In this document: positions 1-64,000 of the stretch, piece by piece
How positions within the stretch are numbered: position 1 is the first letter of the stretch
How the letters are laid out: each line of letters opens with the position of its first letter
Assembly: GCA_003427395.1 (NCBI GenBank)
Contig: BFEA01000024.1
Span: 337,989 to 401,988, forward strand
Length of the DNA stretch: 64,000 nt
Source of the DNA: Chara braunii
Lineage: Eukaryota > Plantae > Charophyceae
Reading direction: 5' to 3'
Program-made: the position numbers and the translations under genes
Notes under the pieces: model-generated
What the model saw: the letters and a program-made list of their open reading frames with translations, nothing else
Databases searched by the model: none
Told to the model about the DNA's origin: nothing

Positions 1-175
1 CTTCGTTGATGATGATGGGACTACTTCAGCATTGTCAATTATGAACTCTTGGTGTGTTCTTATTTGGTGTATCTCGTGATGCAATTATGTTGTTGGTTCG
101 AGGTCAAGACTATCTGGACTCTTATGTATGATGCTGTTTGATTGCTGGAGTTCGCTATTACTCATGTTCCTTGCA
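1..175 (+). repeat. 3' end of the 5' LTR of element 1
   Basis: Direct repeat of 7883-8056; ends TTGCA immediately before the PBS. Confidence 0.93.
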
Positions 176-178
176 ATT

Positions 179-189
179 TGGTATCGGAG
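179..189 (+). promoter_or_regulatory. Primer binding site, tRNA-iMet type (element 1)
   Basis: TGGTATCGGAG, 3 nt after the LTR end; canonical TGGTATCAGAGC. Confidence 0.85.
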
Positions 190-1444
190 TTGTGGTTCGA
201 TTGCGCTCATCTGGCGCTTGTCTTCTGCCTTATGCGGTACATACATGCGGTCTGCTGGGCGAGTTTGGTCGTAATTGGTGTGTAGTGAGGAGGGTGGAGA
301 CGAGTGTGAGGCGACCCAGGAGGTGAGGGGAATCGCCAGGAAGGCTACGTGAGGTGAATGTGGTCTAGACAGTGTGATGAGAACTATGTAATGTGTGATT
401 GATGCTGAGGTGGAACGGTGAATAATGCTGGTTGTGCCGATGCAGTGACTGGTCATCGCAATCGCCATTTGGTCATCTGGTGAGATTATCTCTGTGGTTG
501 GGGGCAGCTAAATGAGGTACGTTGCTCTTAACCTTATCTTCCCTCTCCAACACTCCTTACCGCGAGGTTGTGTGTTCCTTCTTGAGAGTCCTCTCATCGT
601 GAGGTGTCGAGTGCGCTCAACCTTGAGAGTCGGCAATATTCTTGTGGAGCATCTGGGTGGAGATGGGCGAAGCTTTCTGAAGGGCCTCGGACGAAGCACT
701 GGGTCACGGTCACCATGCCAACCCACAGGGAGTAGAGCACACATGCCTAAGCTGCTTGCCCTTTGTTCGGCTTGCTGCGCTGTTAGATGGGTACTACTGG
801 GCAGGCCAGCCCTACAGGAAAGACGAGCACCCGGCGTCTATAAATAAACACGGGAAGGGGAACCATTGACTGTGATCGTCGTCCGACTGCGACGTAAAAT
901 AATTCCTGGAGTCACTTGGGGGCGGACGTTAAATTGCCCCTGAATCAGTCAATGGTTGGAAGGCTCGCGGCACGCCGAGGATAAATATACGTGCAAGGCT
1001 GGCCGTCTCAGTGGATGCTCGGGGCACAGGGGTGGGCCGGACACACACCTTTAGACACGCNNNNCNCTCCAGATNGCTCAGGGACGCTGACGTCAAGAGA
1101 TACTCANGGGAANTAAGGGANGGGTTGATTCCAGGTGACAAGTTCGAGAAAATTCCATGCTGTCCTATACACACAAGTGATTCTATTTTTATGTTTTGAT
1201 TAGTTAGATGGACTGCCATTGACATCTGACAGACAGCATTAGTTAGAACTGTTGATTGTTCCTAATGTTTCTGTTCGTGAACAAGTCATACTAAAAATAG
1301 TTTCAGTTCTAGGAATCTGACGTACCTGTTGACCTCAAGTGATATCTACTCCAAAGTAGCCACCAACGAGTTAGTGGTCCGTGCACTATGCTGTGGTAGA
1401 CATCTTGAATGTACTAGTGTAGACAGTGCACAATGCTGTAGCCT

Positions 1445-3433
1445 ATGAGCGACGAGGAGAACACCGGAGAGAACGACCGCAGGACTTTGCGATCAACTAG
1501 GGGCCCGGTAGCCCACGTGTCTTTAGGACCGGAGGGTGATAGACATCTGTTCCGCCAGCAGAGGGAGAGACAGCAGGCACAGAGGAGGGCTAGAGCAGCC
1601 GAGGCCAGCCGGACTTCAATTAGCGAGGCCGGTGCTACAGCAGAAATGGCTACTACAACCATGTCCACTTCTGCGCAGCAGACTTCCCAAGCCAGTAGTT
1701 CAGGTGCCTTCGGGTCAACGGTCGCGCAGACCATGAGTCAGTCCACTGGCTTAATGGCAAGCCAGGCAGCGGTGTTGACTCCAGAGGATGTCGCCATCCA
1801 GCAGGCAGCCCTGCAGGAGGCACAACTACAACGGGCATTAGGGGAGATAAAAGCGAAAAAAGAAAAGATGATCAGGAGAAGAGCCAGGATGCAACGAAGA
1901 GAGACAGATATAGAGGAGTTAGAGACGATGGACATGACCAATATGGATGAGGATGTGAGGGTAGTTAGGAGGGCCCTGCTAGGCGTCATAGAAATGCAGG
2001 AGCATCAAACTACCATCCTCCATGACATTCAACAGAGCCTAGCCGTTTTGGCAGGCCGTGCTCAGGCAGCACCATCACCAGCAGGGCCNGGTGCCTGGCC
2101 CGTGCCATATCCTCCCTTCTCTGTCCCACCGGTGACTGGGGTATCCCCATATGTAGCCCCGTCAACGGTTGCTATCGTTTCCCTAGGCATGCCGCTATCA
2201 GGAGGGATAACAACAGGGAGTAGTTTACAGGTTCCTGTACAGATAGTGTTTACTCCAAGTCCGTCACAGGTTGCAGTCACCACGCAGCCTGCTGTCTCGC
2301 AGCCAGTGCAGCCTCAAGGCACACAGCCCCAGCAGCTAGCACAACAACCTGTTTCACCGGGTCCACAGCCTGGAATGATGCAGGGACCGGGACAGACACA
2401 GTGGGTTCCGAAGACGGCCATCGCCGCTCCCAAACCTTTTACAGGGGACAAGAGAGGCGAGGACCTCGACACATGGTTGAGGGCAGTGTCGGTCTACGTC
2501 AGGTGCAAACTCACCTTGCCGCACAAAGAAGTGTTTGTGGCTGCCTCCTACCTCGAGGGTAGTGCAGCGAGATGGTTGAGTGGTCTAGTACAACTTCAGG
2601 GATACGGTCATGACTTCCGCGCTTGGGCGACCTCCCAAAAATTGGAGGACTTCCTGAAGATGGTGGAAGAGAGTTGGCATGATCCTCAGGAGGCTCAAAG
2701 GGCCACTGACGCGATCCTGACACTGCACACGCGGCAGTTTAAGTCAGTAAGGGAAGCTACCGACACTGTTGAGTGTTTGATCTGTGTCCCTGGGGTACGC
2801 TATGATCCTCAGGTCCTGTTGACTTCGTACCTGAGGTGTTTCTCACAGCCTCTCAGGAACCAGTTGGCAAAAGAGGCCAACATCAATATGCACAACTTCC
2901 CTTCGTTTAGCAAGGTGGCCCTAGACCTGGAAGCAAAGATAGGGCATAGACAGACACCCACTACGGAAGGGAGAAAGAAGACACTGCCTCCCAACTGGAA
3001 GGCGAAGGGTCGCTTAATGTTTGTCGACAATGATGGTCCAACCATCGAGTTGGACGACAACCTCCAGGAGGGAGTAGGTTCACAGGCAAGCAGCATAGAC
3101 GCTTCAGAGGGTAGAGTGGTCGCTGCTGTAGCACAAAAAGGTAAGGTGGCCGGTAGACGCCGCGGAGGCTCCCGGTCTAGGAGTCAAGTTGACCCCAATG
3201 CTCCTCCATGGGAGAAAGCGGGTCTCACAGAGGACGTGTGGAGAGACCGTTACTCTCGGCAGGCCTGTATTCGCTGTGGCCAATATGGCCATATCCAATT
3301 TAAGTGCCGCAACAAGAAGGTGACAGAAAAGATCCCGCCTACGATGGGGCAAGTGCTGGGATCCTCTCATCCCGTTGGCAGCAACATAGCCAGTACTTCA
3401 GGCAGTGCTCCGGGAAACACGTCGGGCCAGTAG
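1445..3433 (+). CDS. gag: Gag polyprotein (662 aa) with coiled-coil and Q/P-rich N-terminus, retrotransposon gag core and CCHC knuckle
   Basis: Intact ORF with PKPFTG...LDTW...AASYLEGSAARW gag motif and CIRCGQYGHIQFKC zinc knuckle. Confidence 0.92.
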   Translation: MSDEENTGENDRRTLRSTRGPVAHVSLGPEGDRHLFRQQRERQQAQRRARAAEASRTSISEAGATAEMATTTMSTSAQQTSQASSSGAFGSTVAQTMSQSTGLMASQAAVLTPEDVAIQQAALQEAQLQRALGEIKAKKEKMIRRRARMQRRETDIEELETMDMTNMDEDVRVVRRALLGVIEMQEHQTTILHDIQQSLAVLAGRAQAAPSPAGXGAWPVPYPPFSVPPVTGVSPYVAPSTVAIVSLGMPLSGGITTGSSLQVPVQIVFTPSPSQVAVTTQPAVSQPVQPQGTQPQQLAQQPVSPGPQPGMMQGPGQTQWVPKTAIAAPKPFTGDKRGEDLDTWLRAVSVYVRCKLTLPHKEVFVAASYLEGSAARWLSGLVQLQGYGHDFRAWATSQKLEDFLKMVEESWHDPQEAQRATDAILTLHTRQFKSVREATDTVECLICVPGVRYDPQVLLTSYLRCFSQPLRNQLAKEANINMHNFPSFSKVALDLEAKIGHRQTPTTEGRKKTLPPNWKAKGRLMFVDNDGPTIELDDNLQEGVGSQASSIDASEGRVVAAVAQKGKVAGRRRGGSRSRSQVDPNAPPWEKAGLTEDVWRDRYSRQACIRCGQYGHIQFKCRNKKVTEKIPPTMGQVLGSSHPVGSNIASTSGSAPGNTSGQ

Positions 3434-3465
3434 GAATTGTAGCTTTTCCTGCTAGGGTCGAGGTG
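3412..3465 (+). promoter_or_regulatory. -1 programmed ribosomal frameshift signal (G GGA AAC plus downstream stem-loop)
   Basis: The heptamer GGGAAAC at 3412-3418 is phased X XXY YYZ in the gag frame, and the -1 frame is the open pol ORF. Downstream AGTAGGAA/TTCCTGCT can form a stem. Confidence 0.75.
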
Positions 3466-6400
3466 GTGGAGACACCCTCACCATCTCGAGAGATGGCCCA
3501 AGCTACTGACTCCAATGGCATCCCGCAAACACATTCAGACCCATCGAGCCTCTGTTCGATGAATGTGTTCAAGTCCTTGGAGGAGCTAGAGGTGGAGTGG
3601 TCTAGATTAGACCCGCTAGCTTCTTGGACGGCCTTAGTCAAAGCTTCTAAGGGTGAGATGTTCGTCAGTGAGGTTGCTATTCGCGGCCGCAAGGCCAAGG
3701 CCTATTATGACACTTGCTCGACACGGAACTTTATTAGTCGCATGTGCGTTGAGAGACTGCGCTTACAGGGGCGAGTGCAGCGCTTGAGTCCACCTGTGGA
3801 GTCGACCTGTGCCAACAAACAACGCATGGTAGTTAACGACTACCTCCATGATGTAGAGTGTTGTTTTTCGTATGCGGGAGGGGACTTGAGACATCGTGTC
3901 TCGTTCCTAGTGAGCGATGAACTCCCCATGGACATGTTGTTAGGTATGTACTACCTCTCTGTGGCACAGCCCCGGTTTGACTGGGACCGAAAAGTGGTCA
4001 AACACACTTTGTCAAGTGGAGGGACCGCCAGATTACATAAGTTCAAAGCTAGTAGTCTGATTGAGTCCTACGGGTGCATGTGTGCGGCCTCGTGCTACAA
4101 TTATTATAAGCAAAATCGGGAGGAGGATATGTACTTAGTTTATGTCTCTGCTGCAGGCGAGCCGGTGAAAATGTCGCCGGAGATAGAGGGAGTAGTTGCT
4201 AAGTACCCTGATCTATTTGAAGAGCCGACAGGGGTTGTTGAGATGGAGGTCGTCCACGCGATAGAGATTATCCCAGGATCTAGTATTCCGAAGGGTAGGA
4301 TCTATCGGATGTCTCCAGGCGAGCATGATGAGCTTCGTCGCCAACTCAAGGAACTCGTAGAGAAGGGTTGGATCCGGCCGAGTGTCTCTCCTTATGGGTC
4401 TCCTGTTCTATTCGTACCTAAGAAGAAGGAGGGTACTCTTAGAATGTGCATTGACTTAGGGGCCTCAATGCCATCACTGTAAAGAACAGAGAGCCCCTAC
4501 CGCGCATCGATGATTTGTTAGATAGAGTGCAAGGGTGTCGGTACTTCAGTAAGATAGATCTGAAGTCCAGGTACCATCAGATTGCAATCCGGACCGAGGA
4601 TCAACACAAAACCGCCTTTCAGACCAGGTACGGTCTGTACGAGTTTGTGGTGATGCCTTTCGGTCTTTGCAATGCTCCTGGCACCTTTTAGCACGCTATG
4701 AATCGGATATTCCATGACTACTTAGATAAGTTTGTCGTCGTGTACCTCGATGACATACTTATTTTTAGTAAGACTGACGAGGAGGACGTTGCACATTTGG
4801 ACAAAGACCTCAGTCTCCTGCGTCAGCACAAGTTCAAGATCAACGGTGAGAAGTGTGAGTTTGGACGCACCCGTATCTTGTACTTGGGTCATGAGATCTC
4901 CGNGGAAGGGTTGAAGCCCGATGACGCAAAGGTGGCCAGCATTCGTGATTGGCCACGTCCTCAGTCTGTGACTGAGATGAGATCTTTCTTAGGAATGACA
5001 GGCTACTATAGGACTTTCGTAAAGAACTATAGCATAGTGGCCGCTCATTTGACTGATCTGACCCGCCTTGACACCCCATGGGAGTGGACAGATAAGTGCG
5101 AGGCTGCTTTCAGACATCTGAAGCATGCATTGACGCACTATGAAGTCTTGAAACTTCCTGATCCTGACAAGTGGTTCATAGTCACCACGAATGCCAGCCA
5201 ATATGGCATTGGCGCCGTGCTCGCGCAGCAGGAGGGGCCAAAGTTGAGGCCAGTAGAGTACATCTCCAAGAAAATGTCGTCTCAGAAGTTAGCTAAGTCC
5301 ACTTATGAGAAGGAACTCTACGCGGTATACAAGGCTCTCACCCATTGGAGACACTATCTCCTTGGGAGGTTCTTCGTCCTCAGGACTGATCATCATACCC
5401 TGAGATGGATGAGAACCCAACCGGTACTCTCTGACGCTCTCAAGCATTGGATCGAAGTCATTGAGCAATATGACTTTGACCCTAAGTATCTCAAAGGGGA
5501 GTACAACAAGGTTGCTGATGCCTTGTCGCGCAGACCGGACTTCTCAGGTGCGCTGATTACTGAGTTCGATCTGACGGACAATGTTACTCAGTCTTTGGTG
5601 GAAGCCTATCACGAAGACCAGTTTATGTCTGAGATCTTACCCAGACTTGAGGCAAAGGATAAGAAAACTTCCGCCGAGTTTGAGTTGGTCAATGGCTTGC
5701 TGTTCCTAGAGAAGGCAGGGAATAAACGCTTGTGTGTTCCAAATAGCGAGTCTTTGCGTAGTTTGTTTTTAGGCGAGTGTCATGATGCCACCGACCATTT
5801 TGGGTATAAGAAGACCACAGCCAACTTGCTGCAGTGATTCTGGTGGCCCACGATGATGCGAGATGCACAGCTGTACGTGGAGACTTGTCAAGTTTGTCAA
5901 CGGGACAAGCCACGTACTCAGGCTCCTCTTGGGCTTCTAAAGCCCCTTCCAATTCCGGAACGGCCTGGTGAGAGTCTGTCCATGGATTTCATGGATACTC
6001 TTATCACCAGCAAGAGTGGAATGCGTCACATTTTCGTCATCGTGGGTAGATTTAGTACGTATGCTAGGTTAGTAGCCATGCCAGAAACAGCAAAGACGGA
6101 GTACGTGATTAGAATGTTTAAAGAGAACTGGGTCAGGGAATTTGGTCTAGACCAAAGTCCATTGTTAGTGACAGGGATGTCAGGTTTACCAGCGAGTTGT
6201 GGAAGGCCGCTGCTGCAGAGCAGGGCACTCAGTTGCAAACGACTTATGGGAATCACCCAGAGGCCAACGGCCAGGCTGAGCAACTGAACCGCGCTGTGCA
6301 ACACTTGTTGAGGCATTACATCAAGCCCAACCAGGTGGACTAGGATGAGAAGCTTGCTCTCGTCGCCAGTCTGTATAACAATGCGATACACAGCGCCACT

Positions 6401-7105
6401 GGGGTGAGCCCGAATAGTATGCTACTGACTTTCAAGCCTAGACTACCGTTGGATTTCCTTCTTCTTGAGAATCAGTCAACTGCTGCACCCGGTACATTAG
6501 AGTTTGCTTACCACTATGAACAGAAGATGCAGCAGGCGGTAGAACAGATGCAGAAGGCACAGGCCGCGATGATAGAGTCCGAAAACAGACACCGTCGGCC
6601 TTCTACATTTCAGGTTGGGGATAGAGTCTGGGTTAAGTCTTCAGAACTGGGACAGGAGTACGGGATATCCCGCAAACTCATGCCTTAGTACTTTGGACCT
6701 TGGGAAGTCTTGGACATCGTCGGGACAGATCCGGATGGTCCATCATATGTTATCCGGATTCCTGGTCATCTCCGTACTTATCCTGTTTTTCACGCTTCCA
6801 AGCTAGCACCTTTCAAAGAGACTGACCAATTTCCATCTCGCCGCTCAATGCTGCCCCCAACCATGGACGGAGAGGTGGACATCGATGATATTGTGGATCA
6901 TAGAGAGCTGCCGGTATCAAGACCAACAGGCAGGGGACGTCCTCCAAAACCGAAGCTGCAGTACCGCGTTCGGTTCCGACATCACATTGATCCAAAGGAG
7001 GACCGCTGGTTCACCAGGGAAGAGCTCATGCAAACCGCTTCTCAGGTTGTAACTCAATATGAGAGATCTCTGCAGAAAGGAAAGCGCCCTATGATCGAAG
7101 ATTGA
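3412..7105 (+). pseudogene. pol: pol of element 1 (protease, RT, RNase H, integrase, chromodomain) broken by stops and frameshifts
   Basis: YYDTCSTRNFIS (protease), VVVYLDDILIFS (RT), TTNASQYGIGAVL/YEKEL (RNase H), H..HFG/CQVC and SMDF (integrase), DIDDIVDHRE...YRVRF..DRWF (chromodomain). Stops occur at ~4690, ~5835, ~6341 and ~6686. Confidence 0.93.
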
Positions 7106-7123
7106 GCTTCTCAGAGGACTGTT

Positions 7124-7136
7124 AAGGAGGAGGGAA
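7124..7136 (+). promoter_or_regulatory. Polypurine tract of element 1
   Basis: AAGGAGGAGGGAA directly before the TG at 7137. Confidence 0.85.
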
Positions 7137-8056
7137 TGCGAGGCCACTGCCTCTAAGAGCCCCATAAGGCCGCTATTTTGCAGCCCGTCGGCCACCCTAA
7201 GTGAAGGCAGGCTCGACGAGGCCCTTAGGGCCCTTTTCTGGCCACCACGCAACTCAAGGAAATTCAGGCAGTTGCGCAGCGCCAGTTGGTTGAATGAACC
7301 CAGGCCCTGGGCCGCCTGTGTGAATGTACGTGAAGCAGGCCCTGGGCTGGATACGGGTACCGGGCAAAACACAGGCCGAAAGATGTTAGGCACATGCAAC
7401 CACTTCAGGCCCAAGGCCTGCTTTCCTCGTGACTGGGCCTCAGGCTACCGGGGCCTATTGGAAGCTTCCTGGACTAGACGCAGGCAGGCCACTTCGATAT
7501 AGGGAAGGCCTTGCCTCCTCATTCGGCATTCGGGTGCTGGCTGCATGCTACGCAAGCGCTGCTGCTGCGCTATTTGCGGGCTAGCGCCTACGCTCTCACG
7601 GGCGAACAGGGAAGGAGCACGCAGCCATAGCCGAGTTGCGCTGCTGTATGCTGGGTGAAGCGCAGGGTGGTCCTTGGGTGCTAGTGGCATCTGTGAGTTG
7701 GGAAACGAGGTTGTGAGTGTAGCGCGAGACATACCTGGTGCTGAAGCGTGCGACATTGGTCGCCATATGCTCGTACTTCAGGAACGCTGTTGATGTCATC
7801 TTTCTGCTTCGTAGTATAGGCTAGATAGGATCTGGCACATGTAGTCTGGGCGCCGAGCGCCAATAGGATATCAACACTGGTTCTTCGTTGATGATGATGG
7901 GACTACCCAACATTGTCAATTATGAACTCTTGGTGTGTTCGTATTTGGTGTATCTCATGATGCAATTATGCTGTTGGTTCGAGGTCAAGACTATCTGGAC
8001 TCATATGTATGATGTTGTTTGATTGCCGGAGTTCGCTATTACTCATCTTCCTTGCA
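7137..8056 (+). repeat. 3' LTR of element 1 (920 bp)
   Basis: TGCG...TTGCA termini; follows the PPT; last 174 bp repeat 1-175. Confidence 0.9.
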
Positions 8057-8911
8057 TATATATATCATATATATATATATTATATAATATATATATATAT
8101 ATATATACAGGGTTGCCATGCCGAACGTACGGAGGCCCCTAAGCAGACCCCCGAACGTTCGGGCATTCGGGTACCCGTACGGGGTCAGAACCTGAAGGGG
8201 TTCGGACCCCGCAAAAAAATATATTGGCACCTAAATATTATTATTTTTTCTGAAAAATGTTCAGTGAGTTCCTTGTAATGTAAGGTATCTCCCTCTTAAT
8301 TTTGAAGCCATTCTGTTGAGCAAACAAAAAATGAAAAATCGACAAAGATGGTGGTTTCAAAACTTGCTGGCCCACTCACTAATTTATTTTTTCTCTTTTT
8401 TCACTTTTTGTTTCTCTTTTATTTCGGGGCATGAAACAAAATATTACTTTTTAAAACTTTATTTGTATATTCTCTATTATGTAAGATACACATATACAAA
8501 GTTTCATGGCAGTTGTCACAGCCCAAAAAAAATAAAAAATCACCAAAGATGACGGTGTCAAAAACGTGCTCGCCCACTCGATAATTTCATTCTCGTTTTA
8601 TTTTTTTATAATTTTTATTATTATTATTTAGTTTTAGTATTTGATTTGTATTTCAAATTTGGTAAAGAATTTGGATGTAACGTTGAGGCAAATGTTGTTT
8701 AGTTTATTCTTTTGTATAACATATATTTGTTTTGGATTTTTTGTTTTTTTTTTGGGGGTCGGCGTTCGGCCGAACGGCCGAACGAGTCGAGAGGGGTTGC
8801 CGAACGTTCGGGCGTTCGGGTTCGGGTGTTCAGCCTGTCCCGAACGCCGGCAACCCTGTATATATATATATATATATTATATATATGATATATATATAAT
8901 ATATATATATT

Positions 8912-8942
<31 letters not shown>

Positions 8943-8948
8943 TTACAT
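8057..8948. repeat. (TA)n microsatellite split by a MITE
   Basis: TA runs at 8057-8107 and 8859-8942. Confidence 0.9.
8108..8858. mobile_element. hAT-like non-autonomous DNA transposon (MITE), 751 bp
   Basis: Perfect 10-bp TIR CAGGGTTGCC/GGCAACCCTG, subterminal CCGAAC/GTTCGG repeats, AT-rich core, TA-repeat flanks compatible with an 8-bp TSD. Confidence 0.8.
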
Positions 8949-9654
8949 ACGAGGAAGCGTGATTTTGGGTTCGGGTGCTACCATGTTCGTAATATTAAAT
9001 TGTCTTTTAAAATTGTACCTCATCTGCTGCGATTTGGCAAGGGAACGAACGGTTCGTTCGCTTCAAATTATTAAAACGGGCAGACCAAACTATCCGACCT
9101 CTCTCGAACATGTTTTGCCTAGTGAAAGCGACCCTACAGGCATTGTGGATTAAACCCTCAAAAGGAAGGTACCCGTGGCTGCATTGGTAGGAAGCTTATC
9201 ACATCCAATGGAGGGTCATAAACCCCCTCTTTACCATCGGATGCAAACACCTATTAGTGGTAGGCCTATTGCACAATTTTAAAGCAAGGAAGTTGACAGT
9301 TGGTATCCCATTTTAGGACCACTGCACGCCGATCTTACAGTTTTTTCGTGTTAAGTCGAAAAGACTGCAGAAATTGGTCACGGATGGGCGTGTCTGTTTA
9401 GTGACCATTGGTGTGGGATGCTAAATTTCTTTGCAATGCAGTGTAGGGGCAATGTGCACAGGTTGTGGCTATCTGAGCCAAGTGGTTTAGTGTCATACTT
9501 GCACTATGTATGTAGGAGAAGCGAGTTGTTGGCAGTACTGACACAATCTATTTTGAGAGAGTGGCTATAGCGTGTCGAAGAGGACTAGAGGGTTATAGGT
9601 CAACCGCACCCAAACGCATCAAGTTTTAGTAAATCTTCGGATCAGCTCTTTCCC

Positions 9655-9850
9655 CTCTTTTCCCCTTTACTGCATAGAAGATTAATCGATCGTTTGGGGC
9701 GACGATGTACTTCTCAAAATTGACAATAAGAAGCACTAAAGTTGAAACGCACTAGAACTGGAGCGATGTACTTCTCAAAATTGACGATAAGAAGCACTAA
9801 AGTTGAAACGCACTAGAACTGGAGCGAAGACTTAAGCTCAAGATACTGGT
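9655..9850 (+). pseudogene. Very old Gypsy RT relic containing a 61-bp tandem duplication
   Basis: Reads with frameshifts as F-P-L-x-x-I-E-D...I-D-R-L-G...M-Y-F-S-K-I-D; 9703-9763 is repeated at 9764-9824. Confidence 0.5.
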
Positions 9851-12800
9851 CACTGAAGCTTGACAACGACTATGCAAAATCATATGTTCCCCATACAGCC
9901 AAGTCCTCATGAGAGTCCGTTCGAACAACCAACCACGTTTGTTGGATCACTGGTTACCGAGCATGAAAAAGTTGTTTGAAGACGAGCACAGAGAGGTACG
10001 AAAGAAATAATGATAAAACGAGAAACTGAGGGGTAATGAAAGTTGTAGAGGCAGCACAAGCTAGCCCGCCAGGGAGTCAGATGACACCTATTTCAACCCC
10101 TATGACATGACCTTGCATTTGACATCTCTCTACCCACTTCTCACGAGTTCCTATCAGTGAGTTGCACGCGGTCACAGGATACGTTAAACCCCTTTCACAT
10201 TCCACATCCTCTCCTCTCTTCGTCAATTCTCACTAGAACCTCGAGTCACCCTCATCTCGTGACCAGTAACTATTTTATAGTAATTTCTTCCCCCTTTCAG
10301 TGATAGTAAAGTCGCCGCCGGAAATAAGGGCTATCGTAACCACTTCTGGCTTTTATTTTTTCATGATTGTAAACGGTGAGAGGCAACAGGCAATATCTGT
10401 CCCGCAGGAGTGCAAGTGACCTTAACAAAACTTGCGAACCCTTTACAAAAATCTATGATTTCAAATGATCACACACACGCTCGTGAGCACCTCATACATC
10501 TCAGTATCCTCAGCATAACGCCACTTCTCTTTAATGGGGAAGGTAGCGCCGTACGATGAGAGTTACTGAGAGTGCCTAGATGCAAACGACTGACTTTTAT
10601 TACTAAGGAAACACACTAGTTCTTTCTCTAATCATTCTCAGTCCGTCACCATTTGTAATCGCCTCTCAAACACCCCATTGAAGTGATTTGTTGGTAGCCA
10701 TAGACAAACGTAGCCTGGAGGAGAAGATAGAAGCAAGTGCTCGACGATGGTAAAGGAAACATTATTTGCTCCGAGATTGTCGTGCCACTAGTGACGTCAA
10801 ACAATAAGTTGTAGTGTTAAGCTTTTGCTAAATCCAATATTTGACGGTCATGTTTATCGCTCATAACCGACGTAATCACGAGTCCTTTAACGACCATACA
10901 CAAACACATGTGAAAGACAAGGCGATGAAAAATTGAAAGCAACAACTACAACTCTCTCTGGAGAAAAAATGGCGTCAATCGTTCTCTTGCTACGTACTAT
11001 TCTCTGTCTGACCGAAAAGCACTACTCTCACACATATGTTAAGTCCAGTGTCCACCCCTCTCTTCGACGGACTACAACTCTCTCCAACATTGCTAGTAGC
11101 AACTCCTGGCATAATGGCAGATGTCTACCAACCAATCGTTGATGATGAATGGGACGATGATCGGCGAAAGCATGAAGGCATCACTGATGACGTCAACCAT
11201 ACTACGTATGCACATCTCCCACGAAGGTCTCATACGAAGTCTGGCCCTTCCCACTCTTGCACACCACCAACAACCTTATTTGCACATCCGCTCTCGACTA
11301 CCCCCACACCGGAGATGGAGGGTGGTACGGATAGCGCATGGAGGCAAGTGACACAAACTGCTAGAGAAAGAAGTTGAAATCAATAGTGAGTTCACACGTA
11401 AGTCTAACTTCTCTCTCTCACGCATACCGGTAGACGTTTGTGCCTTGCCGCAACACATTATCCTCTGCGATCATGTCACTGTCTCTCCTTGCCCTTATCT
11501 GCCTCACGACCTTAGGTCCTCCGTCGTCATGAGCTCGCCTCGGGGCCGTTTTCCACAAATGGCGTTGGTCTGCGGTCCTGTAGCTACTGATCCACTCCAT
11601 GCTATGACTGGGTCTCAGCGTCACTGGCCTCGAACTCTGCTTCGGAGTCCTGGTCCAATTGATGTTGCTCGCGCTCGGTAGTCCTGGTAGAAGTTCTTGT
11701 TTCATGGTACACAATGGTTACCTCAAGTTGAGCGGTATCACAGTCTCGTCGAAGCCTCATTTCTGCTTTGTTCCTTGACTCGGTGATAGTGGCTTGTAAC
11801 TTCTGATCTCACTTATTGTGCACAGGTTTCAGTTGCAATAATCTTATGAGATCTCAACCGCCAGTTATTCCTTCTTCATTAATCCTGAGACTCACCCTCA
11901 AAAAATTTCTTTATCATGACTTCTTGTGCCGAGTCTAGGACATGCACACTGTTCTTAAGTTGTAAAGTTGACTTAACTCTCGCTTAACTGAGTAAGGCGA
12001 GTTTTATTTGGCTCGTTTCAACAGACCAAACGGATTGATTAAGCTCCAAGTCATATATATATCAACTGATCTCTTTTAAGAAAAATATGTTACTGCTTTT
12101 TCAGGGAACAAAAGAGGTTATACTTACTGAGGTCGTGATCCTGAGATTGTTTCACTTGATTGATGGGCAAGAAGCAATCCATTCTGAAAAGGATCATTTA
12201 TTTGTTAGCCAAGTTTTTACTCACTGGTGACTTACTTGAGTAAAACTCCTTCTAGGAGTTTAGACAAGAAAACAAAATAAAATATATATGAACTTCTTAG
12301 TGCTTGATCATTCGTTGTTTTATGTATCAAGCTCAACCCATTTATGGTCAGTGACTTTTACTAAATTGCGGTCAGCAAGATACTGTGCACCATTTTAATT
12401 GTGGTAGTTGTTAATGCTACCTTATGTAATATATGAACAGAGGTGTATCTAATAGCACTCGGTATCATATACTGATAGAGGCAACATATAACAATACACT
12501 GCATTATAAACGATCACATGCCATGTTGGGTTGTACCTTGCGTGCGATATTAACGGAGGTATGACCTAGCAGTTCCTCAAGTCGTGCTCTAGTTGCTGAA
12601 TTGTGTAGTATATGAATGAGAAGAAGCCGCGAATGACACGTTGCTTACTACTTGGGTGAGATTTGTCACTAGTGGTGTCGTGTGTATTTATTTAACTTTT
12701 AAGTAAGGAAATCCTCAAATAATACCCTCAAGGGCCTCAACAATGTTTGAATACTGGGAGTTTAGAGCAATACCCCGTATAGTATACGAGCTAAGATTAT

Positions 12801-13828
12801 TGTTGGCATTCCCTGTATTCTTTATCAGCGAGAATTACCCATGGTGTAGCGTCTACGTTGTACAAAAACAGGGTCTGGATTCAATAGTTCTCAGTTTTAC
12901 AAGGACAGAGACTGTGCCAAGCAACCCAATGCGTTATACGTTAACAAAAGCGCTCACCCAAAACCTGCTGCTACATTCAATTAATAGTGATTTCCTAATG
13001 ACATCATAGCTAACAACAAGTTCTAAGCAACATGCAACCCTCAAGAATTCTGAGTGAAATGACAAGCAAGCATTCCTACCTATCTATCACCAGTGAGCCC
13101 CTAATTGCAAATAGTAACCCACACTGTCCCACAGTAAACCACCAACAACCGTTTTTTTAGTATTAGTCCTGGTTTTCTTAAAACCTATCATCCTTCTCCG
13201 TTCGTCTTGTCAGGAAACTGCAACAGACAAAATAAGGAAAAATCATGTATAGCAAGGACACCCTGGTGATGCTTTGCACCGTCTATTGAGACAAAGTGGA
13301 AGGCTGGGAAGAAAAGGTTATTGAGGACATCCTATCCCTCTTGAAGCCAATGAGGGAGCAGACACTCAAGCTAGTAAAAGCCCAAAAATTCATCGAGTAT
13401 TCATTTATTTTCACAGACCAGATGAGAAGTTGCAGAATACTTCCTCATCCATTGAGGTTGTCGAACGAGCTAGGAAGATCGTAAGTGACCAGCTTTGAAC
13501 TTACCCCAACAATCATCTCCTAGGTCTAGTCTAATCATCTCAACTCAAGTAATCATCTAAGAAAGGATCATAGTACAGTTATGAATAGATAATTTCAGTC
13601 AAAGGCACAAGGACTTCTTTGAATTCTCAATTGGAGCGAGAAGAAGAGACAGGAAAGAAGAGTGTTTTGTGCACACAGCAAGAGAGAGCGGATAAGTGGG
13701 AATATACTGAGACACACTTTATTGCATTGTTTAAAGGTTAGATGAGAAAGAAACACTCACCATTATCAAGAGACTAACTATAATCGAGTGTACAGTGTAT
13801 TATCATGATCAGAACAGTGAGACAATCA

Positions 13829-14118
13829 ACAAGGTTGTCACGCGGGGGTCCCGAGGGCCAGAGTCGGGGTAGGGGTATCACCCCTGGACCCCCACTGCGG
13901 GGATCTCCGATCCCCACCCCCGCCAAATTACCCCTGCCAAATTACCCCCACCCCTACCCCAACCCCGGCACCCCTGCTCCCGGCCCGCACCCCCGCCCCC
14001 NNNNNNNNNNNNNNNNNNNNNNNNNNNNNNNNNNNNNNNNNNNNNNNNNNNNNNNNNNNNNNNNNNNNNNNNNNNNNNNNNNNCCTCCACCCCCGCCCCC
14101 GCACCCCGCACCCCACAC
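13829..14118 (+). repeat. GC-rich dispersed repeat (MITE-like family; other copies near 14977, 61118, 63898)
   Basis: Shared head (TGTCA)-cGCGGGG-TCC-AGGG-CCGAGCCGGG followed by CCCCG/CCCCA runs; this copy spans an N gap. Confidence 0.5.
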
Positions 14119-14395
14119 CCCCACATCGATGTGCTCGACCGGTAGCGAAATAACAGGAGATAATCTCAAATTCCTACAAACAATTATGTTCCTACTTTTG
14201 ACTAGTCTGAAACAGATTGCGATGCAACAAGGAATAATTACTACCTATCTGCAGTTGTCTGTCAGTTGTTAGCAAATTCCGTTACAAGTTACAACTAACT
14301 AATAAAAAATAAATATATATATTTTTTTAAAGGCTAATTTTTTAAGCCCAACCAATTCAATTACCTCTCGAATCTGGACATGATGGCCTTTCAAG

Positions 14396-14777
14396 CCTTT
14401 TTTATTGTCATTATAGTATTACGGGGAACCTCGTAGCAGCCACATCCGTGCTCAAGTCTCCAACGAGGGAACATGCGGGAGCTGCACCCACCAGCAGGTG
14501 CGACATTTGCTAAAGCAGGTGGGCGATATCGGCCAGGGGTCAGCCGATAGCATCAGGACCGAGCTTCTGAGATGGACCAGTCACTGTGCCTGCCCTCCGA
14601 TCCCCTCCCCTTATGAATATCAACAGTCTCTACTCAATGCCACTCGGGGGGACCAACGACATATCTCTAGGTGGCGGGTGCCAAGCTTGCCCAAGAAGGT
14701 GCATGAGGCCAATGGGGTTTGAACTCAAGACCTCCTGAATGCCACTTGCGCGCCTTACCAACTGAGATAGGCCGGTC
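14396..14777 (-). mobile_element. tRNA-derived SINE
   Basis: The minus strand reads GGCC-TATCTCAGTTGGTAAGGCG (A box)...GGAGGTCTTGAGTTCAAACCCC (B box), then a ~300-bp body and an A-rich tail (AATAAAAAA). The cloverleaf stems are degenerate. Confidence 0.6.
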
Positions 14778-15564
14778 AGTTAAAATAAAAATAAAAATAA
14801 AATTATTTGTTGGTGTGCATGCAAAATGGAATTTTACAATAATAATATATAATTGAATTGTTTACTGGAATCTTCCCTCCCCCTGTATCCTTCTTGAGTT
14901 GTCAGTTGCGTCAACGTCCTGAAGCTCTGGTTCAATGTCATGTCTGAAGGTGTGCAATCGACCCATTTTTATGCCCCACGCGGGGGTCCTAAGGGCCCGA
15001 GCCGGGGTAGGGCACGAGTTGTGTATCCCCGCTGGAGTCTCTTTATAGACAGTCCGGTAATTGTCTCTCCCTCATAGAGTTGGCCTGCCTGACATGACCT
15101 CTACAGTGCAGAATGCAGACCAGAGGACAAGTTGCAAAGCATGCATGTACTAGTCTATGTATCACCCGCAGTCGTGGCCGCGGGGTCAGGCTCGGAGGGA
15201 AGCCATGTTCACGGCCGCATAGCGGCCACGTTTTTCATGGATTTTTCTCGTCGAAAATAATAGGCAAAAAAAAAAAAAGCGGGGGTGTAGGGTTTTTCAA
15301 ACCGTAGAACCCCAAATATTTTTTTTAAGGAAACAATGAATTTTATGAAATTATAAAAAATAAAAAACAAAAAAGGCGGAGAAAAGAAATTAAAAAAAAA
15401 AACAAAAAAAAGAAGTTTTTTTCTTTTTGAGATTTTTGGTTGGCACAACTTGGCAGTTCTTTGTCTTCTTCGATTTTATGGTTTTTTTTTTTATAATAAG
15501 TAAAAAATCAAGGAATGAAAAAATAAAAATAAAAAATAGTATTGTTATTTCGCAAGGACGATTA

Positions 15565-15566
<2 letters not shown>

Positions 15567-15646
<80 letters not shown>
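15567..15646. repeat. (GT)n microsatellite
   Basis: Direct read. Confidence 0.95.
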
Positions 15647-15649
<3 letters not shown>

Positions 15650-17867
15650 AAATATATGACAAAAAAACATTGCGACGTATCGTAGCGAGTTGTGATTCAC
15701 ATGCGTGATGCCGACATACCGAAATGGAGAACCAGATATCGAGCAACAGGGATTTCGTATTCATGAAAAAAATAATCTAGTGCGCATCGATAAACCCATT
15801 AACTCGAATATATTTGGCTTGCGATTTGCTTAACCAGAAACCTTACTAATTCGAAAGAGGATGAAGCAAAACCGATTGGCATGGGGGTGGCTAAAATAGT
15901 AGAATAGGAGTAGGGAAGATTTAGGAAAATTTTTGAAGCGGAGTAAAGACAAGTCATAGAGAGGAGAGGAAAGAGGGATTTACACGATTTATTTAATAGA
16001 CGATCATGCACGAAATCCACAGATCATTCAAACCAGAAGACTACCTTTATTAGTTGCCAACAATATACTCCATTTTTAGAAGAAAAAAAACACATGGGAT
16101 TGTTTCCTTAAACAACGTCAAAAAGCCAACAGATAAGCAAAATCACAAGCAACTTCAAGGATTTAATCACTGGAGCGTAAGTTCCCGCAAGAAAATCCCA
16201 TTTATTCAGAAGTAATTATGCACAAAGTAGTTGCTCCATACGAACCTCCTCACTTTAGAAAAGGGGAAGGTAACAAAAACATCTACTGAAACTAATCCAC
16301 ATTCCAACAAGTAATCACGAAACAGACTCAATTCAGATCTACGCTCCACTAGATACAATTTACATGGATTCAGTTTCCCAAAAACCCCATCATAAGTAGT
16401 GTGTAGTTATAACCCTTGCACGAATCAAGATTACAACAAACCATGGTTGGAGCGTAGCTTGCAGCTGCCCATTCAACGTGAAAAAAATTCGGATATGTAC
16501 GAGAGCTCGTTGTTCCGATAGATGGAAAAAAGCTCCTCTAATTTGCAAAAGCATAGACCATCAGGCGATCATTACGATCCTATTTCCTATCATGGGACCT
16601 TGCGCACACATCAATCCCCGACGTGCTCCAAATGACCACTGAAATGCCCAGAAGACTCCCCCACAAGCCCTTATTCACCATTGCTATACACAGGAGAACT
16701 AGTCATGGTGATAGACTGTCGAGCAGCAATCCCAACGCACATATCATCCCCCTTCCCTCCTCATGCGCAATGCTGAATTGCCCATTCCAAGTATGCGTAC
16801 GACAACGATTTTTTAGTCCACCCCAAGCATAAAAGGCGATTCCCACTACGAGCATAGGAGGTGGGATCCATCTAATTGCATCTGAAAGAGTATCGGTCGG
16901 GCATTGCCCCTGGCCGCGAGCAAACTCGACCAAGTTGGACGGTGGAAGAATGGACATTGCGCAAATCACTGCTACAAAAAGTGCTCCCAATTATACAGAG
17001 GATTAGACGAACGAAAGACATTGTCACAAAAACAACCATCCCAACAATTCTACGCGGAACACCTCCGAATCTGCTTAGCGACTATTGTGTAGTTCCAAGA
17101 GCAGACTATACAAGCACAACAGGATCGATTATGAACTGGATCCAAGAACATGAAGAAGGCCAGAGTGGCGAGAAACATGGCGATGATCGCGACGCAGGCA
17201 GTAGTGTCCATATCCTACTCCTTGTAGACGAAGCACGTTCACTTCAGTCCAGAAGATGAGAGCAATTCCTATGCACACTCACAACGAAGACATTCATAAA
17301 AGGCAGACAATCAAGGTTAGGTAGTATCAACAAAGATCAGGGGAGGGGGGTAATGGGTGGGAGATATTTTTTTGAAGATCCCAATTCGGACAAGCGGCCC
17401 CTTCTGTGTCGACGATATATGTAAGGGTATCAGTGGAAATTCCCTAAGGCTTTTTCGCCAATAGCCACTAGATTGGCTCATCAGGGGGAAGAACTACCCT
17501 TCGTTGTCGTTCCGAAAGGGAGAGAGTTATAACATGGGGGAGGTAGAAAAAGGGATAGTGGAAAGGTCATGAAAGGAGAGGGGGGTGGAAGAAAGGGGGA
17601 GGGTTGAAGGGTACAACGATTTCGTTACCGTAGCAGATCCTGTAGTGGATGAAGACGATGCACTCATCGTAGATGTCGAGCAGTGGTATTGCTATGGCGA
17701 ATCCCTTGGTTCAACAAGATATGTTGGCAGAACTGAAACAGAGAGATGTGGAAACTTTCGACCGACTGAGGTTATCTGCGATGGGGAAACTCGAGACGTT
17801 ATAGCATTACGTCGAGGTCCAATCAGAGAATGAGGGCAAGCGAGAGCGAAAGAGAGTGGGAGAGAGT

Positions 17868-17869
<2 letters not shown>

Positions 17870-17934
<65 letters not shown>
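17870..17934. repeat. (GA)n microsatellite
   Basis: Direct read. Confidence 0.95.
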
Positions 17935-17936
<2 letters not shown>

Positions 17937-18418
17937 TTACATGCCCAGTTGGGCGATGTACATATAAAACCAATGATCCGCAATGTGATGAAAAGGACTG
18001 AATGGACAATGCAGTGCAAGTATAATCTCAACAAGCAGCGTACACCCTGATACATAAAAAATGGTGTTTTATTGCGCAGTGGAAGATTTAGATACAAGTC
18101 GTGATCTGACCGGGACTGGCCTCTTTCACGTAGTACAAGATAGCGAAGCAGAATGCTAGAATACTAATGACTAGCCCAATCAACGTTTCAACGCAGACCC
18201 CACATACATCATTCTCATCACAAGTGTGAAGGGGCCTGGCGCTATACACAGGAAGAAGGCGCCAGGTCCAGATCATGCACAGACGAAGAGGAGGGGATCA
18301 GAAGGAGAAGAGGAGGGCAGAGATGGGAAATTCGTCAACACCAAGTCCCGTTACAAGTCCCAAATAATCCCTCGTCAAAATGTCTGAAGTACAATGTCGA
18401 GTCTGGATCCAAATGTCA

Positions 18419-18518
<100 letters not shown>

Positions 18519-19104
18519 TCTGCTGATGCAGTGAAGTTAGATAACGAGAGAGTGAGAGGGAGATGATGGACTGAGAAGAGGAAGAAGAAGAATTGTCTCT
18601 CTCTCGTATGCCAGGTACTAGCCTGTGAAGGTGGCGCTGTGCTGCAGGTACCTCGAAGACGAAGCTGGAGCGATGGCGCTGCAGGTAAGTCCCTCTGGCC
18701 TCCGCCTAATCTCTCTCTCTATAGTACTACTCTAGCTGCTATGGCGCCCAGCGCTGAAGACTACAGCTAACGCTAGTAGCGCCCATCGCGGGAGACTACT
18801 GCTAACGCTACTACTACTCTTGCAGCGCTCCTCCAGAGTGCTGCTGCCGAATCCTAAAGACTACCTCCTGCCTCCTGAACTGCACGTGAAGTGTCTGGGA
18901 AGTACCTAGGATCTACCTCCAGCCTGCAGGTCAGGCCAGTTTTATATAGTGCTGGCACGTCTAGGAGGCTTCTCTTGTCAATGCCAAAACGTGCCAGATC
19001 CCGGGGTTGAAGCTCAAACAAAGGTTGTCTTGAAAATATCCAAAAATGGCCTGAGCTAAAACCGTGGTCTGGTGCTTGAGTGTCAGGGCAGGTCGATCTT
19101 ATGA

Positions 19105-19340
19105 GGGCCTGAAAATGGCCCTCCGTTTCAGGCTGAAAAGACTAAGGGCCGGAAAGGCCCTGATTTAGGCTGAAATGACACAGGGCCTGTAGACCCTTGT
19201 TTTCAGGCTTTCAGGCTGAAAACGACACAGGGTCTGTAGGGCCTTGTTTTCAGGCTTTTATGCTGAAAACAACACGGGGCCTGTAGGCCCTTGTTTTTAG
19301 GCTTTCAGGCTGAAAACAACACGGGCCTGAAAATGGCCTG
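19105..19340. repeat. ~47-bp minisatellite, about 5 units
   Basis: TTTCAGGCTGAAAACRACAC-GGGCCTGTAGGCCCTTGTTTTCAGGCT repeated at ~19164, 19209, 19256 and 19303. Confidence 0.8.
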
Positions 19341-19364
19341 TGCAGCCTGTTGCAGGTGCAGCAT

Positions 19365-19367
<3 letters not shown>

Positions 19368-19450
<83 letters not shown>
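19368..19450. repeat. Compound (CA)n(GA)n microsatellite
   Basis: Direct read. Confidence 0.95.
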
Positions 19451-19454
<4 letters not shown>

Positions 19455-19757
19455 ATGTGTGCACGTTACGTAAAGCCGACTACCGTTGAGAGAGGAGCGT
19501 TCAAGATGCCTGAGCGCTATCCCTCCGGTGGCAGCCGGCCATCTGAGAGGGTTGACGATCTCAATGTAATCGAATAAATAGTTCACTCCGTCGGAAGATG
19601 TGTCCAATCGACAAGTGGTGAGACTAACGCGAGACCAGCATTTGCAAATATTTGGAAGCCGTATCCCCCTATTTTTTGAACCGGCACCCTTGTTGTGAGG
19701 GGAGCACTTATTCCTATTGGGGGGTACCCCTGTATCATAGAAGCTAGGTACCCGTAG

Positions 19758-20700
19758 TGCAGTAACTCGTGTTCTGCAGCAGTCTGGGCCTCGAACGGAG
19801 CCCATACTACACAGGCCAAACTCGGCCTGTGCCAGGCAGTGTGACCACGCACTACCCTGGGAAAGTCAACAATCTAAGTCAATAGTCAAACGTACCACGC
19901 CCAGGCCCTTGGTTGGATACGCTCACTTGTTGTGCGCAGGTACCCAGATAGCATCAAGGCCACAGGGAGTTCGGTTTCAGGCCTATCTGGGCCGTCATTT
20001 GCCTTGAGATCTCGACGGCCGAGGGAAGCAGCAACTGGGGCCAAGACCCCGCATCAACGCTACATAAGCCTGGACCTCCTGGCTTGGAGAACATTTTGTC
20101 TTGCGTCAATGCTGACTTTACGCGTTGACTATGACGCTAGCGCGACGCTGCGATGCTAGCTGGATGCTGGCTCTACGCTGGCACTTGAGCGACTACGGCG
20201 AAGTGCTGCTGGCTTGGCATGGTGGCTGGCTGGCAATTGTCTTCTGGGCAGGCNGACGTGGCAGCTGCCACACGCCACCGTTGACGTGGCCGCTGCCACA
20301 TGTATTGTTGTTGACGTGGCGAGGCTACGTGACTGACATTGCTGTTCTGACTCATCATCACTCGGGAAGAGATCGTAACTGTGGGGCGACTGTAGATATG
20401 TACCTGATTTTCTTGACGTCGACATTGCTCCAGTTTGCTGATGAGGACAGATTGACGTGCCACGTGACACATTGTGATAGAACTTCAGATTCACGTTCAA
20501 ACTATTGATTATTGAGGTGGCGATCAAGGAGGGAGCCCGAAGCAGCTAAGTCTATTCTCCCTTCTCTCTCCTTCGTCTGTGTATGTTTTCCCATCTCATT
20601 CTATCTGGACACGACTATGTTTATTGACAATCATCAACAGGTTGATATCTATCTGGGTTTGTATTGTTGACAAGTGTCTTCACGATCTGGGTTCATTGCA
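19758..20700 (+). repeat. 5' LTR of element 2 (943 bp)
   Basis: TGCA...TGCA termini, followed by the PBS; ~92% identical by eye to the copy starting at 53142. Confidence 0.92.
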
Positions 20701-20703
20701 ATT

Positions 20704-20715
20704 TGGTATCAGAGC
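20704..20715 (+). promoter_or_regulatory. Primer binding site, tRNA-iMet (element 2)
   Basis: Perfect TGGTATCAGAGC. Confidence 0.92.
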
Positions 20716-21910
20716 TGTACTTTCGATGATGTGACTGATGACGATGACATGTACAGAATGATGACGAAGAAATGGTGACGCCTACAGAAGAGTTGACGTG
20801 GATAAGTTTGGAAAAGCGCACGTCGGGTGCTGACGTGGCATTGGTATCCCAACAAGGGAAAGTCCAGCAGGATCGCGCTGCGATCCAGATCCCGATCGAT
20901 CGCATCTGTGATCGGGATTGTTGAGGAGGCCGGTGATTGTTGAGGAGTGTTGACGTGGCATTGCCGATTCACCACTCGTCTACTGTGGTGAGTAGCTTCA
21001 GGATGACGTGGCATTGTCTGACGTGGCACTCCATTACCTGGCTGACGTGGCAATGTACGACGCGCCGATAATGCTCCTGACGTGTACCCCACTGATGATG
21101 CTGACTGGACTATAGTGCTGACGTGGCAGACTCAAAGCGTTGTTGTGTTGGCACACCAGGGGATACACGTGACAGGCAGGAACGTGACTTACTCGACGAC
21201 GACATCGACGCACATTGCTGACGTGCACCCCTTTGATGACCTTGACTAGACATGTTGACGTGGCATACTCTTCGAGTTGCTGTGTTGGCATGCCAGGGGT
21301 GACATGTGGCAGGCACGGATGTGCCTAAGTAACAGTTGCATTCTGATGACTGAAGCGGCACGGCTGAAAGACTGACGAGGTTGTGGTACTAGACGTCAGA
21401 TTGGGTGTTGATCACAAAGGACCGAAGAAGAAGCAGCAGCAGGGGAAGAACGCTAACTATTGTTGTGATTTTGTTGGCAGACTCACCTTTTGTCTTGTGC
21501 TGTGATGTGTGCCTGTGTACTTACTTGTGTGTGTTGATGATCATGCTGGCCTGAGTTGCGGTACCTGGAATAGAATAGAACGTCATCACATTGAAATAGA
21601 ACAACAATCAGAATTAGTAAAAATTTATGTTCCTTGTTATTAAATCTTTCTATTGAGACAGTATATTGGTTTGGGTGACCGTTAAGTTATTGTCTCTTTT
21701 ATTTAGTTTGCGGAAGACCAACTTGGCCGAGGTTTGTGACCACCTTTTGGAAATGTCTCACTTCTGAAAATGTTTGCAAAAGTCTATTCTGACGAGGTTC
21801 ATGACCACCTTCTTCTTTCCTATACCGATCACGCTCTCCGTGGGCGATGGACCGTCTGAGCTTAAGACTAAGACGCACGTTGAGAACAGGAAACAGGAAC
21901 TGTTGACCTT

Positions 21911-23574
21911 ATGAATCAGTTGTTGACTGAAATACATCTATCCGGACCGGATGCTGAACAACACATATGCGATAGATTTGATTTGCAGACGGCTGAGGAC
22001 CATCTGAAGAAATATATCACAGCTGTGGAGGTTGTGGCAGCCGGGACCGAAGTCTCCAAAATGGTTGCCCAGTATCGTCAGGCGTTGTACTTGTTTGGCC
22101 TGAAATAGTTGGAAGAAGTAATGGAATTGACTCGTAAAGGCGATACTAAACTAGAAGTAATCGAGGCTACAATTTATGCAAACATCTAGCAATTGAAAAA
22201 AACGCTGGCCGCGGAAGAAAGAAAGAAAGAAGAACTGGCTAGAAGGAGAGAACAGGAACAGAGAAGAGAACGAAAAGTTAAGGAAATCAGACAAGTGATT
22301 GGAACAGAAACTGGGGAACAAACAGACATGTCTCATATGTTGTCTCATATTATGACTTACCTTACCTTCTTGGAAGAGAAAATTGACAGATAACAAACTC
22401 AATTAGATGTGATTGTTGTAGGATTACGAACCATCGCAAACATTGTGAAAGGAATGAACCAGATAGAGGGTAAGGAAGAAGATGGACAAGAAGAAAAGAA
22501 GATAAGAAAGAAGTGAAGAAGTTGATGGGAGATTCTATGAAGTCTGCTGGTGCGCCAATTAAGACGACAACCAATGAGAATGGACCATCGAATTCATCGT
22601 CCTCTCCGTCTAACTCCTCTCATTCGTCTCCTCTCTCGTTCTTCGACAATTCCGGACAAGACAAGTGCAGAACCGGAGAAGTCAAATGAGAAAGGGAAAG
22701 TGAAAATGAAGTTGTCTTTCACATTTAGTAATAAGAAAGATGAGAGTCTGCTTCTATGGATTGCTGAAATCCAAACGTATGTTAGCACTGCTCCGGTCGA
22801 ACTGGAGTCCCAAGTTGCATTCACCACCTCTTGTATGGGAGGTGAGGCCAAACAGTGAGTGTTGGCTGAGGCCAACGCCGCGGGGTTCGAAGACATCGGC
22901 GAGTGGGCAAAGACCTTGACCCTGAAACAGTTTTTGGTTAAGATCAAGGACCGTTTACTCGACAAGACAACGACCGACAGCAGGTTCCAGGATTGAACCT
23001 GCAAGACAGCCAAGTGTTGTACATCTACTCCCGCGCATTGCCTGAACCCATCCGGGGACACCTGGTTGCCGAAGCAAAGTCAGGTAAGTATAACTATATG
23101 CAATTTCGAGACCGCGCTTTGCAAAAGGAGCAAATGACTTCTCAAGTCAAAAACTCCTATGCAGCTGTAGTTAAGACTGGAGGAGGAGGGGAGGGGAAGA
23201 CGTATGATGGTAAACGAATTCTCTGGCGACAAAAACGTCGGGACCACACCCTTGTTGTGTTTGATGATGACACAGTGGAAAAATGGCCGATAAAAGATGG
23301 GAATGAGAAGGATAATAACAGTGATTCCGAGAAGGGGGAAGTCACTGTTGTTGTGGGCACCAGGGGAGGGCCACCCAGAAATTCCATAAGGAAGAAACCA
23401 CTCGCGTTTCCGTGGCACCCTGACATTGCCGAGGGGAAGCCGTGGTTGAAGATGTGGATGACTCGTGAGACTTGGCAGGAGCGCATGGACAACGCGCAAT
23501 GTCTTAAATGCGGCACACCAGGACATGTGATAGCACACTGCGCAATGATTAGAAACCCAAAAGCGAGCAACTAG
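21911..23574 (+). pseudogene. gag: gag of element 2 (stops and frameshifts)
   Basis: Coiled coil, KLSFTF..LLLWIAEI..SCMGGEAKQ gag core, CLKCGTPGHVIAHC knuckle. Confidence 0.85.
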
Positions 23575-23636
23575 TAGGAGTAGCATCTGCACCTACTCAG
23601 ATAAAGGGTAAGGACGAACAAACAGGTAAGGCGCCT

Positions 23637-26571
23637 ATGAACCCTTTCTACCCTTATTCTCATATGGCAAAGGATGATTCTTCCTTAGCCCATCATCCAG
23701 ACCGCCTTGACGTTGTCTTATGTTCTCTCTCTCTGGATGACTCCTTTGATGAGTTAGGTAATGAATTGCTAGCCTTACGTAGCTCATGGGCTCGAAAAGC
23801 AAAGTCTAAGGGCGAATTATTGTTTGCAGAGGTAGAAATCGCACGATCACGAGTGAGTGCGTTGTTGGACCCCGGATCGACGAGGTCCTACAAATCCGAG
23901 AAAGCAATCCGCAAGTTGCATCTCGGAATGAAGGTAAAAGACTTGTCTTGATCAATCACGTCTATGTTAGCAGACAAGAGTACGATCACAGTCTCTAGTA
24001 TGTTGATTGTATTAAGTGTCAGTTTAGAACAAGAGAAGGGAAGAAGATTATGAATGAGTTATCCTTCCTAGTTGAAAACAAATTGCCTTTTGATCTCATT
24101 CTGTGTATGGACTTGCACGAGGAAGCCAACCTAGATATTGACTTCAAAGACAAGGTTGTGCAACTTAAAGATGCGCAATCTAAAATGAAACTTATCAAAT
24201 TGTATCATAAGTATGACTCTGATTCCAGTTTGTCTTTTTGTTGTATGAGTTATCAAACTTTTCGTTTGATGGTTTCTAAGAAGAGGTTGGAACAGAAAGT
24301 TATGATGCTGTTGGTAAATAAAGTCGGTAAGTCTTCTTCTTCTTGCCCTCCAACTATTGAAAGTCTTGTCTCCGAGTTTAAGGATCTGTAAACCGAACCT
24401 TCAGGAATCACGGAACGTGCTATTAAGCACACCATTGAAATCCATCCCGGGAGTAAGATTCCCAAGGACCCTATTTACCGAATGTCTCACAGGGAACTTG
24501 AGGAATTGAAGAAACAACTTCAGGACCTTACTGACAAGGGATGGATTCGCCCTAGCTCATCTCCCTACGGTGCACCTGTCTTGTTTGTGCCCAGAAAGGA
24601 AGGTGAACTGCGTCTTTGCATTGACTATCGAGGTTTGAATTTCGTCACTGTCAAGAACGCGAACCGCTTCCTCGCATTGACCACTAACTTGATCAACTGC
24701 AGGGTTGTAAGTATTTCTGTAAGATTGATCTAAAGTCTGGTACCATCAGATCGAGGTGGAACCTGCGGATCAACATAAGGCTGCATTCCGGACAAGGTAT
24801 GACCATTACGAGTTCGTGGTAATGCCTTTCGGATTGACAAATGCCCCTGCGACCTTCCAACGATTAATGAATGAATTGTTTCGTCAATGGCTGGATTAGT
24901 TCATTATTGTTTATCTTGATGATATTCTCGTGTATAGTAAAATGTTAGAAGATCACGAGAAACATCTTTGTCTAGTGTTAGAGAAGATGCGAGAAAACAA
25001 CATTAAGATAAACCCAAAGAAGTTTAAGTTTGCTAAGTCCGAAGTCTTATACTTAGGTCATATAGTGAACGAAGAAGGTCATAGACCAGAAAAAAAAAAG
25101 ATATCAGCAATTCGAGATTGGCCACGACCTAAGTCTGTAACTGAACTACGATCTTTTCTTGGTTTGGCAAGTTACTATAGAAAATTCGTCAGAAATTTAT
25201 CACTAATCGCCGCACCAAGGAGAAGATTGTTAAACAAAGGAACTATCTGGTTGTGGGATAAAGACTGTGAGTTTTCCTTTAAGAAGATAAAGTATGCTAT
25301 GACTCACTATCCTATTCTGAAAATTGTTGATCAATCACTTTCCTATATTGTCACTACTGATGCCAGTCAGTGTAGAATTGGCGCAGTCCTTCAACAGAAC
25401 GACGACAATGGTTATAGACCAATTGGGTTTATGTCTGCACGATTGCCATCGGAAAAAATTGCCCACTCCACTTATGAAAGGGAATTGTATGCCTTAGTCT
25501 GTGCACTAGACACATGAAAACACTACTTGTTAGGGGGACACTTCACTGTGTACTCAGACCACTCGACGCTGAAGTGGATAAAAACACAACCTAAACTTTT
25601 TGATAAGTTAGTACGATGGTCTGCATTCATTGATACTTTTGATTTTGAGTTGAAAATTATCAAAGATAAGTCTAATATGGTTGCAGATGCGTTGTCCAGA
25701 CGATGTAATTTATTTGATGTTATTTTTTCTTATTTGGATATTGGGAATGATTTAAAAGATAAAATTTGTCAAGGATATGCTACCGACCCTATCTGGAAAC
25801 CTATCAAGGATGTCATTGTGAAAGACCCAACTTTACTTCCCAACTATAGAATAACCGATGGTTTGCTTTTCTGGTTAGACCAAACGGAACAGAGATTGTG
25901 TATTCCTCACAAGGAAGAACTTAAAAGTTTGTTGATTGGGGAATGTCACGACACTGAAGGACATTTTGGTTTCAAGAAAACTTACGCTGAGGTTAGAGAA
26001 CGTTACGAATGGAAGGGATTGAAGGAAGACGTACTAACTTATGTTCGTACATGTCTGGTGTGTTAGAGAAACAAACCTTCAAATGAGAATCCACTTGGTC
26101 TTCTTAAACCATTACCTATTCCTAGCGAACCAGGTGAGTCTATCTCAATTGATTTTATGAGCCTCACCAAAAGTCGGAACGACAATAGTCAAGTAATGGT
26201 TATTGTGGATCGTTTCTTTAAATATGTCATGTTTATTTCCTTACTCGTAGAAGCGCGAACATAACTTGTCATACAAAAGTTTCAGATACGATGGGTGACT
26301 GAGTATGGTTTTCCTCTCTCTATTGTATCTGATCGTGATGTCCGGTTCACAAGTATGCCATGGCAAAAACTCCTGGAAGCATACGGTACACGATAGACCA
26401 TGTCATCAGGGCGACACCCTGAAACGAATGGACAAAATAAACAGATGAACCGTTTGTGTCGGCAACTTTTGCGTATGTATGTAAGGCCCGACCAGATTGA
26501 TTGGGACGAGAATTTACCTAAGATAGTAAGTGCATACAACATTAGTGTTCATATCACTACAGGGCGCACGC
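23637..26571 (+). pseudogene. pol: pol of element 2, 5' part (PR, RT, RH, N-half of INT)
   Basis: [49 protein letters not shown]...CLVC, SDRD, HPETNGQ. Confidence 0.92.
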
Positions 26572-28446
26572 TGTCGGAGGGCGCGGTGTTCCGGCCCTCC
26601 GCTGCTTACAGGCATTCGCCCACTCATGGTTGTTTACCAGACGTCCGCTCACTTACCGCTGCAGGCCTGATATTAGTCAATAGGGTCACGTGGAATTTAC
26701 AGGCTAGGCCTTGTTACTAGGCCTTCCGATGGGACCACGTGGGCTCGACACCCTACCTTACTGCGAGCCGTCCCGCAGCCGAAAAGACTAATTGGGTCTT
26801 GTCTGGATAGAAGAAAGGGTAGCACGGTTTACTCAGCCGCGCGTCAGGCCCCAATGGTCGTGGTCCGAGCTAGATGCAGGGTGTGATAGTGATAGTCGGC
26901 GTTATCTTCTTAACCACAAACCAGGTTCTTGTAGCTGGGTTATAGGGTAGGTGAGGTGGCAACAATCACTATCAGTAAAAGAAAAAATACAGAGAAAAGT
27001 GAAGGAAAAGGGGAAAAGAAAAAAGGGTCAAGCACGGAGTTTCAAATTTGTGCCTAGATCTAGATAGTTGCTGCCCGATGGCTTTGGTGATGTCTCGATG
27101 CAAGAGAGATTCAAAGCGTCATCCCCCTCTCCTTATAATTATTATTATTACTATTGTTATCATTATTATTATTATTATTATTATTGACTTCCTTTATCTA
27201 ATTTTCCCTTCGGTCATTTCGCTGGAGGCTAACGGTCCAGTTTTGAACTCCGATTGCAGCCTGGCGGTCTAGACTAGCCGTCCCTTCGTGTATTGCCTGT
27301 GGCTGAACTGTCCGACTGAGCGCCGTGCAATAGGACCCCAAAAGAGGGGCAACCCACGGCCGCTTCAGTAGGAGGCTTATCACCCCCAGAGGAAGGTCAT
27401 AAGCCCCCTCCTTGCCATCGGATACAGGTACCCAATAGAAGTAGGCCGACGACACATTTTGAAGAGAGAAGGGCGTCCGTCGGTATCTCGTTATGGGACC
27501 ACCGTGTCTAGTCTGCAGGTCACTTTCACATCTGAGGAAAAATGTTTAGTGGCTGACAGCGGAAGCTGGCGTTATGACCGTAGGTGTCACGCCACTTATT
27601 TTTCCCCCTTTTATTTTCCTTTGTTTCCTTTTAATTTATTCTATTAAATTTTGAAAATTCAAATTATTAAAGATGCAGAATCTTGGAAGCTATTTCAATC
27701 CCCTTTTTAGAGTACGGGGATCGAGTAGGCAGTGATCCTATAGAAGAGAGGGAGATGTGTCATTGGCAACTGGGGCAAAGGCATCCCCGTTGCACTAAGT
27801 ACGGGTGAGTCGAAGAGGGAGGACCGGGCAGCAAAGTCAGCGCGTGGGTTCGTTCGTGTGTGTGTGTGCGCTGGGTGTTCAGTTCTGGCTATTCTGGAGC
27901 TTGGTAGCCTAGCACCGTAAACAGTCCATTCGAAAAAGGGCTCAGCTATGGCGTGTAGCAACGGTCTTTTCGGCTATAGGCCAGGGCACCTGAGGTTTTA
28001 CTGGAGCTGGGAACCTATGTGAGAAGAGGAGGCTACAGTGGATGTCTGCTTGAGTAACAGTAAAAGTGACGGGGCGGTTAAGCAAAAAATCAATATCTAC
28101 GGAGGGAAAAACAGGAGATGAGGGAGGGTGGAAAAGTGCAGGGGGTAGTCATTGAGGCTCGCAACAGAGCAGAGAGATGGTGCAGGATGGATGGAGTGAC
28201 CGCGACCCTGAAGGTTACGGTTACTTATCACGAGAAAGAGACTTCCACTAGCACGACTGAGAGAGAGCAGCAAGAGCTGGACTGAGATTCAAAGGTTGAG
28301 TCCGAGGCCAGCGATGCGCAGACTCGGTCGTGGCATGGGCTGGAGCAGTGGAGGCGAGAACACCCGCCAGCCGAGTTGGTAGAGGACAACCCAGAGGCCA
28401 GCTCGCCCTAGCAGAGAGACTGAGGCGGTGTGACGGTTACGGGTCG

Positions 28447-28502
<56 letters not shown>

Positions 28503-31500
28503 GCGCGATACGTGGCAGGGCTGCGTGTGTGCAAATGCAAAGAATGCTCAGAGTGTTGACGTCCATGTTGACTCTCACATGCAGGAAGCTAAAGAGGGGA
28601 CACATGTGCGGACCAGAGCCGAGACCAAGCCCCCTAGGTGGTTGTGAGTAAGCCACTGGGAGTGGGCAGTTTTCAAGGAGCTTCACACATGATTGGGAGA
28701 GAAGAGCCATGCGTGACGCGTGAACACTATGGTGGCGGGTCTCAGAGAGCGCTCAAGGACAGTAGACGTCGTTGTTGACGACAACATTCCCCTTGTGTAG
28801 AGCGCGTCCGCAACTCCTGGACAGAGTTAGTAACATTGCGTCCGCCAAGCTGGGACAATCACAAGAAAACAAACGGGGGTTGAGCCTGCGTGACTGTGTG
28901 GAAGAGTGTCCGTGCCCAAGCCCAAGCGAGAGCGCTACGCCTGAGTACGTGGTTGGGGTCACCCTCCATTTGGGTGACCCATCTCGCCAGTCGTTGCAGG
29001 TCGCAGCACTATCAGTTTCGTCGGATTATCGTGATAAGCCTGGGGTGGGCTTTTTTCACCATGTGCTTGGTCTCTAGGCTAGAGAGAATGTGCGCACTTG
29101 CCTTTTTGAACTCGTGCCTAACGATGTTGCTTTCTTGAATGAGCGAACACGAATGGAATTGGGGTTCTCATACTGTGCACTTCAGGCGTAATCAGTGAGA
29201 CAGCGGGCCGACTATCACGAGAAAGAGAGGACTAGGTGGACACGATTGTGAGAAAGTCACGCTCACAGCAAGCTATGAGGAAGAGGCAAAGAGGTTGCGA
29301 AATAGACTGACCAATCATCACTTACCTGGGATTGGTTTCCGCTGCACTCCCGGGGAATAAGTTGTTTTCCTCTTTTTCGTCCTTTCGGAAGCTGGAAAGT
29401 GTGTATGCCTTTCTGGGTGCGTGCCTATGGTGGTAATTCTCTCGAAATAAACGAGACAAGAAATGGACTTAAACACACGCGTCTTGTGAACTGAGTGGGA
29501 TCAGCGTGACAACGGGCCAACTGTCGAGTACGTGAGGCATCGAGTAATTAAGGGCTATCCCACGACGCCAACATGTTCGAGGGGAGTGGGCAGTCATAGC
29601 TTAGAAATGAGAGTGGGTGAGGTTTCCCTTGCAGCTGGTGCCATGTATGACGTAGCGAGAAGGTCTCCAGAGCACAGGCAAAACCCGAAGAAGAGAGCAT
29701 GATGGCCTATCGAGGTCCAGAGCAAGGGAATATATCAGTTGACGTCATCCTATGGCATTGCTAACGCAGGTCAATCTTCCAGAAGCAGTGCGCCCTCCTC
29801 GTTAGTCTGAGTTTTTAGCGAGGTTTCCTTGAGAGAAGAGCATACATGATGTCGAGGATGCTATTATTAGCAGTAGATTCCAGCTAGCAGCCGCTGCGAC
29901 CCTCGTCCAGATATGTGAGGTATTCTCTCTGTGAGGCAGTGACTAGGCGGTATAGAGGTGATGGCGTATGAATGACGTGTGTACAGAGAGGAGATATGGG
30001 TGAGAATAGTGAGAGGGAAGGTTAAAATGAGCGACTTACTTAGGGGATAGAAATTGTGTCGCCTCTGATTTGTTTTATATACTGTCTTGAGCTGCGCGTG
30101 AAGGGTGTCATGGTTGGCTATAATGTAGAAATAAAGGGTATGTGGTGAACGCTCCACGGGAAGACACGGCGCTTATCAAACCTAGGTAGAGTTTTAATTG
30201 AGTTATTTTGGTACTTGAGTCGACAGTATGCGTGCAGTATGAGGTTGAGCGCATGGACAAGTTTTCTTAAATCACGTACGAAAGACGTGAGCTAAAAACG
30301 ATGACGCTATCAACGGTGTAAGTTACATAATATTTCTCCTTTTAATTGATCACGCTCTGTGTGATGACTCGGTCATGAATGGGTCGTGCATGAAAAGAAG
30401 TTGTTCTCGGCCAAGGTGAGTGGGGGAAAACAAGTAAGCGCAATTGATTGTTAACATTATTGGGTTTTTAGTAAACGACGTACTTTACCCTGGTCAGACT
30501 CTCACAAGCATCCCGAATCTGGCTACTAAGGAGAAGTCACATAGACTATTGCGACCGATTTCACAAGGGGATCTTGTACGAGTTGGGCTAATGAACATTG
30601 ACGACTCTGAGTAACTTACCTGTGACTGGACTGAGAAAAACTAGCTTTGTTGAATGAACTCACTCTTAGCCGAAATGGGGTAGGGCCTCGTGTTACAGCT
30701 GTGAGTTGTGGAAAGGTCGGGTCCGACATACTACTTGATCAGTATTATGGCAAGGGGTACTTACCGTCGGTTAAGTCTCCTATGTGAAATTCGAGAACGG
30801 GCCGCATGTGGTAGGCGAGTAACAGAAGAAGGGAAAAACACAGAGGAGTCGTAAGTGGGTTCTGCCAATGATTAGTCAATTGTAAAACGTTGGACTCTCG
30901 ACGAGGCCGAGTAGGGAGGAGGATTGTCACGGTCCTCTCTCTCGTTCGTTCATTCTCACGTGAAGGGCAAACGGAAAACGGTTACTTGGTGAGCCGTCAA
31001 GCGGCTCTAAGCATCAAATTTTGTGTTTCTCCAATCGATTGGATGAGTCAGAGGGGAAGAACCTTAAGAAAAGTGGCTTATATTCTTGCTAAATTATTGG
31101 TTGATGGTGATTAAATTAAAATCTTGTATACTGAATCAGGTTTAACGAGTTTGTGGGTCATGTTATAGCAAGTCTTATCCAATAGTGTTTGTACCATAGT
31201 TGAGTAAAAATAAAAATGAGCACTATATAACATTGTGCCTGAGGGTTGTGGTCTGATTTACATGTGAGTGGGGAAAGAACAAATATACAGAGTGTGTGCT
31301 TTGTTTTCACAAACATAGCTATGAGCTGTATAGCACGGGTTCCTCACGGGGAGGGGGTTGAACGGGTTAGGACAATACCTGAGGCCATTATTGTTCCCTG
31401 TATGTTGTGAATCGGTGTTCGGGCTGCTCTAAACGGGTAACCTCCCTTGAGGTACTCAACTCGCGTGCCAAGCGTGTGAACCAGCAACTTGAAATTATAT

Positions 31501-31837
31501 TCAGCAGTCGCCCTGGTAAGGCTAAATGGTATTGTCTCGGTGGTCTCGGTAACCCATCCCAGTAAAGCCTAGCTATCTGACTTTTGTACCCTCCTTGAAC
31601 GACGACTATAGATTTTCACTCAACCACGGACTTGTATCAGTACTCGAACTATGCTCAATAAAAGTCTACGGACCAAGGTCGACTGGGAAGATAACAGTCC
31701 AGCAGCGATCAGATAGGGCTCTCAGAGCGGGCTCCTTGACCGATCTCCATATCTGTCTCTAAACTTGAGCACACTCCCGCCAAAACCTTCCGCGGGCTGC
31801 ATCATCGATGACTTAAACCTTGGGGAGTGGAAGGAAT

Positions 31838-32067
31838 CATGAAGAAAGGTGAAACCTTAGTGACGAAATGTGAGGTTATTATGGGAAGATAAGGCTGTCC
31901 TGAGTATGAAGCACTTGAAAATAGACTTGAGGGAGAATGTAATTCGGAGGGTTAAGGAGGAAAATATCATCGAATATGTGTTTGAGTTTCGAGATCGGAA
32001 TGGCAAGCTACATAGCACCGACTCCTTCTCAGAAACGATAGAGCAGGCCCGAGCAAGGCTTAAGTGA
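31838..32067 (+). pseudogene. LTR-encoded ~80-aa ORF, frameshifted copy of 50776-51021
   Basis: Same C-terminus (VIRRVKEENIIEY.F.FRDRN..HSTDSFSETIEQA..RLK); a short deletion breaks the frame in this copy. Confidence 0.45.
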
Positions 32068-32340
32068 ACGTGAAAGGTTCTGAGGCTTCTTTATCAGCAG
32101 TCCTCAAAAGTCAAACAACACACAAGGATCAACAATGGTTATTATCTCAGCCTCACGTTATCAAGCGATTAATAGTCATTGATTTGTTATTTCAACAACG
32201 TTTAGCCACTCAAGTTACCAGGAAATCTTGACCAAGATCATTCAGCGCTCAATCATTGCAGGTTGACATTGAGACCAATATCAATTAGTATGTGCATTCA
32301 CCAAAATAATTAAGACCCTCTTAAGTGTTCACCTCTACCC

Positions 32341-33001
32341 ATGAGCGCAATTCAATCTTTCCTTTTAGTGAATCAGTCTTAGTCAGCCTCAACATCATAG
32401 CCCTCAAAGATGCAGTCCAGTATCGATACGTGAGTGCAGTTGGCTTCAAACAAGGAAACCTATCTATTTTTGTTGTTTTCATCTCACTAGTTATGCAGCA
32501 GGCACTATCCTCGACCCGAGACTCTACGTGAAGAAAGGCAAGGAGACTCATGAAAATTTTGAGTTAGTTTGGATCTCAGCGGCTAGATACCTTGAGGAGA
32601 GAGAGAGGGAGCTAGACGAAAGTGGAGTGAAGCTGATTCGCAGCTTCGGAGCAAAGCTCTATACAGTTAACCCCAAGCCTCCAGTTCCTTTTACTCTCAC
32701 TGATGGTTTTTATTGGGGTGAACTGGTGTATCTAGCCAAGAGGTACATTTCGCCTGCAATAATTGATTATGAGGCAGTGACTGAGCCATCAGAGTTCCAA
32801 CATCTCAGACGAGGGATCTTCTCTCGACCATATCTCCCTACACCATGGGAGAAGTTTTGCGCTATGGTTGACTTTCGTGTCATGAAACTTGGTTGGAAAT
32901 GTTCAGAGCTCGCAGGCTTCAAGAAGCTCTACATCGAGAGACCACAACCTCAGGCAGTACAGAGACTTGGCTCAAAGTATAGGAAACATACAACAAGATG
33001 A
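32341..33001 (+). pseudogene. LTR-encoded accessory ORF 'L' (~218 aa ancestral), 5' copy
   Basis: ATG at 32341; two frameshifts (1-nt loss ~32360, 5-nt TTCAT insertion ~32478); the 157-aa distal part is open in both LTRs. Confidence 0.65.
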
Positions 33002-33495
33002 GAGATTGAGTGTATTATCCAGAGGGATGAGTGAGAATCCCTGACTAATGCTGACCATGCTCTCATCATGAGTACTCTCTAAGATTATTATGAGTTCTCA
33101 TTCTTCCCTCACTCATGTTGTCATTGCTCAAGTTAGTCAGTTTTGCTTCTTTTGCATTGACTCTGCCAGATGATTATGCTTTTGATGATTTTGTCACAGT
33201 TCTCAAAATTAGAAAATTGCCAAGCCTAATGCATGCATGACATACCAAAATTTCATGATTATTATTTGCATAATCTTTGTTGTTCCGAATCAAAATTAAA
33301 AATTCCTAAGACCGGGGACCGGCGAAGACCGCAATTTAAGGGTCTCGCTCGAAGCCGAACGCACACAACAGGAAGCGATTTGCCTTAATTAATTAATTTA
33401 TTTAATTCAGAACAACATCCAAAATCCTGCGTGACAGCCTGTTGGCTTTTTGGTCGCTCGAAGAGGCCTGACTAGAAAAAAAAGTGCGACAAAAA

Positions 33496-33513
33496 TTGAG
33501 TCGTTGTCGGGGA
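33496..33513 (+). promoter_or_regulatory. Degenerate PBS, tRNA-Asp type (element 3)
   Basis: TTGAGTCGTTGTCGGGGA matches TGGCGCCGTTGCCGGGGA at 14/18 positions, 4 nt after the LTR end. Confidence 0.65.
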
Positions 33514-33834
33514 CATGAAAATCTTTCGTGTTAGGAACGAGCCTGGGTCAGTGACAACTTTGAGTTTTTATTAGGACATGACTGTTGATAATGTCTGAAT
33601 TTTCAGATTGACTTTGACATCATGAGTGGGTCATTATTTTACTGGAAGTTTTCAGTCGCTAACGGGGTCTTATCTCCTCATGTGTGAGGTACCACACTGG
33701 ACCGGAGAAGGAGACTGACGTTATTCATTGGAGAGGAATCAGGCTTGATCACAGGTATGCCTTATGAGCCCTTGATGTCCTTGAAGATCTGAGTAAGAAG
33801 AGAACGAGTCAGAGGGTAAGAGATTCAATCAAGA

Positions 33835-34110
33835 ATGCTAACTGCTGATTCACTGAAAGAACTCTCAAAATTTACTATTAAACGGGTATTTCCCTATCAG
33901 TATGAGCATTGTTGGGTTTACCACTCTGGCAGTTTGACCATCCGTGTAGTACTGGCTCACTTTTTGGAGCGAGATATCCATGATATTCGTCCCTAAGCCA
34001 AGAAGGGAGGCTGCAACGACGGTGAACCCTTTAACTGGTTATAAAAAATTGTTGTTCAGTCTATCTACGACGAAAGACAAATCTAATTAAACGAAAGAAG
34101 AAAGTGGAAT
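33835..34110 (+). pseudogene. Accessory paralog 'C' of the LTR ORF L family
   Basis: MLTADSLKELSKFTIKRVFPYQYEHCWVYHSGSLTIRVVLAHFLERDIHDIRP*AKKG aligns without gaps to SLNIIALKDAVQYRYVSAVGFKQGNLSIFVVLTSYAAGTILDPRLYVKKG. Confidence 0.6.
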
Positions 34111-34236
34111 GGGGGTTAATGCCTGTAACCTATGAGACAATTCCAACTCCTTTTATTCCTGAGAGTTATTGTAAAGGAAGTAATTGGTTGCCAATAGTTA
34201 ACATGGTACTGAGTTGGAAGAAATGAGAAGGCGGTC

Positions 34237-34527
34237 ATGAGAACAAGAAAAACGTCAGCAGAGGAAATCAGACATAGAAGACTGAAATTTGATAGAGGTT
34301 CAGGTCCGAGCAAGGAAAAGGTCGAGTGTCTCATCAGATCACTGAATGTTTTAAGTGAGAGAGAAGTGTTCCCATACAAAATTGTCAAATATGAGATGGT
34401 CGAGAGTGGATGGGAGCAAGAACGATTCTATGTCATGACATTCTACTTTACAGATCTAGACACATATTATGTAAGAATTTATGTTCCTAAACAAAGGAGT
34501 GTTGATGCTGTGTATGGGAGATGCTGA
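34237..34527 (+). CDS. Accessory paralog 'A' (96 aa), unknown function
   Basis: Open ORF; SLN..S.REVFPYKIV..E...G.....FYVMT.Y......VRIYVPK motif shared with L, B, C and D. Confidence 0.6.
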   Translation: MRTRKTSAEEIRHRRLKFDRGSGPSKEKVECLIRSLNVLSEREVFPYKIVKYEMVESGWEQERFYVMTFYFTDLDTYYVRIYVPKQRSVDAVYGRC

Positions 34528-34717
34528 AGATTTGCCTAAGAAGTTGTACTGAAAGAGAAAGAGAGACTCGAGAGAGAAAATAAGTGTTTCATTGGATCTA
34601 CTCAGCTTGCATTCTTTGAGAAAATAAGTGTCCTCCTTTACCTGATGTTTTGTCAAGAAACAATTGGTCTGCTGTGATTGAGTTTGCACTTAAAGTGAGA
34701 AGAGACCAAAGACACAA

Positions 34718-34945
34718 ATGAGACGATCATACCTACCTTCAAAAGTGAAACCCTGGATTAGGTTGGGAAATGGATATAGGAAGCTGAGTAAGGAAGATTC
34801 TGATAAACTGCCTAATTCTCTTAATTCTATAACAAGGAGAGCGGTGATCTCCTACCAAATCGTGAGGTATGTATGTTCTTACCTGTTATTTTATTGACCT
34901 TGATGAGTTTGATATTGGGAGCTACGTGCCACGACATAGGTTTGA
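34718..34945 (+). pseudogene. Accessory paralog 'B' (internal deletion and frameshift)
   Basis: LSKEDSDKLPNSLNSITRRAVISYQIVRY, then in a shifted frame YVLTCYFIDLDEFDIGSYVPR; closely parallels paralog A. Confidence 0.65.
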
Positions 34946-35235
34946 AGAGTGTAGAAGCGGTCAATATTGGCAACGAGCATCAGATGTTGTGCATGATGAA
35001 AAAAAAAGGCTTGGATGAGTAGGGGATAACTTCTCTTAGAGTACTTACGTCAGGCCTTTTACTAGGATACAATCTCCACTTGTTGAAGGACTTATGTTTT
35101 CAAGGAATAAGTGGTCAGTTATGATAGATTTTGTGTGAAAGGTGAAGAGGGTTCAAGGAGAATACTCCCGGCAGCAAGGATAACTGTTGTGATATATTTT
35201 GTATAAAAGATGAAGAGGGTTCAAGGAGAATACTC

Positions 35236-35951
35236 TTGGCAGCAAGGATATATGCTGTGAGAGGTAGACTTTATGAAGTAATTGGGTCTAATAATCCCTT
35301 TGTAATCTTGAGATGCGAGACTTGTGTAAGAGGGCGAATAATATTTCACATTCCAGTAGTCAAGTTCTTGAACACAGGCAGCTTGGACGTAAGGGTTTAC
35401 ACTTCGGTATGCCTAGAAAAGGAAGTTGGTTATTTTGAATGTCGGTTAGGAGTTTATATCAGTCTTATAAGGACAAAAAAGTGGCTGGAAAAATTAGAGA
35501 GGAAAGTAACTTGGGGAGAAGGAATAAGACAATTTGAGAAACTCCCTAGTTTTTTTTAAACTACTGATGACTTTGACGACAGGAGAGACTAGTCACCTCT
35601 TCTAAAAACCATTGTCATTGTAGGTAACGTAAGGAACAATGACTTCATAGTGATGATAAAGTCCCTACTCTTAAATACTTTTGAATACCAGTTCGAGATC
35701 CATGAAAAATTACAGAGGAAAGTAACTTGGGGAGAAGGAATAAGACAATTTGAAAAACTCCCTAGTTTTTTTTAACTACTGATGGCTTTGGCGACAGGAG
35801 AGACTGGTCACCTCTTCTGGAAACCATTGTCATAGTAGGTAACGTAAGGAAGAGTGACTTCATAGTGATGATAAAGTCCCTACTCTTAAATATTTTTGAA
35901 CACCAGTTCGAGATCCCTGACTATATTCATCCTGAGATCTACCTCCCCTAA
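35236..35951 (+). pseudogene. Accessory paralog 'D' with an internal ~215-bp tandem duplication
   Basis: PFVILRCETCVRG...KFLNTGSLDVRVY matches the family core. After the poly-T, KLPSFF-TTDGF...W matches L's KPPVPFTLTDGFYW. 35488-35701 is duplicated at ~35704-35916. Confidence 0.55.
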
Positions 35952-36552
35952 CATTGTTCATGATGGTCGATAATGCCTGGAACGGTTGATCAGCTAACAT
36001 TCGGGGTTGTATTGGAAGGTAGAGTTGTTAAGACAGAAGAGACTCTTCGGATCTCAGACACAGGTCTCTCTGCTTTGGATGAACTTGCGTTTCTGTAACC
36101 TTTCTTTGATCAGATGACAGACTGCGCTCTAAGAGTCATCACTGACCACACTGAGATCAACTATTTACTGAAGGTAATGAGAGTGAGAATTATTGAGAGA
36201 ATATCATATCACTATTCTAGAGAACGAGTCTCTCTTGCTAGAAGAATCAACAGCGGTTCGTAAGCTATGCAAATTGACTATGAGATTGTAGATCTGATAC
36301 GATACTTTATGATCAGGGTACTGTGAAAAGGTATAACAAAAGATTGAGTAGGGATGATGAAAGAAAACTGATTGAAGGTTATATTGGAAGACTGCGAAGT
36401 ATTGCATTACCTTTGATCACCACCCAGTTTACTATTGCCTACATTCTCTATATACAAAACTCTCAAGGGGTAGAGCAAACAAGAGAAGGGAGAAACGAGT
36501 CTGTATCCCTTGCAAGAAGAGTAAGGGAAAAATAAGAAAGAGGAGTACAAAA

Positions 36553-37632
36553 GTGACAGGAAGAGAGATAAGAGATTATCAGGGGAAGTTTATGGTTAAA
36601 ATGGCAGGACGAGGGAGACCTAGCTCTTCTGCAGGGACTAACGACGAGACCCTGATTGGTACCATACGAGAACTGGTCGAGAGAGTTAACACGATAAAAG
36701 GAGGGTCAGATATTGCAAGGACAAAGAGGCCAGATGAGAGGACTCCATGCTTAAGAGGTCCTCAAGTAAATGATTTCTTGGATGAGTATGAATTGTTCGG
36801 GCTCGGCTATGGTTGGACAGACAAACAACGACTCAAGCACCTTTTGTCTTATTGTGACATTGACTCGAGGTTGGCTGTTCAAGAGTTGATGGAAGAGGCT
36901 ACAACATGTGAAAAAGTCAAAGAAAGAATGAAGAGGGAACTTGAGAAAGACTCTGTCTCAACTACTACCAAGGACCTACTCAACATCAGAAGAGCTAAGT
37001 ATGACACCTTTAATGTCTTCCTTCAAACTTTTATCAGAACAACTAGGAGAATCCCATATTTGGATGAGGCTCAAAGATGCCATATTTTTTTGACTAATTT
37101 TATAGATAATGAGAGACAAACTGTTCTCAATCAAGCTCGACACTACCCTCTCAGATGTGATGAAATGGTTGAAATAGTCAGAACTCTGCCTACGGTCTCA
37201 CACAAGAAGTGGTTACTGAATCAGATCAGTACGCTGACTAAAGACTGGGAGACCGAGAACGGTATGAGCAGAGGGAACAATTTTAGTGTTGAAAATCTTA
37301 TTCAACGAGTTATAACCAATTACATGCCTGCTAACCATGTCGATGATGAAAAAAGGAAGAAGAAGGCTGAAAGCGAAGATGAAGATGATGATGATGATGA
37401 TGATGACTATCGTAAAAGAGGACATTCCTCCAGGTCAAGAAAGAATAAAGGAAATGGTGAAAAAAAGAACAGAGAGAAAAGAAAGTATGATGAACGTCCA
37501 ATGAAGAGTTATGTCTGTTATTATTGTGGTGAGGGAGGTCATACTTCCACCTACTGTAAACCATTGGAGGAGGATGTGAAGAGTGAGGTGGCAAACAAGG
37601 ATGCAATGAGTCATGTTTGTGACAGTTCATGA
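36553..37632 (+). pseudogene. gag: gag of element 3 (the TGA at 37630 is probably premature)
   Basis: FLDEYE...GWTDKQRL gag-like core, acidic/basic tract, CYYCGEGGHTSTYC knuckle. Confidence 0.8.
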
Positions 37633-37836
37633 AACAAACTGGATCTTAGACACCCCGAAGGTATGAGACTTTTTGCCATTAAACATGAGGAAAAAATGAA
37701 GAAAAAAAAGAAGAGAAAAGTCAATGTAAAATGTTTATTTTTTCATCGGTGAATTGCCTGAAGGGCTTGTGCAAAAATTGATGACTCTCTTTCATTGATT
37801 GAATTGCCTCTATAGTCTCTAACTTTACTGAAAGAC

Positions 37837-40800
37837 ATGTCTGACGATGTTTTTTCAGGTGGGCTATTGTTGAGAGGGAGTTCTGTTTCTCGGACTTCTT
37901 CTAAGCTAGTAGCATTTTCACCTAGCGAGCCCGCCTGTTCAACCAACATGATGTATTTCGAGGGTGATGTACCACCGAAACTTATTATGGAACCCAACGA
38001 GGTGATTGGAGAAGTGAGGAATCTTCAACGCTTTACGCCACAAATGATAGAGAAAAAAAAGAGAAAACAAGTTGAGGAGACTCTAATTAACATTCTTGAT
38101 GATCAAGAACCAGACCCTCAATTTAAGAAGAGTGAGCAAGGGAAGAAGATAAAATTTATCCTCAATAGTGAGTTGGAAGATGAAACTGTAACTACAGATG
38201 TAATTACAAAAATGTTAAAAGAAAGGGAAGTGACTTTGTCTTTCAAGGAGGCAATGACTTTAGCACCAAAGTTGAGAGAGGAACTCAAGAAGTTAATCGA
38301 TAAGAAAATGATGGAAGTTAATTATCTGGGATCAATCTTTCCCAGCCAAGTCAACATGACCTTACCAGGATGTAAAATGAGATTCGCAACCATGGGCTGC
38401 GGGTATTTAGCTATCTACATTAATCAAGTGAAAATCCGAGCCCTAGTGGATTCTGGGGCAGAAATGATACTTATCTCTCAGAGAGCTATGGAAGCCTGTG
38501 ACCTGACCATTGATAGACCCTAAAAGCAAATGTTAAGTAATATTGTTGACCAACTCTTTGTGGCAAGGTTTATCGATAATTTGTCCATCAGGGTTGGGAT
38601 GATGTTAGTTGAACTACTGGGATTTGTGGTATCAGATCTAGACCATGATTGTATCTTGGACACTCCATTCTGACATAGGATGAAAACTGTCCAGTTCTTC
38701 AGTCATGAGGGGTCATCCTGGATTGGCTTGCAAGATCCAGAGACTGCACAGGAACAAACTTGTATGGTTTGTACTTCTCATCATCATAAGTATAAAATAT
38801 CAACTAACTCAATTAGAAGAGAAAAAATTGTCGAGAAGATAAGGAAGGAAAAGGGAAAAGACAAACAGGAAGTCAATGAGGAAGTTTCAGTTGATATCAA
38901 TCAGATCTCAAAGATGATGAAAACCCTTGGCAAACTCAAAGATGAAGATGGGAAGATTGAAGCATTTAAGAAGGTTGTTGAAAATGCTAATGGTGAAAAA
39001 ATGAAATTAAAGTTTGTATCAACACTTCTTTTTTTAGGAAAATAGTCACTGAGTCAAAAAAAAAAAACGAGCCCAAGGGGTTGAAGAAGAACCCAGTAGC
39101 AGTTTTTATTGAGAAAGATTATTATGAGGCACTGGAAAAGGAAAGGAGAATTATTAAAGCATTAAGGGAGTCTGCGAAATTGGGGAATAGAGTCACCAGG
39201 GAAAGGTTTGACACGATGAAGATAGGTTCTGACCAGTTCATCTTGCCTAAAGAGAAATAATATATCTTCAAAGTGTGTCAAAACTTCTCTGGTGCATTCT
39301 CTTTTAATGATGAAGAAAGAGGGCGGTTGAATGTGGATATGATTGAGATGACAAAGATCTAGACAGTTGATCCAATTCCATGGAATGACAAACCAACCAA
39401 GTACGCCTTGAAAGAAGAGGCAGAAGTAGTAAAACATCTGGATAATAAAATTGTCTCTAATGTTGCTGGACCTGCGGATGGACTGTATGCTAACCACTAG
39501 TTTTGTTTATGAAAACCAGAGGGTGGACTGAAATTGATACATAATCTTCAAAAATTCAACTCAGTAACGATACGTGACGCGGGTAACCTTCCTAATGTTG
39601 ATCTCCTTTCTGAATTTTTTGCTGGTCGATGCATTTATTCTTTAATTGATTTGTATTTTGGCTATGATCAGCTTCCCATTGATCCCACTAGCCGACCAAT
39701 GACTGTCATGCACACGCCGAGGGGCCTCATTCAAATGTATGTGGTACCTCAGGGTTGGACCGATGGTGTGACAGTGGTTCAAAGGGACATGATTCAAGTC
39801 ATGCAGGACATCTCACCCGAGATAACAAGTCCTTACGTTGATGATAATCATGTGAAAGGACCCCTAGTAAGAGACGAGACTTTGGTCGCTGATGAAGTCA
39901 GGAAGTTTGTTTGGGAACATGTTGAGGAAGTGAAGATGGTCCTAGAGAGACTTCATAAATATAACCTGACCGTCAGTGGACCAAAGTCCCTTCTCTTTCA
40001 AGCAGAGGTAACCGTCTTGGTTTAGATGTTTCTCCAAGGGTAGGAGCCTTGACCCCAAGACGATAGACAAAATTTTGAACTGGTGTCTAACGAGTGACAA
40101 ATGTTAGAAACGTTTTGGGTGTCTGTGGGTTCTGGATGATTTTTATTCCTCATTTTGCTACCCTTGCAGAACCTCTAAGAGAAATGGTGAGACAAAGGGC
40201 TGACTTATCTTGGACTGAGAAAAGACGGAATGTTGCAGAAACTTTACAAGAAAAATAAAAAGATGGGGGAGTAGTGTTGAGAGTCTTTCTATGATGATGA
40301 AGAGGGAAGACCCTTCATCATCGAGCCAGATGGGGGACCAGTGACTCTTGGTGGTGTACTTATACAGAAAGACAGGAATGAAAATGAGAGACCTCTGAGA
40401 TTTGAGAGTAAAACTCTTAACTCTACAGAAAGATGCTACACCCAGTTTAAGAAAGAGCTACTGACAATCATCCATTGTCTCAGGTGCTTTAGGCACTATG
40501 TACTTGGAAGGATATTCATCCTTAAGACTGGTGCATATGCTGTGATTGGTGCTATTAAAAAACATCAACAGTGGATCCAACACTAAGCAAGTGGATTGCT
40601 TTCATTTAAACTTTTGATTTTAAATTGAAAAAAAATCCTACTGAGAAAAATCGGGCTTTATTTGAATGGAGAAAAGAAAAAGATGAGAATGTTGATGGGT
40701 CAATCGAAGAATCTGCCTATGTTGATAACTTCTTAAATGAGGAAGACGACGAAGACTATAAGGCTTCGAGCTCTTACAAGTGGAACTTATGGCCTGAAGA

Positions 40801-42300
40801 GAGAGACAGTTGGGGAGAAACCCCTGATGCTTATGTCTATGAATTAATTCTTGAAAAATACGAACAACAACAACAAAATGATTGGTAATGCTAGAGTCAA
40901 TGCAGCGGTTGTGGCTGCTCATGAACTGAGAGAGAGTTCTGGTTCAAAGAATGAGGAAGGTGGTGAGAAGAAAAACGAAGAGATATCATTTATCTTTGAA
41001 GAATATGATGAAATTTATCAAGAGATTGGGAAGAAGATGGAAAGAGAACGATAAAAGGAGTATTACTGCAAAAACTTAAAGGAAAAGTTTAGATTAAAGA
41101 GAGGTCACCTCTTTGTGGATGGCAAATGAGACTTACCTCCACTAAGAATTGTATGTGGGAAAGAAAGACAACTAGAAATAATTGCGGCTCTACACGAGGG
41201 GATTGTTGGTGGTCATAAAACTGCTGAAGCAACCTACTCTAAGACAATTAAACTTTACTCATGGCCTGACATGAGAGACATGTTTTACAGATTCTGTAAG
41301 TCATGTGTATTATGTCAGAAGAGGTCGACAACAAGGATGATTGAGCCTTTGTTTCTTACTATTCTGATGGAGTCAGGCGATCGAGTTCACCTGGATCTCA
41401 TCACTATGCCCCTTGGCAAGGGTGGTGTGAGGTACATACTGAACATGAGGGATAATTTTTCTGGATATGTTGAGGCAAAAACTTTGAAGAGGAAGACACC
41501 CGAGCAAGTGGCTGACTGGATAGAGGAGGCCTATCTCAGGTATCCCTTCATCAGAGAGTTTGTCTCAGACAGAGGATCTGAATTTAGAAATGAGATTGTA
41601 AGACGAACCACTCTCAAACTTGGTGTTAGAATTCGGTATGACTACTTATCATCCTCAAACAAATGCACATGTCGAAAGCGGTCACAAGACTCTGAAAGAT
41701 TCATTTGCTAAATTGTGTGAAGGGAACCTCAATGATTGGCCAAAAGTATTGAGTGTTGCAGCTTATGCTGACAAGATCATTGTCAAGGGAACCACTGCTT
41801 ATGCTTCATTCACTCTTTCATATAGTCGGTATGCTACTCTGCCTATTGAAAGTATAATCAAAACATGGTCAAGTCAAGAGAGTGACAAAGAGTATTCTAT
41901 TTCAGAGTTTCTTCAGATCAGAATGAGACAGATATCAAAGGTTGATCAAGCAGTTATGGATGCTGCAAAGAGAATGACAACCAACAGATTATCAGATCAA
42001 GAGAGATGGAACAAGAAGAAATATATAAGAAAGAGAAACTGAAAGTTGGTGACGTTGTCCTCTTATTCGATAATTCCCTTGAGACGCGGTGGACTAAACG
42101 ATTGGAGCCCAGATAGCTCGGTCCCTAAAGAATTACAGGTGAAAAAGAAGACAAAGTCTATGAAATATCGAAGATGGATGGCTCAAGAGTTCATGATATG
42201 GTATCAGGGTCAAAACTTCGTAAGTTTATCTTCAGAGACTCTGACTTGGTCCCTACAATGGTCACAAAGAAAGGAAAGAAGAACCAGTCATCTAGTAAGA
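37837..42300 (+). pseudogene. pol: pol of element 3 (PR, RT, RH, INT with GP-type tail; no chromodomain seen)
   Basis: ALVDSGAEMILIS; IDLYFGYDQL...VPQGWTDG...SPYVDD; LGGVLIQ...FESKTL...KKELL; H..GGH..CVLC, VHLDL, SDRGSEF, YHPQTNAHVE. Confidence 0.9.
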
Positions 42301-42388
42301 GAGTTGTTTCAGAGGACTGAGAAATGTATAGTGAGATGGGAAGGTAAAGCAAAGACAAGAACTTCAACAGATTTTGATTATTCTTGCA

Positions 42389-42724
42389 CTGCGTAGCACG
42401 GCGAACGTGTTCGCGCCCCTTCATGTTCGCTCGTTCGCGCGAACAGCTCGCGAACATGTTCGGCCGAATATTTTTTTTTTTCGTTATTTTTTTTTTTCTT
42501 TTTTTTTTCGGTTTGTTGGATTTTAACTCATGATTGGCTACGAATTTGAACATGACTCCAAGGTAAAGTTGCTTGTATTGTTATTTTACATAACATATAT
42601 TTTTTTCAGATTTTTCTGAGATTTTTTTTTTTTTTTTTTTTTTTAATAATTTTTATGTTCGCGTTCGGAGGGTTTTTGGCGCTTGTTCGCGTTTGCCTCC
42701 GAACGCGAACACGGTGCTACGTAG
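42389..42724. mobile_element. hAT-type MITE (336 bp) nested in element 3
   Basis: TIR CTGCGTAGCAC/GTGCTACGTAG (1 mismatch); perfect 8-bp TSD TTCTTGCA at 42381-42388 and 42725-42732; GCGAAC/GTTCGC subterminal repeats. Confidence 0.9.
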
Positions 42725-42748
42725 TTCTTGCATTGTCAGTTCAGTAAA

Positions 42749-43962
42749 TCAATTTTCAGTATGTCTAATTTTGTCACAAAGGACTTGAGAGAGACTTTTC
42801 AGATGATCTGCATTCGTTTTTGCATCTAAGCTGATTTTATTATTTTTTATAAGCAATGAAATCAATGAGATCAAAGTGTCATGAAGTGCACTTGCAGTGA
42901 TATTAAGTTCAGAGAACTCGTAGTTGTGGTACATCAAAAGAGTAATCAGTTTTGATCTCGTGAAGAAGAGAGAATTTAACGAGCATAAAAGAAGTCCAGC
43001 TCTACCTGACTAAAGAGTTGTCAGTGGAGGGACTTCGTTTTCTGACTAAGTTGTCTGTCCAAGAGAGTTATTAAGAAGATGGGCATAAAGAAGTTCAACT
43101 TTGCTTGACCAGAGAGTTGTCAGCATGAGGAGTTCGTGTTTCTTGACTAAGTTGCCTATCTTTGTGCCAGATGCGGGAAGGGACCTCTCTAGGGCCAGTA
43201 TCTCTATGCTCGCTTGAGACTGACGGGAGGTCTCTTGGGGGTACTCTCGGATGAGGGAGGGGACCTCTCTGGGATCAACACTCTGCATCTCTGGAGGCTG
43301 AAGTGAGGTCTCAAGGAAGTGCATTGTCGGCTGTTGTTTGTTGTTGTTTAATGTCTTTTGAGACTGAAGGGACGTCTCTTGAGAAATGTTTGTTCTGTTA
43401 TCTGGGGCATGGACTGTTTGACTGTGGGCATGAGATGTATGTTGGCTGTCTCTGCCTGGGATTTCTTCTCTAACCTAAAGATGCATTGATTGTCGGGGTC
43501 AACCAGAGCCTTACCGTAGTAGCTTGCAATCTGGTGGGGTCAGCAGGTCCCCGACGCGAGTGTCGACTGAGGCTAAGACTCCGGGAGTCTGGCCTGTGAG
43601 GTCAAAAGGGGTAAGTTGGAACCCTACCATAGTTAGAGGTTGCAATCCAGTGAGGTTCGCCAGAGCCTGGAACGGTGGTTAGACCAAGTCCCACGTTAAA
43701 AAATTTACGCAGGGCAACCACCGCCCTTGGCCAAAAACTGGTGGGTGAGCCGGTCCCCGACCTCAGTGGTCAAATCCGGGTACGAGACAGTTTGAGTCTG
43801 GGTGTCCTGGCGAAAGTGCCAAAGGGTCACCATACTCGAGTAGTGGGTATAGTGGTCCTTACCTGGAGGCAGGTTAAAGGGGCCGTCAAGACAAATAGTC
43901 TAATTGGTCCTGGCCTGAGGCGGGCCGAATGAGGTATATCAGACTGACGGGAGGTCTGTCAT
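42749..43962 (-). pseudogene. Decayed antisense ORF(s) between pol and the 3' LTR of element 3
   Basis: Protein-like minus-strand frames (MTDLPSV*YTSFGPPQARTN*TICLDGPFNLPPGKDHY...; 43046-43324; 42749-42937) with stops at plausible Trp positions. Confidence 0.4.
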
Positions 43963-44174
43963 TCCTGGCCAGTGGTGGGCCAAAACCAAGGCAATAAATA
44001 ACTCTTGGGTGTGAAGAACTGTTTATGTTTACTTACTATTTTATTATGGGTTCCTATATTTATTTATTTCTATTTAATTACTGATTGGTGGCTGCTTGTC
44101 AAGGAGTCTGTATGTTGGGGCTGAGGGACTTGTTGTTTTGCAGGATTATGCAGACACGTCAAGAGCTTCAAGGC

Positions 44175-44350
44175 CAGAGAAAAGAAAAGGGGTTTGGTAT
44201 CCCCTTTTATTTACCTAAGAAGTGAGGATACACCTCACTCAGAGCAGAGGAAAGGAACGGGGTTTGGTATCCCCTGAATTGCTTAAGAAGTTGAGAAGAC
44301 ATCTCACTCAGGCCAGAGCAGAAAAGGGGTTTGGTATACTTTATCCCCTG
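44175..44350 (+). repeat. Three ~68-bp tandem units with a purine run plus GGGGTTTGGTAT(CCCC) hairpin
   Basis: Copies at 44189, 44259 and 44326; the same 12-mer sits at 45339-45350 next to the 3' LTR. Confidence 0.8.
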
Positions 44351-47300
44351 CATGATAGGTAGAATGAGTGCCCTCAAATGTTAATATTATTTGGACAATA
44401 TTCTGGGCGTCATTGCCAAGATAAGGAGCAAGGTAATTTTCTTTCTGAAAAGGTTCAGTAGCAAGACAAGTGAGCGGCAGATGGGAAATCCTTCTTACAT
44501 TTGTTTGGTGGCCAACAAGCGGTCTGACTCACAAGGAACCTGCATCCCCGGCCTCAGGATATTCAAACTCTCAAGCCAGAGACGCAATTGAATGGACTGA
44601 AAAGTCAAGACAAGAAAATGATTCAGAAATTTGAGAGAAAATCGCGCTTATACAGGATGTAGAAGACAACCATGAACTCAATCTGAAGTAAGGAAAGAAG
44701 AAAGAAGATGCAAAAAATAGTGCAGTCGCTGAGATGAGAAGAAGGGGAAACTGCACATGGGGTAGGAGATGGTGGAATTGGCACTAGGGCCCTACTCGCC
44801 GCAGGGGTAGTGGGGGCTCTGGGGGAAAACGGAGGAGAGGAGAGACTTGGGGCGCCATAGCGCGCCAAACTTCTTTTGGAAACACTCCATCTTAGTGGGC
44901 GATGGAGTTCTCTCGTGCCAACTAGTGAGTGAGTGGTGCGGGTATGGCCTTGTGTAGCCATATCCTTAACCCCCCTCCTCTTCCTCCTCTGAATTGTACT
45001 CGTGACTTGCACGAGGTGGCGGCTCTTCCCGAGCCTTCCCTGCTCTTCCACCTCTTCCTCTCCCCAGTCCCCGATGTGCTTCAGGCATGGTGTGAGGTGG
45101 GATCCAAATAGAAACACCACAAGGCAAAGAAACCTGCACTAGGAGATGGTTGTGCTGGATGCGTAGAAAGATAGCGCGATGGGGGAAAGAGGAGTGTGCT
45201 GCGAAAGGAAAGCGTTAATTCAAGGTTGCCTCGAGAACTTTGCTGCAAAACGATTGTGAAGAGTATGTGAAAGCATCACGAAACTCGCTATCTTATATTA
45301 ACCATCTACTTTGTTTGGCCCAGTGGGGACTCTGGGCGGGGGTTTGGTATTATGTCGGAGGGCGTGGTGTCTCGGCCCTCCGCTGCTTTCAGGCATTCGC
45401 CCACTCAGGGTTGTTTACCAGATTTCCACTCACTTACCGCTGCAGGCCTGATATTAGTCAACACGGTCGCGTGGAATTGACAGGCTAGGCCTTGTTACTA
45501 GGCCTTCCGATGGGACCGCATGGGCTCGACACCCTACCTTACTGCGAGTCGTCCCACAGCCAAAAAGACTAATTGGGTCTTGTCTGGATAGGAGAAAGGG
45601 TAGCACGGTTTACTCAACCGCGCGTCAGGCCCCAATGGTCGTGATCCAAGCTAGATGCAGGGTATGATAGTGATAGCCGGTGCTGTCTTCTCAACCGCAC
45701 GCCAGGTTCCTGTAGTTGGGTTATAGGGTAAGTGCGGTGGCAACAGTCACTATCAATAAAAGAGAAAATACAGAGAAAAGTAAAGGAAAAGAGGAAAAGA
45801 AAAAAGGGTCGAGCACGAAGCTTCAGATCCGTCCTAGATCTAGATCGTTGCTGCTCGATGGCTTTCGTGATATCTCGACGCAAGAGAGATTCAAAGCGTC
45901 CTCCCCCTCTCCTTATAATTATTATTATTACTATTATTATCATTATTATTATTATTATTATCGACTTCCTTTACCTAATTTCCCTTCTGTCATTTCGCTG
46001 GAGGCTAACGGTTCAGTTTTGAACTCCGATTGAAGCCTGGCGGTCTAGACTAGCCGTCCCTTCGTGTATCGCCTGTGGCTGAACTGTTCGGTTGAGCGCC
46101 GTGCAGTAGGACCCCAAAAGAGGGGCAACCCGCGACTGCTTCGGTAGGAGGCTTATAACCCCCAGAGGAAGGTCATAAGCCCCCTCCTTGCCATCGGACA
46201 CAAGTACCCAATAGAAGTAGGCCGGAGGCACGTTTTGAAGAGAGAAGGGCGTCCGTCGGTATCCCATTACCGTGTCTAGTCTGCAGGTCACTTTCACTTC
46301 TGAGGAAAAATGTTTAGTGGCTGAAAGCGGAAGCTGACGTTATGACCGTTGGTGTCACGCCACTTATTTTTCCCCCTTTTATTTTCCTTTGTTTCCTTTC
46401 CATTTATTCTATTAAATTCTAAAAATTCAAATTATTAAAGATGCAGAGTCTTTGAAGCTATTTGAATCCCCTTTTTAGAGCACGAGGATGGCGTAGGCAG
46501 TGATCGTATAGAAGAGAGGGAGATGTGTCACTGGCAACTGGGGCAAAGGCAGTCCCGTTGCACTGAGCACGGGTGAGTCGAAGAGGGAGGACCGGGCAGC
46601 AAAGTAAGCGCGTGGGTTCGTTCGTGTGTGTGTTTGCCCCGGGTGTTTAGTTCTGGCTATTCTGGAGCTTGGTAGCCTAGCACCGTATACAGTCCATTCG
46701 AAAAAAGGCTCAACTATGGCATGTAGCAACCGTCTTTTCGGCTATAGGTCAGGGCACCTGAGGTTTTACTGGAGTTGGGAGCGTATGCGAGAAGAGGAGG
46801 CTACAATGGATGCCTACTTGAGCTACAGTAAAAGTGACGCGGTGGCTAAGCTAAAAATTAATGTCTACAGAGGGAAAGAATAGGAGATGAGTGAGGATGG
46901 AAAAGTGCAGGGGGTAGTGACTTAGGCTCGCAACAGAGCCGAGCGAAGGTGCAGGAGGGATGCGACCGCGACCCTGAAGGTTACGGTTACTTATCACGAG
47001 AAAGAGACTTCCACTAGCACGACCGAGAGAGAGCAGCAAGAGCTGGACCGAGATTCAAAGGTTGAGTCCGAGGCCAGCGATGCGCAGACTCGGTCCTAGC
47101 ATGGGCTGGAGCAGTGGAGGAGAGAACACCCGCCAACCGAGTAGGTAGAGGACGACCCAGAGACCAGCTCGGCCCAGCAGAGAGACTGACGCAGTGAGAC
47201 GGTTACGGGTCGACGGAGAGAGAGAGAGAGAGAGGGCGAGAAGGGCGCGATACGTGGCAGGGCTGCGTGTGTGCAAGTGCAAAGAATGCTCAGGGTGCTG

Positions 47301-47551
47301 ACGTCAACGTTGACTCCCGCGCGCAGGAAGCTAAAGAGGGGACATGTGTGCGGACTAGAAAGGGGAACTTGAGGTGACGACGAGAACAAGCCCGCTACGT
47401 GGTTGTGAGTAAGCCACTGGGAGTGGGCAGTTTTCAAGGAGCTTCACACATGATTGGGAGAGAAGAGCCATGCGTGACGCGTGAACGCTATGGTGGCGGG
47501 TCTCGGAGAGAAGGGAGACCGAAAAATCTCGCTCAAGGATAGTAGACGTCG

Positions 47552-47950
47552 TTGTTGACGACAACATTCCCCTTGCGTACAGTGCGTCCACAACTCCTAG
47601 ACGGAGTTAGTAACACTGCGTCCGCCAAGTTGGGACAATCACAAGAAAACAAACGGGGGCTGAGGCTGCGGGACTGCGTGGAAGAGTGTTCGTGCTCGGG
47701 CCCAAGCGAGAGCGCTACGCCTGAGTACGTGGTTGGGGTCACCCTCCGTTTGAGTGACCCATCTCGCCAGTCTTTGCAGGTCGTAGCACGATCAGTTTCG
47801 TCAGATTATCGTGATAAGCCTGGGGTGGGGGTTTTTCGTCGTGTGCTTGTGTGCGCTTGCCTTTTTGAACTTGTGCCTAACGATGTTGCTTTCTTGAATG
47901 AGCAGACAGGGATGGAATTGGGGTTCTCGTACTGTGCACTTCAGGCGTAA
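47552..47950 (+). CDS. LTR-internal ORF (132 aa; homolog 28772-29077), function unknown
   Basis: Open in both LTR copies for ~100 codons; no recognisable domain; non-ATG start. Confidence 0.3.
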   Translation: MLTTTFPLRTVRPQLLDGVSNTASAKLGQSQENKRGLRLRDCVEECSCSGPSESATPEYVVGVTLRLSDPSRQSLQVVARSVSSDYRDKPGVGVFRRVLVCACLFELVPNDVAFLNEQTGMELGFSYCALQA

Positions 47951-50775
47951 TCAGTGAGACAGCGGGCCGACTATAACGAGAAAGGGAGGAATAGGCGGAC
48001 ACGATTGTGAGAGAGTCACGCTCACAGCAAGCTATGAGGAAAAGGCAAAGACGTTGCGAAACAGACTAACCAATCATCACTTACCTAGGATTGGTTTCCG
48101 CTGCACTCCCAGGGAAGAAGTTGTTTTCCTCTTTTTCGTCCTTTCGGAAGCTGGAAAGTGTGTATGCCTTTCTGGGTGCGTGCCTATAGTGATAATTCTC
48201 TCGAAGTAAACGAGACGAGAAAGGGACTTAAACACACGCTTCTTGAGAACTGAGTGGGATCAGTGTGACAACGGGCCAACTGTTGAGTACGTGAGGCATC
48301 AAGTGATTAAGGGCTATCCCACGACGCCAACATGTTCGAGGGGAGTGGGCAGTCATAGCTTAGAAAAGAGAGTAGGTGAGGTTTCCCTTGCAGCTGGTGC
48401 CATGTATGACGTAACGAGGTCTTGTTCTTTTCAGGTCTCCGGAGCACAGGCAACAACCCGAAGAAGAGAGGATGATGGCCTATCGAGGTCCAGAGCAAGG
48501 AAATATATCAGTTGACGTCATCCTATGGCATTGCTAACGCAGGTCAATCCTCCAGAAGCAGTGCGCCCTCCTCGTTAGTCTGAGTTTTTAACCAGGTTTC
48601 TTTGAGAGAAGAGCATACATGATGTTGAGAATGCTATTATTAGCAGTAGATTCCAGCTAGCAGCCGCTGTGACCCTCATCCAGATACGTGAGGTATTCTC
48701 TCTGTGAGGCAGTGACTAGGCGTTATAGAGGTGATGGGGTATGAGTGATGTGTGTACAAAGATGAGATATAGGTGAGAAAAGTGAGAGGGGACGTTGAAA
48801 TTGGCGACTTACTTAGGGGATAGAAATTTGTGTCGCCTATGATTTTTTTTATGTACAGTCTTGAGCTGCGCGTGAAGGGTGCCATGGTTGGCTATAATGC
48901 AGAGATTAAGGGTATGTGGTGAATGCTCCAGGGGAAGACACGGCGCTTATCAGACCTGGGTAGAGTTTTAATCAAGTTATTTTGGTACTTGAGTCGACAG
49001 TATTCGTGGAGTATGAGGTTGAGCCCATGGACAAGTTTTCTTAAATCACGTACGAAAGACGTGAGCTAATAACGATGACCCTATCAACGGTGCAAGTTAC
49101 ATAATATTTCTCCTTTTAATTGATCACGCTCTGTGTGATGACTCGGTCATGAATAGGTCGTGCATGAAAAGAAGTTGTTCTCGGCCAAGGTGAGTGGGGG
49201 AAAACAAGTAAGCGCAATTGATTGTTAACATTATTGGGTTCTTAGTAAACGACGTGCTTTACCCTGGTCAGACTCTCACAACCATCCCGAATCTGGCTAC
49301 TAAGGAGAAGTCACATAGACTGTGGCGATCAATTTTACCAGGGGATCTTGTGCGAGTTAGGCTGATGAATATCGACGACTCTGAGTAACTTACCTGTGAG
49401 TGGAAGGAGAAGAACACGTTGGTTGAGATCGAAAAGGTCATCAATATCGCCTGTGACTAGTGGGCAAAGATCAGGGCAAGAGATAAGGTCGCGACTCACT
49501 TTCTCCATACCCTTTCCCCATGATCAAGTTCATTCCTTAACGATGCTATGGAAGAAGGGAACTCACGGGATAATAAAAAAAGATTTGTTGAATGAGCCCA
49601 CTCTTAGCCAAAATGGGGTAGGGCCTCCTGTTACAGCTGTGAGTTGTGGAAAGGTCGGGTTCGACATACTACTTGATCAGTACTGTTGCAAGTGGTACTT
49701 ACCCTCGGTTAAGTCTCCTATGTGAATTTCGAGAACGGGCTGCATGTGGTAGGCGAGTAATAGAAGAAGGGAAAAACACAGAGGAGCCGTAAGTGGGTTC
49801 TGCCAATGATTAGTCAATTGTAAAACGTTGGACTCTCGACGAGGCCGAGTAGGGAGGAGGATTGTCACGGTCCTCTCTCTCGTTCGTTCATTCTCATGTG
49901 AAGGGCAAACGGAAAACGGTCACTTGGTAAGCCGTCAAGCGGCTCTAAGCATCAGATTTCGTGTTTCTCTAATCGATTGGATGGGTCAGAGGGGAAGAAC
50001 CTTGAGAAAAGTAGCTTATATTCTTGCTAAATTATTGGCTGATGGTGAGTAAATGAAAATCTTGTGTACTGAACCAGGTTTAACGAGTTCATGGGTCATG
50101 TCATAGCAAGTCCTATCCAATAGTGTGTGTACCATAGTTGAGCCAAAATTAAAATGCGCACTATATAACATTGTGCCTGAGGGTAGTGGTCTGATTTACA
50201 TGTGAGTGGGGAAAGAACAAATGTGCAGAGTGTGTGCTTTGTTTTCACAAACATAGCTATGAGTTGTATAGCATGCGTTCCTTACTGGGAGGGGGCTGAA
50301 CGGGTTAGGACAATACCTGAGGCCATTACTGTTCCCTGTATGTTGTGAATCGGTGTTCGGGCTGCTCTAAACGGGTAACCTCCCTTGAGGTACTCAACTC
50401 GCGTGCCAAGCATGTGAACCAGCAGGTTGAAATTGTATTTAGCAGTCGCCCTGGTAAGGCTAAATGGTATCGTCTCGGTGGTCTCGGTAACCGATTCCAG
50501 TAAAGCCTAGCTATCTGACTTTCGTACCCTCCTAGAACGACGACTATAGATTGTCACTCAACCACGAACTTGTATCAGTACTCGACCTATGCTCAATAAA
50601 GTCTACGGACCAAGGTCGACTGGGAAGATAACAGTCCAACAACGATCAGATAGGGCTCTCAGAGCGGGCTCCTTGGCCGATCTCCATATCTGTTTCTAAA
50701 CTTGAGTACACTCCCGCCAAAGCCTTCCGCAGGCTGCATCATCCATGACTTAAACCTTGGGGAGTGGAAGGAATC

Positions 50776-51021
50776 ATGAAAAAAGGTGAAATCTTTGTGA
50801 CGAAATGTGAGGTTATCATGGAGAAGAATGAAAACTGGGAAGATGAGGTTGTCCTAAGTATGGAACACTTGAAAATGGTCTTGAGGGAGGATGTAATTCG
50901 GAGGGTTAAGGAGGAAAATATCATCGAATATATGTTTTACTTTCGAGATCGGAATGACAAGCAACATAGCACCGACTCCTTCTCAGAAACGATAGAGCAG
51001 GCCCAAGTAAGGCTTAAGTGA
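50776..51021 (+). CDS. LTR-encoded ~81-aa ORF, function unknown
   Basis: ATG-initiated open frame with globular-looking composition; homolog in the 5' LTR. Confidence 0.45.
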   Translation: MKKGEIFVTKCEVIMEKNENWEDEVVLSMEHLKMVLREDVIRRVKEENIIEYMFYFRDRNDKQHSTDSFSETIEQAQVRLK

Positions 51022-51295
51022 ACGCGAAAGGTTCCGAGGCCCCGTTATCAGCAGTCCTCAAAAGTCAAACAACACACAAGGATCAACAATTGACAATTAT
51101 ATCAGCCTCACGTTATCAAGCGATTAATGGTCATTGATATGTTATTTCAGCAGCGTTTAGCCACTCAGGTTACCAGGAAATCTCGACCAAGATCAGTCAG
51201 CGCTCAGTTATTGCAGGTTGACATTGAAACCAGTATCAATTAGTATGCGCATTCACCAAAAGAATTGAAACCCTCTTCAGTGTTCACATGTACCG

Positions 51296-51950
51296 ATGAG
51301 CGCAATCCAATTTTTCCCTTTTAGTGAATCAGTCTTGGCCAGCCTCAACATCATAGCCCTCATAGATGCAGTCCAGTATCAATGCGTCAGTGCAGTTGGC
51401 TTCAGACAAGGAAACCTATCTATTTTTGTTGTTCTCACCAGTTTTGCAGCAGGCACTATCCTCGACCTAAGACTACGTGCAGAAAGGCAAGGAAACTCAT
51501 GAAAATTTTGATTCAGTTTGGATCTTAGCGGCTAGATACCTTGAGGAGAGAGAGAGGGAGCTAGACGAGAGTGGAGTGCAGCTGATTCGCAGCTTCGGAG
51601 CAAAGCTCTACACAGATTACCCCAAGCCTCCAGTTCCATCTACTCTCACTGATGGTTCTTATTTGGGTAAACTGGTGGATCTAGCCAAGAGGTACATTTC
51701 GCCTGCAGTGATTGATTATGAGGCAGTGACTCAACCGTCAGAGTTCCAACATCTCAAACGAGGGATTGTCTCTCGACCATATCTCCCTACACCATGGGAG
51801 GAGTTTTGCGCTATGGTTGACTTTCGGGTCATGGGACTTGGTTGGAAGTGTTCAGAGCTCGCAGGCTTCAGTTGGCTCTACATTGACAGACCACAACCTC
51901 AGAGAGTACAGAGACTTGGCTCAAAGTACAGGAAACACACAGCAAGATGA
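51296..51950 (+). pseudogene. LTR-encoded accessory ORF 'L', 3' copy (single 2-nt deletion near 51472)
   Basis: ORFs 51296-51502 and 51477-51950 join into ~218 aa if the CT present in the 5' copy (AGACTCTAC) is restored. Confidence 0.7.
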
Positions 51951-52450
51951 GAGATTGAGTGTACTATCCAAAGGGATGAGTGAGGACCCTTGACTTGTGC
52001 TGGCCATGCTCTCATCATGTGTACTCACTGAGATTATTATGAGTTCTCATTTTTCCCTCACTCATCTTGTCATTGCTCGAGTCAGTCAGTCTTGCTTCTT
52101 TTGCATTGACTCTGGCAGATGATTATGTTTTTGATGATTTTGTCACAGTTCTCAAAATTAAAAAATTGGCAAAACTAATGCATGCATTACATACCAAATT
52201 TCATGATTATTATTTGCATAATCTTTGCTGTTCCGAATCAAAATAAAAGATTCCTAAGACCGGGGAGTCGCGGGGACCGGCAAAGACCAGAATTGAAGGG
52301 TCTCGCTCAAAGTCGGACGCAGACAACAGGAAGGTATTTGCCGTAATTAATTAATTTATTTATTACAGAACAGCATCCAAAATCCTGCATGATAGACTGT
52401 TGGCTTTTTGGTCGCCCAAAGAGGTCCGAGTAGAAAAAAAAAGTGCGACA

Positions 52451-53102
52451 ACGCCTATTGCACTGCACAAGGGGTGGAAACCTAAGCGTCCCATTGATGT
52501 GTTAACACGGGACCAGTTTCTTAGGTTACCTCCAAGGACCCGGGAGTATGCAGTATTGTTTCAAGAATACATTAAGAAAGTAAAGAAAAATTTAAAGAAA
52601 GCTCAGGACCAGATGATTGAACAAGCCAACAAGCATCGCCGACCATCAACATTCAAGGAAGGTGATCTAGTCTGGGTCAAGTCCAAAGAGTTTTCGTTGG
52701 AAGAAGATGTGTCTTAGAAACTTTTGTCTGTCTATTTTGGACCTTGGGAAGTTTCTCAAAGTAATTGGGGATGCAGAGGGACCGTCTTATCGTATTGATA
52801 TTCCCCTTCACCTCAAAACGTATCATGTCTTTCACGCGTCCAAATTGTTACCCTATGTAGAAGGAAACGAGTTCCCAAACAGACCATCTATGGTTCCGCC
52901 ATCCATGAAAGGCAGATATGAAGTAGACAGAATCATAGGACAAGGGTACTTCTCTATAGGTGGATGTGGACGACCCCAGAAACAGTCCAAGGTACGTTTC
53001 AAATCTCATGCACCATCTTAGGACATATGGTTTAGTAAACGAGAATTACTTGAAACTGCTCCTGATATTGTATCTGCATATGAACGTGGGTTAAAGTCTT
53101 AG
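52451..53102 (+). pseudogene. pol: pol of element 2, 3' part (integrase C-terminus, GPW motif, chromodomain)
   Basis: AQDQMIEQANKHRRPSTFKEGDLVWV, YFGPW, YHVFHASKL, YEVDRII...VRFK...WF. Confidence 0.9.
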
Positions 53103-53141
53103 TTATTTCTGTGATGGAGCTCGAAATTGGGTCGGCAGGAA

Positions 53142-53820
53142 TGCAGTAACCCGTGTTCTGCAGCAGTCTGGGCCTCGAACGGAGCCTAGACTACACAAGC
53201 CAAACTCGGCCTGTGCCAGGCAATATGACCACACACTGCCCTGGGAAAGTCAACAGTCTAAGTCAACTGTCAAACGTACCACGTCCAGACCCTTGGTCGG
53301 ATACACTCACTTGTTGTGCGCAGGTACCCAGACAACATCAAGGCCATAGGGAGTTCGGTTTCAGGCCTATCTGGGCCGTCATTTGCCTTGAGATCTCGAC
53401 GGCCGAGGGAAGCAGCAACCAGGGCCAAGACCCCGCATCAACGGTACATAAGCCTGGACCTCCTGGCTTGGAGAACATTCTGTCTTGCGTTAATGCTGAC
53501 TTTACACATTGACTACGACGCTAGCGCGACGTTGCGATGCTAGCTGCATGCTGGCTCTACGCTGGCACTTGGGCGACTACGGTGACGTGCTGCTGGCTTG
53601 GCATGGTGGTTGGCTGACAATTGTCTTCTGGGCAGGCTGACGTGGCAGCTGCCACACGCCGCCGCTGACGTGGCCGCTGCCACGTGTATTGTTGCTGACG
53701 TGGCGAGGCTACGTGACTGACATTGTTGTTCTGACTCATCGTCACTCGGGAGGAGATCGTAACTGTGGGGCGACTGTAGATACGTACCTGATTTTCTTGA
53801 TGTCGACATTGCTCCCTTTT
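53142..53820 (+). repeat. 3' LTR of element 2 (truncated by gap)
   Basis: Preceded by GGGTCGGCAGGAA (PPT-like); matches 19758-~20430. Confidence 0.9.
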
Positions 53821-54816
53821 NNNNNNNNNNNNNNNNNNNNNNNNNNNNNNNNNNNNNNNNNNNNNNNNNNNNNNNNNNNNNNNNNNNNNNNNNNNNNNNN
53901 NNNNNNNNNNNNNNNNNNNNNNNNNNNNNNNNNNNNNNNNNNNNNNNNNNNNNNNNNNNNNNNNNNNNNNNNNNNNNNNNNNNNNNNNNNNNNNNNNNNN
54001 NNNNNNNNNNNNNNNNNNNNNNNNNNNNNNNNNNNNNNNNNNNNNNNNNNNNNNNNNNNNNNNNNNNNNNNNNNNNNNNNNNNNNNNNNNNNNNNNNNNN
54101 NNNNNNNNNNNNNNNNNNNNNNNNNNNNNNNNNNNNNNNNNNNNNNNNNNNNNNNNNNNNNNNNNNNNNNNNNNNNNNNNNNNNNNNNNNNNNNNNNNNN
54201 NNNNNNNNNNNNNNNNNNNNNNNNNNNNNNNNNNNNNNNNNNNNNNNNNNNNNNNNNNNNNNNNNNNNNNNNNNNNNNNNNNNNNNNNNNNNNNNNNNNN
54301 NNNNNNNNNNNNNNNNNNNNNNNNNNNNNNNNNNNNNNNNNNNNNNNNNNNNNNNNNNNNNNNNNNNNNNNNNNNNNNNNNNNNNNNNNNNNNNNNNNNN
54401 NNNNNNNNNNNNNNNNNNNNNNNNNNNNNNNNNNNNNNNNNNNNNNNNNNNNNNNNNNNNNNNNNNNNNNNNNNNNNNNNNNNNNNNNNNNNNNNNNNNN
54501 NNNNNNNNNNNNNNNNNNNNNNNNNNNNNNNNNNNNNNNNNNNNNNNNNNNNNNNNNNNNNNNNNNNNNNNNNNNNNNNNNNNNNNNNNNNNNNNNNNNN
54601 NNNNNNNNNNNNNNNNNNNNNNNNNNNNNNNNNNNNNNNNNNNNNNNNNNNNNNNNNNNNNNNNNNNNNNNNNNNNNNNNNNNNNNNNNNNNNNNNNNNN
54701 NNNNNNNNNNNNNNNNNNNNNNNNNNNNNNNNNNNNNNNNNNNNNNNNNNNNNNNNNNNNNNNNNNNNNNNNNNNNNNNNNNNNNNNNNNNNNNNNNNNN
54801 NNNNNNNNNNNGTAAA

Positions 54817-54876
54817 TGTGTGTGTGTTTGTGTGTGCACGCATGCACGTGTGTGTTTGTGTGTGCACGCGCGCACG

Positions 54877-54933
<57 letters not shown>

Positions 54934-54951
54934 GAGAGAGAAAGAGAGAGA
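54817..54951. repeat. Compound (GT)n(GA)n microsatellite
   Basis: Direct read. Confidence 0.9.
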
Positions 54952-56380
54952 TTCCGCCTCCTTTCCCTGGTCTCCCTTCTTACTCTGCTGCTCCTGCCCT
55001 GCCCCTTGGCTCCCTTCTTTTATTTTTGGCTCCAAGGGTGTCGGTGGGGCCCATGCATCCAGGGGACGGGTCTCCAAGTTGGGTTCCCCGGTACCTTCCC
55101 ACTCCCATCCCTTGGGTGTCCCTCCCCTCTGGGGCTCCTCTACGTAAGCCCACCTCTCATGGCCTAAGTCCACCGGGTGCCATCGGGTGGTTCTGAGGGG
55201 ATCCCGTTGCAGACGTCCTGTGGACCTGGCCATTCGGGCGGGGTGAGCCGGGCAAGAGTCATCCATACACAAGTGGCCATAGCTCTTGCATTTGAAACAC
55301 CATGGCCGTAACTTGTATGCGATATGGATAATTATGTACAAAATGACATCATCAATGGCAAATGGGGGGTTTGTGGGGACATCGAGGGCCAACATGCGAT
55401 AATCGTCCCGTTGTGCCATGAAAGAGGGGTGGGGATCGATAAAATCAAGAATCTTATAGCGTTGTCCCAAATCTAGTAAGAAGGTGGCCTGAATTTTGAC
55501 AGGGATATGTCGGAATTCGACCCAAAAATATTGTACCATTATTTGCGCCCCCCGCTCTTCTGGTCCTAGGCATGGAGGAGAGTCAACAAGTACTGGACAC
55601 CAGTGCAAACGGCAAGATAGCACCACGGTTGGGGTCTTGGGCCGAGACGGCAAAGAAATCGCTGACATCCGTCGGACAAGGAGGGGCAGGGGACTCACAG
55701 GGCACCGGGTCTGGTGGCATGGAAGCACCAAAGAAGCCGTTCCGAGGCAAAACCCTCGTGATCCCAAGGGGGATTCGCACAGATGGTGACCCCAATCAGC
55801 ATATCCCCCTGGATAAGGTGGCCTCGGCCCGGGCTTCATTCCTAACCAATTCTTATGTGCATCTGATTCCCAAGGGGGGAAGAAGATGTTAGTGAAAACC
55901 TTCCCGACAGCGAACTTGGAAAACAGGGATGGGGTCTACCAGCAACACGCAAGCAAGTATGTGTTTTTTGATGATGCGGTATACAAATCAACGAACGAGA
56001 AAATAAAGTGGATAAGGCTACGTCTCCAAACGCTGACACGTGATGCAGAAGCGGCCAGAGACTCCTTCCTTACATACGGAAAAATGTCAATTCTTGGCCT
56101 CTTGTGAATATTCAGGCCCGCCTTCACTTAGGGCGGGCACAGGCCTTGCTGAGGGCCTCTGCCCAGAACATGTGCATGTCTGTTAAGGGCCCCGCGAGGG
56201 CCCATTCCCCGCACATACACGACCCCCCGCGAGGGCTCATTCCCTGCACACATACGACCCCTTTAGGGTCACACTGGCCTGTACCCAGGCCTTGGCACAT
56301 ATTGGCAGGCCCGCCTTCACTTAGGGCGGGCAAGGCCTTTGCCAGCACTGCCGAGCGCTCAAATCCTCGCACACGCACAC
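54952..56380 (-). mobile_element. LINE (L1-like) 5' fragment: 5' UTR plus degenerate ORF1
   Basis: NGFF and WVEFRHIP motifs (like the plant L1 ORF1 'WVRIxGLP') and CFKCKSYGHLCMDDSCP knuckle; ends at the microsatellite; no ORF2 seen. Confidence 0.6.
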
Positions 56381-57113
56381 ACAGACTTAGAAAATTCAGC
56401 AGAAAGCAGGAATCTCAGCAAGGCACACATTCCAGCAGCAAAACTCAGAAATTAGCAGGGTTCTCAGTCTGTGTTTTTGCAGGTCATTAATAGAAATGGC
56501 ACTTATGCTGGAGTCACCCCCAACGTTCAGAATAGGCAACTTCAGCAGTTCCCAAAATGGAGCAAAAAAGACCACCCTAAATCTGCCAAGAGCCACTACG
56601 GGTAATGACTGGCGCAGTCTTAGACCCCTGCTAAACTTGCACTTTTGAAACTCACACCATGACACCAGTGCCACTTTGTCTTTTCTTGCCTATTTTAAAC
56701 TAAAAGTCTGTCACAGCCACAGTTTCCCCTAATGAAAAGAATTGAAACAACTACGTTCCAGTCATGGTTTGAGCCTTTGAATAGGCCGAAAAAACACTAA
56801 ATTAAGTTTTGTTGTGGCAGAAGTTTGGAATGTGCAAAAAACGAAAAATTAGCCATGTTTTTTTTTTTTGAAACAAGTACGTTTATGTCACTGTTTGAGT
56901 TCAAAAAGGCAGAAAAAACACGAAACCGTAACGAAGACACGGCCAGAGTTTGTAAAGGCAAAAATAACAGGAAATGGCAGTCACATCAGGGCCAGAGCTT
57001 AAACAGAGCACTTTTGTCACCTCGTTGTCAGGGCTTTTCTTTTTTTTTTGTCAGTTTTTTTTTTGCGTCAGTGTTTTTTTTTTTTTTTGCATCAGGTTTT
57101 TTTTTTTCGTCAG

Positions 57114-57145
<32 letters not shown>

Positions 57146-57941
57146 CCTGCGGCAGTGACTGGACGACGGTCGAGATGTCTATGCCACACCCATGCTGGGC
57201 CACGGCCGCGATGTCTAGGCCACACCCACGGCTGGGCCATGGCCGTCATGTCTGGACCACGCCTGCGGCTGGGCACGGGTGCACCAAAAAAAAAAAAAAA
57301 AAAAAAAAGATGCAAAAAAAAACCCTGACGCCCAAAAAAAAGAGTTAAAAAAAAAAAGTGGGACAGGCCAGTACCAGGGAACGGACCGATACCAAACATG
57401 CCACAACCGCCTTAACGAAACCGCCACCCTGACACCACTGCCGGCCTGAGTTACAACCGCCTTTTCAAACTCAGGCCATGACAAAGTTGCCGACTCGTTT
57501 TATTTCCACCCATTACAAACTCCATGTGACATAAACGTACTTCCCTCTTTTTTTTGTGTCGTTTTTTAACTCAGGCCCTCTGCACACCACGGCACCCCCC
57601 TGTAGTTATGACATCTGCGGTGATTAGAAACTGCCGTGCCTCTTTTATTGTCTTTTCAAACATGGCGTGTGACTGACCTATTGGTACGTGCTGTTTTTGC
57701 CTATTCGAACTCGTTGGTGGCTACAGGCGTAGTTGGCTCAAAATAATTTTTGGTTCTGCAAACAGGTTTGGCAGCCAGAAGAAATGACAGTGAAGTCATT
57801 CCTTCAGGTGATTTGATCAGTAGCTTCCAAAACAGGTACTGGAGCTTCTATTTTGTCTGATATCACCAGGCTGGCGGTCCCTGAGCTATTCAGATCTGGT
57901 CATCCGGTCTGGACAGCCTGCCCGCGCACAGTCCCCCTCAC

Positions 57942-58063
57942 CCTGTATCAAAAACTACAGGCTGAGCTACAAAGACTGGACGAAGATTGATGCCATTATC
58001 CCCCTGTGCCCACTCACAGATTTCCCGGACCCCTTTCCCCCTTATGCTCAATCCCTGGTAGAT
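57942..58063 (-). CDS. Possible coding exon of a host gene (continues from the 60142-60329 exon)
   Basis: ctgcag|ATC TAC CAG acceptor in phase 0, GTGAG donor; reads IYQGLSIRGK...; the true donor is uncertain. Confidence 0.35.
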
Positions 58064-58162
58064 CTGCAGTGGTATGGTAGCGATGAGAGTGCAGGGTACG
58101 CGGGAGGGAAGGCACTCTGCCAATGTTTTACAGCTCCTTTCTGGTGACCGTTTTTTCGGTCT

Positions 58163-58261
58163 GTCCTTCAGGACATCTGTTAAAAATTTTGGAATGATAC
58201 AGCGAAGATTAGCATGGACCCTGCACAAGGATGACATGCATAAATCGAGAAATGGTCCAAA
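58163..58261 (+). pseudogene. U6: U6 snRNA retro-pseudogene (plant type)
   Basis: GTCCTTCAGGACATCTG...GATACAGCGAAGATTAGCATGG.CCCTGC.CAAGGATGACA.GCATAAATCGAGAAATGGTCCAAA. The ACAGAGA box is mutated to ACAGCGA, there is no T-run terminator, and an A-tail follows the MITE. Confidence 0.88.
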
Positions 58262-58262
58262 G

Positions 58263-58526
58263 CTAGGCTACCAGCCGGGCCGCACGGGTCACCCTGTTTT
58301 CCCGGGCGGCCCGGCCGTGCAAGGACCAGGGAAGGGTCCCAGCAAAAAAACAAAAAAAAATCAAAAATAAAAGAACTCCGGAAAACAACTATGTTATGCA
58401 GAAAAATAAAGTGAACAGCTTTTGCCTCAGGGTCACATCGAAATTGTTTACCATTTTTTTTTTCTTTTTTTTTTCTTTTTTTTGGCCCAGCCGAGCAAGT
58501 GGTCCCGGGCCACTCTGGTAGCCTAG
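58263..58526. mobile_element. hAT-type MITE (264 bp)
   Basis: Perfect 12-bp TIR CTAGGCTACCAG/CTGGTAGCCTAG; 8-bp TSD GTCCAAAG/GCCCAAAG. Confidence 0.85.
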
Positions 58527-60141
58527 GCCCAAAGTAAAAAAAAAAGAAAAGGGACAAAAAACAACCACCCATTCCAGTCTTATTCTCTCAGTCATGTTCT
58601 TATTGTTCTCAGCCGAAGCCGGTAATGGCCCCGGTATTTCAAAATTCTGTACATTTCCATATGGACCGCTGGGCACGGTTCCCAGAACGTGCTGCTCCCC
58701 ACAAATAGATTGGAGCAAGGTTAAGAAAAGAAAAAAAAGAAAACAAGAGAAAGGCCTTCTGTACAACTGGATGTTCAGTAGAGCAAAATCAAGTTTTCGG
58801 AACATTGGGCGAACATAAACAACTTGGATAGAGAATAAACGTCTTTTTCTCTCTTAAAAAAGGATGATGGCCTTGATATCATTGTCGAATGGGTTGGCCC
58901 CAGGTTATTCAGAATGTCATTCATTTAGTTCCATCTGGATTCGAACACACGTCTGTATTCCAACAGTTCATGGGGGTACGAACTGAGCTACGGTCCGTCT
59001 TCACCTGAGTAAAACGCCCTGTCATTATCGCTGCATCTGGTCTGAAAGTTGCCCCAAATACAGGTATAATGACCGGGCGTGCTATTCGGGTGAAAACCGT
59101 CGGCAAACATAGACAACGTTTGGGTGAGGGTTAACTCAAAACTCACCAAATCACACATATATTGAAGGGGAAAAAAAACATTTCATGCCTGAGCGGCACG
59201 GTGTAGGTGCTGGGTTCTGATCCCGTTGCTGTCACTTTGGGTGGCCTGAGGAGGATAGCCAGGGCCAGCCGACGCTGATAGCTTGCTGGGGTGAGTTGTG
59301 CCGCCCTGTAACCCGTGGCAATGTGGGAGCGTCAGGTCAGGTGGAAGTGGCTGCTCAGGTTCTGCTGCGGCCCGGTCAGGACACACCCAGTAAAAGAATT
59401 CTCAGGTTGAATTCTCAGTCAGAATCATCATAATTGACATTAATGGCTTGATTACGATGCCTATCAGGGTTGAGACTGTCAATTTCAGGATATGTCAGGC
59501 TTAAACTCTCAAAAGACCTATCATAGCAAGAGCTCGGTAACCAATAATCATGACATAAAATCTACAATAACTTCCCTAATAATCTCGAATTACCTGGGGC
59601 CGGCCACCTGTGGATGTATCTCAAGACTGCCACCCTTTTTTTAGAGGAAAAGAAACCCTTTAACCCCTTTCAGTCCCTTCAGAAACCCCGTTAAAGCCCA
59701 CATGTACTTTTTGGACCATAGGCTTTGGATATGGGCTCCCTTTGACAAGGGCAACACAAAGCACACTGATGTCAGACTGACGAGATGTCTCCATGTGCAT
59801 TTTCTTAGCTGTCCAAATTCCCAAACAGGTGGGGGGAGGGTCGTCCAGGCCATTGGAGTTTGCTTCTTTTCGTTTTCTACGTGTTCTTGTCATTCCCTTG
59901 CTTCAACTTCATTTCAAGTTCTTTCCTCTGCACGATGCACATGCCATAAGCTTCAGTGATTGTCAGTGCAGCTGTCCAAAACAATGATTAGCAGCTTAAC
60001 AAATTAACACATTCCTTGATCCAGTTAACATTGATTTTGCCAATTTTCAAAGTGCATCTTTGAAGTTTGCTTCTTTTAGTTTCAACATATTCTCGCCGCT
60101 CCCTTGTTCGAAGTTTGTTTCAAGATTTTCTTTTCTCTCAC

Positions 60142-60329
60142 CTGCCACAAGTTTCGGTGATCAACAATGCGGCTGAAGAAAATGATAAGGACTTCAACGC
60201 GTTCCTCAGGCCGAGTAAAAAGTCTGATTAGTCTCACAGTCTGCTCTGTCGTTACCCAAACCAGGCATGATCTTGACCGTAGATTGCAGATCCGATCCTC
60301 CGCGGAAAGATGCTCTGGTCCAAGCTCCT
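60142..60329 (-). CDS. Probable internal exon of a host gene; helical repeat resembling DUF4476-like segments
   Basis: tttcag acceptor and CAG|GTGAGA donor; reads LRSRSCLVWVTTEQTVRLIRLFTRPEERVEVLIIFFSRIVDHRNLWQ. Confidence 0.6.
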
Positions 60330-60844
60330 CTGAAATCATTCTACCATCCAAAGCAACAAGGTTATTCAGTAATAAAAAAAAAGATTTCCCAGACGCCCCT
60401 GTTTTTTACCAGTCACGGGCCTCAGTCTCTCTACCACGATGAGAGTTGCATATCTCTACGTTTGTTGGACACATAGATGGTTTCAACAAGTCCTCCTGGG
60501 TGTCACCATGAGTGACTCCCAAAAAGTACAATACATGTTTCTTTTCTGCAGACAATTTCTCAGTTGGATGCATTCTTGGGAGGCTGTCAGGGTGCGGGGG
60601 AGAACAAAAAGAAAATGGCCTGACAGACATGAAAAGATGGGTGCTGTGCCGCAAGAGGTGCAAGGAAACATGCGACAAAGGGATATGGAATACGGCCTAG
60701 GACAGTGTCTTTCAGTCTGTGCCGGATTTCTGTGGGCAAAAGTCACTTTCTAGGGCCAGGACTCGCCTGAGATGGCCTTCAGGTCAAATGGACTGGGGTA
60801 CCGGGCATCATATAATATCCGTTCATGCTGGCCGTAATCAGCGT

Positions 60845-61215
60845 CCATCCTATCTTCAAATGTGCAAACTTTTGGGTGAGAGTGCAACGGATTCCAGTAT
60901 CCAAAAAAGACAACCTTTTGTAATAAGGGTGTACACTGTTTTCGAGCACATCAGATTCCCCAATTTCCGAACAAGGGTGCATTTGGTATCCAACCACCCT
61001 AAACTGCATTTTAGTTCAAGCTGAGTTTTTTCCCGTTTTGCAGTTTGGACTTGAGTGACCTCAAGCAGTCATTTGGCCTGTCTGGTAAGGGCCATTTTCA
61101 GGATAAGTGGTCATCGACAGTGTTGTCAGGCGGGGATCAACAGGGGCCGAGCCGGGTGGGGGTTTGATCCCCGGACCCGCCGGCGTGGCGATCCTGGACC
61201 CCCGGCCCCGCCCCT
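60845..61215 (+). repeat. ~360-bp direct repeat, second copy at ~63604-64000
   Basis: TCTTCAAA.GTGCAAA.TTTTGGGTGAGAGTGCAACG...GTCATTTGGCCTGTCTGGTAAGGGCCA... shared; ~85% by eye. Confidence 0.85.
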
Positions 61216-61316
61216 GCCCCTTCACCTTCACCCCCACCCCTTCACCCCCATCTATTGGTGGGGAGCAGCACCTGCTGGAAATCGGGTCCAGCGTCCCTTG
61301 ACAGTTATGGAAACAT

Positions 61317-61855
61317 ATCAGCGCGCCACGTGTCAATCCTACGAAGATCATGCACAACAAGCCGAACCAACACACGGCGCTATATATCTTGATGAGCAGC
61401 ATTGATTGCCCTCTTGCTGAGGGGACTAACTGCTCATCTTTATGAAAATGAAACGCCCCTTCCGAGACCCTTATCATCTACCAATAACAGGGAGGGGCAT
61501 TCGAAACGAGAAATTATAGAACCTACTAAGACATCAGCCCAGCACGTGGCCAACACTCAGCAAATCCACGTAGGCAAGTGTGATGCTTACCATGTCAGCG
61601 CACCACGTGTCAGTCGAACTAAAATCCTGCACAACGAACCGAACCAACACACGGCGCAATATATCCTGATAAGCAGCTTCGATTGCCCCCTTGATGAGGA
61701 GGTCAGCTGCTCATCTCTATGGAGGTGGAATACCCCCTCCGAAACCCTTATCATCTACTAATAACAGGGACGGGACTTCGGAGCGGGGATTTATAGCATC
61801 TAGTAAAACGTCAGGGCAGCACGTGGCCAAAACTCAGCGAATCCACATAGGCAGT
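61317..61855 (+). repeat. Tandem duplication of a ~277-bp unit
   Basis: Units ~61317-61578 and ~61594-61855 share CCACGTGTCA, CCGAACCAACACACGGCGC, CCCTTATCATCTA and CAGCACGTGGCCAA. Confidence 0.85.
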
Positions 61856-62068
61856 AATACCCATATGTACTGCTCCTTACTGCACCTTTCTGCGCGGCCA
61901 CGTGAGAAGTCGTTGTTTATTGCGAGTTCACCGGATACCCCAACGATCATCATCAAGATTAGATACCGAAATTGAAGAACAAAGTTATTGCAAATTACCC
62001 ACAACTACCTCCCCCCACGATTCTCAAAGTTTGTGAACGCGTTTTAAGCGGGGAGATAAGAGCCGTAC

Positions 62069-62600
62069 CTATCCTACCCCTTCCCGCCACCAACCCTCCC
62101 CCCACATTCCTGCGCCCTCTTCCTGTTCAGCGCACATCCCAATCGCCCAACCCTCTCGCCCCTGACCCCAATCTTCCCCCACGGCATACAGAAGAGAAGA
62201 CGGGATGGAAGGAGAAGACTGGGTGGAGGAGAAAGACCACCGAATCTTGTCATATATGTTGTCGCCAGCTATTTTGCCGGTGTCAACACGGTGATTGCAA
62301 TGATAATCATCGCAATCGATGGCGTTCCCAATCCTGGTAGCGGCAACTATGGTATTGTTATTATTGTTATCACGGTTATTACCGTTGTACCTGATGATGT
62401 AGTTCCCATCAGTGAGAACTACACCTACACAATCACTGTTGTCGTCGTTTTTGTCCGTACATACGTTATCATCATCATTGTTGACATGACTTTTGTCTGT
62501 ACTGTTGTTACTGTGGTTGCTGCGTATGAAATTAGCATCACCCTGCGCCACACACAGCGTAAACTCGTCGTCGATATCATTGGAATTGAAGACGCTGTCG

Positions 62601-62672
<72 letters not shown>

Positions 62673-63289
62673 CTGTTGTTGTTATTACGCTTCTCACACA
62701 TGACAATAGCCCCCTCCTCCGACCGAATGCAATCCTCGTCGCCCGCAAACAAACACTCCTCCAGTTTGCCGCCAGTTCCCTGCCCCTCCTCAGGCTTCCC
62801 ACGACGAATCACCACCTCCTCAATACGGAAAGCAGCCGGGATGGAAGTGTGATCTGCTTCATACAAATAATCCGGCGACAAACGCAGCACCTGCCCCTCC
62901 CCAGGTCCCGCGCCCCGCAGCCGTTCCCAAAGTTCGACGAAGATTCCCTTCACTTTCCCCAATACTTCAGTACAACCCCCCAACTCCTCCATCACCAGTG
63001 CTTTTTCGATGGCACCCAACCGTTGGAAAGGAAGGTTTTCCCGGAGCTCCTCCTCCCAACCACTGAACAGCTCCTCACCCTCCTCCAGAAGGTCCGCTGA
63101 TAGATTTTGTTGATGATGAATAAGCACCGCGTAGATGTCCTCCATCTGTTGCCTATACATTCGCACCATCTCCAGCGCGGCCCCCTCCTCTCCAAGAATG
63201 GCAGCAGCAACAGCATCCTGCATGGACACCGCCTCCATCGCCAACTGCGTTGTGGATGTCGTCATAGTTGAGGCCGTTGTTGTCATCAA
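62069..63289 (-). CDS. Hypothetical 406-aa acidic/helical protein with poly-Asn tract, probably TE-associated
   Basis: Long open frame with an amphipathic helical N-half and (AAC)n at ~62598-62685; no recognisable domain. Confidence 0.4.
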
Positions 63290-64000
63290 TTTTACTGTCG
63301 TTATATCTTATTATGCTGTCAAAACCACTCCCCAATCAGCCGCGCCACGTCTTTAATCAAAACTTAATTCCATCACGCTGACGTGCCGTCTCCTCGAGCT
63401 GCCACGTGGAAAATCCCCCACCTACGTCCAGGCCGAAGCACCACCAGGACGACCAAGTACAGTGGTGACACGACATCTCCACCCCTGCACCAGTCTACGG
63501 AGTACGGCCGGGCCTTGCCGGCCGGTCCGCAGCGCAAGTTAGCGCTAGCAGCGCGGTCGCTCTAGACTTTGTTAAGGTACAGGGAGTCCGGCGCATCTAC
63601 CCGCCATCCTGTCCTTAGGGTCGTTTCACATTTTTTCTTTCTTGCACATTCTTCAAACGTGCAAAATTTTGGGTGAGAGTGCAACGAAATCCAGTATCCA
63701 ATAACATCAACCTTTTGTAGTAAGGGTGTACACTGTTTTCAAGCACATCAGACTCCCCAGGTGCATCTGGTATCCAACCACCCTAAATTGTGTTTCAGTT
63801 CAAGTTGAGTTTCTTTCCATTTCGCAATTTGTACTTGAGTGACCTAAGAAGTCATTTGGCCTGTCTGGTAAGGGCCAGTTTTTAGGAAGTGGTCATCGAG
63901 TGTTGTCAACCGGGGATCCCCAGGGGCCGAGCCGGACTGGGGGTTTGAACCCCGGAACCCCGACGTGGGGATCCTTGACCCCGCCCCCGTCCCCGCCCCT

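Follow-up and report, generated by a model that had tools for sequence, protein, structure and literature searches.

An array of diverged paralogous accessory ORFs, predicted to encode an undescribed protein family, in a large LTR retrotransposon of Chara braunii

The host element

The window, a 64,000-nucleotide stretch of Chara braunii DNA, contains a decayed Ty3/gypsy LTR retrotransposon of 25,879 bp with LTRs of about 7 kb (Table 1). The features that place it in Ty3/gypsy are the paired TG…CA LTRs with their target duplication and the protease–RT–RNase H–integrase order read from Pfam matches. The host reading frame across the insertion site confirms that the duplication is 4 bp long, and the two LTRs are 92.5% identical (K2P 0.08). 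The primer-binding-site-like stretch presumably resembles the tRNA-Asp type; as regards self-priming, the LTR holds no complement of at least 9 nt to the bases that follow it. Pfam finds no second (archaeal-type) RNase H in seven read-through frames spanning the decayed gag-pol region, in places with fewer than three frames, and no chromodomain after the integrase, whose tail matches SH3_Tf2-1 weakly (E 0.12). Codon-position bias between the LTRs, as a sign of hidden coding frames, appears in 0 of 15 windows.

Table 1. Features of the element and its extra ORFs, in window coordinates
Feature	Position	Strand	Remarks
5' LTR	26572..33491	+	6920 bp, ends TG…CA; 4-bp target duplication ACGC just before, 26568–26571
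ORF L	32341..33001	+	inside 5' LTR; family domain plus ~85-residue C-terminal extension; 2 frame breaks, 0 internal stops
Primer-binding-site-like stretch	33496..33513	+	starts 4 nt past 5' LTR
ORF C	33757..34226	+	start 33757 or 33835; 1 frame break; 5 stops in 154 codons from 33757
ORF A	34237..34721	+	1 frame break, 2 stops
ORF B	34718..35190	+	1 frame break, ~12 codons missing relative to A, 3 stops; end approximate
ORF D	35236..35951	+	most diverged member; start undefined
ORF E	35973..36263	+	96 codons, 1 stop; paralog of F
ORF F	36267..36535	+	~89 codons, 1 frame break; 56 nt upstream of gag
gag and pol, decayed	36592..42330	+	zinc knuckle in gag; order protease–RT–RNase H–integrase (Pfam)
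3' internal region	42330..45352	.	3 kb; two longest antisense frames without family match
3' LTR	45353..52450	+	7098 bp; ACGC just after, 52451–52454
ORF L, second copy	51296..51950	+	inside 3' LTR; 1 frame break

Organization of the array

The element carries seven extra ORFs belonging to two paralog families, with L present in both LTRs. Six of them, arranged head to tail, fill 97% of the 2.8 kb upstream of gag (2705 of 2779 bases coding), spaced by gaps of 10, 21, 3 and 56 nt and by one ATGA overlap between the stop of A and the start of B. ORF L ends 490 bp before the end of the 5' LTR. All array members are broken in this copy of the element. The start codons placed by the initial annotation at 32341 and 51296 (the two L copies), 33835 (C), 34237 (A) and 34718 (B) are indeed ATGs; at 35236, given as the start of D, there is no in-frame ATG. 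ORF C has a further in-frame ATG at 33757. The E/F pair and the C-terminal thirds of the ORFs had been missed: C, A and B extend across their frame breaks to a common C-terminal P-x-P…W motif. The 3' end of B enters a 68-bp tandem duplication, and the C-terminal part of D is doubled in this copy (215–218 bp, 93%).

Paralogy and relatives

Judged from profile comparison, the paralog array is real, and L, C, A, B and D share one domain of ~135 residues. Leave-one-group-out profiles, which included natural relatives from a protein library and were scored against background segments, recovered every held-out member, with E values from 1.4e-14 (C) through 4.5e-9 (L), 1.1e-5 (A) and 3.9e-4 (D) to 0.049 (B) and no background segment higher. 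The alignment has no invariant column, and C, A and B continue beyond the core described at the outset. Compared directly with A, its nearest paralog at 39% identity, B gives p~1e-16.

Among the 28 pairs compared from the window alone, A–B is the sole clearly significant one (p 3e-12, 0 of 1140 background segments higher). The pairs L–C, C–A and C–D, together with A paired to L from the 3' LTR, fall within p 0.001–0.015; L–D and L–B reach no significance. The gap-free alignment quoted for L and C runs over a frame break of L in the 5' LTR. D, recovered by its held-out profile, is the weakest member of the family. Identity among paralogs is 12–39%, against 54–65% for copies of the same type. 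The claim that no DNA-level similarity remains holds for 20 of 21 pairs, the exception being A–B, which scores 40 against a maximum of 35 in 200 shuffles.

E and F form a second paralog pair between D and gag (p 2e-5). The L/C/A/B/D profile gives them E values of 18–220, with 13–430 background segments scoring higher, and by this measure they are outside that family. Three candidate additional members within the window (45001–45540, 29522–29881 and 48241–48780) were weak and non-significant, and were lost with better profiles.

Relatives of some members occur elsewhere. ORF L is identical at 95 of 147 residues to an exon of the C. braunii gene model P0005. The C-type relative P0003 (139 aa) and the A-type relatives P0001 and P0004 (161 and 164 aa) are unbroken, and a further A-type relative is an exon of P0002. 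The unbroken proteins match the array ORFs in start, end and length at 35–54% identity; the relative searches found no unbroken one for B, D, E or F. Pfam, Rfam, PDB sequence and atlas searches give no match for the family, and with P0001 as atlas query all scores are below 0.9 (TM at most 0.50). For the C-terminal part of L, 0 of 27 candidates proved to be relatives, the atlas gave no usable match and 0 of 376 metagenome pattern matches were confirmed. A-type relatives were found in 0 of 413 metagenome and 0 of 5 viral contigs, and C-type relatives in 0 of 7 viral contigs. By the Pfam, PDB-sequence and atlas searches, the predicted protein family is undescribed.

Selection and decay

Identity at codon positions 1/2/3 is 60/63/35% for A–B, 48/48/27% for L–C and 41/46/28% for A–D, figures that the protein-guided alignment itself biases toward such a signal; the signal is absent at p<0.01 in 11 of 15 paralog pairs. 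Stops interrupt 13 of 993 array codons (1.3%) and 19 of 1606 codons in the gag-pol frames (1.2%; p 0.86), compared with 142 of 2777 antisense codons (5.1%), relative to which the array is lower at p 1e-8. Together, the codon-position identities and a stop density equal to that of gag-pol indicate that the array frames were probably under purifying selection until this copy inserted. The comparison of L between LTRs (pN/pS 0.63, indistinguishable from 1, p 0.24) is as expected from post-insertion decay. The initial view of an old paralog family, conserved at the protein level, with an undescribed domain and with members both ahead of gag and within the LTR, is supported.

It could instead be that replication slippage duplicated a single gene, useful or captured, most of whose copies were dead passengers already in the active family. 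Every member is broken, with 5 stops among the 154 codons of C and no clear start for D; recent and seemingly neutral tandem duplications are present in this stretch too, and B, D, E and F have no unbroken relative among those found. Such relics are nevertheless highly improbable given a stop density equal to that of gag-pol, third codon positions that are saturated where first and second are conserved, A- and C-type relatives that are unbroken at 35–54% identity, and a domain that still gives a confident predicted fold.

The element family is abundant. Family DNA reads reach all 30 of 30 bins across the array, and of the 40 differences listed from sequencing reads most are letters that only this copy has.

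Expression and translation

RNA reads are few, run in both orientations and derive from other copies; among those few there is no support for a dedicated array message. The tight packing of the ORFs, with gaps of 3–21 nt and one stop–start overlap, suggests polycistronic translation. The array shows no depletion of ATGs (58 observed, 62 expected), and leaky scanning was rejected on this ground. No TGGGA motif lies shortly upstream of the A/B overlap.

With six or seven ORFs ahead of it, gag would need special translation or splicing, and the array proteins might serve the RNA or capsid of the element itself, through CERV-like nuclear export of the 19-kb genomic RNA, TAV-like activation of reinitiation, or as a structural component of a larger particle. 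Caulimoviruses share this packing and are described as encoding a reinitiation activator (PMC5902531), and the account of CERV in Cer1 offers a precedent (PMC10309623). This remains unlikely: a single factor would be enough, which leaves five diverged copies without explanation; the unbroken relatives have no basic RNA-binding character; and Pfam, PDB and viral fold searches gave no similarity to TAV or CERV.

Predicted fold and possible function

Two AlphaFold models (pLDDT 80 and 74), built on one 16-row alignment and hence not independent, predict a soluble alpha/beta fold. The maximum 19-residue hydropathy is 0.63–0.88 in the unbroken relatives, and across these and the 5' copy of L, C, A, B and D it is 0.5–1.4, with no transmembrane helix of the kind seen in env-like or sORF2/FAST fusogen proteins. 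L of the 3' LTR reaches a maximum of 1.84, located on a predicted strand. The alignment has no invariant catalytic column. A weakly matched PD-(D/E)XK-like nuclease (Z at most 4.1, no invariant acidic residue) was discarded, as was a dsRNA-binding domain, prompted by the helix–three strands–helix order but absent among the fold matches listed.

The structural comparison gives gelsolin domains as the best neighbours, and they ranked first with both models in a second look (Z 6.2 and 5.6). For the A-type model, gelsolin-fold chains take 20 of the 21 top places, whereas for the C-type model gelsolin ties with Crl, TDP2 and one unknown protein. Z ranges over 4.0–6.2 across all comparisons, where the tool's trust level is 8, and superpositions have an rmsd of 3.8–4.8 Å at 5–14% identity; the best covers model residues ~22–117 (Z 6.2, 84 aligned, rmsd 3.8). 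Foldseek against PDB and viral models returns nothing at E<=0.001 and no gelsolin-named entry among the matches listed, gelsolin Pfam models match 0 of 16 members at E<=10, and the PDB sequence search has no gelsolin match. The resemblance is a lead.

VANC proteins serve VANDAL transposons as counter-defence factors, and the array proteins may similarly counter host silencing or restriction, their paralogs multiplied by an arms race. The rapid divergence of both paralogs and same-type copies under a kept fold is consistent with this, as are the abundance of the family and an account in which accessory transposon proteins are anti-silencing and have many predicted host contacts (PMC13547354). 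A counter-defence role is still somewhat unlikely, as VANC, dsRNA-binding and chromatin domains are absent among the fold and Pfam matches listed and the unbroken relatives have a near-zero net charge (−2 to +1), atypical for nucleic-acid binders.

The preferred explanation, with a probability of roughly 0.35, is that the five tandem-duplicated domains, selected until insertion and serially translated, are predicted soluble, non-enzymatic adaptors that bind host partners and move or protect the element RNA or particle. The array would have arisen by local duplication during replication, an origin suggested by the two recent tandem duplications in the same stretch, and L would have been captured into the LTR. 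The element RNA may be read ORF by ORF through stop-and-restart (reinitiation), with each paralog having diverged toward its own partner or binding mode. The gelsolin resemblance makes the actin or vesicle-coat machinery the foremost candidate partner of these predicted adaptors. A more specific version, quite unlikely as it stands, is that a captured gelsolin-type domain gave rise to a polycistronic actin-binding family that rides or remodels the actin cables of the giant streaming cells of Chara, delivering particles to nuclei or through plasmodesmata. If so, it would be the first retrotransposon whose array of accessory genes manipulates the cytoskeleton.

Comparison with known systems

The extra ORFs of plant LTR retrotransposons have long been a puzzle, being described as common and fast-evolving, with obscure origin and function (PMC7264820, PMC6317226). 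Ogre ORF1, Retrosat2/RIRE3 ORF0 and Tekay/TatII eORF-5'F occur, as here, in large elements with long LTRs and as sense ORFs before gag (PMC6317226, PMC3485330, PMC6431247). One extra ORF had been taken as usual for plant elements; extra ORFs are indeed known, but the survey's account gives one or two per element (PMC6317226), against seven short ones in two paralog families here, one member being in both LTRs. The main survey counted only ORFs of at least 250 codons (PMC6317226), so that arrays of 90–220-codon genes would be overlooked. At 25.9 kb, the Chara element exceeds the survey maximum of 24.1 kb, and its LTRs (6.9–7.1 kb) exceed the 6.5 kb reported for Ogre; its target duplication is 4 bp, compared with 5 bp in Ogre/Athila (PMC6317226). 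Tat/Ogre elements have an additional archaeal-type RNase H and chromoviruses a chromodomain after the integrase, neither of which was found here in the frames scanned. Athila has a tRNA-Asp primer-binding site, the type that the Chara stretch may resemble.

Phygy, a Physcomitrella non-chromovirus, is described as having, as here, a 4-bp target duplication (NCGN; ACGC in this single insertion) and no chromodomain or second RNase H. By the same description it is 7.7–10 kb long, lacks extra ORFs and for the most part has a tRNA-Trp primer site, whereas the Chara element has 25,879 bp and seven extra ORFs. The Drosophila MDG1/412 sORF1 and sORF2 are also short accessory ORFs ahead of gag, reported on unspliced LTR-to-LTR RNA and with translation demonstrated (bioRxiv 2025.03.14.642691). 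These are two unrelated ORFs, one a membrane fusogen, in contrast to five predicted-soluble paralogs without a membrane helix. The pregenomic RNA of caulimoviruses resembles the array in its serial ORFs, set apart by small gaps or with the stop of one fused to the start of the next (PMC5902531); those ORFs are described as non-paralogous, and the Chara element is an integrating LTR element in which no TAV-like activator was identified.

The Chara element is a new variant of the extra-ORF gypsy elements and carries an undescribed protein family. It suggests that a retrotransposon can build an accessory multigene family by tandem duplication, with one member inside the LTR and virus-like polycistronic packing, and the unbroken natural proteins, together with a confident model, make its function open to direct testing. 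Gelsolins work as 3–6 tandem domains. Gelsolin/villin and the gelsolin-like domain of Sec23/24 are the best structural neighbours of the predicted models, at Z values below the trust level; relative to gelsolin, the Chara family gains one helix at the N-terminus and another, with P-x-P…W, at the C-terminus, and each of its domains is an ORF of its own.

Paralogous accessory ORFs

The accessory open reading frames upstream of gag, namely L (in both LTRs, with L5 and L3 as its 5' and 3' copies), C, A, B and D, are confirmed at the level of sequence comparison as one family, of which D is the weakest member, through held-out profile recovery, the direct B-A link and bridging natural relatives. 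Their frames were read directly from the window, X marking each break, and all 28 pairs were scored against 2000 shuffles and the window background. The close A-B match described in the initial annotation is clear (p 3e-12), with p 1e-16 in a 45-pair test that included relatives. L-C (p 0.001) and L3-A (0.0015), along with C-A (0.015) and C-D (0.012), are weakly similar in a common register; direct L-D similarity, like L-B, is not significant in the 28-pair test. Leave-one-group-out profiles were run against 2088 six-frame window segments (member-overlapping segments being excluded from the background count), and the held-out groups L, C, A, B and D were recovered at E-values of 4.5e-9, 1.4e-14, 1.1e-5, 0.049 and 3.9e-4, all five outscoring every background segment. 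The shared domain is longer than first described, comprising about 135 residues and ending in a C-terminal P-x-P…W helix. In the tree, L-type rows (99/99) and A/B-type rows (84/88) cluster, C-type placement lacks resolution and D forms a long branch.

HMMER, run across the whole library with a single read-through frame, produced three matches (P0001, P0003 and one Chara gene model); profile searches, in which 2 out of 5954 candidates and 1 out of 7994 were accepted, added P0004 and P0005. Three of these, encoded on ENA contigs of 556-737 bp, are unbroken: P0001 (161 aa, with 54% identity to A), P0003 (139 aa, with 35% identity to C) and P0004. They bridge the family members (P0003-L p 1e-11, P0001-L 1e-6, P0001-P0003 5e-9 and P0001-D 9e-4, among 45 pairs). 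An A relative at 63% and an L relative at 95/147 residues lie within Chara braunii gene models, pointing to that species or a close relative as the host. Two such models, P0002 (CBR_g46266) and P0005 (CBR_g30998), join a family member to retrotransposon pol fragments by splicing, and as chimeras are probably annotation artefacts.

Element structure and array layout

The array belongs to a 25,879-bp Ty3/gypsy retrotransposon nested in another Ty3/gypsy element, an assignment based on the LTR pair (92.5% identity, K2P 0.08), the 4-bp target duplication ACGC on both sides, and the decayed gag and pol between the LTRs, with protease, RT, RNase H and integrase in that order (Pfam). Only a duplication length of 4 bp restores read-through of the interrupted host integrase frame.

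Features of the element and its surroundings, in window positions
Feature	Position	Description	Basis
5' LTR	26572-33491	direct repeat, 6920 bp, TG…CA ends	window self-comparison
3' LTR	45353-52450	direct repeat, 7098 bp, TG…CA ends	window self-comparison
Interrupted host integrase	22500-26571, 52451-53100	insertion site, in second Ty3/gypsy	
Flanking direct repeat	19758-20431, 53142-53815	674 bp, 93.6%; may be host LTR pair	
Another gag-pol	1442-7500	decayed Ty3/gypsy	
Short repeat	1-175, 7883-8056	175 bp, accompanying this gag-pol	
LTR end	33299-33455	contig depth peak	
Smaller array duplication	35118-35250	recent tandem, 68 bp, 89%	
Larger array duplication	35488-35920	recent tandem, 215-218 bp, 93%	
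Integrase to 3' LTR	42330-45352	3-kb region	
Antisense ORF	43046-43474	142 codons, short repeated motifs	

In run X1, summed contig depth at the LTR end is 130,000, against 1,000-8,000 in most bins, suggesting numerous solo LTRs or else an end common to related families. One antisense frame between integrase and 3' LTR is poor in stops (32/1011) and contains the 142-codon ORF; it may represent an extra ORF in antisense, of the sort seen in Retand or Grande.

Because L lies within the LTR, 490 bp from its end, the element has two copies of it. C, A, B, D, E and F fill 2705 of the 2779 bases before gag, with junctions of 10 nt (C/A), an ATGA stop-start overlap (A/B), 21 nt (D/E), 3 nt (E/F) and 56 nt (F/gag); the start of D is undefined. 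E and F, at 35973-36535 directly before gag, form a second paralog pair (identity at 23 out of 84 aligned residues, p 2e-5) outside the main family, with no Pfam match and no significant codon-position signal (p 0.13). ATG counts show no depletion (58 versus 62 expected), a result that speaks against leaky scanning, and the packing resembles that of caulimovirus polycistronic RNAs with termination-reinitiation junctions (PMC5902531). From these two features we infer translation by reinitiation, although splicing or internal promoters may operate instead.

Decay, other copies and transcription

Each member is broken in this copy (0-5 stops, 0-2 frame breaks). Stops occur in 13 of 993 accessory codons, the gag-pol level (19/1606, p 0.86) and far below antisense frames (142/2777), in a comparison where frames were picked by homology and the gag-pol count takes in short off-frame stretches. 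At p<0.01, four of 15 pairs (A-B, L5-C, L3-C and A-D) agree more closely at the first and second codon positions than at the third, a pattern favoured by protein-guided alignment; the other 11 carry no such signal. Between the LTRs, L has a pN/pS of 0.63, indistinguishable from neutral decay since insertion.

Reads were compared from four of 24 listed runs. DNA contigs span all 30 array bins, and most of the listed positions have dozens of them, which makes the array a trait of the element family. Contigs derived from other copies lack the larger tandem duplication, indicating that local duplication still occurs in the array. RNA is scant: one run has 1045 reads in 16.7 million records and the second has 27 in 8.9 million. 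Both orientations occur, and just 20 of the 1045 reach 95% similarity. These reads reflect weak transcription of other copies or carried-over DNA rather than a dedicated message. The spliced transcripts that the annotation had suggested seeking did not emerge, as no RNA-supported joint was among those listed for the two RNA runs.

Predicted fold and function

The family has no match in Pfam, PDB sequences or the atlas. AlphaFold2 models of the C type (pLDDT 80, pTM 0.73) and A type (pLDDT 74, pTM 0.67), built on one common 16-row alignment, both predict a helix, three strands, a long helix, one or more strands and a helix. There is no membrane helix or invariant residue in the family, and charge in the unbroken relatives is near neutral, which together point to a soluble interaction module, not an enzyme or fusogen.

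Foldseek gave no match at E<=0.001. In a wide structural search, gelsolin-fold chains took 20 of the first 21 places with the A model (Z 4.0-5.6; 17 by title, the tropomodulin chimeras and Sec23 being counted with them). With the C model they took 15 of the first 24, after an uncharacterised streptococcal protein (Z 5.5) and Crl (Z 5.0). A second look placed the gelsolin C-terminal half first for A (Z 6.2, 84 aligned, rmsd 3.8) and for C (Z 5.6, level with TDP2 and Crl). Since these gelsolin Z-scores fall below the tool's meaningful level and the PDB over-represents gelsolins, the likeness may serve as a lead only.

It may be that the accessory proteins are non-enzymatic adaptors that bind host proteins and so transport or shield the RNA or particle of the element; this is the most likely reading, at a probability of roughly 0.35. 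Actin or coat proteins would be the leading candidate partners; Chara giant cells depend on actin-based streaming. Counter-silencing factors are a less likely alternative, proteins that act on the RNA, translation or capsid of the element itself a slightly less likely one again, and dead passengers a very unlikely one.

Comparison with known elements

The element does not fit the Tat/Ogre, Athila or chromovirus lineages, and shares with Phygy, a much smaller lineage, only the 4-bp NCGN target. The literature searched yielded no account of such paralog arrays within LTR elements, nor of this protein family, which is undescribed there but may be mentioned in the Chara genome paper and its supplements or in repeat databases. 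LTR elements with extra ORFs are themselves already known, with extra 5' ORFs in Ogre, Tekay, TatII and Retrosat2 (PMC6317226; PMC3485330; PMC6431247; PMC7264820), two short ones in Drosophila MDG1 elements (bioRxiv 2025.03.14.642691) and a captured methyltransferase in a charophyte gypsy element (PMC5890265).

What the first reader, a model, noticed from the sequence alone, without database searches (positions are those of the whole stretch)
51296..51560. Shared core looks like an alpha-beta-beta-beta-alpha, dsRBD-like fold: candidate TE-encoded silencing suppressors
L's VLASLNIIALKDAVQYRYVSAVGFKQGNLSIFVV...AARYL follows the dsRNA-binding-domain pattern (helix 'L.xLNEI', 'QY..vS..G', 'F.V', final 'AA' helix). 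It lacks the canonical G-x-G-x-SKK-x-A motif. dsRNA-binding viral silencing suppressors and TE anti-silencing proteins (VANC of VANDAL) are established. Assigning such a role here is only an inference, but it would explain expansion and rapid divergence in a host-TE conflict.
Basis: inference. Interest (0 to 1): 0.75.

Follow-up and report, generated by a model that had tools for sequence, protein, structure and literature searches.

The report
Giant algal retrotransposon's five accessory paralogues
The stretch is a broken copy of one of five related extra genes carried by a 26-kb retrotransposon of a stonewort-type alga; their shared protein domain is predicted to be longer than a dsRNA-binding domain and lacks its RNA-contact motifs, so they are likely uncharacterised helper proteins that contact host proteins, and silencing suppression remains untested.

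Summary
51296-51950 is a frameshifted ~217-codon ORF (L) near the 3' end of a 7.1-kb LTR. The same ORF lies in the 5' LTR of a 25,879-bp Ty3/Gypsy element whose RT is 73% identical to a Chara braunii protein. Four diverged paralogues (A, D, E, F) lie in tandem between the 5' LTR and gag. A profile built only from database proteins finds all five. Only 6 of 1.84 billion representative proteins matched: three Chara gene models and three short ORFs from unnamed contigs.

But the domain continues with a fourth strand and a conserved PxPP/DGxxW tail (about 130 aa). It lacks GPxH and KKxAK and is net neutral. It should not be filed as a dsRBD, and no known fold could be assigned.

Family copies differ mostly at third codon positions (20 of 40, hand count), so the ORF was likely under selection. 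RNA support is slight. Best reading: a new, tandemly amplified accessory-protein family of a giant Gypsy element, likely host-protein adaptors. A dsRNA-binding silencing suppressor is a minority rival (about 0.1).

The parts
51296..51950 (+). ORF L, 3'-LTR copy: about 217 codons, shared ~130-aa domain plus an L-specific C-terminal part; one frameshift near 51467
32341..33001 (+). ORF L, 5'-LTR copy; two frameshifts (near 32357 and 32478); open from 32483 to the stop
26572..33491 (+). 5' LTR, 6,920 bp, TG...CA
45353..52450 (+). 3' LTR, 7,098 bp, 92.5% identical to the 5' LTR (K2P 0.08); element flanked by a 4-bp target-site duplication ACGC
33757..34214 (+). Paralogue A (in-frame stops; C-terminal part in a shifted frame); limits approximate
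34237..34703 (+). Paralogue D (in-frame stops; C-terminal part in a shifted frame); end approximate
34718..35147 (+). Paralogue E (not among the three ORFs the finding names; frameshift near 34860, stops); limits approximate
35296..35607 (+). Paralogue F (profile match; not among the three ORFs the finding names), followed by a 215-bp tandem duplication that includes its tail
36376..37632 (+). gag-like frame with a CCHC knuckle (read from the sequence; no Pfam hit)
37816..41711 (+). degenerate pol in Ty3/Gypsy order: protease (Pfam Asp_protease E 1e-5), RT (RVT_1 2.5e-11), integrase (H2C2 4.7e-13, rve 1.5e-8)
50776..51021 (+). ORF U, 81 aa, upstream of L in the LTR; frameshifted in the 5' LTR; not shown to belong to the family
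50162..50168 (+). TATA-like motif kept in both LTRs (also at 31224), about 2.3 kb before the LTR end; candidate promoter upstream of U and L (motif only)
52242..52247 (+). AATAAA about 200 bp before the LTR end (ATTAAA at 33295 in the 5' LTR); candidate poly(A) signal downstream of L (motif only)

Best explanation
L is a broken copy of one of five paralogous accessory genes of a 26-kb Ty3/Gypsy retrotransposon, and the small alpha/beta proteins they encode likely act as adaptors that bind host or element proteins to help the element replicate or evade control, not as dsRNA-sequestering dsRBDs. Shown: the element's anatomy; the homology of L, A, D, E and F; intact single-domain relatives with their own start and stop; high copy number. 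Predicted: an alpha-beta-beta-beta-alpha-beta domain with a proline-rich tail. Inferred: A, D, E and F arose by tandem duplication of a ~0.5-kb unit. Inferred: transcription from the TATA-like motif in the LTR would put U, L, A, D, E and F ahead of gag, and would let any LTR, solo LTRs included, make a short L message. Inferred: divergence to 17-38% identity reflects different partners or a host-element conflict. The partner and the pathway are unknown.
For: Anatomy: LTRs, target-site duplication and pol order. Homology: held-out tests found E at 24.2 bits from A+D and A at 19.4 bits from L+D, against decoys of 4.5-7.3 bits; the database-only profile finds all five. Intact relatives of 131-161 aa. 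The tree separates L, A, D/E and P0011 types, with each of L, A and D/E grouping with a database relative. Selection: family copies differ from the window at codon position 3 in 20 of 40 positions, p 0.02, and in 17 of 28 without the basic tail, p 0.003 (hand count from five X1 loose-end rows inside the ORF; test). One of D's stops is a sense codon in 1804 of 1828 depth units. Summed contig depth rises from 40-70 upstream of 51305 to 300-20,000 inside and after the ORF, so the ORF and LTR end are shared by far more copies than the upstream LTR. Conserved columns are mostly hydrophobic, aromatic, Gly and Pro. The domains are net neutral, with K+R/D+E of 24/23, 15/15, 18/17 and 14/13. In Arabidopsis, TE accessory proteins had the most predicted host contacts (PMC13547354 passages).
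Against: No partner or activity was tested, so 'adaptor' is reached partly by exclusion. R53, K89 and R127 and several aromatic residues are conserved, and a basic patch follows strand 3 in some members, which leaves nucleic-acid binding open. Two held-out tests were weak: L from A+D at iE 0.067 and D from L+A at iE 0.28. dN/dS between the two LTR copies is 0.68 with an even codon spread of 13/11/16; this fits decay after insertion and gives no selection signal in this copy. The third-position count is small and was done by hand, and the 17-of-28 subset was chosen after seeing the data. Depth could also reflect conserved cis elements at the LTR end. RNA reads are few, diverged and largely on both strands. 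L itself was not folded; its relatives D and P0011 were. The L-specific C-terminal ~85 aa is unmodelled.
Confidence: 0.45

Rival explanations
1. The domain is a degenerate restriction-endonuclease-like (PD-(D/E)xK, Sen15-like) fold that has lost catalysis and binds the element's RNA or DNA, for export, packaging, translation of the long leader or sequence-specific anti-silencing. The paralogues might form a heteromer.
For: The order alpha-beta-beta-beta-alpha-beta is that of this fold's core (recalled). With the D model the top tied rows included SLFN12 (Z 5.3, rmsd 3.2, 86 aligned), a human splicing-endonuclease chain, 8iss_A (Z 5.2, rmsd 3.0, 74 aligned) and an archaeal splicing endonuclease (Z 5.0, rmsd 2.7, 68 aligned). 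There is a near-invariant D-x-R-x-Y on strand 3.
Against: All Z values are below the 7-8 that the tool gives as typical for unassigned models. With the better model these rows fell to Z 4.3 and 3.7, and gelsolin domains led. No acidic residue is conserved at the start of strand 2. The D-x-R lies at the start of strand 3, not at its end where the recalled E-x-K sits.
Confidence: 0.2
2. One reading: dsRBD-like proteins that bind dsRNA or siRNA and suppress host RNA silencing.
For: The first five predicted elements have dsRBD order. Basic residues follow strand 3 in L, A, D and E. Charophytes of Chara's grade encode DCL and AGO clades (PMC7994812 passages). A retrotransposon-borne helicase has shown weak suppressor activity (PMC6338049).
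Against: No GPxH and no KKxAK. The strand 1-2 turn is only 2-4 residues. The helix-to-helix span is about 84 aa, with an extra strand 4 (pLDDT about 89) and a conserved tail, and the net charge is neutral. Known TE-encoded anti-silencing is narrow, unlike that of viruses (PMC6719617 passage).
Confidence: 0.1
3. Gelsolin-like, actin-binding proteins that move element particles in the giant streaming cells of the host.
For: Villin and gelsolin domains lead the list for the better model (Z 5.3, rmsd 4.3, 82 aligned; Z 5.0, rmsd 4.2, 80 aligned) and recur weakly in Foldseek.
Against: Z is within the noise range, rmsd is above 4 A, identity is 5-12%, and helix 1 is left unaligned. No Pfam gelsolin hit in 14 rows.
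Confidence: 0.07
4. The ORFs are passengers: remains of a captured or nested gene, duplicated and carried along with no current use to the element.
For: Every copy in this window is broken, dN/dS between the LTR copies is 0.68, and RNA support is slight.
Against: The element's gag-pol is equally broken. Intact relatives of the A and D/E types exist, and an L-type record is unbroken across this copy's frameshift. Third-position excess and conserved motifs persist at about 20% identity. No cellular donor was found in 1.84 billion representatives.
Confidence: 0.13

Closest known systems
Ogre (Tat) giant Ty3/Gypsy elements of dicots
   Same: [quoted passage not shown] Here: 25.9 kb, LTRs about 7 kb, internal region 11.9 kb.
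   Different: Here there are five paralogues of one domain, one of them inside the LTR. No sequence link to Ogre ORFs was seen (no such hit). The RT's named relatives are from Chara.
Retrosat2/RIRE3/RIRE8 ORF0 of grasses
   Same: Long LTRs and a fast-evolving, lineage-restricted extra ORF upstream of gag-pol, of unknown function (PMC3485330 passages).
   Different: ORF0 is a single ORF. Here there is a tandem array plus an LTR-borne copy, and no homology was detected.
Double-stranded RNA-binding domain (Pfam dsrm)
   Same: Predicted order alpha-beta-beta-beta-alpha for the first five elements.
   Different: Longer; fourth strand and conserved tail; no GPxH or KKxAK; neutral charge.
VANC of VANDAL (MuDR) transposons
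   Same: A TE-encoded accessory protein, and a model for a counter-defence role.
   Different: DNA transposon, structurally related to MAIN, sequence-specific demethylation of its own family. No similarity was found here.
Chara braunii gene models CBR_g4049, CBR_g46266 and CBR_g30998
   Same: They contain L- or D-type segments of this family.
   Different: They are long models labelled hypothetical or by an RT domain, probably chimeric predictions across nested elements (inference). The domain itself is unannotated.

Membership tests
dsRBD | alpha1-beta1-beta2-beta3-alpha2 order | tested here: met
   (predicted models of D and P0011)
dsRBD | 65-68 residue domain that ends with alpha2 (PMC11309768) | tested here: not met
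   helix 1 to helix 2 spans residues 3-86; strand 90-100 and a conserved tail to about 127 follow
dsRBD | GPxH in the beta1-beta2 loop | tested here: not met
   0 of 4 window ORFs; absent in all 9 alignment rows that fully cover the loop, which is a 2-4 residue turn
dsRBD | KKxAK at the start of alpha2 | tested here: not met
   0 of 4 window ORFs; absent in all 11 rows covering the strand 3-helix 2 junction
dsRBD | conserved Glu in the middle of alpha1 | tested here: inconclusive
   the conserved helix-1 columns are L8, S10 and L11; Glu occurs in some rows only
dsRBD | Pfam dsrm profile at its cut-off | tested here: not met
   no dsrm hit
dsRBD | structural superposition, both helices on one face of a three-stranded sheet | tested here: inconclusive
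dsRBD / viral silencing suppressor | binds dsRNA or siRNA; suppresses silencing | not testable with these tools
   needs bench assays
PD-(D/E)xK / splicing-endonuclease-like fold | alpha-beta-beta-beta-alpha-beta order (recalled) | tested here: met
PD-(D/E)xK / splicing-endonuclease-like fold | structural match standing above unrelated rows | tested here: inconclusive
   Z 3.7-5.3, tied with gelsolin, GNAT and others
PD-(D/E)xK nuclease | catalytic Asp at the start of beta2 and (D/E)xK at the end of beta3 (recalled) | tested here: not met
   no conserved acidic residue there; D-x-R lies at the start of beta3
VANC anti-silencing proteins | encoded by a MuDR/VANDAL element; MAIN-related domain | tested here: not met
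   the carrier is a Ty3/Gypsy element; no such Pfam hit
Ty3/Gypsy LTR retrotransposon (carrier) | paired LTRs TG...CA, target-site duplication, gag then PR-RT-IN | tested here: met
Additional ORFs (aORFs) of plant LTR retrotransposons | extra ORF present in many copies, without cellular homologue (PMC7264820) | tested here: met
   high summed depth in DNA runs X1 and X2; 6 hits only, none a named cellular gene

The most novel reading that the evidence does not exclude
This giant charophyte Gypsy family carries a five-member set of counter-defence proteins built on an undescribed alpha/beta domain, each paralogue aimed at a different host silencing or restriction factor. The LTR-embedded member L is made from every LTR, solo LTRs included, and so protects the whole family in trans. 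It would be a retrotransposon counterpart of retroviral accessory-gene arrays in a close algal relative of land plants.
Probability: 0.2. Interest if true: 0.8.

Novelty: new variant of a known kind. Interest (0 to 1): 0.5.

Why it matters
Extra ORFs in plant LTR retrotransposons are common, but their origin and function are largely unknown (PMC7264820). This family is unusual. It has five paralogues of one unannotated domain at about 20-40% identity, one of them inside a 7-kb LTR. It has signs of selection and naturally intact members that can be expressed as they are. It gives a tractable test of whether high-copy retrotransposons use accessory proteins against host control, in the algal lineage close to land plants. 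It also defines a protein domain that had no hit at cut-off in the Pfam, NCBIfam, PHROGs and PDB searches run here. The dsRBD label should not be carried forward.

Tried and rejected
Fold searches. No dsRBD appeared among the rows shown in five searches: Foldseek PDB for both models (0 matches at E<=0.001, best-ranked rows only), BFVD for the D model (0 at E<=0.001), and VIA-align against 48,161 chains (best Z 5.3, 0 at Z>=8, 50 rows each). Absence from these lists does not exclude a fold.

Sequence searches. PDB sequence searches gave nothing better than E 0.1. Pfam, NCBIfam and PHROGs gave only single-row weak hits. The word-indexed protein search found nothing for L's C-terminal part (0 of 39 candidates, 95-303 aa) or for the six-row alignment (0 of 1118, 19-179 aa), although later found relatives in that size range, so those blanks mean little. 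ESM Atlas feature hits were all <=0.83 and its structure rows had TM <=0.50 on a pLDDT 0.45 model; these are leads only and were dropped. The Atlas was not run on D.

Genomic context. Metagenome contigs gave 0 of 376 and 1 of 74. That one, L001, is a short chance match in an unrelated locus and was rejected. No whole genome was held, so copies could not be counted or aligned. No RNA holder was listed.

Other rejected items. Alignment A2 was misaligned and not used. A frame at 35973-36413 (G) and ORF U looked similar by eye but failed the tests (shuffle p 0.11-0.80; no hit with the 14-row profile). Rfam found nothing in 26500-52500. No canonical tRNA primer site follows the 5' LTR. Earlier findings: none. 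No complex prediction was run.

Literature. Ten searches listed no paper describing this ORF family. The Chara genome paper did not appear in these listings and no supplements were read, so a description there cannot be excluded.

Full report
Setting. The finding lies in the 3' LTR of one large element. The 5' LTR is 26572-33491 (6,920 bp) and the 3' LTR is 45353-52450 (7,098 bp). Both run TG...CA, with a 4-bp target-site duplication, for 25,879 bp in all. The LTRs are 92.5% identical over 6,850 columns, K2P 0.08. The element interrupts the integrase region of another Gypsy element. Inside are a gag-like frame and protease, RT and integrase remains in Ty3/Gypsy order. The RT's three database relatives are all Chara braunii proteins, 73, 58 and 56% identical (3 of 260 candidates). 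That Chara has 20-30 kb Gypsy elements is recalled from its genome paper, which I did not see. No genome was held.

The observation. An ATG at 51296 opens a frame that shifts once near 51467 and ends at 51950, about 217 codons. The 5'-LTR copy (32341-33001) is broken at two other places. The Chara model CBR_g4049 carries both halves in one frame, 82 of 130 residues identical, so L is one gene.

The family. A (33757-) and D (34237-) resemble L weakly in pairs (shuffle p 0.005-0.016). In held-out profile tests on 852 six-frame chunks, A+D found a new member E (24.2 bits, iE 1.7e-6) and L+D found A (19.4 bits). A+D found L only at iE 0.067, and L+A found D only at 0.28. Reversed decoys reached 4.5-7.3 bits. 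A full HMMER scan of 1,835,955,588 representatives gave 6 hits. Three are Chara gene models with L- or D-type segments. Three are intact 131-161 aa ORFs from short unnamed ENA contigs, with one further cluster member. A profile from those four unnamed ORFs alone finds D, E, A, both L copies and a fifth member F, at iE 2.5e-25 to 2.3e-7. Homology therefore does not rest on my own alignment of window pieces. Core identities among L, A, D and E are 17-38%. The tree (11 of 14 rows; three short L fragments left out; F not included) gives L, D/E and P0011 groups with support of 95 or more and a weaker A group at 82. A, D, E and F lie about 0.5 kb apart. G (35973-) and U (50776-) are not shown to be members.

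Selection and expression. Between the two LTR copies dN/dS is 0.68, with differences spread evenly over codon positions, as expected for decay after insertion. Other family copies, seen as contig ends in run X1, differ at the third position in 20 of 40 sites (p 0.02) and in 17 of 28 without the C-terminal tail (p 0.003, subset chosen afterwards). This is a hand count from the five X1 loose-end rows inside the ORF, which showed 18 of 836 such rows; the test is. One stop in D is a sense codon in nearly all other copies. Summed depth is 40-70 upstream of 51305 and 300-20,000 from there on; it is not a copy number.

For RNA, 6-13% of each of three runs was read. On 31600-36600, 9, 624 and 16 reads were laid. 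On L, 345 and 16 reads were laid from two runs, none 95% alike or better. In X6 the reads lie on both strands and half or more run on into unlike sequence, which looks like fragments inside other transcripts. The 16 X7 reads cover only the ORF and mostly one orientation, which would be sense in a standard stranded library. This is weak.

Fold. AlphaFold2 on D (6 rows, pLDDT 73.5) and on intact P0011 (14 rows, pLDDT 79.5, core about 90, pTM 0.72) agree. The order is helix 3-15, strands 22-32, 35-44 and 49-57, helix 64-86, strand 90-100, then a proline-rich linker and a last helix. A dsRBD is 65-68 residues with an alpha1 Glu, GPxH and KKxAK (PMC11309768 passages). Here GPxH and KKxAK are absent, the strand 1-2 turn is tight and the domains are net neutral. 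The conserved columns are L-x-S-L, F/V-P/Q-Y, G33, F44, D51-x-R53-x-Y55, W70, A73, L84, P-x-P-P-x-P and D-G-x-x-W. The best structural rows are tied and weak: Schlafen middle domain and splicing-endonuclease chains at Z 5.0-5.3 for the D model, and villin/gelsolin at Z 5.0-5.3 for the better model. All are below the 7-8 typical of unassigned models, so no fold family is assigned. L itself was not modelled.

Mechanism. Shown: anatomy, homology and intact relatives. Predicted: the fold. Inferred: duplication of a ~0.5-kb unit, and expression from the LTR. A TATA-like motif about 2.3 kb before each LTR end and a poly(A)-like hexamer about 0.2 kb before it bracket U and L (motifs only, and several such hexamers occur in each LTR). 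I commit to protein-binding adaptors that aid replication or counter host control (0.45). The domain is small and neutral, has no catalytic signature and diverges fast while keeping its core, and TE accessory proteins are predicted to be hubs of host contact (PMC13547354 passages). Rivals: an inactive nuclease-like nucleic-acid binder (0.2), passengers (0.13), a dsRBD-like suppressor (0.1) and a gelsolin-like actin binder (0.07).

Comparison and novelty. Extra ORFs of unknown function are known in Ogre, Retrosat2, Retand and Grande elements. A tandem set of five paralogues of one unannotated domain, one of them inside the LTR, was not listed in ten literature searches.

Papers seen: PMC7264820, parts 1-2 of 3; PMC6338049, part 1 of 4 and passages; PMC13547354, PMC6719617, PMC6431247, PMC7994812, PMC11309768 and PMC3485330, passages only; the others as search listings. 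No supplements were read.

Verdict. This is a real, previously unannotated accessory-protein family and a new variant of a known kind. The dsRBD label is not supported and silencing suppression is untested. Interest 0.5.

Noticed in passing
window:50776-51021 (and about 31840-32065): ORF U, 81 aa, open in the 3' LTR and frameshifted in the 5' LTR, upstream of L; low depth in other copies; only weak Pfam hits.
   Followed up: partly
window:35973-36413: Degenerate frame G just before gag; looks like another extra ORF but did not match the family profile.
   Followed up: partly
window:33492-33530: No canonical TGG tRNA primer site after the 5' LTR. A TGTCGG motif like the LTR start occurs about 14 bp in; the priming mode is unclear.
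   Followed up: no
window:35488-35920 and 35118-35250: Recent tandem duplications (215 bp x2, 68 bp x2) inside the accessory-ORF array, suggesting the array still duplicates.
   Followed up: no
window:19758-20431 and 53142-53815: A 674-bp direct repeat (93.6%), likely the LTRs of the Gypsy element into whose integrase the 26-kb element inserted.
   Followed up: no
window:1442-5837: A further Gypsy gag-pol, with a 663-aa open gag-like frame followed by protease- and RT-like frames.
   Followed up: no
window:62069-63307 (-): A 412-aa stop-free frame with a long Asn-rich microsatellite; possibly part of a host gene or a repeat.
   Followed up: no
window:41712-45352: About 3 kb between the integrase remains and the 3' LTR, with short internal repeats and no family match.
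   Followed up: partly
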